From a virus, in the IMG/VR virus record IMGVR_UViG_3300043251_000023, positions 1 to 64,000 of that record: a stretch of DNA of 64,000 nucleotides. One strand, given 5' to 3'. The notes beneath the pieces were generated by a model. The model made no database searches. It was given only the letters and a program-made list of their open reading frames with translations, and was not told the DNA's origin. The position numbers were made by a program, and so were the translations under genes. Of the stretch, positions 1-64,000 are shown one piece after another (the first letter of the stretch is position 1; the number at the start of each line of letters is the position of its first letter).

Positions 1-151
1 GGAGATTGTCGAGGCCATGCGGGCGGACTGGCCGGAGGGTGCCTTGTGGCCGCTTACGCGCGCGGTAATCATCGAACGCTTTGCCCGCTGAGCCGAAAAT
101 ATCCCCACCTGTTCTTGCCCGGACTCGCCGACTCTGTTACGCCCCGCCGCC

Positions 152-367
152 ATGAGCGAGCCTGAGCAAATCGAAGACGAAGAGATCGAACTCGTCCCGG
201 TGCCGATGCGCCCGGAGACGCGCGCTGCGCTGCGCCGGTTTGCCGAACGGATCGGTGAGCCGCCCGGCATTGCGGCCGGGATGCTATTCGAAGACCTGCT
301 CGAGGATGAAGATTTTTGGGAAGCGTTCGAAGACTCGACCGAGGTCGAGCCGCAAACCCTTAACTGA
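152..367 (+). CDS. small hypothetical protein, possible ribbon-helix-helix DNA-binding protein
   Basis: 71-aa ORF with a VPVPMRPETRAALRRFAERIG strand-helix-helix-like pattern. Confidence 0.4.
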   Translation: MSEPEQIEDEEIELVPVPMRPETRAALRRFAERIGEPPGIAAGMLFEDLLEDEDFWEAFEDSTEVEPQTLN

Positions 368-378
368 GGAGAACGGCG

Positions 379-771
379 ATGGCGAAAAAAGGCGATCCGA
401 AGGAAGCAGTCCGCAAGGTTACATCGGCGCGCAAGCTGAAGGAATTGCTGGCGTCGGCCAGGTCGGTGCGCAACGATATTTCCGAACTGTCCGGCGGGTT
501 CGGCTCGGAGATCAAGCTCGCGGTGGAAAAGAACCACCTCCACCGCAAGGCGTTCCGCGCCGCCATTGCCGAAGACCGGATGGAGCCGGAAAAGCTCGCG
601 GAATATTACGAACAACTCGACTATTACCGCGACGTCTTGGGCCTTCTCGAGCGGGCACAGAACGCGCCGAAACTGCCGATGGGCGAAGCCACGGAAGGCG
701 AAGAGGAAGGCGAGACCGGCAACGGCACGGTTCATTCGTTCCCGGCGCCGAAAACCGTCGCGGCGGAATGA
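379..771 (+). CDS. GapR/DUF2312-like nucleoid-associated protein (distant)
   Basis: GAGGAG RBS; KAFRAAIAEDRMEPEKLAEYYEQLDYYRDVLGL resembles the GapR C-terminal helices as recalled. Confidence 0.5.
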   Translation: MAKKGDPKEAVRKVTSARKLKELLASARSVRNDISELSGGFGSEIKLAVEKNHLHRKAFRAAIAEDRMEPEKLAEYYEQLDYYRDVLGLLERAQNAPKLPMGEATEGEEEGETGNGTVHSFPAPKTVAAE

Positions 772-1238
772 AGGTCCTGGGCATCGATCCAGGGTTAAGC
801 GGCGGTCTCGCGGTCGTCGAAAGCGGCGACCGCCCCCGGATAATCGGGATTATCGATGTCCCGACGACCGGGGAAAAGGCAAAGCGGCGGGTCGACGTCG
901 CCAAGGTTCTCGCCTTCCTTTGGGAACATCGGCCCGACCACGCCATCATCGAGCGCGCCCAAGCCATGCCGGAACAGGGCGCCAGCTCGGGCTTCATCTA
1001 CGGCCGAGCGGTCGGGGCGCTCGAAGCGATCGTCGAAGGGATGCAGGTCCCGCTAACGGTCATCGAGTCGACGGCATGGAAAAAGGCCCACGCCCTCATC
1101 AAGCGGGGCAAGGAAGACAGCCGGCAGCGGGCGATCAAACTCTTCCCCGCCGCGGCCGGTTTTGAGCGAAAGCTCGATCACAACAGGGCTGAAGCGGCGC
1201 TGATCGCGTGGTACGGGGTGATGCTGCTGAAAGGTTGA
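768..1238 (+). CDS. RuvC-like Holliday junction resolvase
   Basis: MKVLGIDPGLSGG start, IIE motif, DHNRAEAALIA C-terminus; ATG overlaps the upstream stop (ATGA). Confidence 0.85.
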   Translation: MKVLGIDPGLSGGLAVVESGDRPRIIGIIDVPTTGEKAKRRVDVAKVLAFLWEHRPDHAIIERAQAMPEQGASSGFIYGRAVGALEAIVEGMQVPLTVIESTAWKKAHALIKRGKEDSRQRAIKLFPAAAGFERKLDHNRAEAALIAWYGVMLLKG

Positions 1239-1240
1239 CC

Positions 1241-1801
1241 ATGTCGAGACACCACAAGACGCCGCCGCCGTACCGGCCGGAACCGCCGAAGCCGAACAAC
1301 TCGGCGGTCGTCATCGGCATCCTGGCTTTGCTTCTGCTTTTCGGGATCATTTTTTGGCTTTACGAGCCGCCGGCGCCGAAGCCGGTCCCGGCATTGCCGC
1401 CGATCAGCGGGCCGGTCGAACCGCCGCCCGTTGCGGAACCGGCCCCGGTTGTTGCGCCGGAACCCCCTCCCGTTGCGCCGGAGCCGCCCGCTGTTGCGCC
1501 CGAACCGGTTTCACCTCCGCCCCAGGAACCGGTTATTCCCGAAATCACACCGGTTCCCCCCGAAACCGCCGCGCCGCCGCCGCCGGACTTGCCCAATAGC
1601 GGCGTAAGCGCCGCGCCGCCGCCGGTAGCCATCCCCACAACGCCCTTGGCGAGCCCGCCCGTTGCCCATCCGGCCGCCCCGCCCCGACACAGGGTTCATC
1701 CCCGCCCGACGCACCGCCACGCGCCCCGACGCGGACGTGGGGGGTGCCAAGCGTGCCGGGAGCCGATGCCGGCGGACGAGTATTGCTGCGGGGTCTATTG
1801 A
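1241..1801 (+). CDS. proline-rich single-pass membrane protein with Cys-rich tail
   Basis: one hydrophobic helix (AVVIGILALLLLFGIIFWLY), VAPEP repeats, CQAC...YCC end. Confidence 0.55.
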   Translation: MSRHHKTPPPYRPEPPKPNNSAVVIGILALLLLFGIIFWLYEPPAPKPVPALPPISGPVEPPPVAEPAPVVAPEPPPVAPEPPAVAPEPVSPPPQEPVIPEITPVPPETAAPPPPDLPNSGVSAAPPPVAIPTTPLASPPVAHPAAPPRHRVHPRPTHRHAPRRGRGGCQACREPMPADEYCCGVY

Positions 1802-2415
1802 TGCTGCTCGACGCGCTGCCTAAACGGCACTTTGGGGCGATCCTCGCGGATCCTCCCTGGCATTTTCGCTCCCGAACGGCGCTGCAATCATCAAACTGGA
1901 CCAGCCGCCGGGATGCCGAAAAACATTTCGCCACCATGGGGCGGGAAGATATAGCGGCGCTGCCGGTAGGCGACTACGCCGCGCCGGACGCGCATCTTTT
2001 CCTTTGGGTGACTGGTCCCTGCCTTCCCTACGCTTTCGATGTGATGAAGGCGTGGGGCTTCCGCTATTCGGCGGTTGCCTTCACTTGGGTAAAGCTGAAG
2101 CGATCACACGACGCGCTTCAACTTCGCGTCCTGCCGACCATCGAGGGCGATCTTCATGTTGGGCTCGGATTGACCACGCGGAAGAACGCCGAATTTTGCC
2201 TCCTTGGACGGCGCGGCAATGCCAAGCGCCTGTCCAAAAAGGTGCGCGAAATTATCCTTTCGCCAGTACGCGAACACTCGCGCAAGCCTGAAGAGGCCGC
2301 AACCCGCATCGAGGAATACTGCGCCGGCCCTTATCTTGAATTGTTCGCCCGTTCCGAGCGTCCCGGATGGATTTGCCGCGGCGACGAGGTCGGCAAGTTT
2401 TCCGCCGCCGCCTAG
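1801..2415 (+). CDS. MT-A70 family adenine methyltransferase
   Basis: ILADPPW, HLFLWVT, HSRKP and LELFAR motifs. Confidence 0.9.
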   Translation: MLLDALPKRHFGAILADPPWHFRSRTALQSSNWTSRRDAEKHFATMGREDIAALPVGDYAAPDAHLFLWVTGPCLPYAFDVMKAWGFRYSAVAFTWVKLKRSHDALQLRVLPTIEGDLHVGLGLTTRKNAEFCLLGRRGNAKRLSKKVREIILSPVREHSRKPEEAATRIEEYCAGPYLELFARSERPGWICRGDEVGKFSAAA

Positions 2416-2593
2416 TTTCCATCCCGGAATCGAATCGGCTATAGTCCCTGAGTCGGCAGGCCAGCCGGCTTCTACGGGCGGGATTTGAGCTTGGGTCTCC
2501 ACCCCGGCTCGGCCCGCCCGCCCAACGCCCAGTGGAGGGGCAAATGACCGTGACAATTCACGCCCGATTTTCGCCCGCGCCGACGAGGCGCTG

Positions 2594-3064
2594 ATGAGCG
2601 ATCATTTTCGATCACATTGGGAACGCCGACTCGGCCGCTGCGAAAGCCCGATCGAATCGATGCTATTGGAGCAATTCTGCGCTGCGGCGGTTGAATGGGG
2701 TTACGACGTCGGCCGCGCAGTCAAGGTCCAATCCGAAACCATAGTCGTTAAGCCGCAAGCGCATGTAGATCGCTGGCGCGTCGACTTCCTGATCACCTTC
2801 GACTTTTTCGGAAGTCTGATCGAGATCATCGTCGAGTGCGACGGCCATCAATGGCACGAACGGACGAAATCGCAAGCCACGAAAGACCGCTCGCGCGACC
2901 GCGCGCTTCAATCTCTCGGCTATGAGGTTCTGCGGTTCACCGGCTCAGAGATAAACGCGGCGCCAGCTCGATGCGCCTTCGAAGTTTTGGACCGCATCAT
3001 GGAGTTTCAAACCGCGTGCTTTGTCCACGCCGTCGAAACGGCAGAACGGAAAGACGCGCGATGA
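2594..3064 (+). CDS. DUF559/Vsr-like endonuclease
   Basis: ESPIE...RVDF...VECDGHQWH...DRSRDRALQSLGYEVLRFTGSEI. Confidence 0.85.
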   Translation: MSDHFRSHWERRLGRCESPIESMLLEQFCAAAVEWGYDVGRAVKVQSETIVVKPQAHVDRWRVDFLITFDFFGSLIEIIVECDGHQWHERTKSQATKDRSRDRALQSLGYEVLRFTGSEINAAPARCAFEVLDRIMEFQTACFVHAVETAERKDAR

Positions 3065-3753
3065 TCGATGACGATCGCCTTCCGTGGTTCCATTGCTTCC
3101 CGTCGAAGTGGCTTGATGCTCTCGGCGGTCTGCCGGCAGACCAGAAGCTCGTCTATTCGATCATGCTTTTACGCATCTACGACGCCCGCGGCGCCTGCAT
3201 GGACTCGCTCGACGCGATCGCGACCCGCTGTGGGATCAACAAGAGGCGCACGACCGACGCTTTAGACGCTCTATTCAGAGCCGGAAAATTGGTTCGAATC
3301 GAGGGCGGAATCCATAACCCAAGGGCCATCGAACATATCGAGCGCGGCAATGCCCTCCGGGCGGAGCGCCAAAGGGCCGGCGCGGGAGGCGGCAAGAGGG
3401 CGGCGGAAATTCGCAAGCAAAATCAAACAGGGCCGCCTAGCAAAGCTATAGCTAGAGGCAAGCAGAAAGAGAAAGAGGTAGAAGACTCCTTATTCCCTAA
3501 CGGGAATAAGGCGCCGGTTTTGAAAAACGGAAACACTGAAGAGGCCGATCTATTCCGCCGTGGAAAGGAAATACTCGGCCCAGAAGCGGGCGGTCTTATC
3601 AAAAAGGTTTTGAAAGCCAAAGATGGGAACGTTCCGCAGGCGCGAGCCGCAATCGAAATGGCCGTCGGAAGAAACAATCCGCGCGAATACATCGGCGGCG
3701 TGATCAGAGCCGGTAACAGAACGCACGACGACACTGTGGATGGCCGCCTATGA
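3061..3753 (+). CDS. putative replication initiator (YdaU/DUF1376-like N-terminus)
   Basis: LPWFHCFPSKWL...L...QKLVYSIMLLRIYD N-terminus; located directly before the primase-helicase. Confidence 0.6.
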   Translation: MIDDDRLPWFHCFPSKWLDALGGLPADQKLVYSIMLLRIYDARGACMDSLDAIATRCGINKRRTTDALDALFRAGKLVRIEGGIHNPRAIEHIERGNALRAERQRAGAGGGKRAAEIRKQNQTGPPSKAIARGKQKEKEVEDSLFPNGNKAPVLKNGNTEEADLFRRGKEILGPEAGGLIKKVLKAKDGNVPQARAAIEMAVGRNNPREYIGGVIRAGNRTHDDTVDGRL

Positions 3754-4061
3754 TCACCGCCGGCGAGATTCTGCGTGAGCATCGAATCGTCCTACGAGAT
3801 GAGACGATCGGCCGTCACTACGCGACCTGTCCGCAATGTTCGGCGAAACGGAAGCAGGCACACCGAAAGCTGAAATGCCTCGGCGTGACAATAAACGGCG
3901 ACGGCTTGAACTGGGGATGCAATCACTGTGGCTGGACAGGAGGGGGATTCTATGACCGGAAAAACGTTAGGCGCGCTGGGAGTGGCAGCGTTCGAGCATC
4001 GGGGCATATCTCCGGAAACGGCCGGGCGGTACGGGATATATACCGCGCGCCGGACCGATGA
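3750..4061 (+). CDS. primase zinc-binding domain encoded as a separate ORF
   Basis: CPQCS...KCL.V...WGCNHCGWTG zinc ribbon typical of T7 gp4/Twinkle N-termini. Confidence 0.75.
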   Translation: MITAGEILREHRIVLRDETIGRHYATCPQCSAKRKQAHRKLKCLGVTINGDGLNWGCNHCGWTGGGFYDRKNVRRAGSGSVRASGHISGNGRAVRDIYRAPDR

Positions 4062-5469
4062 TGGTGGTCTTGAACCGCACGAAAAAGGCAATGTCGTCGT
4101 CTTTCCGTTCTCCGACCGAGGCGCGGTCGTCAACGAAAAATATCGCGCGCCGTCGAAGAAGTTTTGGCAGCGCGCCGGCGGCAAGCGAACGTTCTGGAAC
4201 GCCGACGCTTTAGACGATCCGGCACTCGAGGACGGTCGAATGCCGCTGGTGATCACCGAGGGAGAGATCGACGCCCTGTCGGCGATCGAGTGTGGTTTTC
4301 CGCTCACCGTATCGGTTCCGGACGGGGCGCCGGGAGTGCCGGAAGGCGAAGAACCTGAGAACCTCGCGCCGCTCGACCCGAAGGCAGAGGATTCCGGAAA
4401 GTTCGAGTTTCTGTGGAACAACCGCGAGCGACTGGCGCGCGTCAAAAGGTTCGTCCTTGCCGTCGATAACGACGGACCAGGCAGACGATTGGCGGCCGAA
4501 CTCATGCGCCGGCTTTCCGCAGCCCGCTGCTCGTTTGTGATCTATCCGGACGGCTGCAAGGATCTCAACGACGTGCTGACAAAGGGCGGCGCCGAAGAGG
4601 TCGCGCGCGTCATCAATGCGGCTAAACCGTATCCGGTTCGCGGTCTTTATCGACTTTCGGAATTTCCGCAAAACGGCGCGCTGCCGACTTTTAGAACCGG
4701 ATGGTCGACGCTCAACAACAATCTTCGCTTATTCGCTGGCGAGTTCATGGTCGTCACCGGCATTCCTGGACACGGCAAATCGACATGGGTTTTGAACTTG
4801 CTTGCTGACGCCGCCGATCTTCATGGATGGCGTTCGGCGATCTTTTCACCGGAGATGCCGACTGTTCCCCAGTTGCGAGACAAGTTGCGGCGCATCACGC
4901 TTCGAGGTCCGATCGAGGGGTCGAGCCACGATATGATCGCCGAGGCCGACGAATGGATTGAGCGAAATTTCGTCTTCATTGATGTCGACCCGACCGGGAA
5001 GGACGATGAAGAGTATGATCTGGATTGGGTGCTTGATCGCGCGACCGACGCTGTTCTGCGCGATGGCGTCCGTGTGCTGGTGATCGACCCTTGGAACGAG
5101 ATCGAACACGCCAAGCGGCGAGACGAGACGATGACGGATTACATCGGTCGCGCCATCCGCGCGATGAAGCGATTTGCGCGTCTATATGAAGTTGCCGTGA
5201 TCGTGGTCGCTCATCCAACCAAAGACGTCGCCAAGGAGGGAAAAAGCCGGCCGCCGACGCTTTATGACATCGAAGGTTCGGCACACTGGTTCAACAAGTG
5301 TGATCATGGAATCGTCGTCGACTGGCCGGATTCAAACATCGCCGAAAGCGTGATCCGCGTCGCAAAGGTTCGATTCGAGGAAAGCGGCGAACGCGGTCAG
5401 GTGCGGTTAAAGTTTGACAGGTATTCGGGCCGGTATGATCTGTTGATCCGCGAGGAGACGCCGCCATGA
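3952..5469 (+). CDS. TOPRIM primase + SF4 (DnaB/T7 gp4/Twinkle-like) helicase
   Basis: ITEGEIDALS and DNDGPG TOPRIM motifs, KDLND, Walker A TGIPGHGKS, VIDPWNE, VAHP; GGAGG RBS before ATG 3952. Confidence 0.92.
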   Translation: MTGKTLGALGVAAFEHRGISPETAGRYGIYTARRTDDGGLEPHEKGNVVVFPFSDRGAVVNEKYRAPSKKFWQRAGGKRTFWNADALDDPALEDGRMPLVITEGEIDALSAIECGFPLTVSVPDGAPGVPEGEEPENLAPLDPKAEDSGKFEFLWNNRERLARVKRFVLAVDNDGPGRRLAAELMRRLSAARCSFVIYPDGCKDLNDVLTKGGAEEVARVINAAKPYPVRGLYRLSEFPQNGALPTFRTGWSTLNNNLRLFAGEFMVVTGIPGHGKSTWVLNLLADAADLHGWRSAIFSPEMPTVPQLRDKLRRITLRGPIEGSSHDMIAEADEWIERNFVFIDVDPTGKDDEEYDLDWVLDRATDAVLRDGVRVLVIDPWNEIEHAKRRDETMTDYIGRAIRAMKRFARLYEVAVIVVAHPTKDVAKEGKSRPPTLYDIEGSAHWFNKCDHGIVVDWPDSNIAESVIRVAKVRFEESGERGQVRLKFDRYSGRYDLLIREETPP

Positions 5470-5616
5470 GCGCGTGGGATGAGAACAAGAAAACATGGGT
5501 GCCGGAGCGGCCGATTATCGAGCGTTCCGACGACATCCGCGACGTGATGGAAGGGCCGATCGTCGGCGCGCTGGTATCGGTATTTCGCCAACTCGAGGAA
5601 ATGGGAGCGAAGCGCC

Positions 5617-5835
5617 ATGGTCGCGATCAATGAATCCGTGATCTACAAAAGCATGGCGGGCGAGCCTTGGGATGCGACAGTCGTCCGCGTCGGTCCTCCG
5701 GGATATGTCGACGTCACGCTTTCCGGTCCGTTCCTTCGTGAGCCGTTCGAACTTCACGCCGTTCGGTGGTACGACGATCCGGACGAGCCGAAGTCCGGAG
5801 CGCGGCCATGCGGGAAACAATATTCAGGAAAATAG
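5617..5835 (+). CDS. hypothetical protein
   Basis: 72-aa ORF with GGAG RBS, in operon order. Confidence 0.45.
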   Translation: MVAINESVIYKSMAGEPWDATVVRVGPPGYVDVTLSGPFLREPFELHAVRWYDDPDEPKSGARPCGKQYSGK

Positions 5836-5847
5836 TTTTTCTGGGTC

Positions 5848-5877
5848 TTGACGGCGTTCGCTTAAAACGCTTACATA
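5848..5877 (+). promoter_or_regulatory. putative sigma70 promoter with an inverted repeat in the spacer
   Basis: TTGACG (5848-5853), then AT-rich TTACATAAAA from 5871; GCGTT-N7-AACGC dyad at 5854-5870. Confidence 0.5.
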
Positions 5878-5883
5878 AAATTT

Positions 5884-6096
5884 ATGACCGCAGCAGACGT
5901 GCGGAGAATGTTGCAACGGGCTTGTGAAAGAGCCGGGAGCCAACGCGCATGGGCGCGTGAGCATTCGGTTTCCGTTGTTTACGTCAATGACGTTTTAAGC
6001 GGAAACCGCGAGCCTGGCCCTGCGATTTTACAAGCGTTTGGGCTGGAAGCGGAGCGGCGCACCACATATAGGAAAAAAGGGCAACCAAATGGCTGA
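5884..6096 (+). CDS. Cro/Xre-like helix-turn-helix protein
   Basis: GSQRAWAREHSVSVVYVNDVLSGNREPGPAILQAFGL HTH pattern. Confidence 0.8.
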   Translation: MTAADVRRMLQRACERAGSQRAWAREHSVSVVYVNDVLSGNREPGPAILQAFGLEAERRTTYRKKGQPNG

Positions 6097-6718
6097 GCGC
6101 ACCATCGAGATTCCTGAAATCAAACTAGACCGGATCACCGTCAAGGTCGTTGGCACGTCGCCGCTGCTCACGAATCGGTTCGGCGAAAACGCCATTACGT
6201 CCATCGAAAACAAACAACAGAAAAAGGCCAAGGGCGTGAAGGAGGCGCGCGACCCCCACGCGGAGTTTGTCGAAAAACTGCATGTCATAAAAGCAGGTAA
6301 AAGCGATCTTGATGGCACGTTCGGCTATCCGTCCATCGGCATCAAAAAGTGTCTTGTCGTTGCCGGTGGGCGGTTCGCCGACGAAAAGATGACGCATCTG
6401 CGCGGCGCGATCAACATTCTCGGCAGCCTCATCGAAATCAAATCGCCACCCCCGACCATGCGGACGGACACCGTGCGCCTGCAGGGCGGCGTGACCAGCA
6501 TCGCCTATCGGCCGTCGTTCTGGCCGTGGGAAATGGAAATTCCGGTTGTGTATAACGCAGGCATCATCGGCCCCGCGCAAATCCTCAACCTTTTCCAGAT
6601 TGCCGGTTTTGCGGTAGGATTCGGCGCATGGCGCCCCGAACTTAACGGCGTGTTCGGCCAGTTCGTTTTGAAGGATTCCGCCGAAGTCCAGACGAAAGGA
6701 CGGGCCAAGGCGGGATAA
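6089..6718 (+). CDS. stand-alone RAMP/Cas7-like RNA-binding protein (Vipr-like guide-binding effector)
   Basis: N-terminal strand ITVKVVGTSPLL, YPSIGIKKCL, YRPSF.PWEMEIPV and a C-terminal glycine-rich loop AGFAVGFGAWRPELNGVFGQF; no other cas genes; directly followed by the pentamer array. Confidence 0.8.
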   Translation: MAERTIEIPEIKLDRITVKVVGTSPLLTNRFGENAITSIENKQQKKAKGVKEARDPHAEFVEKLHVIKAGKSDLDGTFGYPSIGIKKCLVVAGGRFADEKMTHLRGAINILGSLIEIKSPPPTMRTDTVRLQGGVTSIAYRPSFWPWEMEIPVVYNAGIIGPAQILNLFQIAGFAVGFGAWRPELNGVFGQFVLKDSAEVQTKGRAKAG

Positions 6719-7251
6719 AACACAAGAGCAGACTCGATTTGCTATGCGTTGAACAGACCTTAAGACAGTCAACGAGCATCTGTAGCGAAAAGAAAACAGG
6801 CGCATAGATCGGAGCGGACTCGACAACACTACACAACAAGAGAAAAGTTTAATCCATTTGCCAATAGAGGAGATTAGCAAACTAAGGACGCGACGAGAAT
6901 CGAGAACACGCGAAATGCTTTGTCCATTTGCTATAAGAAAAGCTGAGAGCAAATTTGCGTAGCCTAGCCTTGACACGCAAAGCATCGACGTGAGAACCGC
7001 TGAAATGAAAAGTTTAATTCCTTTGCCATCTGAATGGAGCCGACACGAGGCGAGGCGCGGAGAAAACCCGTGACGACAAATGAAAAGTTTAAACAATTTG
7101 GGCATTTGATAAGAAAAGCTTAGCTGTGACGACAATGGACAACCGAACAACCGAGAAGAAATGTTTTTGTTTGGCCCTTTATCAAAAGAGCCGATTTGCG
7201 TTGCAGAGACGCGCGTAGAAATGTCGTCACGACAATCGAGATGAAATGTCT
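6715..7251 (+). repeat. array of seven tracts of 5-nt units (NG[A/C] or AC[A/C] triplet + variable NN), mostly separated by conserved NGAAA-WGYTT + ~10-nt ...TTTG linkers
   Basis: by my count 71 of 91 core pentamers have G at position 2, 15 more start AC, and none has G at position 3; phase is unbroken over 6781-7090; linkers AATCCATTTG 6851, TGTCCATTTG 6921, AATTCCTTTG 7016, AAACAATTTG 7091, degenerate at 7167. Confidence 0.92.
6715..7251 (+). ncRNA. putative multi-guide precursor RNA (gapped-code guides) for the adjacent RAMP protein
   Basis: the variable dinucleotides of six tracts decode to conserved transposase or mobile-element protein motifs; transcription and processing are not shown. 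Confidence 0.75.
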
Positions 7252-8307
7252 ATATCGATCAAAGAGTATTTTGCGCTGGCTGGAACGTCGTTCACCAACG
7301 ACGATGCGCGGGTTATCGGCCCGGTTCTCCAAGAGATTGCCACCGATGGTAGCGTGACCGCAGAGGCGGTCGTGCAGGCCGCGCATTCCGCAAATAGCCC
7401 ACTGCGCAGCTATTTCGAGTGGGACGACAAAAAGGCTGCTCACCAATATCGAGTCGGCCAAGCCAACTACATGATAAACGCTGTCCGCGTGCGCTTTGTC
7501 AGCGCCGGCAAGGAATATGCGACGCGCGCTTATCGGGTTGTCACCAAGCAGTACGAAGGCGACGCGGCCGGATGGGATGAAGACGAGCGATCCGTCGAAA
7601 TCGTGCGGTCGCCGAACGATGAAATCTTGGCCGCGCTGCGGGAGGTTGATGCGTGGCGCGTCAAATATGCTCACCTTTCCACCTTCCAGAATGCCAAATC
7701 GTTTTTGGTGCCGATCTTCAACCAGATTGCCGAGTTCCGCGCGGATTTGGCTGGCAAAGAGGCTATGCCCATAGACGGGGCGCTCGGCGAGCTTACCCAA
7801 TGGGTTCAAAAATATGGCGACGCCGATGCCGTGTCCGCCTCTGCTCTCCTTGGCGAGCACATTCACTACATGGTGGAGGCGATCAACGAGTCCTGGGAAA
7901 ACTTTGGACGCTTCAAGCATGATCCGGCATTGCGTCGGTCTCTGGTGGAGGAAGAAAACGAGGAATTGCGCGAGCGCGTCCGGATTTTGGAGGAGATGTT
8001 AAACGGGAAGGAAAGTCTGCCGCCGGAATTGAGGTTGACCGCAAGCGAGGAGCGCGTCGTGTCAGCCCTGCTGTCGCGAGACGTTATGACCAAAGAGGCC
8101 ATTTCGATGGCGCTCTATTCCGACCGCCCCGATGTTGCGCCAGAATTAAAAATTGTCGACGTATTCGTGTGCAAAATCAGAGCGAAGATTGAATCGCACG
8201 GGTTGAAAATCGAAACGCATTGGGGACGCGGCTATTCGATGCCGGCGGAGAGTAAGCAAGAGCTGCGCGGCATGATCGCCGCGCGCAAAGAGGCCGCAGC
8301 GGCATGA
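7246..8307 (+). CDS. RAMP-associated partner domain fused to an OmpR/PhoB (CtrA-like) winged-helix DNA-binding domain
   Basis: N-terminal VTAEAVVQAA...SPLRSYFEWDDKKAAHQYR motif; C-terminal LTASE...LYSDRPDVAPELKIVDVFVCKIRAKI...IETHWGRGY. Confidence 0.75.
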   Translation: MSISIKEYFALAGTSFTNDDARVIGPVLQEIATDGSVTAEAVVQAAHSANSPLRSYFEWDDKKAAHQYRVGQANYMINAVRVRFVSAGKEYATRAYRVVTKQYEGDAAGWDEDERSVEIVRSPNDEILAALREVDAWRVKYAHLSTFQNAKSFLVPIFNQIAEFRADLAGKEAMPIDGALGELTQWVQKYGDADAVSASALLGEHIHYMVEAINESWENFGRFKHDPALRRSLVEEENEELRERVRILEEMLNGKESLPPELRLTASEERVVSALLSRDVMTKEAISMALYSDRPDVAPELKIVDVFVCKIRAKIESHGLKIETHWGRGYSMPAESKQELRGMIAARKEAAAA

Positions 8308-9038
8308 AACCTTTGCGTCGATTTGCAGATCATGGCGACGCCGGCGCGCCTTACTCACTGGCCCCGTCGCATATCGCCGCGCGGCTTGGCACAAGCCTTT
8401 ATCGCGAAGGGCGCCTAGGCTTCCCCAAGGGCAAAACGCTCCTAACCAGCGGCCATAACAATCGCAAGATCGGCGCCGTCATCCAAAAGGGTAGATGGAA
8501 GGGCTACCCGGTCTTTACCTTGACCCTGGAGGAACGCGCCACCTGTCCGCGCTCATGCGCGCATTGGCTCGATTGCTACGGTAACAAGATGAACTGGCCT
8601 ACTCGATGGATGAATGACGCGGACCTGATACCGACAATCGGTAGGAACCTATCGGATTTATCGAGAAACGTCCCGAATTTCGTTATCCGGCTTCATGTCC
8701 TTGGCGACTTTTATTCAGTCGCCTACGTCGAGCAATGGGCGCGATGGCTCGATGAATTTTCCGGCTTGCACGTCTACGGCTACACGGCTTGGCAGCCGGA
8801 TACTGCGATCGGTCGCACCGTCGCCGCACTCGCGGAAGCCCGCTGGGATCGTTTTGCGGTTCGCACGTCGAACGGCGTCGTGGCCGAACGCACGACTGCC
8901 ACGATCTACGAGGCCAACGCCAGCGGCCAAATAAATGGCGGCACGGTCTGTCCGGTACAGACAGGAAAAACCGAATGTTGCGCGACGTGTGCTTTATGCT
9001 GGCAGACGCAGAAGCGCATCATCTTCCTGGCGCACTAG
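8304..9038 (+). CDS. GP88-like Cys-rich phage protein
   Basis: TCPRSCAHWLDCY, IRLHVLGDFYS, C-terminal CPVQ...CCATCALCW. Confidence 0.6.
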   Translation: MKPLRRFADHGDAGAPYSLAPSHIAARLGTSLYREGRLGFPKGKTLLTSGHNNRKIGAVIQKGRWKGYPVFTLTLEERATCPRSCAHWLDCYGNKMNWPTRWMNDADLIPTIGRNLSDLSRNVPNFVIRLHVLGDFYSVAYVEQWARWLDEFSGLHVYGYTAWQPDTAIGRTVAALAEARWDRFAVRTSNGVVAERTTATIYEANASGQINGGTVCPVQTGKTECCATCALCWQTQKRIIFLAH

Positions 9039-9398
9039 GCTGGCGTTATATTGAATCTCCTCGACCCGCCATCCCGCCCGCACCAAGGTATTCGCATAAT
9101 CCGCCAGGACGCGCCGCAGCGCGACCCTCCCCGCCTCGGTGATGACGGTGTGCGTCGGCCGGAAGACCTTGGTCGGCCTCCCGCTCGGCTTCGCCGGTCG
9201 AATGAATCCGCGGTTGACCAGTGCGGTTAGGCTTTTTTGAATTTGGCAGGCGCGATCGCGTTCGAACGGATCGACGATGGAAACCGACTGGATGATCGGG
9301 ACGAAGCGCCCGTCAACATGCTCCATCAGCAAATCCCGCATCCCCGCGGAAACGTAATCTTCCTTGTTGTAGCGGAGCCGCTTGCGCTGAAGTGCCAT
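8994..9398 (-). CDS. hypothetical protein, possible winged helix
   Basis: SLTALVNRGFI...ITEAGRVAL pattern; AAGGGAAAAG purine-rich RBS. Confidence 0.5.
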   Translation of the reverse strand: MALQRKRLRYNKEDYVSAGMRDLLMEHVDGRFVPIIQSVSIVDPFERDRACQIQKSLTALVNRGFIRPAKPSGRPTKVFRPTHTVITEAGRVALRRVLADYANTLVRAGWRVEEIQYNASLVRQEDDALLRLPA

Positions 9399-9778
9399 GG
9401 CTTTTCCCTTTTCCTATACTTATCCCCAGGGCACATTAGGCTCGTTTCGGGGCGGCCGTCCAGCGGGACGGGGGACTAGCGCGGCGTGATTTTTAGCCCT
9501 ATAGTGGGAATCGGTACGGAATGGGAAGGCAGCGACAATCGACAGGTTAACCGTCAGATGGATGACTTAGACGAACTCGAAAAAATTGCGGCCCAAACCG
9601 ATTGGCACCCTGGCCGATCAAAGGCGAATGGCGGCCCAAAACGCGGCCGGGCGCCGAAGCCGAATGTGGGGAGCGCTCGGCAGCGTTTACGGCGAGCACA
9701 GGCGGCAAGCCTTTCGATGAAGCGTCGCAGAGAAAAGTAACAACAAGTATGTCGCCAACTTAGAGGTAGGAGGACACC

Positions 9779-10075
9779 GTGAAAGCCAATCAATACTGGA
9801 CACCATATTGGTGCGGGACGCCGGACACGCTCGCCGATTACCTCAACGAACAGCCGCTCGCGCGGCTAGGACCTTACCTGCCTCAAGCGGGAAGTCTCTG
9901 TCAGGACCGGAAGCCTTTCGACGATCCTGACCTTGTGACAGGGCTATGCCAGCGGCACCTAGGAGACGCAACGCCGCCGTTCTTTCATCTGGAATACGAC
10001 GCCGGCAAGGTGATCGGCATGAACAACATCGCCTGCGGTCTCGCGCCTTACCTGCCGCCATACTCCGGGTGCTGA
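9779..10075 (+). CDS. hypothetical protein
   Basis: AGGAGG RBS before GTG. Confidence 0.5.
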   Translation: MKANQYWTPYWCGTPDTLADYLNEQPLARLGPYLPQAGSLCQDRKPFDDPDLVTGLCQRHLGDATPPFFHLEYDAGKVIGMNNIACGLAPYLPPYSGC

Positions 10076-10354
10076 CCAATGAAAGAGCCAGCACAAGTCA
10101 TCGCCGATGCAATCCGAACAAACCTGCATCAGCCTCACCGCGCCAAGGAAGCCGCTCAGGCGGTGATTGGCGCGCTGGCGTCCGCAGGCTTCGCGATTAT
10201 TCCGCGGCGCCCCGGTAGGAGCCGCCTGGTCGTAGAGCGCAATCCAGGACCGCGCCCTTTGATGACCAACGCAATAGCCGGCGACCAAGGACGGCGCGGC
10301 GTTTTTACAGATGAAGACGCCGAGTGATACGGAATTAGCAGAAAGGAAAAGAGC

Positions 10355-10567
10355 ATGACGATACAGGCAACTGAGGCGATAGATGTGGCACGCGCGCTGC
10401 ACCGTCTCTCGTATCTCGAAATGATGGACCTCGCCGAATCTCTCTGCGGCACCATCAGGCAGCGAGAAGAAGATGGCGAGAAACCAGACTGCACCGACCG
10501 AGACACTATGGCCGATATTCTCAGGTGGTGGGCCGAGTGCCGCATCGACGCCGTGGAGAGTGAGTAA
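10355..10567 (+). CDS. hypothetical protein
   Basis: purine-rich RBS; stop overlaps the next start. Confidence 0.5.
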   Translation: MTIQATEAIDVARALHRLSYLEMMDLAESLCGTIRQREEDGEKPDCTDRDTMADILRWWAECRIDAVESE

Positions 10568-10779
10568 TGAAGATCACCATCGATAAGAACATTCCACGGC
10601 CGAATTTTGGCTACGAACTACCATTTGGACAGATGGAGATTGGCGATTCGTTCCTACTGCCCAAGGGTGTCTCGCAAGCCTACGCAAGACAGCTCATTGC
10701 CCGATTTCAAAAGGGCAAAACAACACGATTCTCGTTGCTCAAAGTCGATGATGGTTATCGTTGCTGGCGCGTCGCGTAA
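10567..10779 (+). CDS. small phage DNA-binding-like protein
   Basis: IDKNIPRP...PFGQMEIGDSF...GYRCWRV, a recurrent small phage protein pattern. Confidence 0.6.
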   Translation: MKITIDKNIPRPNFGYELPFGQMEIGDSFLLPKGVSQAYARQLIARFQKGKTTRFSLLKVDDGYRCWRVA

Positions 10780-10825
10780 AACGCCGACTTATGACAGATT
10801 AGCGTCCAACTTTTCGGAACATAAA

Positions 10826-11116
10826 ATGGGAAATGTGATCCACAAAACTGTGCCGATCCAAGTGTGGGCCGAGGTTGATGAAGGCATCGCCGACATGGTG
10901 CGCTATCTCAACACCATCCCAGGCGTCCGCACACATTCAAGCTGCCAGGGCACGATTGGTGAAGGCGGTCCCGAACCTTATCCGCCCTATGTCATGGTGA
11001 CCTGGGATTCGGATGAAACACTCGCGCGGCTAAAAGCCGAGTTTGACATGAGCGACTGCGACGGCGAATGCGAAGGCCAATACGGCTGTGCTTCCCCTCG
11101 CACATCAACGAATTGA
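10826..11116 (+). CDS. hypothetical phage protein
   Basis: VDEGIADMVRYLN...TH.SCQG motif. Confidence 0.5.
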   Translation: MGNVIHKTVPIQVWAEVDEGIADMVRYLNTIPGVRTHSSCQGTIGEGGPEPYPPYVMVTWDSDETLARLKAEFDMSDCDGECEGQYGCASPRTSTN

Positions 11117-11623
11117 GGATTTGGGGATGAGTCCCGGACTGGTGAAAAATGACAGGCGGACCAGGAACGTGCGCGACGCCTCGCGCCAGCCGTCATTCGT
11201 AGTCGCTGGCTCCGTAACCCAGCCATCCCCGCCAGAAAAGAGATCGCCGGCCACGAGGCCGGCGTCCCAGGTAACTCCTACAGCGTCCCGTAGGAAGCGG
11301 ACACCCGTCGTCCGGGGCCGTATGTGGTGAGAACATAGCATGACGCCCGCCACCCTGCAACTCAGAGAAATGGCCCGTGCGATCCGGGAGGATCGGATTT
11401 CTAGAGGACTGTCCGTTGACAAATACTACGATCAGGTTCTTGGCCCTTATTTGGACGGACTTCAAGATCGAAGCGGCGGCAGATGTTCGGCAATGACCTA
11501 CTACGACGGCAGACCGTTTCGGCAATGCCTCAGAGCGGTGAAATCTGCCGGACTTTGCTACCAGCATCTGATGCTTCGACGTGAGGTTGACGGCTAACTT
11601 CTGCATAGCATGGGATTTTTTAA

Positions 11624-12109
11624 ATGGACGCGCTGGACCACAATGCCTTCGCTACTAGCCTTGCGGACTATCTCAAAACCGCAGGCCCGCGACGACGGCT
11701 CACTTGGGAGAACATCACGTTCAACTGCGGTGACGGCGCGGATGCCTATAGCTGTCGCCCTGACGTGTTTTCTATCGTGCCGGCGCTCGATCCTCAGCAC
11801 ACCCGGCCATGGACATGCGAGGTCAAGGTCTCGCGTGCTGATTTTCTCTCCGATGTGCGATCTGAAAAGTGGAAACGCTACCGGCGCTTTTCTTGTCGCA
11901 TCTGGTTTGCCGCTCCGGAACAGATGATACGCCCAAACGAATTGCCGGAAGGCGTCGGGCTTCTAGAATTTCGCAAGCCGGAATGGGTGCCGGTAGTGCG
12001 CCCAAAATTCTGCAAGGGCTGGGAGTTGTCAGGCCGCGATCTAATGCGCCTGATCCTAGGCAAGTGGGGCACCTACGCCGACCGTCTTGAAATGGAAAAG
12101 GCCGCCTGA
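11624..12109 (+). CDS. MmcB-like PD-(D/E)XK nuclease
   Basis: RPDV...EVKVSRADFLSD...KWKRY...WFAAP. Confidence 0.75.
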   Translation: MDALDHNAFATSLADYLKTAGPRRRLTWENITFNCGDGADAYSCRPDVFSIVPALDPQHTRPWTCEVKVSRADFLSDVRSEKWKRYRRFSCRIWFAAPEQMIRPNELPEGVGLLEFRKPEWVPVVRPKFCKGWELSGRDLMRLILGKWGTYADRLEMEKAA

Positions 12110-12140
12110 CAATCGGCGACATACTGAGGTTTAGCATGGA

Positions 12141-12180
12141 CCTAGGCCCACTTGACACCTAGGCCCGAATATGCAATACT
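12141..12180 (+). promoter_or_regulatory. sigma70-type promoter with a CCTAGGCCC direct repeat flanking the -35
   Basis: TTGACA 12152-12157, 17-nt spacer, AATACT 12175-12180; CCTAGGCCC at 12141 and 12158. Confidence 0.65.
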
Positions 12181-12223
12181 CCATAAATCGGAAGGGCAAT
12201 CCTGCCCGCTGATGGAGAGACAG

Positions 12224-12601
12224 ATGGAACGGTCAACAGCAATTAAGAGGCTCGGCAAACTCCTTGGTAAAAACTTTGGCTATCGCATCAATGACAAGGC
12301 ACCCACACAAGAAGAGCGCGCCGCAGCGAAAGAAGCACTCAAACCGGCTTGCGCGGAACGGGATGCTCTAAAGGAAAAGCGCGACGAACGACATCGAGCA
12401 ATCCTAGCGGCAGACGCGGAGTACCAAAATCTTCACGCCCAGCACAGAGCGGCAACCGAGCGCGTGGATAAGCTCGGGTCTGTAACTCGCCACTACAAAA
12501 TTACGGTCGGCGTCTCGACAAGCATTTTCTTCCGCATCATGGCCGAAGGCGATTCGTGGGAGGAAGTCATTGCCGTTCTGACGAAGGAAAGGGCCACCTA
12601 A
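12224..12601 (+). CDS. hypothetical coiled-coil protein
   Basis: GGAGA RBS; lies downstream of the promoter above. Confidence 0.55.
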   Translation: MERSTAIKRLGKLLGKNFGYRINDKAPTQEERAAAKEALKPACAERDALKEKRDERHRAILAADAEYQNLHAQHRAATERVDKLGSVTRHYKITVGVSTSIFFRIMAEGDSWEEVIAVLTKERAT

Positions 12602-12805
12602 ATGTCCCCTGCTCAATTTCGTTCCGCACTCGACCGCCTCAAACTCAGTCAGCTTGGGGCGGGTCGGCTGTTCGGCGCGGAAAGCGAGCGCACCCCGCGC
12701 CGGTGGGCATCGGGCGAACGGGCGGTTCCTAAGTCGGTTGCCATCCTGCTTCGCCTCATGCTCGCCGGCAAAGTCACAACGAAAGATATTGAGTCCGTAC
12801 AATGA
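12602..12805 (+). CDS. Xre-family HTH regulator
   Basis: QFRSALDRLKLSQLGAGRLFG..ERTPRRWASGER.VP. Confidence 0.8.
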   Translation: MSPAQFRSALDRLKLSQLGAGRLFGAESERTPRRWASGERAVPKSVAILLRLMLAGKVTTKDIESVQ

Positions 12806-13277
12806 ACCTCTCCGCTTTGATGGAATCCTACCGCACCGACCCGGTGTCGAACTTCGCCAAGCTCGAATACTGCACGCGGCGGGTGATGCCATGAACCTCC
12901 CCGCCGACAAAATCCCAACCGACGCCACGGCATTCAAGAAATGGGCCGATGCCGCCTGCACTGATTGGCCTGGCGGACTGCAAGTCCTCGCCTATCGCGC
13001 TTGGCAATGGCTGGACGGGATGAAGTTTAGGACAGCCGCAGACCATGAGGCGTTTATGACTAGGTACAAGCAACACATCGGGCAATCGTGAAGGATCACC
13101 GCCATGGACAGCGAAGATGCGGTTGAGAGAGACTTCAAATCTGGCGGTCTGAGTTACATCGACGCAATCGAGCGGCTTCAAGGGTTAGGTGTCGAACCTC
13201 ACAAGGCAGAAATGAAAGTATGCCAATGGGATGACGACAACGAAGCTGAGAAAGTAGGACCCTAAATGGATTGGAAC

Positions 13278-13413
13278 ATGAACTATCTGGGGCGCAGGTC
13301 CACTAGGCCAACCAAAAGGAGCGGAGCCGACAAGGGCGGCAACTTCCGCAAAGGCCAACAGCAGAGGTGTCCCGGTTCGATCCCGAGCGCGGCCTGCGTC
13401 TCAGATAGTTCAT
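13278..13413 (+). ncRNA. candidate structured non-coding RNA
   Basis: 23-bp closing stem (13278-13300/13391-13413) with three G-U pairs; inner hairpin; T-loop-like GGTTCGATCCC. Confidence 0.5.
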
Positions 13414-13726
13414 ACCGCGCCAGCCGGGAGAACACCCATACCGTGCAGCGGATGCGGATGGAAAAGAGCAGCGAGAAGGTGGCGTGATATGTACGAGCTT
13501 TGCTTGCCCGACTGGCCAGTTGGCCCTCAAATAAACCAAGCATGTTGCACAGAAGCGGGACTATGTGCAGCCCGAGCCTCGGACGGTAGCATCAGGTCAC
13601 GGCGGCAGGCCAGTGAGGATACCGAGGACGACGGCGGTCTTGTTGGAAGTGACCTTCTCGACCGTTCGTTAGCCGCCAACTTTTACCGACTGCTGCGTCG
13701 TTACTCGCCAACTTCACGAGGATGAA

Positions 13727-14332
13727 ATGATCGCCGCGCTCTTTGTCGAAACCAACGGATGCTACTTCGGCTTGCCGAACGTGGACCCGTGGGACGAGCA
13801 GAGAGACGCGCGGCACTACGCCGGCCCGCATCGCGTAGTTGCGCATCCCCCGTGCGAGCGCTGGGGACGCTATTGGGGCGGCGGCCCTAGCGCCAAGGTC
13901 AAGCGCATCAAGGGAAGCGACGGCGGCTGCTTTGGCGCAGCGCTCGCGTCTGTGCGTCGCTGGGGCGGCATCCTAGAGCATCCCGAAGCAAGCCATGCTT
14001 GGAGCCATTTTGGCCTGAATAAACCACCTCGTAAGGGCGGCTGGGTTGTTGCCGACTTCTGCGGCGGATGGACCTGCTGCGTTGAACAGGGGCACTACGG
14101 GCATCGAGCTCGCAAGGCAACATGGCTTTATGCAAATGGCATCGAATTGCCGTCGCTGCGCTGGGGATCGTGTGGACCGAAGGCGCGTCTAGATGGCGGC
14201 TGGCACCATGGCGATACCGAGCGATATGCCGGCCCGCGTTTAAAGGCCAACGAAACTGCCGCGACGCCAATCGAGTTTCGCGACTTGTTGCTTTCGATGG
14301 TTGCGCCGCTCGCAATGGCAAGAGCAGGCTAA
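13727..14332 (+). CDS. putative divergent DNA cytosine methyltransferase-like protein
   Basis: IAALFV start, VVAHPPC (PC motif), LEHP, GHRARKATWLY. Confidence 0.5.
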   Translation: MIAALFVETNGCYFGLPNVDPWDEQRDARHYAGPHRVVAHPPCERWGRYWGGGPSAKVKRIKGSDGGCFGAALASVRRWGGILEHPEASHAWSHFGLNKPPRKGGWVVADFCGGWTCCVEQGHYGHRARKATWLYANGIELPSLRWGSCGPKARLDGGWHHGDTERYAGPRLKANETAATPIEFRDLLLSMVAPLAMARAG

Positions 14333-14350
14333 CACGGGGTTAACAGGCAC

Positions 14351-14629
14351 ATGACCGACATCCGACCACCCAATTACATTCCGACGCTCGATGAGGCGGT
14401 GCGCTACATTCGCAGCAATCCGGCTGTAGCATGGGAGATTTTGCGCGAGCAAATAGGTCTAGCCACAGAGGCCGAAGCCGTTTCCGATGGCCGCCTTCGT
14501 GAATTGTGGAAGCTCAACGGCGGCGCGGTTGGCAAAGGAAACCGCGCATGGATTGAGGTTGACCTGCTCCCGCGCCTTCTGCGCGAGGTTGTAAGCGCCG
14601 TCGTCCGGGCGGCAAGGCATGAGATTTAG
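14351..14629 (+). CDS. hypothetical protein
   Basis: 92-aa ORF in operon order. Confidence 0.45.
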   Translation: MTDIRPPNYIPTLDEAVRYIRSNPAVAWEILREQIGLATEAEAVSDGRLRELWKLNGGAVGKGNRAWIEVDLLPRLLREVVSAVVRAARHEI

Positions 14630-15090
14630 GCACAGTAAGGACGCTAGCATGGAAAAGAAACCCCACAAAGTTATGACCCGCGAAGAATACGCGGCAATGC
14701 CAATCCTCGGCTGGCATGAAGTCTGCCGCGACGTGGATGGATTTGGGGGTATAGGCGTTCGTTTCTTAGAACAAAAACGGTCGCGCGGCGGCTCCAAGGT
14801 TTCGATTATCGGCAAAGGATGGTCGACTCGCAGGCGTTCAAAATATTTGCAGCCCGTAAAATCACGGGGTTAACGCTTATGCGCTGCAAGATTGACGGTT
14901 GGCTTAACAATGACAACTGCACCGTCGCGTGCGAGTGCCACCTTGACCCACGCAACAATGGTCGGCAGGCAGGCCCCCTGATGGTCCGACACATCATCGA
15001 CGGCCACGAGGTTCTGTTGCCGGCAGACGCGCAATTCGACCGCGATGATCTTGGCGGCACGTATTGAAAACAGGCACAGTCAGGACGTTA

Positions 15091-15885
15091 ATGCCCAGAA
15101 TCGAGACCATAGGCGCCGCGACACTCTATCTCGGAGACTGCGGCGAGATATTGCCGACGCTCGACGGTATAGACATCGCCGTCACTAGCCCGCCCTACAA
15201 TCTCGGCAGCGCGCCTTGGGCTCACCTGGGGCACTGGAAGCCCGGCAATGCGGCCGGCGCAGGGGGACGAGCAAAATGGAAATCGGGCGCCAGCAGCGAC
15301 GGCGTCGCCTACGGCGAGCATGACGACACAATCCCATGGGCGGAATACGTCGCATGGCAGCAATCCATCGTGTCTCTGATCTGGGATGCGCTTGCCGATA
15401 ACGGCGCGCTGTTTTTCAACCACAAGCCTCGCGTGATAGGCACGAAACTGTGGACCCCTTTAGAGCTGATCCTGCCGCCGGCGGAGTTGCGCCAGATCAT
15501 AGTGTGGTCGCGGCCGGGAGGAATGAACTACAGCCCAGCCTCGTTCGTACCCACGCATGAATGGATTTTATTGCTGGCAAAGCCTGCATTCCGCCTCAAG
15601 TCGAAGGGCGTTTCAGGCCTCGGCGACGTGTGGCCCATGCGCCCGGAAAAGAACGAGCATCCGGCGCCGTTCCCGATCGATCTTCCGGCGCGCGTGCTCG
15701 AAGCAACCGCGGGTAAGACCGTCCTTGATCCGTTCATGGGTTCTGGCACGACGGGCGTTGCCTGCGCCCGCACCGGCCGAAGGTTTATCGGCATCGAGAA
15801 AGACCGCCGCTGGTTTGATCTTGCCTGCGAGCGAATTGATCTGGCGTCACGTCAGCCCGACATGATTGCTGAAAACAGGCACTAA
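15091..15885 (+). CDS. beta-class N4-cytosine/N6-adenine DNA methyltransferase
   Basis: LYLGDC, VTSPPYN, HPAPFP, VLDPFMGSGTTGVAC, FIGIE. Confidence 0.92.
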   Translation: MPRIETIGAATLYLGDCGEILPTLDGIDIAVTSPPYNLGSAPWAHLGHWKPGNAAGAGGRAKWKSGASSDGVAYGEHDDTIPWAEYVAWQQSIVSLIWDALADNGALFFNHKPRVIGTKLWTPLELILPPAELRQIIVWSRPGGMNYSPASFVPTHEWILLLAKPAFRLKSKGVSGLGDVWPMRPEKNEHPAPFPIDLPARVLEATAGKTVLDPFMGSGTTGVACARTGRRFIGIEKDRRWFDLACERIDLASRQPDMIAENRH

Positions 15886-16060
15886 CCGCCGATGCAGCGA
15901 GATTTGAAATGGCACTTCTGGAAGTTCGTGCACAACGCTCTAATCCACCCGTGGCTTGCGCTACCGTGGGAACCGCGGTGGGCACAACGAGCGCACGACT
16001 GGACCGCGAAGCGGTGTGAAGGCGGCGGTTAACCGCCGAACAGCATGGAGACCAAATAAA

Positions 16061-16351
16061 ATGGCGCTCAGCAAGCGAGATAAAGCCAACGCCGCTCAAC
16101 TCAGGCTATTGGTTTCGATGGTCGCTGACATCAAGGCACTCGTGGTTGCCAAAAAGCCACTGCCGGAAATCAGTCTCAAGGTAGTGCCGGAATGGTGTCG
16201 CAACAACCCAGGACGGGCGGCAAAGACCATCACGCTATTGCGCGACGCGCTTATGAGAACCATCGGGCACTGTGACCGAGCAAAGCATAAGGACAGCAAA
16301 TATCGCGATGAGCGTGATGCCATTGTGGATGCCCTTGGTGGCCCGCGCTGA
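16061..16351 (+). CDS. hypothetical protein
   Basis: GGAG upstream of ATG 16061. Confidence 0.45.
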   Translation: MALSKRDKANAAQLRLLVSMVADIKALVVAKKPLPEISLKVVPEWCRNNPGRAAKTITLLRDALMRTIGHCDRAKHKDSKYRDERDAIVDALGGPR

Positions 16352-16392
16352 GAAAAACAGACACATACCCGTCCAAAGCAGGGAGATTGAAA

Positions 16393-16764
16393 ATGCCGCG
16401 GAATATCTCTTTCGCCATGACGACCGAGCAGGTCCGCAAGCGCACCAAGACAGTGACTCGGCGCATGGGCTGGAAAAACCTTAGGCAGGGCGAAGTCCTC
16501 ACGGCTGTCGTCAAGTGCCAGGGCCTCAAGAAGGGTGAGAGGGTCGAGACATTGGCGACGATCCGAGTGAAGGACGCGCGCCGGGAATTTCTCGACCGCA
16601 TGGAGGCCGATCCGGTCTACGGCTTGCAGGAGTGCGCTCGCGAAGGTTTCGATTTTTCTCATCCGATGGGTACGCCAGCCAGTTTCATCGACGGTTTCTG
16701 CGCATCACATAAGGGCTGCAGGTCGGACAGCATAGTGACGCGGATCGAATTCGAATACGTCTAG
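16393..16764 (+). CDS. ASCH/PUA-like domain protein
   Basis: MPRNISF...KTVTRR.GW...AREGF...VTRIEFEY. Confidence 0.7.
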   Translation: MPRNISFAMTTEQVRKRTKTVTRRMGWKNLRQGEVLTAVVKCQGLKKGERVETLATIRVKDARREFLDRMEADPVYGLQECAREGFDFSHPMGTPASFIDGFCASHKGCRSDSIVTRIEFEYV

Positions 16765-17008
16765 CGACATATCAGTAGCAGGGAGATTAAAATGACGGAT
16801 GCCGAACTTTCGGAGTTGAGATACGCAGAACGCAACCACGGTAGAAATTTTGTGACTGCACTCGAAAACGAACCGCACAACATCATTATCAACAGCCTTA
16901 CCGAACGCGGCTTCTTTCGTGACGGCGGCCCATCGGCATCTGGCCGCTGGCGTGAACTCACACCGCTCGGACGTTCGGCACTTGGCCGTTAATCAGTAGT
17001 TTTCCGCC

Positions 17009-17473
17009 ATGACCGACTGGCAGATCAGATCGATGGAATTGGGGGATGTTCCGGCTGCGATCGCGGTTGGTCAAATGTCATATGGAGACGAAGTTGTTCC
17101 GCTATTCAACACCAACATCGAGAGTGACTTGCTGGATGCCTTCTCTACCGCGGCCAAGCGCCCGACCTATTTTGTTGCGGAACATGACGGGGCGCCAATT
17201 GGCTTTGCCGGATGGTGCAGGAGTTACCTGACATGGAAGGTTGCCGTTTTTAGTTACTGCCACATTCTTCCTACATGGCAGCGTCTAGGCTTAGGGCGGG
17301 CGTTCGTCGAAACTCGTCTAATGGACATTCACAATCGCGCCCCGGAAATCACAATGATACTCGTCAATACATGGGCTACAGACATCTATAGACGCTACGG
17401 CTTTAAGTCTCTCGTTTTCGACGACGAGGCGTTCGACGAGGGGCACTTGATGAAGATGATGTTGGCGCAATAA
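17009..17473 (+). CDS. GNAT acetyltransferase
   Basis: ILPTWQRLGLGRA acetyl-CoA motif; YRRYGF. Confidence 0.8.
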   Translation: MTDWQIRSMELGDVPAAIAVGQMSYGDEVVPLFNTNIESDLLDAFSTAAKRPTYFVAEHDGAPIGFAGWCRSYLTWKVAVFSYCHILPTWQRLGLGRAFVETRLMDIHNRAPEITMILVNTWATDIYRRYGFKSLVFDDEAFDEGHLMKMMLAQ

Positions 17474-18122
17474 CATCACATAAGCAGGCAGACGCCATGA
17501 ACGATCTTACCGACGAATGGAAAATCCCGGAGCAGCATCCCATTTTCAAGATCGGGCCGCTGTCCTACTACTGGCTTTGGATTAATGAAGGGACCGAACA
17601 CCAGCACAGAGGCTTTGTGCTCAACTGGCACACGCGCAAGCGAATGATCTACTTGACCGACTGGACATGGTGGCGACCGTTCAAACTATTTCCCCTCGCC
17701 ATGATTGCGAGCCTCGACATAACGAACAGGCGCTAAACCCCCAACAGCAGGCAACTCCAATGGCAACGCCAAATGTAACGATGGAAACAAGGGCTGCCGC
17801 CGAAGCGGTCTATTTTTTGTGGCAGACGTTTTCGCCCAGCGACGCCCCGCGGTCGCTTCAACAATGGGTCGATGCGCTAGAGAAAAAATGGCCCGATCTT
17901 TCCGCATCGCTTTTCACCGCAGCTCGGGACGAGTAACGATGACAATATTGGGAATCAATTGTGCTGTGTGTGGCAAGCCCTGCAAGTGGGTAAGTGCCGA
18001 CTCGAACGGCATGGCGCCAAACAAATTCGGCGGCTGGTATTGTGAGCCATGCGATACCTATTCCGAAACCGATGTGGGAGTGGAAGAATAACGCCGAGTT
18101 AACGCCCAAATGAAAGCCGTCG

Positions 18123-18536
18123 ATGTCTAGGCACCACATGAAAGCGAGCGCCAAAAAGAGGGTCAATATCTTCGACGCCTGCGAGCGCGCGGGCAAGGTG
18201 ATACTCGATGCCGGCTTTGAGTTTCGGTATCAGTCCAAGATCACCGAGACCAAATACTACGGCCTGCCCGGTCGTCCGCATAATATCCGCGTGTCGTGCC
18301 ACAAGTCGAAACGCGGGCCGATAGGGATGCCGGAGACAGTCGCCAAGATCACGTTTCACGCTGGCGGTTGCGAGACGCCGAACTGCATCGCTATCTCGGA
18401 CGAGGCATTCGAACACATGGTTGCTGTCGCGATTGGCTTCTACGTCATGAAATCGAACGGACCAATGCGGTCAAGTTGGAACGGTAAGAAGGGCACATGG
18501 GAAGCATCTCATGGCGCTGCTACAATTTCCGTCTAA
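18123..18536 (+). CDS. hypothetical protein
   Basis: YY...IRVSCH motif; one of a run of short tandem ORFs (16792-16992, 17497-17736, 17760-17936, 17939-18091, 18559-18840, 18830-19111, 19132-19392). Confidence 0.5.
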   Translation: MSRHHMKASAKKRVNIFDACERAGKVILDAGFEFRYQSKITETKYYGLPGRPHNIRVSCHKSKRGPIGMPETVAKITFHAGGCETPNCIAISDEAFEHMVAVAIGFYVMKSNGPMRSSWNGKKGTWEASHGAATISV

Positions 18537-19583
18537 TCCCTGAACAGCAGGAAGAACCATGAGAACCGATGAGGCAATGAAGGTCGAGACCATTGCGCAG
18601 CTTCACGATACGGCCTGCCATGAGGTCGCGCGCCTCACTGAGCTCCGCGAATCAGACGCGAAGGTGATCGCGGCGTTGAGGGCAACAATTCTGAACATCG
18701 GCGATCTTGCGGACAAGGCCACTCATGGCGGCGGTACTACTTTCTTGTATGGCGTCACACTGCGGGATATTATTTTCCGATGCGCTACGGCGTTATCGCC
18801 GACAGGTGAGCAGACAGCAGGGAGAAGCAATGATGTTTAAGGACGTGCTCTTTATCGACAATCCTCGTTCGTGGCCGCCGTGTGAGCCAGCGTCCGATCC
18901 GGACTGGATCAAGCACGTTCATTGTGACAGCGCTCGATGGCATACGCCGTCATGGGGCTTGTATCATAGCTGGCGCGGTGAGCGCGCGATTGAGCGATGT
19001 TCGCAGGCTTGTTGTATCGTCAACAAAATAGCCGCTGAACAACTTGCTGAAATCGGCATAAAGGCCACCTTTGTCACACACAAAGACGGCAAGATACTTC
19101 CGCGTTCATAAGCGATTAGCCGGGAGAACCCATGAGCACAGCAGAACAGATTGTTAATCGAGCGCTCCAAAAAGTCGGTCGCGATCCTCGCATCGATCCC
19201 AAGCCAGGTGATATCGTGCGCTCGGATTATCCGTCGATTGGCGAGCGCCATGTAATCCATGCGAACGAATGTGGCGTTTCCTATTGGCGCATTCGGCCTA
19301 ACGGTAGGCGATATGATGGGTACTGCCTCCCCGGCATTTGGCAAAAATGGTGCCGAGGCCATAGGGCCGCTATCATCCAAACAGGCGGTTAATGGCCAAT
19401 AAGCACGGAGAAAATCATGGGCTACAAAATGTCGCTCTATTCTTGCACCTGCCGGATGAACTCGGTCAATTCGGCGTCGCTCGATCCGCCCGAGCCGATC
19501 CTTGATCCGTGGTGCCCGATCCACGGCAAAGACCCTGATGTGGAATACGAAAAACGACGCGACGACGCGCTGTGGGATCGGAA

Positions 19584-19886
19584 ATGAGCGATCTTGCTCT
19601 CGCCCTCGACTACAATCCCTTTGACGGGGATTTTGGTGATGTCGGTGATCGCGAACTACGCGACAAGATCGTGCAATTCAGGAAGCCACGCCGATGCCAT
19701 TGCTGCGGTCATAACGTCAAGCCGGGCACGACCGGGAGAAGCCTTACCATGCTGTGGATGAGCGACGGGATTATGTCCTACGCCTACTGTCACGAATGCA
19801 CCGAAGCGCAAGCCAAGTCGTGGACCGATGAAGGAAGGGCGCTCGACAAACGCTTCGCTCTGCGCGGCCGAGCAAAAGCCGGTTAA
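19584..19886 (+). CDS. zinc-finger hypothetical protein
   Basis: RKPRRCHCC...YCHEC. Confidence 0.55.
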   Translation: MSDLALALDYNPFDGDFGDVGDRELRDKIVQFRKPRRCHCCGHNVKPGTTGRSLTMLWMSDGIMSYAYCHECTEAQAKSWTDEGRALDKRFALRGRAKAG

Positions 19887-19975
19887 CAAGAGATCAGCCT
19901 CTTGCCTCCAGCCCCTGTTCCCACTAAAAGCCCGGCTAGTGGCGTAACGCAGTGATGCGTGAGTCCCTTTTCCCC

Positions 19976-20015
19976 GAGGCGGTCCGGAATAAACCCCGGG
20001 CCGCCTTTCCTTTTT
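19976..20015 (+). terminator. putative intrinsic terminator ending the accessory region
   Basis: AGGCGGTCCGG/CCGGGCCGCCT hairpin followed by TTCCTTTTT. Confidence 0.5.
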
Positions 20016-20486
20016 CAGGGATCCGCCGCTAAGATCGTTCGCATGGGAATCACCATAACCGCCGACGAATCCATGGTGCCCCCGCGCCCGACTGCGCTCG
20101 TCCTGACCTGCGACGGGGACCATGGCGACCTCTTCGGTACGATCACCGGAACGTTCATGCACGCCGACGGCTTTGCCGCCGAGCACGCCCTTGCCATGCG
20201 CGCCGGCTGGAAAGAGCGGGACGGCAAAGGCCGGGGGCGTCCATGGCTATGCCCGCTCTGCTCAGGAAAGTAGCGCCCCGATCGTCACCGCCCAGACCGC
20301 GACCGTCGCCAAGAACGCCGACAGGGCGACCAACTCCTCCGGGCCCAGCAATATCCAGATCATCCACAGTTTACGCATGGCTATCCTCGTTAAGTGAACG
20401 AGAATCACCGTAGCCCCGAAGGGTTTAAGCTTTCCTAATCAGGAGCCCTCGCCAAACCTATCCGAACCTATATGCTCGGAGACGCT

Positions 20487-21134
20487 ATGGATGAGACCCT
20501 TAAATCCCCGCCAGAGGCCCCGGGACGGCCCACAGAGGCCCTGCCCGTTGCGCCAAAGCTGACCAAGGCAGGTCGGCCGCGCAAAAAAACGGGCCCACCC
20601 AAGGGCGTCCGGCCTGGCGGCAAACAGAAGGGGTCGAAGAACAAGGCCACGCTCGCCCGGGAAAAGCAGGTGCGGGAGGAACTTGAGCGGCTGAAGGCGC
20701 AAGAGGCGGCCGCGCAGGCCGCTATCGCGGCGGAGGTTGAGAAGGCAACGGGCAAGCCGCCGGTATCGGGCAAGGACGTGCTGATCCAGCTTGTGAGCGT
20801 CTACATGGGGCTGACGGCGCTTTACCAACCGTGGGCGCAGTGGAGCGTGGTCAACGGGGTGCGCACGAACTCGAACCCAAATTATGACGAGGCCATGTTC
20901 CGGCACTATTCAGCGATGGCGAAGGAAACCGCGGCGGTCCTTACGCCGTTCCAGCACCCGCGCTATTCGGCGATGGTCGTCGGGGCATCGGTCGTCACCA
21001 AGGTCGAAATCGACGGCGGCTTCCCGTCCGATTTCAGGGCGCCGGTCGGGCTCGGGACCGTGTTGCCAGCCCTCACCGTGATTTCAGCAGAGGATGAGGA
21101 ACCGCCGGCGTTGCCGAAGGTCGTGAACGAATGA
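20487..21134 (+). CDS. terminase small subunit (probable)
   Basis: GGKQKGSKNK motif and LTPFQHPR; directly upstream of TerL. Confidence 0.65.
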   Translation: MDETLKSPPEAPGRPTEALPVAPKLTKAGRPRKKTGPPKGVRPGGKQKGSKNKATLAREKQVREELERLKAQEAAAQAAIAAEVEKATGKPPVSGKDVLIQLVSVYMGLTALYQPWAQWSVVNGVRTNSNPNYDEAMFRHYSAMAKETAAVLTPFQHPRYSAMVVGASVVTKVEIDGGFPSDFRAPVGLGTVLPALTVISAEDEEPPALPKVVNE

Positions 21135-21198
21135 GGGCTTTCGTGCGAATGCTGGTCGAAGGGTGTCGTCTCCGCCGTGCACAGCGGAGATGGCGCCG

Positions 21199-22545
21199 AT
21201 GAGCGACGTCGGCATGGTGCCGTTCGAGGCGCAGACCGCCCGCGTGACGCTCCCCACGTTCCACCCCGCCCAGGCGAAGCTCCGCTGGCTCATGTCCCAA
21301 GCGCCCTACGTCGTGGCCCGCTGCGGTCGCCGGTGGGGCAAGAACGTGATCGGCGAATCGGTGGCGATCGATGACGCCGCGAAAGGCCGCTACGTCGGCT
21401 GGTTCGCCCCGGAGCGGAATCGGCTTCTCGAATCCTACAACGTGATCGTCGAGGCGCTCGACCCGATCAAGAAAAGCTCGGACAAGACGCACGGCATCAT
21501 CCGGACGATTACTGGCGGCCGCGTTGATTTCTGGTCGCTCGAGGACGAGAACGCTGGGCGCTCCCGAAAGTATCACCGTGTCATCGGCGACGAGATCGCT
21601 TTCACCAAGCCCAACACGATCGATATCTGGACCAAGTCGATCAAGCCGACGCTTCTCGACTACGGCGGCCGGGCATTGATGATGTCGAATACAAACGGGA
21701 TCGACAGCACCAATTTCCTATATGCGCTGTGCCATGACGCCGCCTACGGGTTTGTCCAGTTTCATGCGCCGACCCAATCAAATCCGTTCCTGCCTAGAGA
21801 GGCCGTGGAGGCGTTGCAAAGGGACAATCTGCCGCTGGTTTATCAGCAAGAGTTCCTCGCAGAATTTGTCGACTGGTCAGGATCCGCCTTTTTCTCGCGG
21901 GATAAGCTGTTGGTGAATGGCGAGCCGATGGATATGCCGATCCGCTGCGAAGCGGTCTATGCGGTCATTGATTCTGCCACGAAAACCGGCAAGACGAACG
22001 ATGGCACCGGCGTGGTGTTTTTCGCCCTAATCCGCAATCACATCCGGCCAGTCGGTGTGGACGGCCAAGTCGGCCCTGCCTATCGGCTAGTCATCGTCGA
22101 CTGGGATCTGGTCCAGATCGAAGGCGCGCTGCTCGAGACGTGGTTGCCGACGGTCTTTCAAATCCTCGGCGACCTTGCGGCAAAATGCCAAGCCAACCGC
22201 GGAAGCCTCGGCGTTTTCATCGAGGACAAATCGTCGGGCATGATCCTGCTGCAGCAGGCGCGACGTCGCGGCTGGCCCGCGTTCCCGATCGAATCGCCGC
22301 TGACAAAGGTGGGCAAGGACGAGCGTTGTATTTCGGTTTCTGGCTACGTTTACCAGGAGCTTTGCAAGATAGCGCGCCCGGCCTACGACAAGGTCACAAA
22401 TTACAAGGGGACCGTGCGGAATCATCTTCTCGGCCAGGTCGTCGGTTTTCGGGTCGGGGACAAGGATTCCACACGCGAAGATGACCTGACCGACTGTTTC
22501 GCGTATGGTCTGGCGATCGCGCTTGGAAACGCAGAGGGATTCTGA
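21199..22545 (+). CDS. terL: terminase large subunit
   Basis: Walker A RCGRRWGK, Walker B VIGDE, QQEFLAEF, nuclease IDSA...D and DDLTD. Confidence 0.92.
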   Translation: MSDVGMVPFEAQTARVTLPTFHPAQAKLRWLMSQAPYVVARCGRRWGKNVIGESVAIDDAAKGRYVGWFAPERNRLLESYNVIVEALDPIKKSSDKTHGIIRTITGGRVDFWSLEDENAGRSRKYHRVIGDEIAFTKPNTIDIWTKSIKPTLLDYGGRALMMSNTNGIDSTNFLYALCHDAAYGFVQFHAPTQSNPFLPREAVEALQRDNLPLVYQQEFLAEFVDWSGSAFFSRDKLLVNGEPMDMPIRCEAVYAVIDSATKTGKTNDGTGVVFFALIRNHIRPVGVDGQVGPAYRLVIVDWDLVQIEGALLETWLPTVFQILGDLAAKCQANRGSLGVFIEDKSSGMILLQQARRRGWPAFPIESPLTKVGKDERCISVSGYVYQELCKIARPAYDKVTNYKGTVRNHLLGQVVGFRVGDKDSTREDDLTDCFAYGLAIALGNAEGF

Positions 22546-22908
22546 TGTGGACGACGGCTTTCGTCATCGCTTTCCTCGCCGCGCTGTGGGTCGTGTGGGC
22601 GCTGATCTTCTGGGGCAAGGCGCCGAACGCGACGGAGGTCGCTGGGCGGCGCCTCGTCAACCAGGCCCGGCGCCGACGGCCGTTCTGATTCAACAGGGAG
22701 AGACTACGATGGACGACAGGGAAATTCGCGTTCGATGTATCGAAGCTGCGGTGAAGATGGCGGAATCAGTTAGGGCGAGCGGATATATCGCTTTTGACCC
22801 GCTCGACAAGGCCAAGCAGTTCTATGCCTGGGCCACCGAACCGGCACCGAGAATTATCGATCTAATGGGCGTGAAGTCGCCCACAGATGCCGCAGAGAGG
22901 AGCGCGCA

Positions 22909-23268
22909 GTGACCGAATCTCCAATGAACGGCGCTGCTACCGAGGAGCAAGTCCTCCCCGCGCTCCCCGATGCCCAGGCCGCGCCGAAGGTCGACCCGAA
23001 CGCCGCGATCGACGCGCAGCTCGGGCCCATCGTCGGCGTCATGGTCCGCGGCATCATGTCGGGCGCAACCGGGATTTCCCCGGCCATCATCCTCAATGCC
23101 ATCGCCCGGCAGACCGGCAAGATGCTGGCGCTGAGCGTGGCCGGAAATCCGGTCGACCAGGTCGCCAAGGCGCGGCGCGATTTTGCGGACTCATTCCGCG
23201 ACGGCCTCGCCAAGGTCTCGATTCTGCAGGCGGGGAACCTGCCGCAGCAGCCACCGCCCCGAGGATAG
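22909..23268 (+). CDS. hypothetical protein
   Basis: GAGGAG RBS before GTG; lies between TerL and portal (as does 22709-22912). Confidence 0.5.
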   Translation: MTESPMNGAATEEQVLPALPDAQAAPKVDPNAAIDAQLGPIVGVMVRGIMSGATGISPAIILNAIARQTGKMLALSVAGNPVDQVAKARRDFADSFRDGLAKVSILQAGNLPQQPPPRG

Positions 23269-23271
23269 CGA

Positions 23272-24837
23272 ATGTTCGGCCAGATCGACGTCAACGGCTC
23301 ATCGCTCGGCAACGCTCTTTCCGAGATGCTCACCTTCCCCGATATTGAACCGGGTGACCTCCCATCTTATGAAATATGTAAAACCATCTGGTTATTCCAC
23401 GTACTCGGGAAAAAATTAGTTGAAGGCCCGATCACGCTCGCGCAGTCGCAACCGCGCGAAATCGCTATTCCAGATTCACCAGAGGACCACGTCCGCGATC
23501 AGTTCGTACGGCAATGGGAAGCTGACCGTTGTGATGAAGTAATTTACAACGTGGTGTCAGTCTCGCGGGCCTATGGCATTGGTACGCTGGCAGTCGTGGC
23601 TGAAGGCGTCGACCCAAGTGAGCCAATTGAATCTGACAAGCTCGCCGACCTGCAAATCGCATTCTCCGTCTTCGACCCGCTGAACACCGCGGGTAGCCTC
23701 GTGCTGAACCAGAACCCGAACTCGATCGATTTCATGAAAGTGACGGCGATCTCGGTATCGGGCAAGCCTTATCACCGCTCTCGTACCGTTACGATCATGA
23801 ACGAGCGGCCGGTCTATATCGCCTACACGCCGTCGGCGTTCGGTTTCGTGGGGCGGTCGGTATTCCAGCGTGCGCTGTTCCCGCTAAAATCCTTTATCCA
23901 GACGATGCTGACCGATGACCTTGTGACCAAGAAGGCTGGGGTGTTCATCCTCAAGCTGTCGACGGCCGGGGCAATTATCGATCAGATCATGCAGGCGTCC
24001 GCTTCGCTTAAGAGGTTCTTCATCAAGATCGCGACTATCGGCAACGTGATCTCCGTCGGGAAGGACGAGGAAGTCGAGACGCTGAACATGCAGAACATCG
24101 ACAAGGCGTTTGGCATGGCGCGGACGAACATTTTGGAGAACATCGCGACGGCGGCGGACATGCCGGCGATCATTTTGAAGCAGGAGACCTTCGCGGAAGG
24201 CTTTGGAGAAGGCACCGAGGACGCGAAGATGGTCGCGGGCTTCATCGATTCGTTCCGCCGCCACGTCGCCCCGGTCTATTCGTTCATGGACCGGATCACG
24301 ATGCGGCGGGCTTGGAACAAGGATTTTTACAAGACGATCCAGAAGAAATTCCCCGAGGCTTACGGGGATATGCGCTACGAGGATGCGTTTTATCAGTGGT
24401 CGCAGTCGTTCACGGCGAAGTGGCCGAACCTGCTGACCGAGCCGGATTCGGAAAAGGTCAAGACCGATGACGTCAAGCTGAAGGCGATCATCGCGACGGT
24501 CGAGGTCTTCGGCCCGATGCTCGACCCGGAGAACAAGGCGACACTGATCGGGTGGGCGCAGGACAACATCAACCAGAACAAGCTAATGTTCCAGGAGCCG
24601 ATGATCCTCGACCTGGAGGCGCTGAAGAACTACGAGCCGCCTGTCCCGGCTACGGAGCCCAACGAGCCGAAGCCGTTCGCGGCGACCGATTCGGCTACCG
24701 CCCGCTCCGTCCGCCGCCGCGTCATGCGCAAGCTCGACGACGCCGAACTCGACGACCTTGTGACGATGATGAGCCAGAACCCGGCTGGTCTTCCAAAGCC
24801 AAACGGCCACATCAAAGCCCTGGCGCCGCCGAACTAG
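23272..24837 (+). CDS. portal protein (DUF1073-like)
   Basis: 521 aa after TerL; SRAYG, IATAADMP...GFGEGTED motifs. Confidence 0.85.
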   Translation: MFGQIDVNGSSLGNALSEMLTFPDIEPGDLPSYEICKTIWLFHVLGKKLVEGPITLAQSQPREIAIPDSPEDHVRDQFVRQWEADRCDEVIYNVVSVSRAYGIGTLAVVAEGVDPSEPIESDKLADLQIAFSVFDPLNTAGSLVLNQNPNSIDFMKVTAISVSGKPYHRSRTVTIMNERPVYIAYTPSAFGFVGRSVFQRALFPLKSFIQTMLTDDLVTKKAGVFILKLSTAGAIIDQIMQASASLKRFFIKIATIGNVISVGKDEEVETLNMQNIDKAFGMARTNILENIATAADMPAIILKQETFAEGFGEGTEDAKMVAGFIDSFRRHVAPVYSFMDRITMRRAWNKDFYKTIQKKFPEAYGDMRYEDAFYQWSQSFTAKWPNLLTEPDSEKVKTDDVKLKAIIATVEVFGPMLDPENKATLIGWAQDNINQNKLMFQEPMILDLEALKNYEPPVPATEPNEPKPFAATDSATARSVRRRVMRKLDDAELDDLVTMMSQNPAGLPKPNGHIKALAPPN

Positions 24838-24889
24838 ACTTAGGCCCTCGAATGGGCTAAAAATCCCATGTTCAACAGGGAGAGGCGCC

Positions 24890-25267
24890 ATGATCCACGA
24901 AAATATGATGTTTGCCGATTTCAGCGAAGCTAATCGGCTACGCTGCGAATCGTCGGAAGGCTTTAACCACAAACTTTCCGATTGGAGCACATCCGATTGG
25001 ATGACGGCTATCATGGGAGAACTTGGTGAGGCGGCGAATGTCGCCAAAAAACTTAACCGTATCCGCGACGGAATCCCCGGCAACAAAGAAACCGAGAAAG
25101 AATTACGCGGTAAACTCTTCAGTGAACTCGGCGACACATTTGTCTATCTCGACCTGCTTTGCCAGTCGCTCGGCTTCACCATTGGGGAAGCTGCTTGCAT
25201 GGTATTTGAACGCAAATCGCTTGAGATCGGCTATCCTCGATCCTTGCAAAAGGTTCGCAGAGAATGA
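24890..25267 (+). CDS. MazG-like nucleotide pyrophosphohydrolase
   Basis: GELGEAANVAKK...ELGDTFVYLDLL. Confidence 0.85.
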   Translation: MIHENMMFADFSEANRLRCESSEGFNHKLSDWSTSDWMTAIMGELGEAANVAKKLNRIRDGIPGNKETEKELRGKLFSELGDTFVYLDLLCQSLGFTIGEAACMVFERKSLEIGYPRSLQKVRRE

Positions 25268-26489
25268 GCGCGCCCGGCAGCGGGGACGACGCGATCACGC
25301 TCAAGATGGCGGATCGCATCCGCAAGCTGGCGGTAGACGGCTACGTGCGAATCGAGGGCAACCGCTGGATTTTGACGCCGAAGGGCTGGGCGGTCCTCTT
25401 CGCCGAGGCGGAGCCGCCGATGTACAAGCCGAAGGGGAAGTCGCCGTGAGCAGTGCTCTGATCGTTGGCCTTTTTATCGGCGGTATTTTTTCCGCTGTGG
25501 TTCTATGGATTGACCATCAAGAGGCCATCCGTCACGAAAAATGGCATCGAGATTTTGGGGTGGGGAAGTTGCCATGACTGAAGCAGCGTGGATGACAGAA
25601 TTGATAAATGAGGCCCGAGCGATCAGCGCCCGGACAGACGCGACGATACGCGACCGGCGGAGTTTTGATCAGCGATGGCTGCGTTATAAAGCGCGGCTGG
25701 CTGAGAAAGAACGCGCAGAAAAAGAACAAAGAACTCGGATAAAATGGCCAGCGCCTAGAGAATTGGCTGCGTCTCGGCAGGTAATTTCCGAGTGGCGCGT
25801 GGACGATTCCGGTAATAGCTTTCGCTTCAATCGAGGGATTTGATGAATCTGGGCTGGCTACAGACACCACTCTCGAAAATCCGTTTTGTGCGGCGCCAAA
25901 ACCACCACAAAGCGGACCGCCCGCCCGGACCTAAACTACCAATTCCGGCACAAGCCGGAGTCCGTACCGGCCCGGAAGACCGGAAAATAGGGGTGTTCTG
26001 ATCGAGAAACCGATCTAACACAACCGCGCGAGCGGCGCATTCGCAGGATGAGGCCCTAGTTCTGGCAGGCCCATACCAGTGGGTTCCTTGATAGAAATAT
26101 CCAGGAGGCTGGGGCCTCATTTGCGAAGGAGTTAAGTATAGAAATCATGACCGCCAAGATCGTCCGCTACCCCGACCCGGACCGAAAGAGCCGCCACGCG
26201 GACTCGGTCGACCGCGACCTCGCCGACTCGGCGATAATCATCGTCCTGCCGATCATCCGGATCGAGCGGTACGCGGAGCCGAAGCCGCGCGTGAGGCGCA
26301 AGGCGCGAAGGAGGGAAACGTGAGCGAACGACCCCATTGCTGCAAAATCGGCTGCGATAAGCGCGCCGAATACGAAGTTCGATATGGTGTCAAACCGGAC
26401 GACTATGTTCACGCCTGTCTCGAACATATACCGGATTTGATGACGGACGCAGCGCGCCACTACATTGATAGAATCGAGCCGCCACGCTG

Positions 26490-27482
26490 ATGCCGAAGCA
26501 GCAGACCTTCCAGGACGTCCTCGCGGCCGCGATCAGCGATCTCGTAACGCACGGCTACGATTCGGCGGAGCGCGTCGAGAAGTGGGTCCGCGAACTCCGC
26601 ATGGCGGCCGAGCGGTCGCTGATCTCCGCGGCCTCACTCGAACAGCAACTCCGCGACGGCCTAGCCGCCGTCTACCGCCGGATGGTCGATCAAGGCGGCG
26701 CGCTCCGCTACAACCCCGGCGTCGAGCGGTTCACGCTGGAGAAACTCCGGCCGGCGCTGCGGGGGGAGTTGGACCGGCGGATTCTCGCGTCCGCGAATCT
26801 CATCAAGCTCAACCGTGCGCAGGCAATCGACAAGACGCTGCAACGCTTTCAGGGCTGGTCGACATCGATCCCGAAGGGCGGCGTGTCCGGCGAATCGCGC
26901 GCAGAGGTCAAGGCGAACGTCCGCAAGTCGCTCGCGTCGCTGACGTGGGAAGAGCGCCGAGTTGCCATCGATCAGGGCGCAAAACTCGTTGCGGCAATCA
27001 ACGATATTATCGCCGTCGATGGCGGAGCCATCGCAGGTTTCTGGGTGAGTCATTACAAACAGCAAGGCTACAATTTTAGGCCTGACCATGCCGAACGAGA
27101 TTCGCGAGAGAACGGCGGCCAGCCTTTCCTCATCCGAGACAGTTGGGCCGCGCGCGCCGGGTTCGTGAAAAAGGGAAAGTTGGGATATGCCGACGAGGTC
27201 ACCGCGCCAGCGCAAGAACCCTTCTGCCGGTGCTATTTTCGATTCGCGTACGCATTAAGAGATTTGCCGCCCGAGATGCTGACAGCCAAAGGCAAAGCCG
27301 CGCTCGCCTCCGTCCGTGGCGGCGAGGAAGTCCGTTCCGCCCGGCAGGCCCGCGCCGATTCGGCAGGTCCAGAGGTGGCCCCGAAGATCGGTCCCGAGGC
27401 GGAGCGGTATCGGCTGCAGAAAATGGTGGACGGCCTGAAGCGGGATTATGCGAGGATTTACGGGGGGCTACCGCCCGTCTAA
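26490..27482 (+). CDS. head morphogenesis (Mu gpF/SPP1 gp7-like) protein
   Basis: W...RPDHAERD...PAQEPFCRC; located after the portal. Confidence 0.8.
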   Translation: MPKQQTFQDVLAAAISDLVTHGYDSAERVEKWVRELRMAAERSLISAASLEQQLRDGLAAVYRRMVDQGGALRYNPGVERFTLEKLRPALRGELDRRILASANLIKLNRAQAIDKTLQRFQGWSTSIPKGGVSGESRAEVKANVRKSLASLTWEERRVAIDQGAKLVAAINDIIAVDGGAIAGFWVSHYKQQGYNFRPDHAERDSRENGGQPFLIRDSWAARAGFVKKGKLGYADEVTAPAQEPFCRCYFRFAYALRDLPPEMLTAKGKAALASVRGGEEVRSARQARADSAGPEVAPKIGPEAERYRLQKMVDGLKRDYARIYGGLPPV

Positions 27483-27684
27483 AATCGGCGAATCAACAGG
27501 GAAAATTTCCAATGCAATCTCTACTAGATGCGATATGGCAGGAAAGGCACCTTGTCGGGGTGGCCGCTGGCTATACGATATGCAATGCCTTTCACGGCAA
27601 CCTTGATCTTGTGCCGCTCAATATCGCCATTTCAATCGGTTATATTTGGGCCGTTCATCGCTGGCGCCCCTACAAGTTACTGCA

Positions 27685-28260
27685 ATGAGGCTCCGCGACA
27701 CGAACAAGCACCAAGACCTCGGCGAACTAAAGACGTTCGTCAATCTCGCGGTCGAACTCGACGTCCGGCGCTATCTCGAAATCGGAAGCCGCAACGGCGA
27801 CTCGTTCTTCGCGGTGATGGCGAACCTCCGGCCGGGCGCGTTCGGCATGTCGATTGACCTGCCGGAGAACGCGGAGACGATGGGGCGCATGGCTGCGACG
27901 CTTATCGAACTGCGCAACATGGGCCAGCGGACGGCCTTGCTCTATGAATCATCGCGGGAAACGTCCGCGTTGTGGGCGGCGAAGGCGAACGCGCCGTTCG
28001 ATCTTGTCCTGATCGACGGCGACCATACCTACGGCGGCGTAATCTCGGACTGGACCGATTATCAGGCGTTCGGGAAGGTCGTGGCCGTGCACGACATCGA
28101 CGCGCCGGCGGGATGGAAGTCGAGCGGCTTGCCGAACGAGGTCGGGCGGTTCTGGCGAGAACTCAAATCCGGCCTTCACACGCCGCCGCGCGCCGCGCAC
28201 GAGGCCCGCGAGTTCATCACGCCCGGCTCGAAGATGGGCTATGGGGTTGTTTTCCGATGA
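27685..28260 (+). CDS. class I SAM-dependent methyltransferase (Methyltransf_24-like)
   Basis: YLEIGSRNGDS, FDLVLIDGDHTY, VAVHD. Confidence 0.85.
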   Translation: MRLRDTNKHQDLGELKTFVNLAVELDVRRYLEIGSRNGDSFFAVMANLRPGAFGMSIDLPENAETMGRMAATLIELRNMGQRTALLYESSRETSALWAAKANAPFDLVLIDGDHTYGGVISDWTDYQAFGKVVAVHDIDAPAGWKSSGLPNEVGRFWRELKSGLHTPPRAAHEAREFITPGSKMGYGVVFR

Positions 28261-28727
28261 GCCGCAAATTCACCGTGGAGCGGATCGACCTCGGCGAAGC
28301 CAATGTTTTCGTGGTTGCCTATCATCGGCATCACAAGCCCGTAGTCGGGCATCTTTTCTCGATTGCGGCAGCAACCGCAGATTCGCTCGATGGTGGCGCC
28401 AGGAAGATCGTTGGCGTAGCGATTATCGGCCGCCCAGTAAGCAGACACCGCGACGACGGTGTGACGGCCGAAGTAACCCGGCTCTGCACTGACGGCACCA
28501 AGGACGCCTGCTCGTTCCTCTACGGGGCCAGCGCCAAGGCTTGCTTCGCCCTCGGCTTCAAGAAGGTCGGAACCTACATCCTCGCCAGCGAGCCGGGCAC
28601 GTCGTTGATGGCGGCGGGCTGGCGCATGATCGCGGAAACGCCGGGGCGAAGCTGGTCAGTACCGTCGCGCCCGCGCATCGATAAGCATCCGCTGCAAAAA
28701 CGGCTGCTGTTCGAAGCGCAAGTCTGA
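28257..28727 (+). CDS. XF1762-like (Mom/GNAT-related) phage protein
   Basis: HRHHKP, GVAIIGRPVSR, EVTRLCTDGT.ACSFLY, E.GTSL.AAGW. Confidence 0.75.
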   Translation: MSRKFTVERIDLGEANVFVVAYHRHHKPVVGHLFSIAAATADSLDGGARKIVGVAIIGRPVSRHRDDGVTAEVTRLCTDGTKDACSFLYGASAKACFALGFKKVGTYILASEPGTSLMAAGWRMIAETPGRSWSVPSRPRIDKHPLQKRLLFEAQV

Positions 28728-28740
28728 CTGGGGAATTAGG

Positions 28741-29691
28741 ATGCGCGAGGTCTTCATTTCGATCCCGGCGTGGGGCCGCCACTACGTCGAGATGGCGACC
28801 CGCTACACGCTGCCGGCGATATGGGCGTCGCTACTGGCTTGGGATCGTGATGTCCGGGCAACGTTCATCGTCCACACCGACGAGCGCACGCTGTTTCGAA
28901 GGTCGGTCCCCGGCCTGCGGATAGACTTCCGGCCGGTCCAGCGAGGCATAGGGGCGGGCAATCTCGGGGACTGGGTCGCGTTCGAGCGCGCGCACCGGGA
29001 AGCAATCGAGCGAACGCCGGCCGGCGCGCTCCTCGTTCTCCTGAACTCCGACACCGTCGTGTCGATCGAGACCATGCGGGTCGTCAATGCCGCGCTGCGC
29101 GGGAACGTCAAGGTCGGCGTTTCGGTCGGCATCCGAACGCTGATCGACGGCAACGTCTGCCCTATAGGCGTGACCGCGGACGTCCTGGCGCGGTGGTGCT
29201 GGTCGCACCGGCACCACCTGACCGACGACATGCTGTGGGGAACCGGAGCCGCGCAGCAGCCGACGCAGATGTTCTTCCAGCACGACGACCATGACCGGGA
29301 CGTCTCGATGCACTGCTTCCACCTGACGCCGATGTTCATCGTCAAGGACCGGGAATTGAAGTTCGGCGGGACCATCGACGACGGGATGCTAGCGAACTAC
29401 GACGACCACGAGATCGCCTATTTCCGAGACCGGCCGTTCGTGATCGCGGAGCTTTCGCCGTTCGACAAGCATCACCCGCACGGCAAGCCCTTGACCAGCG
29501 TCGAGGCAGTGACGATGGACGGAACGCGCCAGGTCCATCCTGCACACTTGCGGAATTTCAAGCAGCAGTTCACCGTGTTCGGGAAGCCGCCGCTGCATCC
29601 CGCCGCGCAGGCGATCATCGGGGCGTTGGAGAAGCTCAATGCGCGAAATGCGTCTGACCGACCAAGAACTCCAGGCGCTCGTCGCGCCTAG
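28741..29691 (+). CDS. hypothetical protein, glycosyltransferase-like; paralog of 38841-39785
   Basis: IPAWG..Y, VHTD, LLNSD, GTIDD motifs shared with the paralog. Confidence 0.5.
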   Translation: MREVFISIPAWGRHYVEMATRYTLPAIWASLLAWDRDVRATFIVHTDERTLFRRSVPGLRIDFRPVQRGIGAGNLGDWVAFERAHREAIERTPAGALLVLLNSDTVVSIETMRVVNAALRGNVKVGVSVGIRTLIDGNVCPIGVTADVLARWCWSHRHHLTDDMLWGTGAAQQPTQMFFQHDDHDRDVSMHCFHLTPMFIVKDRELKFGGTIDDGMLANYDDHEIAYFRDRPFVIAELSPFDKHHPHGKPLTSVEAVTMDGTRQVHPAHLRNFKQQFTVFGKPPLHPAAQAIIGALEKLNARNASDRPRTPGARRA

Positions 29692-29965
29692 GCTCGTCGC
29701 GCGGCTGCGCAAGGCCGGCTTCAAAATGGGGCGGATGGAGGCCGAGTTTCCGTCGGCGATGTTTGTCCCGATCAGTCTCGATCTCGTCGGATGGTGCAGT
29801 TTCACACGGGACGCCGACGGATTCTGGACGATTCAGCAGGACGAGGCGCGGATCGCGGAGGTCGTCGCGGACGCGCACGAGATGCACTACGAGGCGATCA
29901 CCGGGCGGGAAGCGCCGCGGGCGTCTTAACGTTCCGGCGCGATGATCGACGGCGGCGGGTCGGTA

Positions 29966-30448
29966 TCAGGCGGCGGCCCAGCCGGCATTCCCCGACAGCG
30001 CGCTGTGTCGCTCCCCGAGGCCGCGAAAGGGCAGATTGGCGCCCCCTCCGATGAGCGCGTCACCGGCGACCAAGATCAGGGCGATCAGGGCGATGACGGT
30101 AATTACGAAACTCACCGCCTGAACGATTGGCGGGCTGAGTCCCATGTTGGCGGCGAGCCATGTCAAGAACAGGTCGATCAGGAACAGGACGACGATCAGC
30201 ACCAAGACGGCGACCGCGAAGATAACGATCGACTGCGGGGTCGCGGAGACGCCGCCTCCTCCGAAGCCAAGCACGCCAGCGATGGCGATGATGAACGCGA
30301 TCAGGATCAAGCACCCGACCACGATCTTCGCGATCTTGGCGAGGAACGGGTCCTTGGCGACTCGGTCGATGGTGAGGAAGAAGATAGCGCCGACCGCAAA
30401 CAAAACGATGATGGTGATCAGGAAGCCGAGCAACCCAGAGCCGTTCAT
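29966..30448 (-). CDS. four-helix integral membrane protein (internal duplication)
   Basis: two similar hydrophobic hairpins; GGAGG RBS on the minus strand. Confidence 0.7.
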   Translation of the reverse strand: MNGSGLLGFLITIIVLFAVGAIFFLTIDRVAKDPFLAKIAKIVVGCLILIAFIIAIAGVLGFGGGGVSATPQSIVIFAVAVLVLIVVLFLIDLFLTWLAANMGLSPPIVQAVSFVITVIALIALILVAGDALIGGGANLPFRGLGERHSALSGNAGWAAA

Positions 30449-30546
30449 GGCGCATCCTCCAGCGGGACACGCATAATTTTGTCGCTCCCGCGAACTTGTG
30501 GTAGGAACCATCATACCACCTTTTAAGTTCCAGAGGGTTGGGGACC

Positions 30547-30822
30547 ATGCCGCTGACCGCCAAGGGCGAAGAGATCAAATCCGCGCTCACCAAGGAGTAC
30601 GGCAAGGAAAAGGGCGAGCAGGTCCTCTACGCGGGCAAGAACAAAGGCACGTTCACTGGGATCGATTCCACCCCCGCCGGCCTAAATACCGTCATCGACG
30701 CAGTCTGCTCGATGTGCGACAGCATCGACAAGATGACCGCGCGGCTCGGAGCGCACTGCGACGACCGGCGGGTGATCGGCGGCGTCGGGCATGACGCGAC
30801 GAACATCAAGGTCGTCTCGTGA
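30547..30822 (+). CDS. small head-module protein
   Basis: MPLTAKGEEI...YGKEKGEQVLYA.KNKG motif. Confidence 0.6.
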   Translation: MPLTAKGEEIKSALTKEYGKEKGEQVLYAGKNKGTFTGIDSTPAGLNTVIDAVCSMCDSIDKMTARLGAHCDDRRVIGGVGHDATNIKVVS

Positions 30823-32744
30823 AAGCTGCCGGGATTTTGCTCGTATCGATGAATGGAAACGCTTTGTTTCTCCGGCGGACCGCGAGCGCGCCCGATTGCC
30901 CCGCGTGTTGGGATTTTCCCGGTGGCGGCCAAGAAGGCGACGAGACCGCCGAGCAGACCGCGATCCGCGAGACCCGCGAGGAGATCGGCCACGTCCCCGA
31001 CGGCATCAGAATCCTCCACACCCGAACCCGATCCGGCTCCGCGCTGCAAGGCGTGGCTGGTCCCGGCGCGTCGCCGCTTGGCAACCCTGTTGACGGCGGC
31101 GCGCCGACGGCCCCTTCGATTGTCCCAGCGATGCCGGTCGATGTGGACTACACGACGTTCCTGCAAAAAGTGACGAACGAGTTCGTGCCGGAGCTCAACG
31201 ACGAGCACGACGGCTACGCCTGGTCGCCGATCACGGCGCCGCCCGAACCGCTGCATCCCGGTTGCCGGATCGCGCTCGAGCGTCTGTCGATGGACGAACT
31301 CGACGTCGCGCGGGCGATGGTCGACGGTCGCCTCGTCTCGCCGCAACGCTATGAAAACGTGACTTTGTGGGCGATTCGCATAACCGGGACGGGTGGTTCG
31401 TTCCGGCCCAAGGTCGAGGAATTTGTCTACCGCGATGCCGACATCCACCTGACCGAACGGATGCTGGCCCGCTGCAACGGCCTCCCGGTGATCTTCAAAC
31501 ACCCCGCCAAGGCGCTCCTGAACAGCGAGGAGTTCGCTAATCGTATTGTGGGGACCATTTTTTTGCCGTATGTTGCCGGCGATGAGGTCTGGGGCATCGC
31601 CAAAATCTACGACGATGAAACCAACCGGCTCTTAGACGAGGAGAACCTTTCCACCTCACCCGGCGTGAACTTCAAGGACTTCAAGGTCAATCGAAGTCTG
31701 CGCATGGAGGATGGTTCGAAGGTTCTCATCGAAGGCAAACCGAGTCTCGTCGACCACGTCGCGATTTGCGAGTTGGGCGTCTGGGACAAGGGCGGCGACC
31801 CGAGCGGCATTCGTTCCGAATCACGAGAGGACACAGCGATGGCTGACGAAGCGAAAAAGGAAGAGGCCAAGGACGATGCCGCGAAGAAGGATGCGGTCGC
31901 AGAGCAGCCCAAGATGGACGCCAAGAAAGACGCTGCCAAGGACGACGCCGCCCGCAAGGACGCGGACGCCGGCAAGTCCTTAGACGAAAAGCTCTCCCAC
32001 GTTCTCGATGCCGTCACCGGGTGCATGGACGCCGTGAAACGGGTCGACGCCCGGATGGACGCGATGGACGAGGAGAAGAAGAAAGCCGACGCGGCCAAGA
32101 AGGACGAGTTCCCGGACAAGAAGGAAGAAGCCGAAAAGACCGCCGCCGACAAGGCGAAGAAGGACGCGGCCGACAAGGAGGAGGAAGAAAAAAAGAAGGC
32201 CGACGCCGCCAAGAAAGACGAGGAAGACAAGGCGAAAGCCGATACCGCCGGTCTGGGCGACCGGATCGCCGCCGTCGAGCGCGCCGTCAAGGCGACCGAC
32301 GCGAAGATCATGCCGATCCCGGACGACGATCATTCCCGCCTCGCCGACGCTTGGGCAATCGCTGACGATGCCTGCCGGGCGCTGGGGATGAACGGCCCGC
32401 GCGCGATGCCGGGCGAGACCTCCGCGCAGTTCCGGCGCCGGGTGGTCAAGCTCCTCAAGCCGCACAGCGCGACCTGGAAGGACGTCGACATCGCCACGGC
32501 CGCCTATGCCGACGAAGCGATGTTCGCCGTCGTCGAGAAGCAGGTCCTCACCGACGCTGCGAAGGCGGCGCGCGACCCGGCCAATGTCGCCGGCGACCAG
32601 CTCCGCATGATCGAGCGCAAGGCGGACGGCCACACGATTCGCGAGTTCGTCGGTCGGCCGGCTGCCTGGATGAACCAGTTTGCCGGGCCGGTTCAGCTCC
32701 GCGGCGAGGGCAAGTTCCTTACCGACAATCTCGGCAAGAACTGA
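30819..32744 (+). CDS. NUDIX domain + DUF2213-like prohead protease + scaffold fusion
   Basis: Nudix box PGGGQEGDETAEQTAIRETREEIG; HP...STSP...DHVAIC.GVWD; D/A/K-rich scaffold tail. Confidence 0.85.
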   Translation: MKAAGILLVSMNGNALFLRRTASAPDCPACWDFPGGGQEGDETAEQTAIRETREEIGHVPDGIRILHTRTRSGSALQGVAGPGASPLGNPVDGGAPTAPSIVPAMPVDVDYTTFLQKVTNEFVPELNDEHDGYAWSPITAPPEPLHPGCRIALERLSMDELDVARAMVDGRLVSPQRYENVTLWAIRITGTGGSFRPKVEEFVYRDADIHLTERMLARCNGLPVIFKHPAKALLNSEEFANRIVGTIFLPYVAGDEVWGIAKIYDDETNRLLDEENLSTSPGVNFKDFKVNRSLRMEDGSKVLIEGKPSLVDHVAICELGVWDKGGDPSGIRSESREDTAMADEAKKEEAKDDAAKKDAVAEQPKMDAKKDAAKDDAARKDADAGKSLDEKLSHVLDAVTGCMDAVKRVDARMDAMDEEKKKADAAKKDEFPDKKEEAEKTAADKAKKDAADKEEEEKKKADAAKKDEEDKAKADTAGLGDRIAAVERAVKATDAKIMPIPDDDHSRLADAWAIADDACRALGMNGPRAMPGETSAQFRRRVVKLLKPHSATWKDVDIATAAYADEAMFAVVEKQVLTDAAKAARDPANVAGDQLRMIERKADGHTIREFVGRPAAWMNQFAGPVQLRGEGKFLTDNLGKN

Positions 32745-32797
32745 TCGCGCTTTTCAACAGGGTCGAAGGCTAGAGAACTGAAACTCAGGAGAACCAG

Positions 32798-33700
32798 ATG
32801 GTCGCGTCCGTCACCTTCCAGCCCTACCTGCAGAGCGGCGGCAACGCTGGTCTCTTCAACGTTCAGTCCAGCGGCTATCGGCAGGGCACGGCGATGCCCG
32901 ATCCCTCGACCCGCTATCGCTTGCGGGGTGGCATCTTGGCGACGACCGAGACGCTACCGATGTGGGGAGGGGTCGGCGTCTACGCGAACGTCCCTGGCGG
33001 CGGCTATCCCGGAACGCAGGGCGTTCCTGGTTCCCCGAGCGGTTCTCTCGGTCCGATCCTCGGCCGCGCTACGGCGCTGACCGGTACCACAAAGCTCGCC
33101 GGCTTCTCAGTCTTCGACGAAGCCTACGGCATGATCACGTCGCCGCAATCTCCGGTCCCGCTGGCTGGCTCCGGAATGCAGGTCAACTACTACCCGCTCG
33201 GCTCGCTGGCGCGCATCGTGGTCGCCTGCGATCCGTCCCTGACGTCGCTCCGCGGTGGCACGACCTACCAGCCGGCGGTCGCGTGGGACTTCACGAACCA
33301 GCTTCTCATCCCCGAACTCGGTACGCTCGTGATCTCGTCCGGCACCTACGTCTCCGCCACCGGCGTGATCACGCTGACGATGGCGGTCGCTCCCACCTTC
33401 AGCCCCGGCGACTCGCTCACTCTTGCATCGCTCACCGGCACCGGCGCCTTTGCCACGCTCGACGGCACCTGGACGGTTCTGACCGTTGTTGGTTCCGTGG
33501 TCACTTTGCAGGGTCCGGTCGCGGCTGGCGCGGCGACGATCACCGGCGGCAACGCCACGGTCGGCGGCTCGGCCAGCCAGGCGCTCCCGGTCAACGTACT
33601 CGACATCAATCCGTCGAACTCCGAGACCGTCGTCTACAACTCGACGACCGGCTTCGCGACGTACAACTATTCCGGCGCCGCAGCCCTTATCCAGATTTGA
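32798..33700 (+). CDS. capsid decoration/minor capsid protein
   Basis: between scaffold and major capsid; LPMWGGVG, PQSPVP, WDFTNQ. Confidence 0.7.
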   Translation: MVASVTFQPYLQSGGNAGLFNVQSSGYRQGTAMPDPSTRYRLRGGILATTETLPMWGGVGVYANVPGGGYPGTQGVPGSPSGSLGPILGRATALTGTTKLAGFSVFDEAYGMITSPQSPVPLAGSGMQVNYYPLGSLARIVVACDPSLTSLRGGTTYQPAVAWDFTNQLLIPELGTLVISSGTYVSATGVITLTMAVAPTFSPGDSLTLASLTGTGAFATLDGTWTVLTVVGSVVTLQGPVAAGAATITGGNATVGGSASQALPVNVLDINPSNSETVVYNSTTGFATYNYSGAAALIQI

Positions 33701-33752
33701 GGACAGCAGAACGTCAGGCGTCAATCGTTTAACGGAACGAGGAAAATAGACC

Positions 33753-34775
33753 ATGTCGATTCAGGCGCACGCTTACACCACGTTGAACCCCTCGTTCATC
33801 GAGCCGGAGTTTCTCATCCAGTACAGCCAAGCGTCGGGCTTCATCGACGTCTTGGCCGAAGGGCAGATGCGGGTTCGTCTCTCCGAGGACGACCTCATCG
33901 TCTACATGAAGCAGATGAACTTCCGGGCGAAGATCGCGGCGAACACGGCGGGTTCTCAGGAACTCCCCGGCGTCGACATCTTGGCGACCATGATCTCGGC
34001 GCCGACCTACCTCCTCCAGGTCCGCAACCAGTACAATCACCACGACGTTGCCGCCGGTTCCCGGTGGGGCTTCGCGGTGCCGGAGGCCTACCGCCTCGGC
34101 GGCCGGCAGGCGAACTACCAGCTCGCCCGCGACGCTTGCCTCTTCGGCATGAACCCGCAGAACGGCGAGGGCCTCATCAACGCGACCGGAGCGACGGCGA
34201 TCAATCTGCCGCCGGACACATTCGGCAACTCGACGGTCGTGACCTACGACAACGGCCAGATGGCGTTCTTCATCGCGCAGCAGGTCCTCAACATCAAAAC
34301 GCGGACCTATCAGCTCGGTCTCGGCAAGAAGATCACCATCCTCGGCCCGCAGCGGACGCTCGGCTTGTTCGAGTACAACATCGTCCAACTCGTCCAGTAT
34401 CAGCGGCCGGGCGCCGGCACGACCTCGACTGCGGGGACCGTCAAGGAAATTTTGATGGCGAACGGCGACACGCTTATCTGGGCCTACGACGACACGCTGA
34501 TCGGCGCGGGCGCGGGCGGGACGGACGCGATCATCATCTGTATGCCCGAGGTCGACAAGCCGAAGGGCGACCAGCCCGTGAACACGAACATCTTCGCCAG
34601 CTTGCTTCCCGGTTCGAAGGTCTGCCTGACGCAATACTGCGACATGGCGGCCCCGCGCGAGATTGTCTCGCCGATGGCCGGCGGCGCTACGGATTTCCTG
34701 CAGGAATGGAGGATCTCAAGCGGCTGGGCAGCGCGAGCGCAGGCTTTGACCGTGCTCAGCGCGCAATATCAATAG
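33753..34775 (+). CDS. major capsid protein
   Basis: 340 aa in the canonical position; LFG...GLIN motif; strongly biased codon usage. Confidence 0.8.
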   Translation: MSIQAHAYTTLNPSFIEPEFLIQYSQASGFIDVLAEGQMRVRLSEDDLIVYMKQMNFRAKIAANTAGSQELPGVDILATMISAPTYLLQVRNQYNHHDVAAGSRWGFAVPEAYRLGGRQANYQLARDACLFGMNPQNGEGLINATGATAINLPPDTFGNSTVVTYDNGQMAFFIAQQVLNIKTRTYQLGLGKKITILGPQRTLGLFEYNIVQLVQYQRPGAGTTSTAGTVKEILMANGDTLIWAYDDTLIGAGAGGTDAIIICMPEVDKPKGDQPVNTNIFASLLPGSKVCLTQYCDMAAPREIVSPMAGGATDFLQEWRISSGWAARAQALTVLSAQYQ

Positions 34776-34875
34776 GCCCAGTGAGGGTCTCCGAGGGAGC
34801 CTAGTGACTTCCGAGGCGGTGGGTAGCTAGGCACCCGCAGGCCGCCTCACTATTCAACAGGGGAACGAAAGCGTC

Positions 34876-35454
34876 ATGGCAAAGCTCTATATCGCAAATG
34901 TCAGCCGCCAGAATCAGATCGTCTGCTTCCGCCTGGACTACGGGCCGGACGGCGAATTGAAGGATACCAATCGGCGTTTTGAGCCCGCGCGCCAGCAAGA
35001 GATTCCGCCCGGTCGGCAAGTCATGATCGGCGGCGACATGCACATGCGCCAGATCGAGGACATCGTTAAGCAGCTTCAGCCTTACGGGCTGGTCGGCGCG
35101 CTTGACGCTCCGCGGCAGCGCGCGATCGCTCCTTTGGTCTTCAACGTGGTCAACCCGGTCACGGCGAAAGTCATGGAAAGCGTCCGCGACACGAACGCGG
35201 AGCTTCTGACCGCCGACGGCCACGAGCGGCGCCAGAAGGCCGCCGTCGCGACGAACGACATCGTCCAGACCACGGTGGCGCAGCAGTTCGCCGAGGTCGG
35301 CATCGAGGATAAGCCCGCCGACCGGACGGACGTGACGTTCGAGCAGCAAGAGCAGAGCGAGGCCGGGGAGAAGACCATCGCGGAGGGCTACCGCGTTGAG
35401 GCCGGCGCCGCTGCCCCGCCGAAGAACAAGGGCGGGCGTCCCCGCAAGAAGTAG
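34876..35454 (+). CDS. hypothetical head-associated protein
   Basis: follows the capsid gene; basic GRPRKK tail. Confidence 0.55.
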   Translation: MAKLYIANVSRQNQIVCFRLDYGPDGELKDTNRRFEPARQQEIPPGRQVMIGGDMHMRQIEDIVKQLQPYGLVGALDAPRQRAIAPLVFNVVNPVTAKVMESVRDTNAELLTADGHERRQKAAVATNDIVQTTVAQQFAEVGIEDKPADRTDVTFEQQEQSEAGEKTIAEGYRVEAGAAAPPKNKGGRPRKK

Positions 35455-35457
35455 CGC

Positions 35458-35988
35458 ATGACGGCCCCACAGCCCACGCTTGCGGGGTTCCAGGATTTCA
35501 TCGTCAACACGATGCAGATCAGCACGACGGTCCTACCGTCGAGCTCGCCTGTTATTCCATTCGCGTTTTCGGTCGCGCTCGCCATCGTCAACCAGGCGCT
35601 CCAGTGCGTTCCGGTTCCCTCGACAGACGCCGCCGGCGTTTCGCTCAATTCCGGCGGCTACACGATCTACGCCCTCGCGGTTTACAATCTCGCCGGATCA
35701 AACCTCCTGGCCTACGCGCAAGACCTTCCCGATGCTCCGGTCGTCAAGGGCAGCGGCGATCCTGGCCTGCCGTTCTTTGCTTGGACGCGCCAGCAATGGC
35801 AGATCAACGCTTTCGTGTCCGGCGTCGTGCAGTCGACCGCCGATGAATCAACGTCGATGTCGCTGGTCGTGCAAGATGCTGCTAAGATGTTCACGCTTGC
35901 CAACCTTCAGCAGTTGAAGGACCCATATGGTCGGCAATTTCTTGCGCTATCGCAAAGTTACGGGCCATCGACGTTCGGCATCAGTTAA
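35458..35988 (+). CDS. head-tail adaptor (DUF4054-like)
   Basis: GVVQSTADES.S...PYGRQFL motif. Confidence 0.65.
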   Translation: MTAPQPTLAGFQDFIVNTMQISTTVLPSSSPVIPFAFSVALAIVNQALQCVPVPSTDAAGVSLNSGGYTIYALAVYNLAGSNLLAYAQDLPDAPVVKGSGDPGLPFFAWTRQQWQINAFVSGVVQSTADESTSMSLVVQDAAKMFTLANLQQLKDPYGRQFLALSQSYGPSTFGIS

Positions 35989-35997
35989 GGAACCGCT

Positions 35998-36288
35998 ATG
36001 ACCGCGACATCATTCGGCAACGCCGGACTCGTCAATACGCAGCTCAACATCAACCAGCCCATGGTCCTAAAGGCATCGGCTGGGGGAGTGCTGACGGTGA
36101 ACGTCACGGTCGCCGGATCGACCGCCGGTGCCATCTACGACTCGCCAACCACAGGCGGAAACGGGACCGGAAGTCTCATCGCGACGCTGCCGAATACGGT
36201 CGGTCCGATCAACATCGCGTTCCCCTGCCAGACCGGCATCACGGTCGTCCCGGGCTCGGGGCAATGCGTTTCGGTTGTTTACCAATAG
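35998..36288 (+). CDS. small beta-rich virion protein; paralog of 39804-40103
   Basis: NINQP...GAIYDS...GITVVPG.GQ...V.Y shared with the paralog. Confidence 0.55.
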   Translation: MTATSFGNAGLVNTQLNINQPMVLKASAGGVLTVNVTVAGSTAGAIYDSPTTGGNGTGSLIATLPNTVGPINIAFPCQTGITVVPGSGQCVSVVYQ

Positions 36289-36298
36289 GCGGGTAGTG

Positions 36299-36808
36299 AT
36301 GCCCATACTTCATCTCGGCGTGATCGACATTGCGTACATTGCGCCGCAGCCTACTGGCCCGCAGCGGAAAGCGCCGAAGCGTGTCCCGAAGAAGCCGCGG
36401 GCAAAAATCCACGCGAGATGGCGGGCAAAGTACGCAAACCTGACGACTGGCGACGTGGCTGAGATACTCGAGGCCAAATATCATATCTTTCAAAATTTCT
36501 ACCAGATCCACGAGCAGGACGTAGCGAACGACGTGACCGATTCAATGCAGGGCGCGGTCGAGAGTTATCTCATGGGCGCGCCGCTGAACCTCAATCCGTT
36601 CGGCTCGGCAACGTCGTCGATTGAGAACCGGATGAAGCAGTTCTTGGCGAACAGCGAGATGGAAAAGATCGGCTTCCCCGGCGTGCCGACGCAGGCGGCG
36701 CTCGAAGGTTTTAATCCGCGGTTCAAGAATCCGCGCACCGGCGTTCGCAGACCGTCGTTCATAGCGACAGGCTTGCTACAGGCGTCGATGACGGCGTGGG
36801 TGGACTGA
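36299..36808 (+). CDS. neck/tail completion protein
   Basis: VAEILE..Y; RPSFIATGLLQAS C-terminal motif. Confidence 0.65.
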   Translation: MPILHLGVIDIAYIAPQPTGPQRKAPKRVPKKPRAKIHARWRAKYANLTTGDVAEILEAKYHIFQNFYQIHEQDVANDVTDSMQGAVESYLMGAPLNLNPFGSATSSIENRMKQFLANSEMEKIGFPGVPTQAALEGFNPRFKNPRTGVRRPSFIATGLLQASMTAWVD

Positions 36809-36809
36809 C

Positions 36810-37841
36810 ATGGCCGGCGCACAGGAGGCCCTCACCGCGAAGAACCCGATGGCCGCCGATCTGGCGGCCGGGGTCGAAGCCTTATCGCGCGTCCAGGAGA
36901 TCACGTTCACGCGGTACATCCGGCTCGTGTTGCCTATCGATGGATTCGTATTTTGGGTGAACGCTTCAATCGTCAGCCGGTCGGCGCTGGTAAATGCAGC
37001 CCTCGTGAACAAGGTAGAGCCGAATCAGTCTCCCGAAACGGTCGTCGATGCGCCGACGTTCAATGCCAAAGGATCGCTGCACTACGCGACGGACCTGCGG
37101 CAGGAGGCCGGCGAGTATTACGGCGCGGAGCGGATGGTCTTCACGGCCGAAGAGCCGGTGAACGATCTTTCGGCCATTGCGCCGGGGACGCTGTGGATTG
37201 GCGAGTTTGAGGGCAAGCGGTTTGCGTTCTCGAGCCGGTCGTCGTTCTACATGCAGTCCGATCTTTTTCACTACGTCGGGTTTGCGGTTTATCCGGACAT
37301 GGAGACGCAGATTATCGACGACCTCTCGGGCTTCGACTCGACGAACGTGATCGTCTCCAACAGCCTCCCGGCGTGGCTGGCGCTCAACGGCCGCAACCCG
37401 GTCTATGGCTTCAACACGCTCGGGATCACGCTTTTCCCGTCGTTCCTGTCCCCGCAGAACGAGCCGCCGCCGTTCGGAACGGTCGACATCCCGCCGGAGT
37501 CCACTGAGGCTTTGGCGTCGGCGCCGACGATTGACCCGGCAACCTCGACGCATGTCCAGCTTTGCGCGGAGACGGTCAAGATCACGCTATGGGGCACGCG
37601 GAATTTCAGGGCGCTCGATTTTGTCGATGCCGTCTATCAGTACAGTTCCGACTTTGAGCCGTTCGGGATTATGAACATGCCGGTGGTGCAGGACGAGAAA
37701 CGGACGCAAGCCGAGCTCGGGACCATTGCGATGAAGAAGTCCGTGACTTTCAAGGTGAGCTATTTGCAGAACCGCATAAACGACATCGCGCGGCAGTACA
37801 TCGCCAGCGCGATCCCTTCGTTCTACATCGGCAAAGCCTAG
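36810..37841 (+). CDS. head-closure/tail-terminator-like protein
   Basis: 343 aa in the neck region; LPIDGFVFWV. Confidence 0.55.
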   Translation: MAGAQEALTAKNPMAADLAAGVEALSRVQEITFTRYIRLVLPIDGFVFWVNASIVSRSALVNAALVNKVEPNQSPETVVDAPTFNAKGSLHYATDLRQEAGEYYGAERMVFTAEEPVNDLSAIAPGTLWIGEFEGKRFAFSSRSSFYMQSDLFHYVGFAVYPDMETQIIDDLSGFDSTNVIVSNSLPAWLALNGRNPVYGFNTLGITLFPSFLSPQNEPPPFGTVDIPPESTEALASAPTIDPATSTHVQLCAETVKITLWGTRNFRALDFVDAVYQYSSDFEPFGIMNMPVVQDEKRTQAELGTIAMKKSVTFKVSYLQNRINDIARQYIASAIPSFYIGKA

Positions 37842-37891
37842 CTTGTGGTTTCCCCGGCCGGCGCGGTATCCTTGCCGAAGGGGTTGCCGTC

Positions 37892-38692
37892 ATGGACATT
37901 GCTGATCCGACGAACGTCGTCGCGCCCGCCTATCTCGGGGCGATGTGGTTTGATTCCGCTTCCAACGTTTTTTATCAGGCGCGCGGACTCACTGCGGCTG
38001 ACTGGGTCTTCGTCCCGCCGGCGGACATGGTCGGGTCGTTCGTTAAGATTTACGACCAGTTCTACGGGCTTCCCGAAGACGACCCCAAGAACGCCGATGC
38101 CGCAACCAGATACGGCGACGCCAAACTCGTTCGGGATACGATGGCGCTGTCCGGTGTCGAGGTCCTTGGGCTTGGGGGTCTGCGCTGGCGCGCGGCGAGC
38201 GGGACCGAGGTCTTCCAGGTCCGGCTTCACTTTCACAAGGTCGATGGGTTTATGCTGTTCGCCGGCTTTGCCAAGGAGGCGCGGGCCTATGCGATGCCAT
38301 CCGGTGTCGGGTTCGAAATGTCGAACGGATTCCTGCGGTTCAATGGCAACAGCAAGGAAATCGCGCCGGGCGAGATCGTCATCTTACGAATCGAGGGGGC
38401 AGTCCATTCTGCCAAGGCGTTCGTCAACGACGAGCCGCTCGGAAAGGTCACGGTCACGGAGGTCCCGCCGATCCCCATCGTCGCACTTTTCGACGTCGGC
38501 CCCGGCCCGCGGCCTGTGGCGCCGGGATATGAACACGCGCTAAAGCGGAATGTGGAGCGATCACGAGATTCAGCGGTCAATGTTGGCGCGCCGCTGGACG
38601 GACAATCAAAGCGCCGACCTTTTTCGGAGATAGAACCCGATGAGCGACCAAGAAGTGAAGGCCATGATCACCAAGGCGGCCAAGGCCGATAA
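37892..38692 (+). CDS. hypothetical protein
   Basis: 266-aa ORF; its 3' end overlaps a short ORF at 38640-38789. Confidence 0.45.
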   Translation: MDIADPTNVVAPAYLGAMWFDSASNVFYQARGLTAADWVFVPPADMVGSFVKIYDQFYGLPEDDPKNADAATRYGDAKLVRDTMALSGVEVLGLGGLRWRAASGTEVFQVRLHFHKVDGFMLFAGFAKEARAYAMPSGVGFEMSNGFLRFNGNSKEIAPGEIVILRIEGAVHSAKAFVNDEPLGKVTVTEVPPIPIVALFDVGPGPRPVAPGYEHALKRNVERSRDSAVNVGAPLDGQSKRRPFSEIEPDERPRSEGHDHQGGQGR

Positions 38693-38840
38693 GTCGGATG
38701 ACGCCTTGCGATTCTCTCAGGCGGCCTGCAATGCCGCAAATGCGATGTGTTCGCTGGCGAGCGCGAGCAAAATCAAAACCGAAAAGTGAAACGAAGGGGC
38801 CGCTCTCCGTTGGGGCGGCCCCGCCCAATCGGTGCAGGGA

Positions 38841-39785
38841 ATGATCCAGCACGGCATCAAGCGGCGGATGGTGATCGCCGTCCCGGCCTGGGGCGACTAC
38901 GTCAAGGTCTTCCTCGGTCCCGTTTTGCGCAGCCATAGGGCGGCCATAGCCGAGCTTCAGCGCGAGACAGGCGGGACGGTCGATATTCGGTACGTCGTCA
39001 TGACGGACGCACCGGAGGCCGTTGCTAGGGCACTAGGGGGCTATCCGCTGACCCTCGTTCCGCTGCCGGCGTCGTCGGGGTTGGTGTTCCAAACTCTGTG
39101 CGACGGCCACCGGGAAGCCATAGAGGCGGCCCGGGAGGGCGACCGGGTCGTTTTACTGAACGCCGACATCATGGTTTCGACCGGCGCCTTCGCGGCTATC
39201 GAGCGCGCCTTTCGCCGCGGCAAGCGGGCGGTCGTCTGCGGCGGCACCCGGACGCTGCTCCGGCCTTGGCATCGCTACCCGCCACCGCTGCCCGGCCGCG
39301 CGTTGGCCTGGTGGGCGTACCAGCACGCGCACCCGATCACGAAGCTCATGTTCTGGGGCACCGGAACAACCGGCTATCCGTGCACGGTCTATTTCAGGAA
39401 GGGCGACAACGTCGTCCTGAGAGGATTCCACATTCACCCGATCGCCATCGTCAAGGACCGCGATCTTCCGTTCTCAGGCTCGATCGACCTGAACCTGATG
39501 GACAACTATCGCTTCGAGGAGACGCATCTCGTCACTGATTCGGCCGAACTGGCGATCGCGGAAATCTCGGCGGAGTGGAAGAAGCACGACGATTCCGGGC
39601 GGCCTTTCGACGTCGCGACAATCACGGAGTGGGCGATCAGGGGAGCACGATCATCGCACTGGTGGAATTTCCGCCATCGTATTATGATCGCCGGCGACGC
39701 GGAGGCCGACGCAGGGGACACAGCGGTCGCCGAGGAAGTTCTAAGGCTCTGTCCCTATACCGCTGCCCTCAAGGCGGCGCTCTGA
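38841..39785 (+). CDS. hypothetical protein, glycosyltransferase-like; paralog of 28741-29691
   Basis: VPAWG.Y, VMTD, LLNAD, FHIHP..IVKDR.L.F.GSID. Confidence 0.5.
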   Translation: MIQHGIKRRMVIAVPAWGDYVKVFLGPVLRSHRAAIAELQRETGGTVDIRYVVMTDAPEAVARALGGYPLTLVPLPASSGLVFQTLCDGHREAIEAAREGDRVVLLNADIMVSTGAFAAIERAFRRGKRAVVCGGTRTLLRPWHRYPPPLPGRALAWWAYQHAHPITKLMFWGTGTTGYPCTVYFRKGDNVVLRGFHIHPIAIVKDRDLPFSGSIDLNLMDNYRFEETHLVTDSAELAIAEISAEWKKHDDSGRPFDVATITEWAIRGARSSHWWNFRHRIMIAGDAEADAGDTAVAEEVLRLCPYTAALKAAL

Positions 39786-39803
39786 CACAGAGGAACTGCC
39801 GCC

Positions 39804-40103
39804 ATGCCGCAAGGCCCCATTCAAACCTTCGATTTCACGGATGGCAACAAGGTTGCCTTCAACGTCAACCAGCCGATTGCGCTGTCCGGCAGAATGCTCG
39901 CCAGCATCAACGTGGTCACGGCCGGGACCGGCGTCGGCACGATCTACGACTCGGCGTCGACGGCGAACTGCACCACGGCGAACGCGGTCTGCCCGATCCC
40001 TGACACTGCCGGCGGTGTCTCCGTGGCCCTCGGTATTCCGGTGCAGAACGGCATCACGATTCAGCCCGGCGCGGGGCAGATGCTCACGGTGGTCTACCGC
40101 TAA
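39804..40103 (+). CDS. small beta-rich virion protein
   Basis: GAGGA RBS; paralog of 35998-36288. Confidence 0.55.
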   Translation: MPQGPIQTFDFTDGNKVAFNVNQPIALSGRMLASINVVTAGTGVGTIYDSASTANCTTANAVCPIPDTAGGVSVALGIPVQNGITIQPGAGQMLTVVYR

Positions 40104-40142
40104 CGCGGCTTCTGATTCGCCCTCGAAGGGAAGGCCGCCGAT

Positions 40143-41789
40143 ATGTCGAATCCCATAGTTTCCGTAGCGGTGAGCGTACAGATTGCGCCGTCGCCGTCGA
40201 CGCTGCAAAAGCAAGGCGCCTTCATCTCGCAGGGGTCTACGAACACGTCCCCGGGAACGATGTCGCTGCTGACGCAGTATTCGGGGCTCGCATCTTTGCT
40301 CAAGGGCGCGCTGGCGATCTCATCGCTGACCTATGCGGGAGGGACGATCACGGCGATCACGGCGACCCCGCACGGCTTCGCTATCGGCGACACGATCGAA
40401 CTGACCATCGCGGCCGCGGCCCCGTCCGGCTACAACGGCACGTTCCTCTGCCAGATCACCGGCACGTCGTCCTTCGCCTACGTCGTCCCGTCGAACCCCG
40501 GCGCCAACACCGCGCCCGGCACGTACACCGAGGAGGACGTCGCCGAGCTCGTCGCGATGGCGACCACGTTCTTCGCGCAGGGTTCCGCGCAGGCAGTCTC
40601 CGTCCTTGAACTTGGGCCCGGCAACGCCTCCGACGGCGTGACCTTCCTGACGGCCTGGATCGCCGCGAACCCCGGGACGTTCTATTCCTTCCTCGTTCCC
40701 CGCTACTGGGACGGGAACGCCTCGTTCCTGACGATGCTCGGCAACTTCAACGCCACGACGGCGAAGGTCTACTTCTTCGTCACGACGACGCTTGCCACCT
40801 ACGGGCTCTACACGTCGCTCCAGAAGTGCTGCGTGCCCCTGATCGAGGCGCCGGCCTACGGCGCGTGGGCGGCGAACGCTCTGACCGCACTGTCCTTCAG
40901 CGCCGGCTCCGGGGCGGGCAACGTCACCGCGACGACCACGACGGCCCATGGCGTCCTGCCGGGGCAGTATTTCACGATCTCGGGCTGCGTCCCTGCGGGC
41001 TACAACGGGACCTTCCTGGCGCTGCCCGGCACGACCGGAAGCACGCTGGTCTACGCGGTCGCCGCGAACCCCGGACCGGAGACGACGCTCGGCACGCTCG
41101 TCGCGAGCCAGTACACGTCGGGCGGCATCCCGGTCACCGAGTTCAGCCTCGCCTCGGTCTTCTGGGTGACGCTCAACTACAGCCCGTCGTCGACGAACAA
41201 GGTGACGCAGCTCAACCAGGCCTTCGTGGTCGGGGTGACGCCGTTCCCGCTGCAGGGCAACGCGGCGCTTCTGACGACGCTCAATGTCGCCGCGATCAAC
41301 GTGATCGGCACCGGCGCGCAGGGCGGCATCTCGAACACGCTCGTCCAGGGCGGTTTCACCAAAGACGGCAATCCGTTCAAGTATTGGTATTCGATCGACT
41401 GGGTGCAGATAAACCTCGCGCAGGCGGTCACCGCAGCGATCATCAACGGCGCGAACAACCCGCAAAATCCGGTCGACTACAACCAAGCCGGCGTGAACGT
41501 CCTCCAGCAGGCGGCGGTGACGACGATGACCACCGGCGTCGGCGACGGTCTCGTGCTTTACCCGATCAAGGGAACGACGCTCAACGCGGCCTCCTTCCAA
41601 GCGGCGCTCGACGCCGGGACCTACAACACAAACACGCTGGTCAATGCCGATCCTTTCGCGAGCTACGTGGTCGAAAACCCGAACGACTACGGGCTCGGGC
41701 GCTATAACGGCATCTCCGTCGTTTACACGCCGCTGCGAGGGTTCCAGACCGTGCAGATCAACGTGACCGTCAGCAACTTCGCGGGATGA
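40143..41789 (+). CDS. contractile tail sheath protein with two inserted beta domains
   Basis: WYSIDWVQIN...YNQAGV sheath C-terminus; two HG..G...TI.G..P.GYNGTF inserts. Confidence 0.8.
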   Translation: MSNPIVSVAVSVQIAPSPSTLQKQGAFISQGSTNTSPGTMSLLTQYSGLASLLKGALAISSLTYAGGTITAITATPHGFAIGDTIELTIAAAAPSGYNGTFLCQITGTSSFAYVVPSNPGANTAPGTYTEEDVAELVAMATTFFAQGSAQAVSVLELGPGNASDGVTFLTAWIAANPGTFYSFLVPRYWDGNASFLTMLGNFNATTAKVYFFVTTTLATYGLYTSLQKCCVPLIEAPAYGAWAANALTALSFSAGSGAGNVTATTTTAHGVLPGQYFTISGCVPAGYNGTFLALPGTTGSTLVYAVAANPGPETTLGTLVASQYTSGGIPVTEFSLASVFWVTLNYSPSSTNKVTQLNQAFVVGVTPFPLQGNAALLTTLNVAAINVIGTGAQGGISNTLVQGGFTKDGNPFKYWYSIDWVQINLAQAVTAAIINGANNPQNPVDYNQAGVNVLQQAAVTTMTTGVGDGLVLYPIKGTTLNAASFQAALDAGTYNTNTLVNADPFASYVVENPNDYGLGRYNGISVVYTPLRGFQTVQINVTVSNFAG

Positions 41790-41800
41790 GGAACTGAAAC

Positions 41801-42250
41801 ATGGCTGGCAGCGGCAATCCCCTCATTGCGCAGGGCTTCCTCAACAGGGTTCGAGGTTCCACGGTTTGGGCGAATTTTCCCGCGCTGAACGTCACCGCTC
41901 CCTATCTCGATAAAGAGGGCATCAACCTTCGGCTCGAAGGCGAGATGTCGATGCAGCACGGCACGATGTCCGGACTCGTTCAGTCGCCGGAACCATACGT
42001 CCCGGTGTCCGTCGTCATCGCGCTGTTGAAGACGCAATCCTTGTCCGACTCATACAAGGCGCAGTTTGAGACAAACTCCGTGCTAGGACCGGGCACCGTG
42101 TGGCCGGACGTGTCGAGCGGCCTATCGCAATTCAACCTTCACAACATGTCGATCCAGAGTGTCGGGGATCTTCTCTTCAACGGCACCACGCCAATCTTCG
42201 CGATTACTTGTCGCGGATTTTACGTAGTCAATAATTCCCTGTGGAATTAA
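41801..42250 (+). CDS. tail tube protein
   Basis: 149 aa directly after the sheath gene. Confidence 0.7.
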   Translation: MAGSGNPLIAQGFLNRVRGSTVWANFPALNVTAPYLDKEGINLRLEGEMSMQHGTMSGLVQSPEPYVPVSVVIALLKTQSLSDSYKAQFETNSVLGPGTVWPDVSSGLSQFNLHNMSIQSVGDLLFNGTTPIFAITCRGFYVVNNSLWN

Positions 42251-42284
42251 AGGCTTACGCGACTAAATCAACAGGGGTCTTCCT

Positions 42285-42989
42285 TTGCGCATTGATCGCC
42301 GCTTGAACCTCGTCGTGCCGGTTTACGGCGAGGAAGTCCCAAAGCTCGACGCCGACGGCAAGCCGGTGATGGAAAACGGCGAGCCAGTGATGGATCGGCC
42401 AGTGATCGCGCAGGTTCACTCGACGCCGCTACCGGCCGAAGTCGTCGACCGCTATTTCATGATCCTGGCGCAGACGTTCTCCGCGATCTTCTCGAATGGC
42501 CTTGGAGTCCTCGGCGGCCCAGCGGTGGCGATGAAGCTGCTGCGATCGCTCTCGCGGGATCAGAAGATATGGGACGACGACCCGCGCACCGGTCTGGTGG
42601 GCGTCAAGAAGGGCGTCGTCGACGAGATCGAACGCCTGACGACGGTGAACGTCCCGGACGGTTCTGGATGGACGCCGGTCCCCTTGGCGATCGCGGTGGA
42701 GCGAAACTTCATCTCCGAGGAGGACAAGGCGGAGGTCGAGAACGCCATCGTTTTTTTTATTGTCGGTTCGGCCACGCTCGCGCGCGCGCAGCGCAAGGAG
42801 ATGCTGACGGCGGCTGCGGGTCTGTGGGGTGCGCGAACGTCGCCGTTGAGCTCTACGGAGTTCACGGATTCCTTGAAGACGTCGACCGGGACCGTCAGTT
42901 CTGGCGAGAAGTCCCCTGCTCCTGCGCCAAGCGCGCCCGGACCTGCGAATGCGATGGTGGACGGGAAACCTGCGTCGCTGCCAGTCTGA
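42285..42989 (+). CDS. tail assembly chaperone (candidate -1 frameshift extension to 43111)
   Basis: between tube and tape measure; in-frame T TTT TTT slippery site at 42752-42758. Confidence 0.65.
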   Translation: MRIDRRLNLVVPVYGEEVPKLDADGKPVMENGEPVMDRPVIAQVHSTPLPAEVVDRYFMILAQTFSAIFSNGLGVLGGPAVAMKLLRSLSRDQKIWDDDPRTGLVGVKKGVVDEIERLTTVNVPDGSGWTPVPLAIAVERNFISEEDKAEVENAIVFFIVGSATLARAQRKEMLTAAAGLWGARTSPLSSTEFTDSLKTSTGTVSSGEKSPAPAPSAPGPANAMVDGKPASLPV

Positions 42990-43112
42990 CCTTCGCCGCC
43001 GGGGAAGGCTTCGCGGAGTTTGTGAGCGAGGTCGAGGGCTTCCGGTACGCGACCGCGGCGGAATGGCGTGATAGGCTGCTCCTCGCTCTCCTGATGAAGA
43101 AGGGGACGTGAC

Positions 43113-43394
43113 GTGGGAAGCCGCCTGCCATTCATCGGCGCGCGCTACGAACGCAACTGGCCGACAAAATGGCCGGCGCCGGTTGAAGGTTTACCCGTCC
43201 GCGTGACGATCTTGAACAACGCCGCCCCGCTCTATTTTGGCTGCGAGCCGTGCGTCTTGGTTCTGATGCCCTGGGATTTTCCTTGGCCCGAGCCGGAGTG
43301 GCGAACGACGGATAAAGTGCGCCTTCCTCTTGATCGTTTTCTAAGCGAATATCACCCGATAGAAAACGTCGTGGCGCTGCGCGAGGAGGCTTAA
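43113..43394 (+). CDS. hypothetical protein inserted before the tape measure gene
   Basis: 93-aa ORF, GTG start. Confidence 0.4.
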   Translation: MGSRLPFIGARYERNWPTKWPAPVEGLPVRVTILNNAAPLYFGCEPCVLVLMPWDFPWPEPEWRTTDKVRLPLDRFLSEYHPIENVVALREEA

Positions 43395-45068
43395 ATTCCT
43401 GTAAAATCGCTGATCGACATCGACTTGAACGATCAGAAGTTCGTCGCTTTCAAAAAGCTGCACGATCAATACACGGCCGCACTCGCGAAGGCCCCGGCCC
43501 AATGGTCTATGGTCAATGCTGCAATCGGAAAGACCACAGAATCGACGCGCAAGCAGTTGACGGTCACCCGCCAACTCGCGGCGGAAGCGGCCAAGGTCCC
43601 GGCGTCGCTCGAAGCCGCGGTCGTGAAGTGGACGGCAATCGACCGAATCACCCGGAACGTCGCGGGGACGGTCGGCTCGATCGCGCAGTCGATCTTCCGC
43701 ATCGGGGCGGTGACCGGCGTGGTTGGGGGTCTGTTGGGGCTGGGAGGCCTCTTCGGCATCGATCGGATGGCCTATGGCGTCGCGGCGGGGCGGCGCTCAT
43801 CGCTCGGCCTAGGCCTCGGCTACGGCCCGCAGCAGTCCTTTGGCGCGAACTTCGGCCGGCTGGTCGATCCCGAGTCGTTCCTGTCCGCCGTCGCCGGGGC
43901 GAAGTTCGACGTTAACCAAAGGGTCGGCCTCCTCGGCGCCGGGCTGACGCAGGCTCAAATTAACGGCGATACCGCGCAGACCGCCGTCGCGTTGCTCGAC
44001 AACCTTAAACGGATCGCCGACACCACCAATCCGGCTCTTTACGGTCAAGTCATCCAAGCCCGCAGGATGGGAAATTTCGTTTCCACCGAAGACTTGAACC
44101 GCCTCCACCAGACATCGGCGGCTGAATATCAGCAGGTGCGCGCAGGGTTTTACGCGAACGTCGGGAAGAACAACGTTCCCGGAGACGTACTCAAGGGCTG
44201 GCAGGACTTCACGACGCAGTTACAGAACGCCGGCAACTCGATCTTCAACACGTTCGTTCGGGGATTGGCCCCGCTCGCTCCGGGTCTGACGCGGCTGTCG
44301 GACGCGGCCGAAAAGACAATCCACAGCTTCATGGCGTCGCCCGCGCTCGGGGATTGGATCAAGAAGGTCGACGTCGGGCTCGAGAAGTTCGCCGGCTACG
44401 TCGGCACGCCGGAATTTCAGAAGAGCGTCGAATCGTTCGTCGAGGGACTTTCGAAACTCGCCTCAACGGTATGGCGGTTCGTCCAATGGTTCGGCGGCGG
44501 GACGGGCGGTGCGCACGTCGCGGACCGTGCCAAATGGGCGCGGCTTCACGGTATGGGCCTCGAAACGTCAGGGGAGATGCGCGCGCGCCGGGCGGCCGGA
44601 ACGGAAACCGCGCTCGGGCAACTCGGCCGCATCTTCGGGATCGGCGGCGGCACGATGACGATGGATCAGCTCATGGGCGTCGTCCGCAAGTCCGAGGCGA
44701 GCGGCGACCAAGCGGTGAGCCCAGCGGGCGCAATCGGCCGCTACCAGATCATGCCGGGGACCGGGGCGATGTACGGCGCGAGCCCGCAGCAACTCATGGA
44801 CCCGGCGACGAACGAGGCGGTGGCGCGGAAGTATCTCGCGTCGCTGGTCCAGAAGTACCACGGCGACACGCAGAAGGTCTTGGCCGCTTACAACTCCGGG
44901 CCGGGACGGGAGGACGCCGTTCTCGCCGGCAAGTCACAGATGCCGGCGGAGACCGCGCGCTACGTCGACCGCGCAAAGGGGCTTGACGGCTACGCGCCGA
45001 CGGTGGTGACCATCGAGACCAAGGCCGGGGCCGATGTGGCGGTCAGTATCAACGGATTGAAAAACTAG
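43395..45068 (+). CDS. tape measure protein with C-terminal lytic transglycosylase (SLT) domain
   Basis: Ala/Gly-rich helical body; SE.SG...SPAGAIGRYQIMP...LAAYNSGPG; start placed at ATT 43395 behind GAGGAGG. Confidence 0.8.
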   Translation: MPVKSLIDIDLNDQKFVAFKKLHDQYTAALAKAPAQWSMVNAAIGKTTESTRKQLTVTRQLAAEAAKVPASLEAAVVKWTAIDRITRNVAGTVGSIAQSIFRIGAVTGVVGGLLGLGGLFGIDRMAYGVAAGRRSSLGLGLGYGPQQSFGANFGRLVDPESFLSAVAGAKFDVNQRVGLLGAGLTQAQINGDTAQTAVALLDNLKRIADTTNPALYGQVIQARRMGNFVSTEDLNRLHQTSAAEYQQVRAGFYANVGKNNVPGDVLKGWQDFTTQLQNAGNSIFNTFVRGLAPLAPGLTRLSDAAEKTIHSFMASPALGDWIKKVDVGLEKFAGYVGTPEFQKSVESFVEGLSKLASTVWRFVQWFGGGTGGAHVADRAKWARLHGMGLETSGEMRARRAAGTETALGQLGRIFGIGGGTMTMDQLMGVVRKSEASGDQAVSPAGAIGRYQIMPGTGAMYGASPQQLMDPATNEAVARKYLASLVQKYHGDTQKVLAAYNSGPGREDAVLAGKSQMPAETARYVDRAKGLDGYAPTVVTIETKAGADVAVSINGLKN

Positions 45069-45346
45069 CCGTTTGGGTGTCTCATCTGGTGGATCGCCTC
45101 GCTCCGCTCTTTCAGCCACTTGTCTTTGGCGCGATCCAGCATCATCGGATCAAGCGCAAACGCGATGCCTTCGCGTGTGAGCCAGTTCCAGCCGAACTCG
45201 GCGTGACAATAGCCAAGTTGGCAAAGCTCACCACGGCCCTGCTTTGAGGGAATGTCGCCGTCCTCAGTGGGGCCGAATAGGAACAGCTTTTCGAATACTT
45301 CCTGCGCGGCGCTCGACATTCCAAAAATAGTTTCACGAACGGTCAT
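45065..45346 (-). CDS. hypothetical protein (moron-like)
   Basis: GPTEDGDIPSKQGR.EL motif; CAACAGGGAGA leader on the minus strand. Confidence 0.6.
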   Translation of the reverse strand: MTVRETIFGMSSAAQEVFEKLFLFGPTEDGDIPSKQGRGELCQLGYCHAEFGWNWLTREGIAFALDPMMLDRAKDKWLKERSEAIHQMRHPNG

Positions 45347-45402
45347 GTGCGATTCTCCCTGTTGCGTGCTAAGGATAGCGCGACCGTTCCGAGGACGCCA
45401 CC

Positions 45403-46143
45403 GTGGGAATCTCCGCCGGCTACGATGCCTTCCGTCTCAGCTTCGAGATCAGCCCGATCATCCTGACCGGCGGCATCGCGACGCTGATTCCCGGCGGCGC
45501 TCTTCCAATAATTTCCGTCACGGAGAGCCTAAACTTCGTCGACGGCCTTCTGTCTGGTGGCGAAGACCTCGACCTCGACGACTTCTTCGCGCACTTCGTT
45601 CCGATTCCCGGTTCGTCCCTCATCGACCAGCAGGTCGCGAAATACCCGCTGGCGAATCAGACCGTCGCAGCGAACGCGGTGATCACGCAGCCGCTCACGA
45701 TCTCTATGAGAATGATTTGCCCGGCCAAGGGTCCGGGCGGCTACGCGACGAAGCTCGCGACGATCATGGCGCTGCAGGCGGTCTTGAAGCAGCACAATGC
45801 TTCTGGGGGAACCTACATCGTCGCGACGCCGTCCTATTTTTACACGAACTGCCTCATGGTCGGGATGAAGGACACGTCGAACAGCGGCAGCGCGCAGGCG
45901 CAGAACACATATCAACTCGACTTTGAGCAGCCGCTTTTGACGCTCGCCGCCGCGCAAGCCGCGCAAAATAATCTGATGTCGCAGATCACGTCGGGCGTGC
46001 CGATTAACGGCGTGCCTTCTTGGAGCGGCCTCGGACCACCGACCGGAAATCCACAAAGCATCGCGGCAGTTGGAACCATCCCCGCCGCATCAAACACGGC
46101 TGGGACCGGCATCGGCGTGCCGCTCATCGGAGGTCCGTCTTGA
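45403..46143 (+). CDS. tail tube initiator/baseplate hub-associated protein
   Basis: follows the tape measure; YP.ANQ.VAANA.I.QP. Confidence 0.6.
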   Translation: MGISAGYDAFRLSFEISPIILTGGIATLIPGGALPIISVTESLNFVDGLLSGGEDLDLDDFFAHFVPIPGSSLIDQQVAKYPLANQTVAANAVITQPLTISMRMICPAKGPGGYATKLATIMALQAVLKQHNASGGTYIVATPSYFYTNCLMVGMKDTSNSGSAQAQNTYQLDFEQPLLTLAAAQAAQNNLMSQITSGVPINGVPSWSGLGPPTGNPQSIAAVGTIPAASNTAGTGIGVPLIGGPS

Positions 46144-46649
46144 CCACCTTCATCAACTTCACGCCGTCGGCCGTCCAGCCGTTCCAGTTCAGCCCAACGC
46201 TCGACGGGCAGCAGTACAACGCCATCATCACCTGGAACATCTTTCGCGGGCCGAACAACGCGACTTTCGGATTTTATCTGAATTTGTACGATTTGAGCGG
46301 CAATCTGATTGTCGCGCGCGCGCTGTCTGGAAGCGCCATCGGCCTAAACCTTCAAGCGTTATCGTGGGCGAACGGCATCGTGACCGGCACGACAGTCACT
46401 CCGCATAACTTCAAAATCGGCAAGTCCATTCCGCTCGCGATAACCGGTGCAGTACCCGATGGCTTCAATGGCGTCGCGCAGTGCTACATCATCAGTCCGA
46501 CGAGTTTCACCTTCCCGCTCGCAACAAATCCGGGCGCGGCGACTGCGTTCGGATCGGCATCATACGATGTCGACTTAACAGGCGGATATTTTGTCACATC
46601 GCGGATCGTTTACCGCGCGCCAAACAGACAATTTGAAATCTCACCTTAA
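46140..46649 (+). CDS. baseplate protein with an inserted beta domain
   Basis: FQFSPTLDGQQY...TWN; TTVTPH...ITGAVPDGFNG insert. Confidence 0.6.
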   Translation: MTTFINFTPSAVQPFQFSPTLDGQQYNAIITWNIFRGPNNATFGFYLNLYDLSGNLIVARALSGSAIGLNLQALSWANGIVTGTTVTPHNFKIGKSIPLAITGAVPDGFNGVAQCYIISPTSFTFPLATNPGAATAFGSASYDVDLTGGYFVTSRIVYRAPNRQFEISP

Positions 46650-46919
46650 TGTCTGCTCCGCTTGCAATCTCTGCAGGAAACGCCAGATCGCCTTATAGCT
46701 TCCGATTCCTGTCAGTGCGATCTGGTGGGCGTTGAGTCCGCTTCGGTGAAGTTCGATGATCCGATCGTACCAACCGGGCGCTTTCTTTCGATAGCGACGG
46801 GATACCTCCCGCGTTGTTCCGTAATCGTATTTGCACGATGTGCATCGGCGCTGATTGCGCCTGATCCGATAGACCTTGGAACACCCGCATCTCGGGCAGC
46901 ACTCATTCTCCAGACCCAT
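46641..46919 (-). CDS. IS1595-transposase-like zinc ribbon + HTH, without DDE domain
   Basis: CPRCG...C..C zinc ribbon; GLNAHQI...SYKAIWRFLQRL resembles the IS1595 N-terminal region. Confidence 0.6.
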   Translation of the reverse strand: MGLENECCPRCGCSKVYRIRRNQRRCTSCKYDYGTTREVSRRYRKKAPGWYDRIIELHRSGLNAHQIALTGIGSYKAIWRFLQRLQAEQTLR

Positions 46920-47857
46920 GTTCGCCTCTGATGTTCGGTCATCCCTGTGGCTGCGCTGAGAAGATCAAGAAGTTGGCGCATAGTAGCATCGACGTTTTGC
47001 CCGCGGCATTTGAACATAAACGTTAATTCACTGCGTCCTCGATCTACATCTAAACAGGCATCAAGCATCAATAGAGCGGCGTTCCCCATCGACTTCTGAA
47101 AATCGCGCCTCCGCATCATTGATGTGTATTGGCGTTCGGTAAGATCACCGCGTTTCTGATAGTGCAGACCACCGCGCGGTTCCGACCAATCAATGCTGAC
47201 GTTTGGCTGGATCGCCGCCGCCTCCATATCCCACTGCCAAGACCGGCCGGCGCGGAGTTGAAGCGCGGTGATCTTTTTTTCTGCATAAAGCTGCATGAGA
47301 ATGTCGCGTTCGGATGGCGCGACAAGCTTACCGCCATCTTCGGATTGATAATGCTCTACATTGAATTGCTGCCGCTCTGCCACATCAGCCATTGGGAAAG
47401 GCTGGTCTGCAAAGTCAGGTTTGTTGTCCCTCGGACGGTTTGCTAGATATTGCGCAACACTCTCAGCCAACGCCGACTCCATCGGGGTCCGTGGCGACTG
47501 CGGCTTCTGTGTGCGCTTCTGCCTCTTCCACCATCCGGGATGATCGGCCATGAACTGCTCCCATTGGGCGGGGAGCATGTCGCCCTTCAGATTATTGCAC
47601 TCTCTGCAGCACGGCACTAGCTGCGTGCCGCCAGCGGACGCGGGTACATAATGATCGCGCGTCGCGGCGACGCGCGAATGCGACGAAGTCCTCTCCATGA
47701 GTCGTTTGCAATAAGTGCACGGAAGCCCCTCGCCTTTGCGACCGCGAAGATTGAGCGGCGGCTCAACAAAGAAAAATGTTTTTGCTCCGGTGTTGCGGTC
47801 GATCTCTTTATAAAGAGGCTTGCGACCGTGTCCGTGCCGCGACGTTCTAGTGCCCAT
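46712..47857 (-). CDS. HNH-domain protein with an unknown C-terminal domain
   Basis: CTYC...TRDHYVP.S.GG...CCRECNNLKGD; the last ~70 codons overlap the next ORF. Confidence 0.7.
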   Translation of the reverse strand: MGTRTSRHGHGRKPLYKEIDRNTGAKTFFFVEPPLNLRGRKGEGLPCTYCKRLMERTSSHSRVAATRDHYVPASAGGTQLVPCCRECNNLKGDMLPAQWEQFMADHPGWWKRQKRTQKPQSPRTPMESALAESVAQYLANRPRDNKPDFADQPFPMADVAERQQFNVEHYQSEDGGKLVAPSERDILMQLYAEKKITALQLRAGRSWQWDMEAAAIQPNVSIDWSEPRGGLHYQKRGDLTERQYTSMMRRRDFQKSMGNAALLMLDACLDVDRGRSELTFMFKCRGQNVDATMRQLLDLLSAATGMTEHQRRTWVWRMSAARDAGVPRSIGSGAISADAHRANTITEQRGRYPVAIERKRPVGTIGSSNFTEADSTPTRSH

Positions 47858-47953
47858 AGAGAATCCTCACCATCGCCAGTTCCAAGAAACTCGCCGCCAT
47901 CGATGGCCGGCGATAACAAAGCGCCGCAAGCAGGAAACAGCAGGCGGTAGCCA

Positions 47954-48985
47954 TCAGACACTCTCTGTCCAAGGACGATCTTCCGTGCCGAGCATCGGCT
48001 GATCAAAAGATATGCGAGGCCCGGCGCCATCGTATTTTAGGGGCAGCGTTTTGAAATGCTTGGTGATGTACCTCCCAACAGCATCGTTTAGGTCGCCGAC
48101 TGCAATATCGCCGGACAGCAGACCCACAATCATGTCCTGACAGACATCCGCGCGGATGTGCTCGGGCCAGCTATCAGGAACGGCACCATTGACCAGCAGC
48201 ACGAGATCGCGAGCACCGTCCGGCTTTTCGGGATCGTGCGCCATGAACGGATAAAATAATTGCTTGCTGCGAGCGATACCGCGTTCACGGTCGCGATAGT
48301 CTTGGCCCGCATTTTCGTGAGTCGATATGCGCCATTCGGCGCAGTCAATGCGGTCGCTAAATCGGTCAACGCGCTGCAACTCCCAACAATGTTGGCCACC
48401 GACCATCTTCACATATTCGGTTAGTCCCTCGATATTTTTGGTGACCGACGGATTGTCGTACAGGCGCCACAGAAAACTCCAAAGATGAGGCTTACTCGGC
48501 GGTCTCAGCGGCCCGCAGAGCTGCGAAAAGGCGGCGTTATTTACGAGCTTGAGACCATCGCTCATAGTCTCCGCTTCCGCCGCCATCATCAGTAATATAA
48601 AATTCCACATGCGATGAGCGCGCCCGCGGTTCATGGCGCCGCGATAAAGCAACAGCGGCGCAAATGTTTTTTCGATGCCCGGTCGGATGATCAGGTCCGA
48701 CAGATAGTTCATTCCGGGATTTGTTGCCGTTCCCGTAGAATACCAATGGTAAGGGCCCTTGCTCGAATTGAGCGCGCGAATCTGCTCCGGGCTCCGCTCG
48801 ATGCGCGGCTTGCTTTGACCCCCAGGGACTCCGAAGTGAAGTCGAAACCAGCCGCGCGTTCCGGTTTGGCGACCAATGCGATTGTGGATAGCCTCAACGC
48901 GCCCGCTTTCCGTTAGCGGGCCTGGCGCGATCCAGATGCCGCGAGCAATCTCGCGTTCCTGTGGCGTTATTTCTATGCTCGGCAT
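47954..48985 (-). CDS. hypothetical protein, sigma-region-2-like C-terminus
   Basis: 343 aa with GGGAG RBS; RADVCQDMIVGLL...ISFDQPM. Confidence 0.55.
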   Translation of the reverse strand: MPSIEITPQEREIARGIWIAPGPLTESGRVEAIHNRIGRQTGTRGWFRLHFGVPGGQSKPRIERSPEQIRALNSSKGPYHWYSTGTATNPGMNYLSDLIIRPGIEKTFAPLLLYRGAMNRGRAHRMWNFILLMMAAEAETMSDGLKLVNNAAFSQLCGPLRPPSKPHLWSFLWRLYDNPSVTKNIEGLTEYVKMVGGQHCWELQRVDRFSDRIDCAEWRISTHENAGQDYRDRERGIARSKQLFYPFMAHDPEKPDGARDLVLLVNGAVPDSWPEHIRADVCQDMIVGLLSGDIAVGDLNDAVGRYITKHFKTLPLKYDGAGPRISFDQPMLGTEDRPWTESV

Positions 48986-48998
48986 GGTCTTAAGTCTC

Positions 48999-49153
48999 CC
49001 TTGCGCTCCGGCCGATCAAGCCTGGAACGCGGTTCAAGGGTCACATCGCTGCGACACCGGGCGCAAGGAAGCAGGGGAAGTGGTGCCGCGTTCTGGGTCG
49101 CGTTGATCGCCGCGATGTCAGTTATGGTATAGAAGGACAGAATAGAAGTCCAG
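48999..49153 (-). promoter_or_regulatory. promoter and structured leader of the minus-strand insert
   Basis: minus-strand TGGACT-N17-TACCAT; two crossing helices, one reaching the RBS. Confidence 0.55.
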
Positions 49154-49163
49154 CGGGGCTGAT

Positions 49164-50192
49164 TTGCGCTACTACAGGATCGTCATTACTTCGGCCTCGG
49201 GAGACGTAATTTCCCCACCCGGATTCGCCGGTCTTCTGGGCGGGGCGACCTACACGAGTTTCGTAAATAATCAAACACTTCCAGAGGCTTGGGACATTGA
49301 ATTAGATATTCCCGTCATCGACGCGGCGACCAGTCAAGGCTTCGCGAACGCGCGCGTTTGGGGGATTTCCAATCAAGAAATCGGGCAGGCGAACAACCTC
49401 AACGGCAAGAACATCGCGATCTATGGCGGGATGCAAAAGGGGCTTCCGCTTGCGAACCCGGCGCAGTCCGGCCTGCTCGTCCAGGGGAACATCTTCCAGT
49501 GCTTCGGCAACAACATCGGGGTCGACCGGACGCTCGACTTCGTCATCCAGCCCGGAACGGCGACCGCGAGTGCGCCCGGCGGGACGGGATCGCTGAAGAC
49601 GCCGAAGAACATCGTCCTCCTTTGGAAGGCCGGGCAGACGCTCGCGACCGCGCTCGCCACGGCCTTATCGACGGCCTTCCCGGGCGTGCAGCAGCAAATC
49701 TCGATTTCCGCGAACCTCGTGCGCCAGGCCGACGACGTTCACGTCGTGCCGACGCTCGAACTTTTGGCGCAATACTGCCGACAGGCCAGTTTTGACATCG
49801 TCAAGACGTCCGGCTACGCGGGCGTCAGCATCACCTATTCCGGGAACACGATCTCGGTCTCGGACGGCACGTCGGGGACCGCGGTGGCGGGGACGACGCA
49901 GATCGCGTTTCAAGACCTCATCGGACAACCGACCTGGATCGAGGCGCCGAACATCCAACTTAAAACGGTGATGCGCGCCGATCTCGCGGTGGGGAACCAG
50001 ATCATGCTGCCGCCGACGCAGATTATCAACACGCAGCAGGCTAGTTCGGCGCTCGTGAACCAGCAGGTTTCCTTCCAGGGCGGCTTCAGCATCGTCAGCC
50101 TTCGGCACGTCGGCCACTTCCGGCAACCGTCCGCTGATGCGTGGGTGACCGTCATTGAAGCGGCGCCGAATCAGGTCGCGGCGGCCGCATGA
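49164..50192 (+). CDS. baseplate hub protein
   Basis: MRYYRIVI start; DLIGQPTWI; HVGHFR...W.T. Confidence 0.7.
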   Translation: MRYYRIVITSASGDVISPPGFAGLLGGATYTSFVNNQTLPEAWDIELDIPVIDAATSQGFANARVWGISNQEIGQANNLNGKNIAIYGGMQKGLPLANPAQSGLLVQGNIFQCFGNNIGVDRTLDFVIQPGTATASAPGGTGSLKTPKNIVLLWKAGQTLATALATALSTAFPGVQQQISISANLVRQADDVHVVPTLELLAQYCRQASFDIVKTSGYAGVSITYSGNTISVSDGTSGTAVAGTTQIAFQDLIGQPTWIEAPNIQLKTVMRADLAVGNQIMLPPTQIINTQQASSALVNQQVSFQGGFSIVSLRHVGHFRQPSADAWVTVIEAAPNQVAAAA

Positions 50193-50761
50193 GCAGTTCG
50201 CAGAAAGTCCCTGTCGCGCGGTCGCTCGAACTCTTCGCGAACCGCAAGGTCCGCGGCGCGCTGGCAACCTTGGGCCAATCGCTCCCGGCGACGGTGGTGT
50301 CGATTACCGGGGGGATCGTCACGGTCAAGTTCGCGCTGACGTCGCCTTACACGCTACCGAACGTGACGGTCCCGATTGTTGGGTCGGAGTACGTCCGCCT
50401 CCCGATCCAGGCAGGGTGCCCCGGCTTCGTCATGTCGGCCGACGCTTATCTCGGCGGCATGTCCGGCCTCGGGGGAGGAACCGCGGACCTTTCCCCGCGC
50501 GGCAACCTCTCGATGCTGGTCTGGACGCCGATCGGCAACAAGGCGTGGCAGGCGGTGATCGACGCCAACGCGATCGAGCTTTACGGACCGGACGGCGGCA
50601 TCATCCGAACCGCGGACAAGACGAGCATCGTGAGAGTTTCGTCCGCCGGCACTACGGTGACGCTCCCCGTCGGCGGCAATTTCGTGGTAAGCACGTTGCC
50701 GGTTGCCCCGGGACCGCCGGGGACGCTTTGGAACGATGGTGGCCAAGTGATGGTATCGTGA
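50189..50761 (+). CDS. baseplate spike (gpV/Gp138-like)
   Basis: LPATVV...LPNVTVP...RLPIQ.G. Confidence 0.7.
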   Translation: MSSSQKVPVARSLELFANRKVRGALATLGQSLPATVVSITGGIVTVKFALTSPYTLPNVTVPIVGSEYVRLPIQAGCPGFVMSADAYLGGMSGLGGGTADLSPRGNLSMLVWTPIGNKAWQAVIDANAIELYGPDGGIIRTADKTSIVRVSSAGTTVTLPVGGNFVVSTLPVAPGPPGTLWNDGGQVMVS

Positions 50762-50762
50762 A

Positions 50763-51110
50763 ATGCGAACTTTTGGCCGCGTGGTCAATCCAGACGGAAG
50801 CAAGTCGTGGGTGGAAGTCACCACCGATGCTAACGGTTTTGATGACGCCGTGTGGATCACCACGCTTTGCCAAAACTTCCTATTGAATCTCAACGAGTCT
50901 CCGTTCGACGCCAACTGGGGATTGCCAGCGCAGCAATCCGTCCTTCAGCAGGTCCAGCCTGACTATTACGTCGCGCAGATTCAGCGGCAGTTTGCGCAAT
51001 ACTTCGCGAGCCTGATCATCTCCAAGGTGCCCGATGTGACAACGCCGACCTATAACGTGGCAGTGACCACAAATCAGGGCTCAAAAATTATCGTCCAGGT
51101 GCCGACATGA
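50763..51110 (+). CDS. baseplate wedge/sheath initiator (gp25-like)
   Basis: LNLNESPF..WG.P; directly precedes baseplate J. Confidence 0.65.
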   Translation: MRTFGRVVNPDGSKSWVEVTTDANGFDDAVWITTLCQNFLLNLNESPFDANWGLPAQQSVLQQVQPDYYVAQIQRQFAQYFASLIISKVPDVTTPTYNVAVTTNQGSKIIVQVPT

Positions 51111-52561
51111 GCAACACGGACTTCGAGTTTCCGGTCGTCATCACGTCGGCTGGGGTCCAACCGACGCCGCCAGCGACAATTCTCGCCGAACTTATCGCAA
51201 ACGTCAGCGCAACGAATCCTGGATATACGGCAGTTTTGCCCGGATCATTGATTCGCGATGTGTCGACTACGGAGGTCGGCGGCATCGCCCTGATCGACGC
51301 GGCGCGGGTCGAGACGCTGAACTCGATCTCACCCTACGCGGCGAACGACTTCCTGCTCTTGGAGCTCGGGCAAATCTATATCGGGCCGGGGGCGGCTCCG
51401 GGCGTCCCCACGAACACGTCGGTCTCGGTCGTCTTCACCGCCATAGACCCAAATACCAGCGCGCCGCTCGGCGGCCAAGTGATCGCGGTCGGTTTCACGG
51501 TTTCCGACGGGACCTACCAGTACATCGTCCAGGACGGCGGGGTCACGTCCTCGAACGGTCAAAGCCTGCCGCTGTTCTGCATCGCGACGGTCTCCGGTTC
51601 GTGGGCGGTCCCGTCGGGAAGCGTGACGCAACTCGTCACGGCAGAACCGCCGGACGTCAACCTGACGTGCTCCAACCCGCAGCCGGGCTTCGCCGGTCTC
51701 GCCGCGGAGACGACGGAGCAATTCCGCGCGCGCGTCCTGATGGCGGGCCAAGCGATCGGGACCGGGACCGAATCGCTCCTCAAGACGCAGTTGTTCCAGG
51801 TTTCCGGCGTCCAGCAGCGGCTCGTCTCCGTGCGCCAGCAGGGGGCGGCTTGGGAGGTGATCGTCGGCGGCGGCGACCCGTATCAGGTTGCCGGGGCTAT
51901 CTACGCCTCGGGGGTAAACATCGCCGGGCTGGTCGGATCGACGCTTTCGGTGACGAACATCACCAATGCGAACCCCGGGGTGGTGACGACGAACCTCAAC
52001 CATGGCTTCGCGACCGGGCAAGTCATAACGATGGCCGGCATCGTCGGGATGACGCCGCTCAACGGGATACCGCTCACGATCACGGTTCTGACGGAGAAGA
52101 CCTTCAGCATCGGCGTCGACACGACGGGTTATCCGCTCTACGTCAGCGGCGGCGTGGTTTCCCCGAACCTGCGCAATGCCACGCCGAACATCCGGGACGC
52201 GCCGGACCTTTACACGGTCCCCTTCGTCATCCCGCCGCAGCAGACGGTGACGATCGCGGTGACCTGGAACACGACGCTGCCGAACTTCGTCTCGCAGGCG
52301 GCGGTCGCGCAACTCGCCGCCACGGCAATCGCGGCCTACATCAATGGGATCGAGGTAGGGGCCCCGATCAGCCTGCTCGAGCTTGGGACGACGTTCGCCG
52401 CCGCGGTGATTTCCGTCATCGACCCGTCGACGATCTCGGTCCTGACGTTCGTCGTTTCGATCAACGGGGTCTCGACGGCGCCGACCGGACAGTTAGTCCA
52501 GGGCGATCCGGAGAGCTATATGTTTTCAACGGTCGCCGGCATCGCCGTAACGCAGGTCTAG
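51107..52561 (+). CDS. baseplate J-like protein
   Basis: G...ETTEQFRARV, WEVIV.GGD...VA.AI; contains an FCCH-like insert (ITNANPGVVT...HGF.TG). Confidence 0.85.
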   Translation: MSNTDFEFPVVITSAGVQPTPPATILAELIANVSATNPGYTAVLPGSLIRDVSTTEVGGIALIDAARVETLNSISPYAANDFLLLELGQIYIGPGAAPGVPTNTSVSVVFTAIDPNTSAPLGGQVIAVGFTVSDGTYQYIVQDGGVTSSNGQSLPLFCIATVSGSWAVPSGSVTQLVTAEPPDVNLTCSNPQPGFAGLAAETTEQFRARVLMAGQAIGTGTESLLKTQLFQVSGVQQRLVSVRQQGAAWEVIVGGGDPYQVAGAIYASGVNIAGLVGSTLSVTNITNANPGVVTTNLNHGFATGQVITMAGIVGMTPLNGIPLTITVLTEKTFSIGVDTTGYPLYVSGGVVSPNLRNATPNIRDAPDLYTVPFVIPPQQTVTIAVTWNTTLPNFVSQAAVAQLAATAIAAYINGIEVGAPISLLELGTTFAAAVISVIDPSTISVLTFVVSINGVSTAPTGQLVQGDPESYMFSTVAGIAVTQV

Positions 52562-52562
52562 C

Positions 52563-53636
52563 ATGGCGAGCCCGGTCTCCCTTTACGCGCCAGCGGCGAC
52601 CGTCGTCACGGTGGGCGGCCAGCCGATCACGGCGGCCTATGGGCCTTTGCTCGGCGGCTTCATCCAGAATCCGTATAGCAACATCGACCAGGGGACGATC
52701 TTCGCGGAGCCGCTGTTCGTCAGCATCGATGGCCCTGCGGCGCTCTCCGACACCGGAACGACGACACGCCTCGAGGCCGGGGGCATTTTTCAGATCCCGC
52801 CGGGGCTAACCGGGAACGTCAGCGTCAACGCGGAAACCTCCGGGCACAAGTTCTCTGGGGTGGTCTTCCAATCTTCGACCCCGTTCCCGCCGACGCCGCA
52901 ACCCGGCACTTTCCCGCCGTCCGAGCCGACGGTGGTGACGACCGTCATCCCGTCCTACCTCTACCAGCAATACCAGGACGACGACGATCTCCAGGCTTTC
53001 GTCGAGGCTTACAACGCCCTGGCACAGGGTTACGTCGACTGGTTCGTGAACACGCCGCTTCCGGTCTACACGAACGCCCTGATCGCCGGGCCGCTTCTGG
53101 ATTGGGTTGCCGGCGGCGTCTACGGCATGATTCGGCCAGCGCTTTCCTCCGGGCGCAACCGGGACATCGGCCCAGTGAACACCTACGGGCCGAACACGCT
53201 GGAGCCCAACCGGCGGAAGGAAATCGGCCCACGGAACGTCGTCGCGACCTCCGACGATGTTTTCAAGCGGATAATGACGTGGAATTTTTACAAGGGGGAC
53301 GGCAACGTCTTCGACATCCGGTGGCTGAAGCGGCGGATCAAGAGGTTCCTGATCGGCCCCAACGGAACGGCGCCGAACGTCGATGAGACCTACGAAATTA
53401 GCGTGACCTACGGCAACGGAGTCATCGCGATTCGCATCAGCGTCGGAACGCGGACGGTCACCGGCGGCGCGCTGCCAAATCGTTTCGGCTGCAATAGGCT
53501 GACGCCGAACGCGCTGAAAACCTTGTTCGTCCCGTCGCCGACGGTTCCTTTTCCGCTCGCGCCGGTACTGCAACAAGCACTACAGTCAGGCGTGCTACAA
53601 ACTCCATTCCAATATGCTATAACGATTGCGGTCTAG
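52563..53636 (+). CDS. baseplate wedge protein (DUF2612-like) with an extra N-terminal domain
   Basis: YLYQQY.D, LLDWVA..VYG..R, DDVFKRI. Confidence 0.7.
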   Translation: MASPVSLYAPAATVVTVGGQPITAAYGPLLGGFIQNPYSNIDQGTIFAEPLFVSIDGPAALSDTGTTTRLEAGGIFQIPPGLTGNVSVNAETSGHKFSGVVFQSSTPFPPTPQPGTFPPSEPTVVTTVIPSYLYQQYQDDDDLQAFVEAYNALAQGYVDWFVNTPLPVYTNALIAGPLLDWVAGGVYGMIRPALSSGRNRDIGPVNTYGPNTLEPNRRKEIGPRNVVATSDDVFKRIMTWNFYKGDGNVFDIRWLKRRIKRFLIGPNGTAPNVDETYEISVTYGNGVIAIRISVGTRTVTGGALPNRFGCNRLTPNALKTLFVPSPTVPFPLAPVLQQALQSGVLQTPFQYAITIAV

Positions 53637-53647
53637 GAGGGCAGGCA

Positions 53648-54280
53648 GTGTCCATATTTTTGATGGCGAATAATGCGTCGAGCACGCTCGCCGCGCCCAT
53701 ATCGAACTCCGCGACGACGGTCTCGCTCGCGGTCGGAACGGGAGCGCTGTTTCCCAACCCTAGCGCCGGCCAGCAATTCCCCCTCACCTTCAACGATGCC
53801 GCGACCGGGCTTTTGACGGAGATCGTCTATTGCACCTCGAGGGCCGGGGACACGCTCACCATCGTCCGGGCGCAGGAAGGAACGACTGCGCAGGCGTGGC
53901 TGGCGGGAGACCTCGCGGCGAACCTCATCACGGCAGGATTGCTCGCGGCCTACCAGCAGAGCGCGGCGCTCAGCCCGGCGCGGACGGTCACGGCCTCCGG
54001 GGCCTTCGCGATGAGCACGGCCGATGCCGGCGGAGGCGTCGGTCTTGACAGGATTGTCGGCCCTGCGGTTTCCTCGACCACGCTCCCGGTCTCGACCGAT
54101 GGGCAAACCTACTGGATCGAGGACCTCGCCAGGAACTTCAACGCCTATCCGGTGACGGTGACATTTCCCGGGGGAACGACTGGACCGAACGGCGCCGCGA
54201 CGGTCACGCTCAATGTCAACGGTCAGTGCGCGCAGTTCCGCTTCTACGCCGACAGCAACATTTGGAGTTTCCGACCATGA
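53648..54280 (+). CDS. proximal tail fibre protein
   Basis: ANNASSTLA...EIVYCT.R.GDTLTIVRAQEGT. Confidence 0.7.
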   Translation: MSIFLMANNASSTLAAPISNSATTVSLAVGTGALFPNPSAGQQFPLTFNDAATGLLTEIVYCTSRAGDTLTIVRAQEGTTAQAWLAGDLAANLITAGLLAAYQQSAALSPARTVTASGAFAMSTADAGGGVGLDRIVGPAVSSTTLPVSTDGQTYWIEDLARNFNAYPVTVTFPGGTTGPNGAATVTLNVNGQCAQFRFYADSNIWSFRP

Positions 54281-55674
54281 CGAAGAGAATCGCCGCCTTT
54301 GCGGCCGGTCTTTTCCTTCTCCTCGCCTTCGCCTTCCCGGCGGCGGCGCAGTTCGACCAGGCGTCCTACGCCGGGACCGGAGCGGGCTCCGCGAACGCGC
54401 AGACCATCACCTTGCCGAACGCCACGCAATACAGCGATCTTCTCGGCGTTCTGATCAAGTACATTCCCGGCGTGACGAACACGGCCGCGGCCACGCTCGC
54501 CGTATCCGGTAACGGCGGTGCGCTGACCGGCGGTCCCATCTCTTTCCGCAAGCCGTCCATCGGCGGTCTGGTCGCCCTGACCGGCACCGAACTGATCGTC
54601 GGGCAACCCGTTTGGATCATGTACGACGGGACCTATTTCGACGTTCTGAGTGTGACCAGCAGCACGGTGACGGCCGCGAATCTCGCAAACTCGGCGCTCG
54701 GTTTTATGCCAGTCAATTCTCAGCTCAATGCTGCGGTGTCGGCTAACGCGCTGACGATCTCACTGTGTTCGGCCAACTCCGGCAGCAATACGTGCATCAA
54801 TCCAAGCGCGACGAGTCCGGTCCTGATCCCGTTCCGTGATTCCACGATTGCCTTTGGTGATCCGACTATCGTTCCGGTCACTGGCGCGCTCAGCTTCACC
54901 ATCGCGTCTGGGCAAACGATGGGCTGCGTCAATAACCAGATGTGCCGGCTCTGGATTCTCGCCTTCAACAATGCCGGGACGGTCCAGCTTTGCGCGTTCA
55001 ACGCGCTCAGCGGAACGTCGGTGGCGCCGATCAACGAGGGCGTCCTGCAGACGAGCCAGTCCGGCACTTCAGGCGGCTCGTCGGCGCAGCTTTATTACTG
55101 CAACGCCTCGGCGGTGACGAACAAGGCGGTCCGCATCCTCGGCTACGTCGAGATCAGCGAGTCCACGGCGGGGACTTGGGCGACCGGGCCGACCTACGTT
55201 CAGTTGTTCGGCCCGGGCGTGAAGAAGCCCGGTGACGTAGTCCAGCGCATTTTCTCGACTAATAGCACTTCGTATTCGTCGACGACGTCCTACGCGGCGG
55301 CGACGAATTTCAACCAAGCCATCACGCCGACGTCGGCGGCAAACCCTGTGTTTGTTCATGCAGAAGCCAATTACCAGACGACCGCGAACGACGGCAGCAA
55401 CGCTCAGATCGGCCGAACGAGTTGCTCGAATCTGGTGGGGAATAATGCGGTGCTCAGTGGAAGCACCGCCGTGATTGGCATGGCGCCAGTATCGGCCATC
55501 GACTCCCCAAACACCACCTCGTCCGTCACTTACGTTCTGTGCCTGAAATCGTCGGTTAATGGCGCGACCGCGTTCAACAATAATACCGGCAACATCAGTT
55601 CGATGTCGGTCGAGGAGATTATGGGCGCGCTAGAACCGGCGAACGACGACCAACCGCTCCGCATGGTGGGCTGA
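54277..55674 (+). CDS. tail fibre-like beta protein with a signal-peptide-like N-terminus
   Basis: MTKRIAAFAAGLFLLLAFAFPAAA-Q; Ser/Thr/Gly-rich. Confidence 0.6.
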   Translation: MTKRIAAFAAGLFLLLAFAFPAAAQFDQASYAGTGAGSANAQTITLPNATQYSDLLGVLIKYIPGVTNTAAATLAVSGNGGALTGGPISFRKPSIGGLVALTGTELIVGQPVWIMYDGTYFDVLSVTSSTVTAANLANSALGFMPVNSQLNAAVSANALTISLCSANSGSNTCINPSATSPVLIPFRDSTIAFGDPTIVPVTGALSFTIASGQTMGCVNNQMCRLWILAFNNAGTVQLCAFNALSGTSVAPINEGVLQTSQSGTSGGSSAQLYYCNASAVTNKAVRILGYVEISESTAGTWATGPTYVQLFGPGVKKPGDVVQRIFSTNSTSYSSTTSYAAATNFNQAITPTSAANPVFVHAEANYQTTANDGSNAQIGRTSCSNLVGNNAVLSGSTAVIGMAPVSAIDSPNTTSSVTYVLCLKSSVNGATAFNNNTGNISSMSVEEIMGALEPANDDQPLRMVG

Positions 55675-55675
55675 C

Positions 55676-56002
55676 ATGGCAGCGACTCCCGTCACGCCGC
55701 AACCGGCGCTCAACTCTCAGGTCGCCGTCGGCGGAACCGCGGTGAATGTCTTCGGGCCGGCGCCGAATGGCGGCTATCTCCAGAACCCGGCGTCGGCAAA
55801 CGATCAGGGCATCGGCGCTGCGGAAGACTTGATCGTCAATCCAGTCACCGCGGCAGTCGCGCCCGGCGTCGCCGGCGGCGTCAATGGAACGAACTTCCGC
55901 ATCCCCCCCGGCGGGGGATGGAATCTCATCGCTGGACAGACGACTCCTACTTCGATGAACGCGGCAACGTCGGGCCACAAGATAAGCGGCGTGTCTTATT
56001 GA
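55676..56002 (+). CDS. small virion protein, paralog of the N-terminus of 52563-53636
   Basis: VGG...GG..QNP...DQG...NA.TSGHK.SGV present in both. Confidence 0.6.
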   Translation: MAATPVTPQPALNSQVAVGGTAVNVFGPAPNGGYLQNPASANDQGIGAAEDLIVNPVTAAVAPGVAGGVNGTNFRIPPGGGWNLIAGQTTPTSMNAATSGHKISGVSY

Positions 56003-56012
56003 GGAACGAAAA

Positions 56013-59000
56013 ATGCTGAATATCGCGCGCGCATTTGCGTTCCTTGCCGTCGTTGCATTCGGCGGTTCCGCCGTTGCACAACCTGGTCCGGGACAAAATA
56101 GCGGCCCGGTCCCACCGCCGTCGCCTTGGCTCTATGCGGCGCCGCAGATTTATCCCCCGACTGGATCTTGCGTGACGATGCCGCAGACCGTGCCAGGCGG
56201 CTGCCCGGGCGCAGGCAACGCGATCAACGTCTCTGGCGGCTATTATCTTAACGGCGTTGCCCTTGATAGCATAAGCAGCGTCACGCCTCCTCTAAGTGTC
56301 AGCTCTGGAGTTCTCAGCATTCTCAATGGGACCTCCATTGCCAATCCCGGTACGGGAACGCTTGAAGATTTAGTGCCATCGCAGACGATCACCGGAACCA
56401 GCAAAGTTTACGCCACGGTCGATCTCTGGAAGCGGACACGACGTTCCAATTCCGGAACGGCGATGACCGACACGCTACCGGCTTCTTCGGCAACGGGCAT
56501 GGTCAATGGCGCCCGCATTGAGATCAAGAACGTGGATGCTTCGGCGACGGACACGGTCAGTGCCGGCGCCGGGACGACAATCATTGGCGGGGCATCCTTC
56601 TCGCTCCAGGCAGGCCGCGACCTAGAGTTGACCTATGACCTCGCAAACACGACGTGGCGAGCGGAGGCCAATACCGATACCGCGGCGCTCATCAATCAGC
56701 CGAACTTCTACAGCGCGGACAACTATTTTGGTTCGGGCCGTCCAGTGTGCGACCCGCGTGCAAAAGGGGCAGTTGGCAACGGGAGCACAGACGACAGCGC
56801 GGCGTTCAAGGCTTGCCGCGTGGCACTTGATGCTATTGGCGGCGGCGTTATCTATGTGCCGCCAGGGAATTACTGTCTAAAGACCGCCGACGCGAACAAC
56901 GCGGTCATCGCAATTTCGGCAACGCCGATCACGGTCATCGGCGCCGGCATCAACGTCTCAAATCTATGGACCTGCGGTACCGACGTTACAATCGGTTACG
57001 CGAATATCGTTGGCGCCGGCTTCTTGAATTTGAGCTACCTGGGCAAAGGGGGTCAAGGTAACCCTAACGACACCACCTTTGGTGCTACGTCGCCAGCTTT
57101 CAAATTTGATACGTCATGCGGTATTTGTCGGATCAGTTACGTGCGCGGCTTTGGCGGCCTCTATGCTCTGCAAAACCTTGGCTTTGATAGCTGGGTATCG
57201 GACTTCTCATTCGGCTACACTTACGGCAACGCGATCATGTATGAGGCTGGCAACGGCCATCGGGTGGAACATGGCGCGCTGGATCAAAATTGGCCGGTCG
57301 TTCTGCCGAACCAAAATTCAGTCACGATCAGCGCGTGGCAAGCGACGCATTCCTACAGCGGCAACGGCGCTTCGAACACGAATGTCGTTTCGACGCAAGG
57401 CTACAATATTCAGCTTGTGAGTGCGAGTTGCACTAGCGGCGGTACCGCGCCGCCCTTGAATAATTACGGAACTGTGATTGTGGATGGGTCCTGTTCCTGG
57501 CAACTCGTCGGCAACACGACCTATTACGGGGAGGATTGCGACGGGAATTGCGCCGAACTTATCCTGCATGGCGAGGTCGATCTGAATTGCGGCGGCTGCA
57601 CATACGACTTCGCCATGACGAACAACAATGCTGGAACCGCCCCCAACGTTGTGACCGTCGACGGATCAAGCATCGGGCAGGCCATAATCGCACCTATCGG
57701 GCTGCTCGCCGGGTCAGGGTTTACGCTGTCGAACAGCCATATCGCGACCTCCGTACAGGGTGGGGCGTTGGGCCTATACGTCCCGGCAAGCGGCTTCACC
57801 GGGGACGCGTCCATTGTCGGCAATAGATTTAGCGGGGGCGGCGCGTGCATCGGAATTGGCACTGCGCCGTCTGGACAGGCCGGATATACGATAACCGCTA
57901 ACCGGTTTTTAAGCTGTTCCCAGGCTATCGATTATTTCAATACCGGGGCGGCGCTGCACATTACGGCCGGTCACAATACGATGGTCGGCGTCAGCAATGC
58001 GTGGGTGTCGCCCGCCGGCTCAAGCTATTACGAATTCACCAATAACGATGTGGGTGGAGCGGCAGTCACCTTCACGAGTGGGGACGCCAACAAGAAGATC
58101 GCCGGCAACGACGGTTCGGCAACGCCTGTTAGTAACGGTGGCACTGGTTTAGCTACATTGACAGCGCACGCGGTTCTGCTCGGCGAGGGCGCCGGTAACG
58201 TCGCCTTTGCCACCATCGGCACCGGTGGCAGGCTGTTGATCGACCAGGGCGCGGTCGATCCCGTCTTCACCGCGATGAGCGGCGACGCCGCGCTGGCAGC
58301 GAGCGGCGCGCTAACGCTGGCGACAGTGAACGGCAACGTCGGCACCTTCGGCGGCGCCAACGCCATCCCGAGCATCACCGTCAACGGCAAGGGCCTCGTC
58401 ACCGCCGTCTCGACCGTGGCGCCGAACCCGACCCAGGTTAACGGCGTCTCCTTCGGCGCCGCACCGATCGGCACCAACACCGTCTGCGTTGCGACCAGCA
58501 CCACTGCTTGCGCTTGGAGTTCGGTGCCGAACGCGGCGCTCGCCAACTCGACGATCTCGGGCGTCTCGCTCGGCGGCAGCCTCGCGGTGCTGAGCTACGG
58601 AACGCACCTGACCAACGGGGCCGGGGCCGGCTCCTACAACGGCTCCGCCGCGTCAACGCTCGCGACTGACGCGACCAACACCAACACGGCGTCGACCATC
58701 GTCGCCCGCGACGGCTCCGGCAACTTCTCCGCCGGGACAGTCACGGCCAGCCTGACGGGGCACGCGTCACTGGACCTCGCGCTGACCGGGGGGGCGATGT
58801 CGGGCAACATCGCGATGGCCGGCAACTCGCTCACTGGAGCGATGGGGCTGAACGGCGTCGAGACGATTCTCAGCGGCGGCAACATCGGCTTCGGCACCGA
58901 GACCAACCCGCAGGCGGCGTTCGTCTTCAGCGCGAACACCACGACCGGCATCACGTTTCCGGTCAACACGAGCGGGCTCTGGTCGATCAGCGCCAACTCC

Positions 59001-59702
59001 GGCAACGTGCCGGGGTTCAACGCCCTGGCGTTTGCCACGAACGGCAGCAACTTCTTCTTTCGCGCCGACGGCACCGCGGCGAGCCCCACGGCGCTCGCGC
59101 TCAACGACAACATCGGCGCCATCACCTGGGGCGGCTACGCCGGGTCCACCGCCGGCTACGTCTCCAGCAAGGCCCGCATCGCGGGCATCGTGATCGACGC
59201 CTCGGGCTACGGCACCTCGACGCAGGGCACCGGCATCGAGTTCGACGCCACGCCGTCCGGCAGCACCACCCGCGCCCAGGCCGGTCGCTTCATGGCGGGC
59301 TTCATCGTGGGCACCGGCACGACCGACCCCGGCGCCGGTAATGAACTTGTCGGTGGTCATATCCTAGCAACCGGAACGGCGCCGACGATTTCTGCCTGCG
59401 GCACCGGAACGCCGACGATCTCCGGCGGCGACAACTTCGGGACCGTGGTGGCTGGCACTGTCGCCACGTCGTGCGTCGTCAACTTCGGAGCGACCTGGGG
59501 TGCCGCCCCGCGTTGTGCCGTCTCGTCGGGAACAGCCATTGCTTCTTTGACTGTCAGCGCCACGACGACGCAACTGACGATCACCGGGACCGCGCTCGGC
59601 GGCGACACGATCAACTGGGTCTGCGGGAGCACCGCCAGCCTGGAACCGAATGGTTCGCCGGCCAACGACAATGCGCCACCGTGGCTATCCAAAGCCGCTT
59701 GA
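56013..59702 (+). CDS. tailspike/fibre with pectate-lyase-like beta-helix (putative depolymerase)
   Basis: GAVGNGSTDDSAAF...GGVIYVPPGNY beta-helix start; signal-peptide-like N-terminus. Confidence 0.8.
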   Translation: MLNIARAFAFLAVVAFGGSAVAQPGPGQNSGPVPPPSPWLYAAPQIYPPTGSCVTMPQTVPGGCPGAGNAINVSGGYYLNGVALDSISSVTPPLSVSSGVLSILNGTSIANPGTGTLEDLVPSQTITGTSKVYATVDLWKRTRRSNSGTAMTDTLPASSATGMVNGARIEIKNVDASATDTVSAGAGTTIIGGASFSLQAGRDLELTYDLANTTWRAEANTDTAALINQPNFYSADNYFGSGRPVCDPRAKGAVGNGSTDDSAAFKACRVALDAIGGGVIYVPPGNYCLKTADANNAVIAISATPITVIGAGINVSNLWTCGTDVTIGYANIVGAGFLNLSYLGKGGQGNPNDTTFGATSPAFKFDTSCGICRISYVRGFGGLYALQNLGFDSWVSDFSFGYTYGNAIMYEAGNGHRVEHGALDQNWPVVLPNQNSVTISAWQATHSYSGNGASNTNVVSTQGYNIQLVSASCTSGGTAPPLNNYGTVIVDGSCSWQLVGNTTYYGEDCDGNCAELILHGEVDLNCGGCTYDFAMTNNNAGTAPNVVTVDGSSIGQAIIAPIGLLAGSGFTLSNSHIATSVQGGALGLYVPASGFTGDASIVGNRFSGGGACIGIGTAPSGQAGYTITANRFLSCSQAIDYFNTGAALHITAGHNTMVGVSNAWVSPAGSSYYEFTNNDVGGAAVTFTSGDANKKIAGNDGSATPVSNGGTGLATLTAHAVLLGEGAGNVAFATIGTGGRLLIDQGAVDPVFTAMSGDAALAASGALTLATVNGNVGTFGGANAIPSITVNGKGLVTAVSTVAPNPTQVNGVSFGAAPIGTNTVCVATSTTACAWSSVPNAALANSTISGVSLGGSLAVLSYGTHLTNGAGAGSYNGSAASTLATDATNTNTASTIVARDGSGNFSAGTVTASLTGHASLDLALTGGAMSGNIAMAGNSLTGAMGLNGVETILSGGNIGFGTETNPQAAFVFSANTTTGITFPVNTSGLWSISANSGNVPGFNALAFATNGSNFFFRADGTAASPTALALNDNIGAITWGGYAGSTAGYVSSKARIAGIVIDASGYGTSTQGTGIEFDATPSGSTTRAQAGRFMAGFIVGTGTTDPGAGNELVGGHILATGTAPTISACGTGTPTISGGDNFGTVVAGTVATSCVVNFGATWGAAPRCAVSSGTAIASLTVSATTTQLTITGTALGGDTINWVCGSTASLEPNGSPANDNAPPWLSKAA

Positions 59703-59740
59703 CCGCGCTATTCTTGAGTTCGTCAACAGGGAAAACCACC

Positions 59741-60223
59741 ATGCGAATCATCGCCATTGCTCTTGCCGCCATCGCCATTGTGACGCCAGCCGCCGCTCAA
59801 TCTCCAAAGCCACTCACCGTCCTGCAATGCCTCACCGTTCTTAAAGGCCTCTCCGCTCTCGGCTGCGTCGGCGAACAACTCGACGGGACGTGCACGCCCG
59901 ACGCCAAGCAGTACAAACTCGGCGCGCTCCGGCTGACCACCGGCCTGAATATCTCGCGCCTTCAGGACTTGGCGAACACGGTCCAGCGCGCGCAGAACGG
60001 CTTCAACTCAGAACTGCCGCCGCTCGATCCGAAGGCCTTCGATGCCGACAAGGTCGCGCGCGGCAACCAGATTCAAGCGAACTGGAACAAGATTATCGAC
60101 GCGGAGTGCCCGGTCCAGCCCGGCCACATCAAGGCGTCCGACTTGAAGCTCGGCGATGGTCCGGACGAGAACGCGGTCCCGCCGTCCGTACTTGGGGCGC
60201 TGGCGCCGATCATTGACCCCTGA
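59741..60223 (+). CDS. secreted-type hypothetical protein (possible fibre chaperone)
   Basis: signal peptide MRIIAIALAAIAIVTPAAA; VLGALAPII end. Confidence 0.55.
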   Translation: MRIIAIALAAIAIVTPAAAQSPKPLTVLQCLTVLKGLSALGCVGEQLDGTCTPDAKQYKLGALRLTTGLNISRLQDLANTVQRAQNGFNSELPPLDPKAFDADKVARGNQIQANWNKIIDAECPVQPGHIKASDLKLGDGPDENAVPPSVLGALAPIIDP

Positions 60224-60236
60224 CCGGGAGGCAAAA

Positions 60237-61067
60237 GTGCAGCATCCTTTTCAAGTTCTCAGCCCGGAATACACGCATCTGCTCGCGCAGATGAAGATCA
60301 CGCGAGTCGCTGACGTCGACGCGACGGCGGAGAGGTTGCTGAAGTATGTCGACGCCGGACATTACGATGCTGGGTGTAAGGCAACCGGAGTCCCGATCAT
60401 CGTCGCCGCCGCTTCCTTCGAGCGGGAGGCGTCGTCAAACTTCAACCTCAACCCGGCGCAGGGATGGCCGCTGCACGAAAAGTCGAAATGGACTCCCTAC
60501 AATGGCCCATTTGACGATTGGACGACGGCGCAGATCGCGGCCTACAAGATCGACGGCCTTGACAAGATCGGAGCCGCAAACTGGTCATGGGAATACGGTT
60601 GCTATGAGGAGGAGGGATTCAACGGGTGGGGTTACCGCGCGCACGGCATCCCGTCGCCGTACCTCTTCGGTGGGACCAATATCCAGAAGCCTGGAAAGTA
60701 CACCTCAGACGGCCGCTTCGATGCGTCCGTGATGGACACGCAGCTTGGGGTGATCCCGATCATGCTTCGGATGGTCCAGATCAGGCCGTCTCTCGCGCTG
60801 CCGTTTCCTTTCCCCGCCGCCACAGCGAGCCCGGTTGTCGTCCCGGTCCCGACGCCGGCGCCCGTCGGGCTGCAGAACGCGGAGATGCTCCAGAACGCCT
60901 TGAATGAACTCGGCGCCGACCCGAAACTCGCCGTGGACGGCAACTTCGGAAGACAGACGCGGCGCGCGCTGATCGCTTTCCAGGCCGCGAACGGTCTCGA
61001 ACCTGATGGCTTGGCAGGCCCGCTCACCTGGAAAATTATCAACTCCAAGATCGCGATGCCGAAGTAA
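60237..61067 (+). CDS. endolysin (lysozyme-like domain + PG-binding domain)
   Basis: REAS, E.FNGWGY...SPYL.GGT...GKY.SDG; VDGNFG.QT.RAL..FQ..NGL.PDG.AGP.TW. Confidence 0.85.
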   Translation: MQHPFQVLSPEYTHLLAQMKITRVADVDATAERLLKYVDAGHYDAGCKATGVPIIVAAASFEREASSNFNLNPAQGWPLHEKSKWTPYNGPFDDWTTAQIAAYKIDGLDKIGAANWSWEYGCYEEEGFNGWGYRAHGIPSPYLFGGTNIQKPGKYTSDGRFDASVMDTQLGVIPIMLRMVQIRPSLALPFPFPAATASPVVVPVPTPAPVGLQNAEMLQNALNELGADPKLAVDGNFGRQTRRALIAFQAANGLEPDGLAGPLTWKIINSKIAMPK

Positions 61068-61083
61068 TCAACAGGGGAAGCCG

Positions 61084-61452
61084 ATGCAGAACAGCGAATC
61101 CTGGAGCAACACGCAGAAGATTCTCGCGTTCGTCATCGTCGACGCGCTGATCGTCGTCATCCTGATTTGGATATTTCACCCGCCAACCGGAGACGCCGCG
61201 TCGAACTCCGTTCTCAATGTCCTCGTCGGCGCGCTGGTTGGGATGGCCGGCATGGTCGCCACCTTTTATTTTGGTTCGTCTCAGGGCTCGAAGGACAAGG
61301 ACCAGGCGTTGATCGGCGTCGCGACTCAGTCCGGAACAGGGAACGGCGGCGGTTCGACCTCGACCGCGACGGTGACGGCCCCGAGCGCGACAAGTCCTGG
61401 CTCCGCCACCGTGACCTCCACCGACCCCGCAACCCCAGCAAAGGCAGTCTGA
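61084..61452 (+). CDS. holin-like membrane protein
   Basis: two TM helices and FYFGSSQGSKDKD; follows the endolysin. Confidence 0.75.
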   Translation: MQNSESWSNTQKILAFVIVDALIVVILIWIFHPPTGDAASNSVLNVLVGALVGMAGMVATFYFGSSQGSKDKDQALIGVATQSGTGNGGGSTSTATVTAPSATSPGSATVTSTDPATPAKAV

Positions 61453-61455
61453 CTC

Positions 61456-61611
61456 ATGAACCCCGCACTCACCGCCGTCCTCGCCAACAACAAGGCCGAT
61501 GTTCTTGCTATCGTCCAGAAGATCGGCCTAGAAACCATTATCGAACTGGCCCCACACTTTGCGGCCATCTTGGCCACTGCGCAGGCGGCGTCAGTTCCGA
61601 AGACCGCCTGA
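61456..61611 (+). CDS. small hypothetical protein
   Basis: 51-aa ORF directly after the holin. Confidence 0.4.
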   Translation: MNPALTAVLANNKADVLAIVQKIGLETIIELAPHFAAILATAQAASVPKTA

Positions 61612-61707
61612 CGATTTCTGTTAGGTGTTGTGCCGAAGACACAGCCTCGGCGCGACTCGGCGTGTAGGATGCCCCCGTAAATTTTCAACAACAGGGGAGT
61701 CATCCCA

Positions 61708-62514
61708 ATGACGCGCAAGTTTCTCCTGGCGACGACCGCGCTCGTCGCTCTGAGCGCCTCCGCTTTCGCCGCCGATCTTCCGTTGAAAGCACCGCCTGCC
61801 GCTCCTGCTGCTGCCGGTTCCGGCTGGTACGTTGGCATTCTCACCGAAGCCGACGTTGCTCAATCGAACGTGAGTGGCACGAACGTATTCGCGACCAGCC
61901 TCGCCAGCGGTAATCTGACCGCAACCGGCGGCGCCGTGGGTGGCGAGTTCGGCTATATCGGGAATGGTCCCATCGGGTGGTATCGACTTCAGGCCACTGG
62001 CGAATGGAGCGACATTTCTGGCGCCGAGACCGTTCAATCGACGGCAACGACCAGCGCGGCGAGTGCAGCCGTTGCGAGCCGATGGTCCGCGACCCAAGAG
62101 TTCGACATCGGCTTCGAGTGGATTCAAAAAATCTACGCGGCGCTACCGACTCTCGGCGTCATCAACTTCCCGACGTTTACTCCGATCACGCCGACAGTCC
62201 CCGTCGGGGCACCGCGCCAGTACGTTGGCGTCGGCATCAAGGAAGCCGGCCTAACCGGCACCTTTGGCGCCGCTCAGGGTACCTCTGTCGGCGTCTACCC
62301 GATGATCACCGGCGGCTTCATCTGGCCAACGCTCAACGCGGCCGGCAAGCCGAACGGTGGCGCGATCGACGCCTCCGCCGGCGTGGCGTTTCCGGTCAAG
62401 GGATTCACCGTGGGGAACGCCTTCGCGACGGATGGTGCCCCTCTGACGCTCGGCGCTGGCGCTAGCCTCGGCACGCAGTACTGGACCCGGCTGAGCTACC
62501 AGTTCGGCCTGTGA
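61708..62514 (+). CDS. outer-membrane beta-barrel (rhizobial porin/Omp-like)
   Basis: signal peptide + AADLPLKAPP...GWYVG; C-terminal RLSYQF. Confidence 0.8.
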   Translation: MTRKFLLATTALVALSASAFAADLPLKAPPAAPAAAGSGWYVGILTEADVAQSNVSGTNVFATSLASGNLTATGGAVGGEFGYIGNGPIGWYRLQATGEWSDISGAETVQSTATTSAASAAVASRWSATQEFDIGFEWIQKIYAALPTLGVINFPTFTPITPTVPVGAPRQYVGVGIKEAGLTGTFGAAQGTSVGVYPMITGGFIWPTLNAAGKPNGGAIDASAGVAFPVKGFTVGNAFATDGAPLTLGAGASLGTQYWTRLSYQFGL

Positions 62515-62548
62515 GACTGGAACTCTTCGGCCTAGTCGCCTAATCTTG

Positions 62549-62578
62549 AGCCGTCGCGAATCCCTCGCGGCGGCTTTT
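62549..62578 (+). terminator. putative intrinsic terminator
   Basis: AGCCGTCGCGA/TCGCGGCGGCT hairpin followed by TTT. Confidence 0.45.
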
Positions 62579-62601
62579 CAACAGGGAAAGGGAGAAATCC
62601 G

Positions 62602-63111
62602 ATGTCAGAGTTCACCGATCAGAGGCGCAAGATTTACGACGCGGCAGCGGCGTTCATTAGTCAGTTCGGCGAGGGCGCCAACAGTATCTGCGATCAGATG
62701 GCGGACGCGGAGGCCAAGTTCGAGGAGCAGACCGTCGTCATCGCGTCGCAGAACGAAACGATCAAGTCGCTGCAGGAAGAGAACGAACGCATCACGGCCG
62801 ATTTTCAAGTCAGGATTGACCTGCAGGAGCAGGAGATAACAGCCCTGCGGAGCCAACTCGGGCAGAAGAGTAAGGAGTTCTCCGGGCTCTCGCGGACGGT
62901 CCATTCAATGATCATCAGCGCCAGGAACATCGTCTCCCTCGGCGCGCACGGTATGAACCTCGTGGCCCGCGACGCGGTGGGAGACAAAATCGTCACGCAG
63001 CTCCGCGGCCACCCGCAGCGGCAGACGACGGCAGAAGGCGCGTCGCTGAGTTCGGTCCTCAACGCCGCCGGGGAACGCCTTCCGACGGAGCGCGAGCGGG
63101 CGACCGGCTAA
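62602..63111 (+). CDS. coiled-coil hypothetical protein
   Basis: heptad-rich central region; GGGAG RBS. Confidence 0.55.
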   Translation: MSEFTDQRRKIYDAAAAFISQFGEGANSICDQMADAEAKFEEQTVVIASQNETIKSLQEENERITADFQVRIDLQEQEITALRSQLGQKSKEFSGLSRTVHSMIISARNIVSLGAHGMNLVARDAVGDKIVTQLRGHPQRQTTAEGASLSSVLNAAGERLPTERERATG

Positions 63112-63584
63112 TGCCGATCATTGTCCGATTCGTTCGCAGTATCGGGCTAGCCTCAGACGGCATCGTCGCCCTTGAAAAGACGGCGATGCCGTTTACGCCT
63201 TCGCACGTCGAGGCGCTCACGCCTGACGGGTTTCTCCTCGGCGCCCATCTATCCGGCGGGACGCAGAAGCGGCCGAGAGACTACGACGCGGGACAATTCA
63301 GCCACGAGTTATTCCTGACGCTAGAGGCGACCGATGACCAGGCGGCCGCCTTCTACGCCTTCCTCGATAAACACGTTGGCGAACCCTACGACTGGAAGGC
63401 AATCCTCGGCTTCATTTTGCCGGAACACGAACACACCCTTGATCACGCCATTTGCTCGGCCCTGATCGCGCTCGCGCTCCGGGCCTGCAATTACTTCCGG
63501 TGGCCGCTGGCTGCGCCGGCGCATTTGGTCGATCCCCGCGATCTCCTGCTCATCCTCAGCGCCCGCATGGCTGTGCCGATGTGA
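63111..63584 (+). CDS. permuted papain-like (YiiX/NlpC-P60-type) peptidase
   Basis: SHVE...G.PYDW...ICSALI (His before Cys). Confidence 0.65.
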   Translation: MPIIVRFVRSIGLASDGIVALEKTAMPFTPSHVEALTPDGFLLGAHLSGGTQKRPRDYDAGQFSHELFLTLEATDDQAAAFYAFLDKHVGEPYDWKAILGFILPEHEHTLDHAICSALIALALRACNYFRWPLAAPAHLVDPRDLLLILSARMAVPM

Positions 63585-63609
63585 AACCGGCCGATTCGTG
63601 GTAAACAGC

Positions 63610-63639
63610 GCCTCGGCCTTCACTGGCCGGGGCTTTTTT
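63610..63639 (+). terminator. intrinsic terminator
   Basis: GCCTCGGCC-TTCACT-GGCCGGGGC-TTTTTT. Confidence 0.7.
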
Positions 63640-63652
63640 ATGGGGCAGGTCG

Positions 63653-64000
63653 ATGGCGGACGATAAACCGGAGGACAACAGCATCAGAGAGTTGCGGGAA
63701 GCTGCCCGCGAACTCAAGGACGCCGTCGCTTTCGTTCGAACGCATCGCCGGGATTGGGCACCACAGGAAGGTTCGATCACGTTGCCACCAGAGGCGACGG
63801 GCTGGAATTTCACGACGTTCGAGAAATACATCAACCAGCGGTTCGGCGATCTTTCGCTTCAACTTCGGGAACGGTATGAGGCGCAGCAGACCGGCGTCAC
63901 CGCCGCGCTCGCCGCCGCCGAGAAGGCGGTCAACGCCGCGCTGATCGCTGCTGAGAAAGCGGTGGATAAGGCCGAAGGCGCGCAGCAACTCCGCAATGAG
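63653..64000 (+). CDS. hypothetical protein, truncated by the window end
   Basis: open frame to the end; ALAAAEKAV repeats. Confidence 0.5.
   Translation, partial: MADDKPEDNSIRELREAARELKDAVAFVRTHRRDWAPQEGSITLPPEATGWNFTTFEKYINQRFGDLSLQLRERYEAQQTGVTAALAAAEKAVNAALIAAEKAVDKAEGAQQLRNE

What the first reader, a model, noticed from the sequence alone, without database searches (positions are those of the whole stretch)
7026..7090. Guide 5 decodes (antisense) to R-R-F-P-P-P-W-A-I-E, a widespread rhizobial hypothetical protein
NN series TC AT GC CA GG GG GG AA CG CG; the reverse complement CGnCGnTTnCCnCCnCCnTGnGCnATnGA reads RR[FL]PPP[WC]A[IM][ED]. This matches the N-terminus of the small multi-copy 'RRFPPPWxxE' proteins I recall from Bradyrhizobium/Xanthobacteraceae. 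Inference: being targeted alongside transposases suggests this uncharacterised family marks a mobile element or phage antagonist.
Basis: partly seen in the sequence, partly recalled or inferred. Interest (0 to 1): 0.8.

Follow-up and report, generated by a model that had tools for sequence, protein, structure and literature searches.

The report
Phage VIPR guide targeting RRFPPPW genes
This stretch is one guide RNA of a phage-encoded VIPR system, a recently described relative of CRISPR, and its gapped code matches the conserved start of a very large, unnamed family of small proteins that sit in many copies near integrases in soil alphaproteobacteria.

Summary
Window 7029-7078 is ten 5-nt units (NN-N-G-A) followed by a conserved tail at 7079-7105. 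It is unit 5 of an array at about 6720-7250, directly downstream of a 209-aa gene at 6089-6718.

That protein matches the solved SUSP1 Vipr protein (PDB 36pp, profile E 1.5e-14) and folds like Cas7/Csm3. The locus is therefore a VIPR system, described in three 2026 bioRxiv preprints. Its constant motif is N-G-A, not the canonical G-G-Y.

That pattern hits RRFPPPWAI(E/D) in frame, near the N-terminus of roughly 70-85-aa ORFs:
- 2 of 3 exact matches in genome contigs
- 10 of 12 exact matches in metagenome contigs

Two alphaproteobacterial MAGs carry 29 and 18 sites with up to 3 mismatches; the reversed-pattern control gives 0. The other register and the 0- and 2-base skips give background only.

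The target family has at least 3220 clusters, no name and no Pfam model. Its copies are enriched within 15-20 kb of integrases.

The system is a known kind. What is new is the natural target and the motif variant. Expression, host and biological effect are untested.

The parts
6089..6718 (+). vipr gene (209 aa, P0001): the RAMP/Cas7-like protein that coats the guide RNA, one protomer per pentamer
   Evidence: A profile of 73 homologues matches PDB 36pp_D 'SUSP1 Vipr protein' at E 1.5e-14; the single sequence gives E 7e-4. The AF2 model has pLDDT 94.5. The top Foldseek hits are Csm3/Cmr4, with 99 hits at E<=1e-3. It matches phrog_4652. 2661 clusters at 50% identity have E<=1e-3.
6720..7250 (+). 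vrRNA array: about 6-7 units, each a tract of N-N-N-G-A pentamers followed by a roughly 20-27-nt tail
   Evidence: GA phase counts and pentamer listing. Four tail copies at spacings of 70, 95 and 75 nt. Tail consensus from 12 tails in three phages. No Rfam match. Leader and trailer are conserved and the middle units differ in a phage whose Vipr is 98% identical.
6784..6863 (+). unit 2 (tract about 6784-6843, tail 6844-6863)
   Evidence: Pentamer register. No target found in G001/G002 at up to 3 mismatches.
6864..6933 (+). unit 3 (ten pentamers 6864-6913, tail 6914-6933)
   Evidence: No target in G001/G002 and no exact match in viral contigs.
6934..7028 (+). unit 4 (9-14 pentamers ending at 7003, tail 7004-7028)
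   Evidence: The nine-pentamer pattern has no exact match in viral contigs.
7029..7078 (+). guide 5 tract: ten pentamers whose first two bases specify the target
   Evidence: for the tract. Target matches. This unit is absent from the array of L004, where a 76-column gap spans exactly this unit plus its tail.
7079..7105 (+). 3' tail of guide 5
   Evidence: Aligns with the other 11 tails. It carries a one-base insertion that shifts the pentamer phase of the downstream units.
7110..7184 (+). unit 6 (ten pentamers 7110-7159, tail 7160-7184), conserved in L004
   Evidence: No target in G001/G002 or in viral contigs.
7246..8307 (+). candidate vipr-accessory (vap-like) gene: an N-terminal phrog_15946 domain plus a C-terminal winged-helix DNA-binding domain
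   Evidence: Pfam Trans_reg_C at E 2e-8 and phrog_15946 at E 1e-14. phrog_15946 proteins lie beside the Vipr homologue, within the module, in three actinophages. NCBIfam gives a CtrA-like tail at E 4e-10.

Best explanation
Window 7029-7105 encodes one vrRNA (unit 5) of a phage-borne VIPR system (Viral Interference Programmable Repeat).

Shown here:
- The upstream gene is a Vipr (Cas7-like RAMP) homologue.
- The intergenic array consists of pentamer tracts followed by conserved tails.
- The ten variable dinucleotides of unit 5, read with one skipped base per step, are complementary to the coding strand of RRFPPPWAI(E/D). That motif covers roughly codons 5-14 of a huge family of 70-85-aa proteins.

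Inferred by homology to the SUSP1 system:
- One Vipr protomer binds each pentamer, buries the constant N-G-A and presents the two variable bases.
- The filament invades double-stranded DNA and pairs two bases out of every three, so the skipped base falls on the codon wobble.
- The bound complex blocks transcription.
- The 29-bp footprint sits on the family's most invariant, promoter-proximal motif. A single guide would therefore match many paralogues at 17-20 of 20 read bases (all 47 sites have at most 3 mismatches; not all of them are family copies) and silence them together.

Inferred from context: those paralogues ride on integrated mobile elements that compete with the phage or restrict it. 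Silencing them would then benefit the phage, as when SUSP1 silences the recombinase of its satellite.

The clade uses N-G-A in place of G-G-Y. The two residues that read the first G in SUSP1 (H17, D177) are N29 and A180 here. The residues that hold the second G (R138, W178) are kept as R141 and W181.
For: Identity of the system:
- PDB 36pp Vipr match and Cas7-like fold.
- The pairing of a Vipr homologue with a period-5 array recurs in Gordonia and Mycobacterium phages, which use canonical NNGGC units.
- A vap-like neighbour is conserved.
- Published rules were read in 10.64898/2026.04.26.720920 (Results; methods sections 20, 26, 27) and 10.64898/2026.04.26.720927 (sections 5, 6).

Register:
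- Positions 1-2 have the highest entropy.
- Protein and RNA co-vary. Homologues next to GGC repeats keep H and D/E; those of this window's clade (window, L006, L007) have N and A. The N-G-A repeats were documented for the window, L004 and L005.

Target:
- 2 of 3 exact genome hits and 10 of 12 exact metagenome hits lie in frame on the motif.
- With one base freed, 9 of 9 viral-contig hits are RRFPPPW[ST]I[ED].
- G001 has 29 sites and G002 has 18 at up to 3 mismatches. Of these, 1+1 are perfect and 5+8 have one mismatch. The reversed-pattern control gives 0.

Controls in the same two genomes:
- Other register: 0 and 5 sites, all with 2-3 mismatches.
- 2-base skip: 1 site, against 3 for its control.
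- 0-base skip: 2 sites.
- Three other guides: 0 sites.
- No self-target at up to 3 mismatches.

Mobile-element context.
Against: - No expression or processing data exist. No RNA run holds the locus.
- The host of the phage is unknown. No close prophage relative was found: 3 of 401 genomes of G001's order carry a Vipr, at only about 40% identity.
- Only one guide of this array has an identified target.
- The perfectly matched variant (WAI[ED]) is a minority, 3 of the 120 best homologues. Most are WT or WS, which costs one mismatch or more.
- Near-exact sites are taxonomically patchy. At up to 1 mismatch, 2 of 401 genomes of the order have a hit, and one of those is a chance hit. At up to 2 mismatches, about 3 of 61 genomes of the family have family-type hits.
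- In SUSP1, changing GGY to GAY or GGA was among the motif perturbations tested, and the text says that perturbing GGY abolished silencing. Function of N-G-A repeats therefore rests on an inferred change in the protein pocket.
- The target family's function is unknown.
- The integrase-proximity test used rounded genome sizes and treated clustered copies as independent.
Confidence: 0.72

Rival explanations
1. Host-directed regulation. The guide is real and hits the family, but the family is ordinary chromosomal host cargo, for example small stress or toxin-antitoxin-like modules. The phage silences it to reprogramme or disarm the host, not to fight other mobile elements.
For: Many copies are not near an integrase: 13 of 24 in G001 and 5 of 18 in G002 lie more than 20 kb from one. 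Upstream partners are diverse small ORFs with overlapping stop and start codons, an operon-like layout typical of two-gene modules. Several copies are decayed or frameshifted.
Against: Copies are enriched near integrases. Both perfect-match copies lie in islands. The family is very patchy among related genomes. It has no match in PADLOC.
Confidence: 0.15
2. Decoy or titration guide. A vrRNA aimed at a highly repeated host sequence soaks up Vipr complexes, as the solo vrRNAs of F5 satellites do by sending SUSP1 VIPR to REP elements. Unit 5 could have been captured from a rival element, or could serve to tune the system.
For: The target is multi-copy, with 18-29 sites per genome. Unit 5 is a single-unit insertion or deletion relative to a phage whose Vipr is 98% identical. 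The precedent was read in 10.64898/2026.10.15.759431, section 7.
Against: The guide sits inside the phage's own array, next to vipr, and carries the array's own tail. The published decoys are encoded by the rival element and aim at hundreds of non-coding repeats. Here the sites are in frame on the start of a coding sequence, with the skipped base on the wobble, which is the signature of silencing guides.
Confidence: 0.07
3. Chance or non-guide. The array is a DNA-level element, such as origin iterons or protein-binding repeats, or the match of unit 5 to the family is coincidental.
For: The array lies in a replication module beside a primase-helicase. About 1-5 exact chance hits are expected for 20 specified bases in 596 Gb (my estimate), and one such hit was seen, L009, which is out of frame. 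No promoter-like site was found.
Against: The neighbouring protein matches the SUSP1 Vipr protein of PDB 36pp, which the structure paper shows coating the vrRNA. The hits are homologous to each other, in frame, and confined to exactly the ten pentamers. Every control pattern gave background only.
Confidence: 0.04

Closest known systems
Type II VIPR of Escherichia phage SUSP1 and the Pseudomonas fulva prophage (bioRxiv 10.64898/2026.04.26.720920 and 10.64898/2026.04.26.720927)
   Same: A Vipr RAMP protein sits next to an array of pentamer tracts, each capped by a conserved 3' tail. A DNA-binding accessory gene is adjacent and the system is phage-borne. The one-base-skip code places the skipped base on the codon wobble. 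There is no self-target. The number of repeats (10) lies within the published range of 9-16.
   Different: Sequence similarity to SUSP1 Vipr is remote (single-sequence E 7e-4). The constant motif is N-G-A, not G-G-Y, and the two residues that read the first G are replaced. The tail is short, about 27 nt, and no pseudoknot was shown. The accessory protein shows no detectable similarity to any SUSP1 gene in tblastn against phages. Activity is untested.
Alternative vrRNA repeats NNNGG, YNNNG and NNNNG, mentioned in the methods of the same paper
   Same: Only the second G of the motif is strongly kept, as in the YNNNG and NNNNG types.
   Different: Here an A (38 of 51, otherwise mostly C) occupies the place of the pyrimidine. 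Whether that logo is already shown in the paper's fig. S17 or its data files could not be checked, because images are not held and supplements are closed.
SUSP1 vrRNA4 against the F5 satellite recombinase (bioRxiv 10.64898/2026.10.15.759431)
   Same: A guide reads invariant codon positions of a gene shared by many related integrated elements, so one guide covers the whole population.
   Different: The target here is a 70-85-aa protein of unknown function, present in many copies within one genome. It is not a single recombinase per satellite. No phenotype is known.
Class 1 CRISPR backbone (Cas7/Csm3 filament on crRNA)
   Same: The fold is the same (Foldseek E about 1e-6 to 1e-7). There is one protomer per fixed step of the RNA, and a thumb interrupts pairing periodically.
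   Different: The step is 5 nt with 2 read bases, against a 6-nt step with 5 read bases. There are no cas genes, no CRISPR repeats and no adaptation module in the locus.
Actinophage loci (Gordonia phages UmaThurman and ODay; Mycobacterium phage Saal and relatives)
   Same: They hold homologous Vipr (about 32-34% identity) and phrog_15946 proteins, and arrays of ten NNGGC units punctuated by a short conserved motif.
   Different: They use the canonical GGC constant motif and keep the H and D/E residues. In the public records the arrays are unannotated or annotated as protein-coding genes.

Membership tests
VIPR system | Vipr protein: a minimal RAMP with an RRM core, a glycine-rich loop and a thumb | tested here: met
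   The profile matches PDB 36pp SUSP1 Vipr at E 1.5e-14. The model has pLDDT 94.5 and resembles Csm3/Cmr4. The G-loop motif G-x-G-x-W-R-P and the thumb arginine are invariant.
VIPR system | vrRNA: 9-16 tandem pentamers in which a conserved trinucleotide alternates with hypervariable NN, followed by an invariable 3' tail | tested here: met
   Ten pentamers plus a tail. The constant part is N-G-A, not G-G-Y, so the feature is met as a 'related consensus', not the canonical motif.
VIPR system | Target recognition by the one-base-skip rule, with the skipped base mostly on the codon wobble and no PAM | tested here: met
   The 1-skip pattern gives 47 sites in two genomes, against 0 for the reversed control, and the exact hits are in frame. 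The 0-skip, 2-skip and other-register patterns give background only. This is bioinformatic evidence for one guide only.
VIPR system | Adjacent vipr-accessory (vap) gene involved in DNA interaction | tested here: inconclusive
   The downstream gene has a winged-helix domain, and its N-terminal domain is the conserved neighbour of Vipr in actinophages. Homology to the published vap1-6 could not be tested because those sequences are in closed supplements.
VIPR system | vrRNAs are expressed as roughly 100-nt RNAs and co-purify with Vipr | not testable with these tools
   No run on record as RNA holds the locus.
VIPR system | Guides do not target their own genome | tested here: met
   0 sites at up to 3 mismatches in the 73.5-kb complete virus record. 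Tested for guide 5 only.
VIPR type II (SUSP1 clade) | GGY constant motif read by H17 and D177; tail with a pseudoknot; vap1 | tested here: not met
   The motif is N-G-A. H17 is N29 and D177 is A180. The tail is short. The locus therefore does not belong to the SUSP1 clade. Its type among I-VII cannot be assigned without the supplements.
CRISPR-Cas | CRISPR repeat-spacer array and cas operon | tested here: not met
   There are no long direct repeats of CRISPR type. The neighbours are replication and regulatory genes.
RRFPPPW small-protein family (target) | Membership of any named protein family | tested here: not met
   No Pfam, NCBIfam, PHROG or PADLOC match. No PDB relative. The atlas neighbours are all 'hypothetical protein'. 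A full-text search for the motif found 0 papers.

The most novel reading that the evidence does not exclude
The RRFPPPW proteins are a core component of a widespread class of small integrative elements, possibly satellite-like, in soil Hyphomicrobiales and other Alphaproteobacteria. On this reading they antagonise or parasitise phages. This phage has evolved a single 'pan-family' VIPR guide that silences all copies at once by reading the only invariant codons. It does so with a re-specified Vipr pocket that reads N-G-A, not G-G-Y. That would give the first functional handle on a dark family of at least 3220 protein clusters, and a natural second 'alphabet' for VIPR guide scaffolds.
Probability: 0.3. 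Interest if true: 0.7.

Novelty: new member of a known kind. Interest (0 to 1): 0.5.

Why it matters
VIPR was described only in 2026, and its natural targets are known mainly for the E. coli and Pseudomonas clades. This is an uncultured soil phage with a remote Vipr.

Two things follow from the results:
- The published one-base-skip, wobble-skipping rule appears to hold for a clade with a different constant motif (N-G-A). That clade also shows matching changes in the residues that read the motif, which is useful for understanding and engineering guide scaffolds.
- The guide points at a very large, unnamed small-protein family, which marks that family as relevant to conflicts between mobile elements. 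That turns an anonymous family into a testable one.

The case also shows that public actinophage records annotate vrRNA arrays as protein-coding genes.

Tried and rejected
Early ideas, dropped after the PDB match:
- A TRAP-like ring protein binding triplets spaced by 2 nt.
- Origin iterons.
- Translation of the pentamer tract into a pentapeptide repeat.
- The 341-aa ORF on the minus strand (6125-7150) as a real gene.

Searches that gave nothing:
- Rfam: no match.
- Tandem Repeats Finder: nothing relevant.
- Simple promoter and terminator scan: no promoter-like site.
- Literature search for 5-nt periodicity or pentanucleotide repeats: nothing useful. The system was found through the PDB entry name and then.

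Host identification:
- A Vipr search in 401 genomes of G001's order found 3 distant homologues and no close prophage.
- A phage-encoded secreted protein (61708-62514) has no Pfam family and only weak N-terminal matches in G002.
- The CtrA-like tail of the vap-like protein and its matches in Rhodobacter, Roseobacter, Paracoccus and Rhizobium phages hint only at an alphaproteobacterial host.

Target family function:
- The AF2 model had pLDDT 59, too poor for a fold search, so none was run.
- PDB profile search: nothing.
- ESM atlas: only unnamed clusters.
- DUF3987 is not a general neighbour: 3 copies in G001 and none in G002.

Other guides:
- u2, u3 and u6 gave no site at up to 3 mismatches in G001/G002.
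- u3, u4 and u6 gave no exact match in viral contigs.
- The exact guide-5 pattern also has no match in viral contigs.

Expression: no RNA holder is listed for the locus.

Not used or not available:
- Supplements of the three preprints are closed. Tables S2-S3, data S3-S4 and the image of fig. S17 may already list this clade, its type or its repeat logo.
Full report
WHAT IS IN THE SEQUENCE

Between the stop of a 209-aa ORF (6089-6718, + strand) and the start of the next ORF (7246) lies about 530 nt of non-coding DNA. Its most striking property is a 5-nt period. The dinucleotide GA occupies a single phase for roughly 300 nt (6760-7060), and the neighbouring stretches each have a phase of their own. 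Written in register, the region is a run of pentamers N-N-N-G-A, with G-C or C-A as minor variants.

The run is punctuated by a short repeat whose consensus, from 12 copies in three related phages, is about 27 nt long. Unit 5 begins right after such a repeat at 7029. It has exactly ten pentamers (7029-7078) and ends in its own copy of the repeat (7079-7105).

Over 51 pentamers from five units, the positional entropies are 1.92, 1.91, 1.68, 0.79 and 0.92 bits.

WHAT THE LOCUS IS

The upstream protein has no Pfam family and belongs to phrog_4652, of unknown function. It is a large family: 2661 clusters at 50% identity have E<=1e-3.

A profile of 73 members matches one solved structure, PDB 36pp 'SUSP1 Vipr protein', at E 1.5e-14; the single sequence gives E 7e-4. 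The AlphaFold model has pLDDT 94.5. It resembles the Cas7-type backbone subunits Csm3 and Cmr4, with 99 matches at E<=1e-3.

The PDB name led to three 2026 bioRxiv preprints on VIPR, Viral Interference Programmable Repeat. I read the following:
- 10.64898/2026.04.26.720920: abstract, Results, methods sections 20, 26 and 27, and several figure legends.
- 10.64898/2026.04.26.720927: abstract and sections 5-6.
- 10.64898/2026.10.15.759431: abstract and sections 6-7.

According to these papers:
- Vipr protomers polymerise on a vrRNA made of 9-16 G-G-Y-N-N units followed by a constant 3' tail.
- They bury G-G-Y and present N-N.
- The complex binds double-stranded DNA in which the read dinucleotides are separated by one skipped base. 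The skipped base usually falls on the codon wobble.
- Binding represses transcription on either strand, without a PAM.
- Natural guides aim at satellites, prophages and other VIPR systems.
- A neighbouring vap gene, often a DNA binder, enhances the effect.
- Alternative repeats NNNGG, YNNNG and NNNNG exist.

The window fits this description part for part: Vipr, an array of tract-plus-tail units, and a downstream gene with a winged-helix domain. The record is a complete 73.5-kb virus with terminal repeats.

INDEPENDENT SUPPORT FROM DISTANT RELATIVES

tblastn finds homologues at about 32-33% identity in 33 phage records, from Gordonia, Mycobacterium and one cyanophage. In three that I opened, a strong period-5 signal sits directly beside the gene. 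The sequence there is a chain of NNGGC units, ten per block, separated by a short constant motif.

The gene on the other side of the module is phrog_15946 in all three. That is the same family as the N-terminal half of the window's downstream gene. The protein-array-partner module is therefore conserved between an alphaproteobacterial-type phage and actinophages.

In the GenBank record of UmaThurman the array is annotated as a protein-coding gene, gp40.

WHICH TWO BASES ARE READ

The canonical unit is G1-G2-Y3-N4-N5. The window's unit has three variable positions, so the register had to be settled.

1. Entropy, as above.
2. Residues. In SUSP1, G1 is read by H17 and D177, and G2 is held by R138 and W178. 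In the alignment to 36pp, the window has N29 and A180 at the G1 positions but keeps R141 and W181. The actinophage proteins that sit next to GGC repeats keep H and D/E, while the window's closest relatives share N and A. The conserved G of the window is therefore G2, the A takes the place of Y3, G1 has become free, and N4-N5 are the two bases after the A.
3. Target search. The alternative register gives only background.

THE TARGET

The one-skip pattern has 20 specified bases. I estimate about 1-5 chance hits in 596 Gb of GC-rich genomes.

- Genome contigs gave three exact hits, all in alphaproteobacterial MAGs. Two are in frame on M-P-x-x-RRFPPPWAIE at the start of 70- and 82-aa ORFs and differ from each other only at skipped bases. 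The third is out of frame, inside an unrelated sequence, and looks like the expected chance hit.
- Metagenome contigs gave 12 exact hits, 10 in frame on RRFPPPWAI(E/D). About 7 are distinct proteins.
- Viral contigs gave none for the exact pattern. With the first base of the alanine codon freed, it gave 9 hits, all RRFPPPW(S/T)I(E/D).

Allowing up to 3 mismatches, the two MAGs hold 29 and 18 sites, against 0 for the reversed pattern. One perfect site is present in each, and 5 and 8 sites have one mismatch. Five of the 29 are an unrelated identical repeat.

Controls in the same two genomes:
- Other register: 0 and 5 sites, all with 2-3 mismatches.
- Two-base skip: 1 site, against 3 for its control.
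- No skip: 2 sites.
- Three other guides of the array: 0 sites.

The guide has no site in its own genome. The match stops exactly at the ends of the ten pentamers. The guide is complementary to the coding strand.

THE TARGET FAMILY

The 70-aa protein has 3220 relatives at E<=1e-3 in the 90%-identity cluster database. All are unnamed and none has a Pfam domain. Of the 120 best, 110 carry RR[FL]PPP[WC]xx[ED], starting at median residue 5. Only 3 have the perfectly matched WAI(E/D), and 51 have W(T/S)I(E/D), which costs one mismatch.

No library names the family, no paper contains the motif, and the structure model was too poor to use.

Distribution is patchy. At up to 1 mismatch, only G001 plus the chance hit among 401 genomes of its order have a site. 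At up to 2 mismatches, about 3 of 61 genomes of its family have family-type sites.

Context points to mobile DNA.
- The perfect copy in G001 lies in an island next to enolase, in this order: integrase, small divergent ORFs, an 805-aa DUF3987 primase-helicase, a small ORF, the target gene. An IS66-family transposase follows about 3 kb further on.
- The perfect copy in G002 lies about 400 bp from a tRNA-Asn, downstream of an AAA_25 helicase and 14 kb from an integrase.
- On proviral contigs, copies lie near a tyrosine integrase and a Mom-like gene, near a serine recombinase, or after tail and lysis genes.
- Genome-wide, 11 of 24 copies (G001) and 13 of 18 (G002) lie within 20 kb of an integrase, against about 20% expected. 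Binomial P is 0.004 and 6e-6. These values are optimistic because copies cluster and genome sizes are rounded.
- Both genomes carry 34-37 integrase matches.

ARRAY DYNAMICS

A phage whose Vipr is 98% identical (L004) shares the leader and the last two units almost base for base. It has different dinucleotides in the middle units and lacks unit 5 altogether; the gap is exactly one unit. Guides are thus gained, lost or replaced as cassettes on a short time scale, as expected for a programmable system under conflict.

MECHANISM AND LIMITS

The most likely reading is that unit 5 is a vrRNA that directs the Vipr filament to the invariant, promoter-proximal codons of RRFPPPW-family genes and blocks their transcription. 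One guide would cover many paralogues, because it reads only codon positions 1 and 2 of a motif that does not vary. This parallels the SUSP1 guide that reads invariant positions of the satellite recombinase.

Steps shown here are the homology, the anatomy, the register and the target match. Steps inferred are expression, filament formation on N-G-A, DNA binding, repression and benefit to the phage.

A decoy role, as for satellite vrRNAs aimed at REP elements, is possible. It fits less well, because the guide is in the phage's own array and the sites are in frame on coding sequence.

NOVELTY

The kind of system is published, so this is a new member. Two aspects may be new: the N-G-A constant motif with matching pocket changes, and the natural target. 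Whether the clade and its logo already appear in the preprint's supplements could not be checked.

Noticed in passing
L001 3627-3950 (NC_031249.1, about 33350-33670): In Gordonia phage UmaThurman the array of NNGGC pentamers is annotated as protein-coding gene 40 ('hypothetical protein'). This is probably a mis-annotated vrRNA array. The arrays in Saal (L002 about 2600-2850) and ODay (L003 about 3615-3790) are unannotated.
   Followed up: partly
L003 1742-4697 (Gordonia phage ODay): A whole VIPR-like module sits between the tail assembly chaperone genes and the tape measure gene. It comprises two HTH genes, a Vipr homologue, the array, a phrog_15946 gene and one more ORF. Its position looks like a mobile insertion inside the tail operon.
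   Followed up: no
window 6125-7150, minus strand: A 341-aa open frame runs antisense through vipr and most of the array. It has no support as a gene. The T-C-N-N-N periodicity on that strand lowers the chance of stop codons.
   Followed up: no
window 7029-7105 versus L004: Unit 5 is a clean single-unit insertion or deletion between two phages whose Vipr proteins are 98% identical. Leader and trailer units are about 95% conserved, and the middle units differ mainly at the read bases.
   Followed up: yes
L050 11610-14432 (G001 contig 16): A 940-aa ORF combines an IS66-family transposase domain with RNase_H_2 and a weak Cas4-like (DUF83) match, in a low-GC patch (48-51% against about 60%).
   Followed up: no
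loci L017, L019, L020, L022, L023, L031, L035, L036: Many RRFPPPW copies are truncated or frameshifted. Intact copies are often preceded by diverse small ORFs with overlapping stop and start codons. One type starts MPRYFF, another has a zinc-ribbon-like CPKCG motif. This suggests shuffled two-gene cassettes.
   Followed up: partly
window 61708-62514: A phage-encoded 268-aa protein with a signal-peptide-like N-terminus has no Pfam family and only weak N-terminal matches in G002. The region also gave the window's highest period-5 Fourier value, but it is ordinary coding sequence.
   Followed up: partly
window 7246-8307: The vap-like protein ends in a CtrA/OmpR-type winged helix whose nearest phage matches are in Rhodobacter, Roseobacter, Paracoccus and Rhizobium phages. 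This hints at an alphaproteobacterial host.
   Followed up: partly
window 240-5469: Upstream of the VIPR locus is a typical early or replication module: RuvC-like resolvase, MT-A70 DNA methyltransferase, DUF559/MTES_1575 endonuclease, primosomal protein and primase-helicase.
   Followed up: no

Follow-up and report, generated by a model that had tools for sequence, protein, structure and literature searches.

VIPR (Viral Interference Programmable Repeat) systems, described in 2026, are RNA-guided DNA binders whose guides pair with two bases in each triplet of the target (bioRxiv 10.64898/2026.04.26.720920). According to the main texts of that report and of bioRxiv 10.64898/2026.04.26.720927, the two variable bases (NN) of each guide unit are paired, one nucleotide at the codon wobble is skipped, either strand of double-stranded DNA can be addressed, and the target is silenced. 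The SUSP1 / Pseudomonas fulva system presented there is phage-borne and combines a small RAMP protein, with a YRP thumb and a G-x-G-x-W-R-P glycine-rich loop (G-loop), with tandem 5-nt units holding two variable bases, a 1-nt wobble skip on either strand and an accessory DNA-binding gene. Arrays that depart from the canonical G-G-Y trinucleotide have been named as well, namely NNNGG, YNNNG and NNNNG in the same two texts and GAC/NN, CAC/NN, WGT/NN and TGH/NN in the text of bioRxiv 10.64898/2026.10.21.760802, where a fixed or half-fixed non-GGY trinucleotide recurs at period 5 next to a Vipr-like fold. For the present work, a VIPR locus was recognised by a RAMP homologue with an RRM core, a thumb and a glycine-rich loop, by an accessory vap gene with predicted DNA interaction, and by a mostly viral or proviral location. 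On the RNA side, tandem 5-nt units in which a trinucleotide (GGY or related) alternates with a hypervariable NN were considered, with 9-16 units per guide and an intergenic position beside vipr. Further features were an invariable structured 3' tail and targets in which one nucleotide is skipped, mostly at the wobble, with sites on either strand.

The DNA analysed here, referred to as the window, is a stretch of 64,000 nucleotides from a viral genome that forms a single contig of 73.5 kb and encodes terminase, portal, tail sheath and baseplate proteins; the carrier is a contractile-tailed soil phage. The locus at 6101-8307 is very probably a VIPR system, consisting of vipr, seven vrRNA guide tracts and an accessory winged-helix gene (Table 1). 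Of the features listed above, a Vipr protein, a pentamer array, the skip rule on both strands, an accessory gene and a viral location were found. The array belongs to the replication module, which includes a primase/helicase at 3928-5469. As a kind of system, VIPR is already in print; compared with the main texts of the VIPR papers, apparently new here are the insertion sequence (IS) transposases as targets and a scaffold of H-G-A. The layout differs from SUSP1 too, where one guide lies upstream and three downstream, whereas here all seven are placed between vipr and the accessory gene.

Table 1. Coordinates of the features of the locus in the window (NN, variable bases of successive units).
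Feature	Position	Strand	Description
vipr	6101..6718	+	predicted RAMP-family guide-binding protein, 205 aa
vrRNA array	6717..7255	+	about 105 pentamer units, seven guide tracts, between vipr and accessory gene
guide 1	6717..6777	+	NN = AA CA GC CT TT TA GT AC CC AG GT CG; antisense to R-x-LGVTYKSAWF, IS1595
guide 2	6778..6840	+	NN = TC AG AA AA GG AT TC GC CT CA CT CA AG; sense to SSKKGMSA(H/L)QLHR, IS1595, abuts guide 1 site
guide 3	6861..6910	+	NN = AT GG TT AA AA CG CG AT GA CG; target not found
guide 4	6931..7000	+	NN = TA AA TG GC TT GT CT CT CA AA AT CG GA GC; sense to YKSAFVLLHKLREA, another IS1595 subgroup
guide 5	7026..7080	+	NN = TC AT GC CA GG GG GG AA CG CG AA; target not found
guide 6	7104..7151 (earlier note: 7102-7151)	+	NN = TT TA AA TT TG CG AT CA GA AC; sense to FYNFCRIHET, IS1-like
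guide 7	7182..7241	+	NN = AA GC TT GT AG CG GT AA CG CG AT (GA); antisense to 11-residue IS1-like motif, optional S codon
conserved block after guide tract, example	7001..7028	+	tgaAA tgaAA agtTT aatTC cttTG cca
further conserved blocks	6841-6863, 6911-6933, 7076-7103, 7157-7179, 7242-7255	+	direct-repeat families D1, D2
vap-like accessory gene	7246..8307	+	353 aa, N-terminal domain of unknown function and C-terminal winged-helix DNA-binding domain

The ORF prediction opened vipr at a TTG at 6038; the homologues start at MAERTIEIPEI, which places the start at 6101. Homology to the SUSP1 protein was observed directly at the sequence level. As a single sequence, the protein matched PDB entry 36pp_D ('SUSP1 Vipr protein') with an E-value of 8.7e-4 (phmmer), and a profile from 23 homologues reached 1.2e-5, with GiGawRP aligned to GVGDWRP and the YRP thumb motif aligned too. 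BLASTP against phiSUSP1 ALH47069.1 gave an E-value of 9e-10 over 72 residues. This homology is limited to the C-terminal 52-72 residues. The fold predicted by AlphaFold (pLDDT 75.9) is that of a RAMP protein: Foldseek returned 47 PDB matches at E <= 1e-3 (best 6xn3_F, E 2.2e-5), and those listed are all CRISPR RAMP backbone or effector proteins (type III Csm/Cmr, type VII, Cas7-11/gRAMP). Class 1 CRISPR backbones (Cas7/Csm3/Cmr4) are described as sharing this fold, guide-polymerised protomers and a thumb that flips bases at a fixed period. They differ in pairing five of every six bases, whereas here two of five guide bases would pair with two of three target bases, and neither CRISPR repeats nor cas genes were found in the neighbourhood of the array. 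The accessory protein was assigned Pfam Trans_reg_C at residues 261-331 (34.5 bits) and phrog_15946 at residues 27-152. It differs from its SUSP1 counterpart vap1 in showing no BLASTP similarity to it, and its best PDB sequence match was not significant (E 0.12). Among viral loci retrieved via the accessory protein, a period-5 tract adjoined its gene in eight out of eight.

The periodicity of the array was equally evident from the sequence. Identity was 0.386 at lag 5, 0.337 at lag 10 and 0.321 at lag 15, compared to 0.19-0.30 at the remaining lags from 1 to 14. When all 150-nt windows in the 64 kb were scanned for period 5, the top 18 started between 6601 and 7101. The array begins directly after the vipr stop codon and stays in one register apart from two 1-nt slips (6778 and 7104), with tracts of 10-14 units. 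By HMM segmentation, the unit is H-G-A-N-N, with A47/T25/C22/G6 % at position 1, G68/C18 % at position 2, A62/C21/T14/G3 % at position 3 and a near uniform NN. As the naive composition learner used here missed GGY in SUSP1 intergenic regions, it is not a validated vrRNA caller; the register in the window is validated by the targets. In contrast to the G-G-Y scaffold of SUSP1, the unit keeps only the second G and corresponds to the published NNNNG pattern; no H-G-A consensus occurs among the non-GGY motifs listed above from the running text of the published reports. Tandem Repeats Finder reported only a 16-nt repeat. Short ORFs starting at repeated ATGs had also been considered and were dropped after the gapped matches and the Vipr homology were obtained. 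Outside the array, the region 19100-19155 came out as a possible further tract with 19.2 bits, the runner-up reaching 13.6 bits. It overlaps the start of an ORF, yielded no target above shuffles and was not retained.

Six of the seven guide tracts are followed by a conserved block of approximately 14-28 nt in register with the units, the exception being the junction of guides 1 and 2. These blocks are retained between the window and its relative L016 while the intervening guides differ, and they may represent a 3' handle or tail. The tail of SUSP1 is described as a pseudoknot; here, none of five stretches made up of a guide and its block was predicted to fold significantly better than shuffled sequence (z 0.14 to 1.31 and -0.53), and no Rfam family reached its gathering score in the window.

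Guides 6 and 7 had been proposed in an earlier note to hit two conserved motifs of the same IS1-like DDE transposases on opposite strands. Both strings are present, not as contiguous text but as the fourth and fifth bases of successive 5-nt units. From 7104, the units of guide 6 read aTT tgaTA agaAA agcTT agcTG tgaCG acaAT ggaCA accGA acaAC, and from 7182, those of guide 7 read tcaAA agaGC cgaTT tgcGT tgcAG agaCG cgcGT agaAA tgtCG tcaCG acaAT cgaGA. With 24 fixed bases at codon positions 1 and 2, guide 7 matched 13 viral contigs exactly, and all 13 matches are in frame and antisense on one 12-residue motif of one transposase family, as claimed; four other 20-base guide patterns gave no match in the same viral collection. 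Guide 6 matches AFYNFCRIHETLR of the same family in the sense direction. Its pattern occurred in two contigs of genome_contigs, a collection described as covering 185,579 species with one genome apiece. One of them (L002) carries 10 of 10 units in frame on FYNFCRIHET in a 45-residue truncated remnant; the other, from Enterococcus (L001), lies in no ORF and was set aside as a chance match expected for 20 fixed bases.

Matches were further scored on 80 viral IS1-like loci that had been picked by protein similarity, not by guide match. Guide 6 was perfect in none of them and reached 19/20 in eight, 18/20 in four and at least 16/20 in 46. The eleven conserved units of guide 7 scored 22/22 in 27 of the 80 loci and at least 20/22 in 71. 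In the register of the earlier note and with a 1-nt skip, guide 7 reached a maximum of 24/24 and a median of 22; the remaining 19 settings of register and skip gave no more than 16-19, and shuffling the unit order gave maxima of 14-17. Good matches to guides 6 and 7 occurred together in 44 loci, and in all of them the sense site of guide 6 starts 81 nt downstream of the antisense site of guide 7. As claimed in the earlier note, both patterns fall on one family and on opposite strands. The IS1-like label holds with a qualification: the family scored 28.9 bits for Pfam PF03400 DDE_Tnp_IS1 (cut-off 24.1) and 72.8 bits for the NCBIfam IS1 model NF033558, which is below the cut-off of 100, and is therefore termed 'IS1-like'. 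Over 79 guide 7 sites, the entropy was 0.21 bits at paired versus 1.46 bits at skipped positions. The site ranks second in conservation among 304 eleven-codon windows of the transposase gene. Since the 27 perfect sites represent 21 different DNA sequences, the gapped code would cover a whole protein family.

Three further guides point to IS1595 transposases. The 10-unit pattern of guide 1 was found in at least 120 metagenome contigs, with LGVTYKSAWF in frame in 80 of 80 loci among the matches listed, and a target protein (L132) scored 187.9 bits for the IS1595 model NF033547 (cut-off 75). Guide 2 had a best score of 18-23/26 on 113 of the 121 tabulated IS1595 loci, which had been picked by guide 1 and not by guide 2, versus a maximum of 18 on the 80 IS1-like loci. 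For guide 4, a search of 401 genomes gave one match at 26/28 (G271:C23:27870-27910) and none for the backward control. The target ORF (L245) scored 149.3 bits for NF033547, again with a cut-off of 75, and other IS1595 loci reached 19-21/28 at YKSAWF..HRIR.A. In viral contigs, units 2-11 of guide 1 and units 3-12 of guide 4 had given no match, and the matches were then obtained with other patterns or collections. When five registers and skips of 0-3 were compared, only NN after H-G-A with a skip of 1 scored, for guides 1, 2, 6 and 7. Guides 3 and 5 had no exact match in viral contigs, did not exceed shuffles across 1.19 Mb of retrieved loci and had no site with up to three mismatches in G001 and G271. 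When up to four mismatches are allowed, none of the guides has a site in the phage's own 73.5-kb genome, and the two patterns of the earlier note are absent from the window with up to three. Judged from these matches, five of the seven guides appear to aim at insertion-sequence transposases. The term 'guides' used in the earlier note is justified, as the locus belongs to a type of system with NN pairing and a 1-nt wobble skip. Targets reported for SUSP1 are satellites and prophage regulators, and IS transposases were not found as VIPR targets in the main texts of the VIPR papers, on which the supplements (data S3, fig. S17) may bear.

The conservation of these guides in related phages is directly visible in the alignments. 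Against L016, the 21 units of guides 6 and 7 hold nine scaffold and no NN substitutions (P 0.008). All four substitutions in guide 6 fall in scaffold positions, and guide 7 has five in the scaffold plus one NN substitution in its twelfth unit. With that unit counted, one of ten substitutions affects NN (P 0.04). In the closest relative, this twelfth unit reads AA instead of GA (the codon for S), so the conserved guide 7 was taken as 11 units. This distribution suggests that the NN of both guides is under selection. In L016, guides 2-4 are replaced with the blocks between them retained, and guide 5 is missing (alignment gap). Guide 1 is retained in L016/L024 and in L025. The latter, whose Vipr shares 89 % identity, also has another guide, which reads DEIWSFVYA in the same IS1-like family (17/18 bases, on one locus).

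The scaffold varies together with the G-loop across these relatives. A G[DE]WR loop occurs with a GGY scaffold in L029, L032, L033, L034, L037 and L041, GAWR with H-G-A/C in the window, L016, L025 and L027, GE[MN]R with a weak second G in L031, L038 and L039, and GEDR with GTT in L040. The unit composition was weak or unclear in six of 20 Vipr-related loci (L026, L028, L030, L035, L036 and L042). The H-G-A scaffold goes with an Asp-to-Ala change in the G-loop, at the residue by which SUSP1 Vipr reads the first G, and the covariation would be in line with the residue roles in the published SUSP1 structure. However, the pocket for scaffold position 3 in SUSP1 is reported to exclude purines (bioRxiv 10.64898/2026.04.26.720920; 10.64898/2026.04.26.720927), contrary to the A mostly found at this position here. 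As the homology is also confined to the C-terminus, the binding details given below are extrapolated from SUSP1.

By this analogy, the array would be transcribed from the + strand and assembled with Vipr into a ribonucleoprotein, in which each protomer may bind one 5-nt unit by holding the H-G-A trinucleotide (G-G-Y in SUSP1). The two variable bases would be presented for pairing with two of every three bases of the DNA target, the skipped base being the codon wobble. In the stretch 5800-8400, a sigma-70-like promoter was not found, and the three terminator-like sites are fewer than in shuffles; among the sequencing runs listed as containing the locus, none is an RNA run. Guides 6 and 7 fit this scheme, each being complementary to a different strand of IS1-like DDE transposase genes within their most conserved C-terminal motifs, 81 nt apart, and guides 1, 2 and 4 match IS1595 transposases in an equivalent manner. 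The most likely effect would be binding inside the transposase gene and a block of its transcription. Insertion sequences, or elements moving by them, would thereby be silenced and immobilised in the infected cell, presumably to the benefit of the phage. A comparable case is vrRNA4 of SUSP1, which, according to the main text of bioRxiv 10.64898/2026.10.15.759431, follows the codon periodicity of the gene for a mobility enzyme, such that synonymous escape is barred and immobilisation of the element is expected. There, the target is a satellite excision recombinase; here, the predicted target is an IS DDE transposase with paired sites on opposite strands. Whether this VIPR clade constitutes a dedicated device against insertion sequences is a tentative proposal, to which we give somewhat less than an even chance. 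Its guides would have been selected against conserved IS1-like and IS1595 motifs, paired on opposite strands, and would stop transposition in infected cells and thereby protect the phage genome from IS insertion, with a single G-loop change explaining the recoding to H-G-A.

Alternatively, the true targets could be larger competing elements, such as prophages, satellites and plasmids, which carry or move by these transposases, so that the locus would serve warfare between elements. The natural VIPR targets named in the main text of bioRxiv 10.64898/2026.10.15.759431 do comprise satellites, prophages and other VIPRs, including the satellite recombinase matched by one vrRNA, and relatives of the IS1-like transposase are encoded in 101 stretches of viral contigs. 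However, the matched genes are transposases of approximately 300-390 aa that fit IS1 and IS1595 family models and lie in many unrelated contigs, and neither guide 3 nor guide 5 matches a further gene of a shared larger element in the flanks retrieved, which leaves this explanation unlikely. The same main text reports solo vrRNAs of satellites aimed at REP elements. Given that IS elements are multi-copy as well, their sites could act as decoys in the host that titrate Vipr complexes, either the phage's own or those of a rival. We see only a slim chance for such a sink, as the guides accompany their own vipr and vap genes instead of standing solo, and as the most conserved coding motifs were chosen rather than any repeat, with a wobble skip that matters only for varying coding targets.

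Action on the transposase mRNA instead of DNA appears marginally less probable still. The published filament can pair with single-stranded RNA (bioRxiv 10.64898/2026.04.26.720920; 10.64898/2026.04.26.720927), and the message is complementary to guides 1 and 7, but guides 2, 4 and 6 carry its sense sequence and are unable to pair with it, and on RNA the filament is described as mostly stalling and forming no triplex. A period-5 tract might also be a protein-binding element with coincidental codon matches, either in RNA, as for TRAP, or in DNA, as for origin iterons, the latter in keeping with the replication module around the array. TRAP binds triplet repeats with 2-nt spacers. This reading was dropped after the gapped matches and the Vipr homology had been obtained, was already contradicted by the target and register tests, and is hardly credible with 24 fixed bases on one motif in 13 of 13 matches, five guides matching two transposase families, a single working combination of register and skip out of 20, and a Vipr homologue as the neighbouring protein.

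If the proposed VIPR device against insertion sequences holds true, it would be a first natural example of a bacterial virus that controls transposons by RNA guidance. The present finding would extend the natural target range of VIPR, which covers phages, satellites, other VIPRs and REP decoys in the main texts, to IS transposases. The putative link between G-loop residue and scaffold letter is simple and testable, and could be useful for predicting and engineering orthogonal Vipr/vrRNA pairs. Beyond the window, pairs of Vipr and vap-like proteins are now recognisable among the proteins annotated as hypothetical in isolates of Gordonia and Mycobacterium phages. In the Gordonia phages, a homologue of the accessory N-terminal domain is located approximately 300-400 nt downstream of the vipr homologue.

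The gap between the two plus-strand genes of the locus is A-rich and 527 bp long (6719-7245), and within the 64-kb window the 5-nt periodicity is confined to it. Base identity in the gap was 0.386 at lag 5, 0.337 at lag 10, and 0.321 at lag 15, with 0.19-0.30 at the remaining lags from 1 to 14, and the top 18 150-nt windows by period-5 score over 64 kb all begin within 6601-7101. A five-state segmentation yielded approximately 105 units in a single register (6717-7255), which slips by 1 nt at 6778 and again at 7104. Base usage was A47/T25/C22/G6% at unit position 1, G68/C18% at position 2, A62/C21/T14/G3% at position 3, and nearly uniform at positions 4-5. The two strings of the earlier note are present as positions 4-5 of the units of guides 6 and 7, not as contiguous text, and their triplet-spaced patterns do not occur within the 64-kb window.

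The gene upstream of the array encodes a Vipr homologue, probably starting at the ATG at 6101. It matched the PDB chain 'SUSP1 Vipr protein' with an E-value of 8.7e-4 (1.2e-5 when a profile built from 23 homologues was used) and aligned to the phiSUSP1 gene product with an E-value of 9e-10, and its structural model (pLDDT 75.9) matched CRISPR RAMP backbone proteins and effectors (type III Csm and Cmr, type VII, and Cas7-11). This kind of system, VIPR, is already in print. According to the main texts of the preprints, it combines a small RAMP protein (Vipr) with vrRNAs of 9-16 GGY-plus-NN units; one protomer binds per unit and sequesters the GGY bases, and the NN bases pair with dsDNA, skipping every third target base (bioRxiv 10.64898/2026.04.26.720920, 10.64898/2026.04.26.720927). 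Target sites are reported on both strands, with the skipped base usually at the codon wobble position, and target transcription is silenced as a result (10.64898/2026.04.26.720920).

The earlier note had claimed that guides 6 and 7 match two motifs of IS1-like transposases on opposite strands, and both its observation and its reading are right. The guide-7 pattern, searched as the reverse complement with the spacing of codon positions 1-2 (24 fixed bases), hit 13 viral contigs, and all 13 sites lie in frame on one 12-residue motif, which precedes ...YNF.RIH.TLR.TPAMAAG in the matched transposases. In the viral collection that was searched for guide 7, four patterns from other guides, each with 20 fixed bases, had no match. 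With 20 fixed bases, the guide-6 pattern hit two genome contigs. In L002, from an Allosphingosinicella MAG, the site reads AFYNFCRIHETLR and belongs to the same transposase family as the guide-7 targets; this MAG also carries a perfect 11-unit guide-7 site on a different contig. The L002 site sits in a 45-residue transposase remnant abutting an IS1595 remnant, so the two targeted families are both present there as adjoining remnants. The second match, in an Enterococcus contig (L001), was rejected as a target: it lies outside any ORF, and a chance hit is expected at 20 fixed bases. A full-length family member of 302 aa (L005) matched Pfam DDE_Tnp_IS1 above the cut-off and the NCBIfam IS1 model below that model's cut-off.

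Furthermore, 80 IS1-like loci were sampled by protein similarity, independently of the guides. Of these loci, 27 matched guide 7 perfectly (22/22 bases) over its 11 conserved units, and 71 matched at 20/22 or more. For guide 6, near-perfect sites only were found in this sample (19/20 in 8 loci, 18/20 in 4, and 20/20 in none). All 44 loci matching both guides well carried guide 6 in sense and guide 7 in antisense, with the guide-6 site starting 81 nt after the guide-7 site. Shuffled unit orders reached maxima of 14-17 on the 80 loci. Among 20 combinations of register (5) and skip (0-3), only the register of the earlier note with a 1-base skip stood out, for guides 1, 2, 6, and 7.

With ten of its units, guide 1 matched at least 120 metagenome contigs, and among the matches listed, 80/80 loci read its motif in antisense in proteins of about 320 aa, one of which scored 187.9 bits with the NCBIfam IS1595 model. 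Guide 2 matched 18-23 of 26 bases on 113 of the 121 tabulated loci, which were not selected for guide 2, and at most 18 on IS1-like loci; guides 1 and 2 converge, 3' end to 3' end, on a shared Arg codon. Guide 4 had one match in 401 genomes, with zero in the backward control. For guides 3 and 5, no target was found in the viral contigs, fetched loci, and selected genomes. With targets found for guides 1, 2, 4, 6, and 7, five of the seven guides are thus directed against transposases, which belong to two IS families. The tract at 19100-19155 may represent a solo guide or have arisen by chance; it had no target above shuffles in the fetched loci.

Coordinates of guides and further features (in the window unless a record or locus is named)
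Feature	Position	Strand	Description
Guide 1	6717-6777		Antisense to LGVTYKSAWF of IS1595 transposases
Guide 2	6778-6840		Sense SSKKGMSA(H/L)QLHR, immediately upstream of guide-1 site, same genes
Guide 4	6931-7000		26/28 bases on YKSAFVLLHKLREA of another IS1595 transposase
Guide 6	7104-7151		IS1-like transposases, sense
Guide 7	7182-7241		IS1-like transposases, antisense
Further tract	19100-19155	+	About 11 H-G-A-NN-like units, 19.2 bits (next non-array site in genome, 13.6); overlaps start of small + strand ORF, ATG near 19131
L002 fragments	6892-7250	-/+	C-terminal IS1595-like transposase fragment (-) abutting 45-residue C-terminal IS1-like fragment (+)
L019 array	3001-3940		Related viral period-5 array, G-A-C scaffold; locus found through accessory protein
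L040 array	2001-2500		Period-5, G-T-T scaffold; Vipr G-loop GEDR
L043 array	1591-2230		Period-5, C-A-rich motif; Vipr G-loop GSHR
Resolvase	240-1238	+	RuvC-like, upstream in replication module; listed ORF exceeds domain match by about 170 aa
Methyltransferase	1744-2415	+	MT-A70 DNA methyltransferase, upstream in replication module
641-aa protein	30819-32744	+	phrog_6216 (unknown function) over its length; NUDIX-like N-terminus
ORF	46712-47857	-	Inside tail gene block, on opposite strand; weak PHROG matches to HNH endonucleases (E about 4e-6)
482-aa ORF	54226-55674	+	Tail region; no PHROG match at E <= 1e-5
1229-aa ORF	56013-59702	+	Tail region; no PHROG match at E <= 1e-5
NC_031249.1	32738-34105		Phage record with Vipr relative
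MN234179.1, OP820472.1, MW534375.1, NC_023580.1, and others			Phage records with Vipr relatives

The closest relative (L016/L024; Vipr 96% and accessory protein 86% identical) kept guides 1, 6, and 7, has guides 2-4 replaced with the intervening blocks kept, and lacks guide 5. Over the 21 units of guides 6 and 7, it differs from the window by nine scaffold substitutions and no NN substitution (P 0.008); if the twelfth guide-7 unit (GA vs AA) is included, one of 10 substitutions is in NN (P 0.04). The related viral locus L025 carries a different guide, reading DEIWSFVYA of the IS1-like family (17/18 bases, one locus). By conservation of codon positions 1-2, the guide-7 site ranks second among the 304 windows of eleven codons in the gene, and the guide-6 site falls within the seventh non-overlapping block. 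At 79 guide-7 sites, entropy was 0.21 bits at paired and 1.46 bits at skipped positions. The 27 perfect sites comprise 21 different sequences, and this is where the gapped code is of use.

With a model taken from the published VIPR mechanism, the most likely working scheme is that the array would be transcribed together with vipr on the plus strand and cut into pieces, each holding one guide tract and the conserved block after it. Vipr would coat these pieces, and the resulting complex would target transposase genes on either strand and block their transcription. We infer that the purpose may be the immobilization of insertion sequences, or of elements moving by them, because a satellite recombinase is targeted in a published case (10.64898/2026.10.15.759431) and viral contigs often carry relatives of the IS1-like gene (101 confirmed stretches). 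A first point of specialist interest is the main natural target, insertion-sequence transposases, which were not found as a VIPR target in the main texts of the VIPR preprints.

A second point of specialist interest is the link of the G-loop to the scaffold letters. The window unit is H-G-A, whereas the SUSP1-type unit is G-G-Y, of which G1 is reported to be read by H17 and D177 and G2 by R138 and W178 (main text of 10.64898/2026.04.26.720927). In the profile alignment, the window G-loop GFGAWRP lies over GVGDWRP of SUSP1, so D177 is replaced by Ala in the window Vipr, which retains W178, R179, and the YRP thumb motif. All 20 viral loci with Vipr relatives had at least one flagged period-5 region. 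The G-loop G[DE]WR went along with a learned GGY scaffold (L029, L032, L033, L034, L037, L041), GAWR with H-G-A/C (window, L016, L025, L027), GE[MN]R with a weak second G (L031, L038, L039), and GEDR with GTT (L040); L043 had a distinct C-A motif, and the learned composition was weak or unclear in L026, L028, L030, L035, L036, and L042. Judged from these sequences, the link is a correlation over few independent lineages, not proof. The variants NNNGG, YNNNG, and NNNNG are mentioned in the main text of the discovery paper (10.64898/2026.04.26.720920) and GAC, CAC, WGT, and TGH in that of a further preprint (10.64898/2026.10.21.760802), so scaffolds other than the canonical one have precedents.

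The phage genome is a single contig of 73.5 kb with terminase, portal, sheath, and baseplate genes, and the VIPR locus sits in its replication module. The gene downstream of the array encodes 353 aa with a winged-helix C-terminus and showed no similarity to SUSP1 vap1; all eight loci found through this accessory protein have period-5 tracts with its N-terminal domain. Vipr relatives (about 32% identity) also occur in isolated Gordonia phages, where a homologue of this N-terminal domain sits some 300-400 nt downstream. Mycobacterium smegmatis phages encode Vipr relatives as well, some together with the N-domain homologue, and all of these proteins in both phage groups are annotated as hypothetical.
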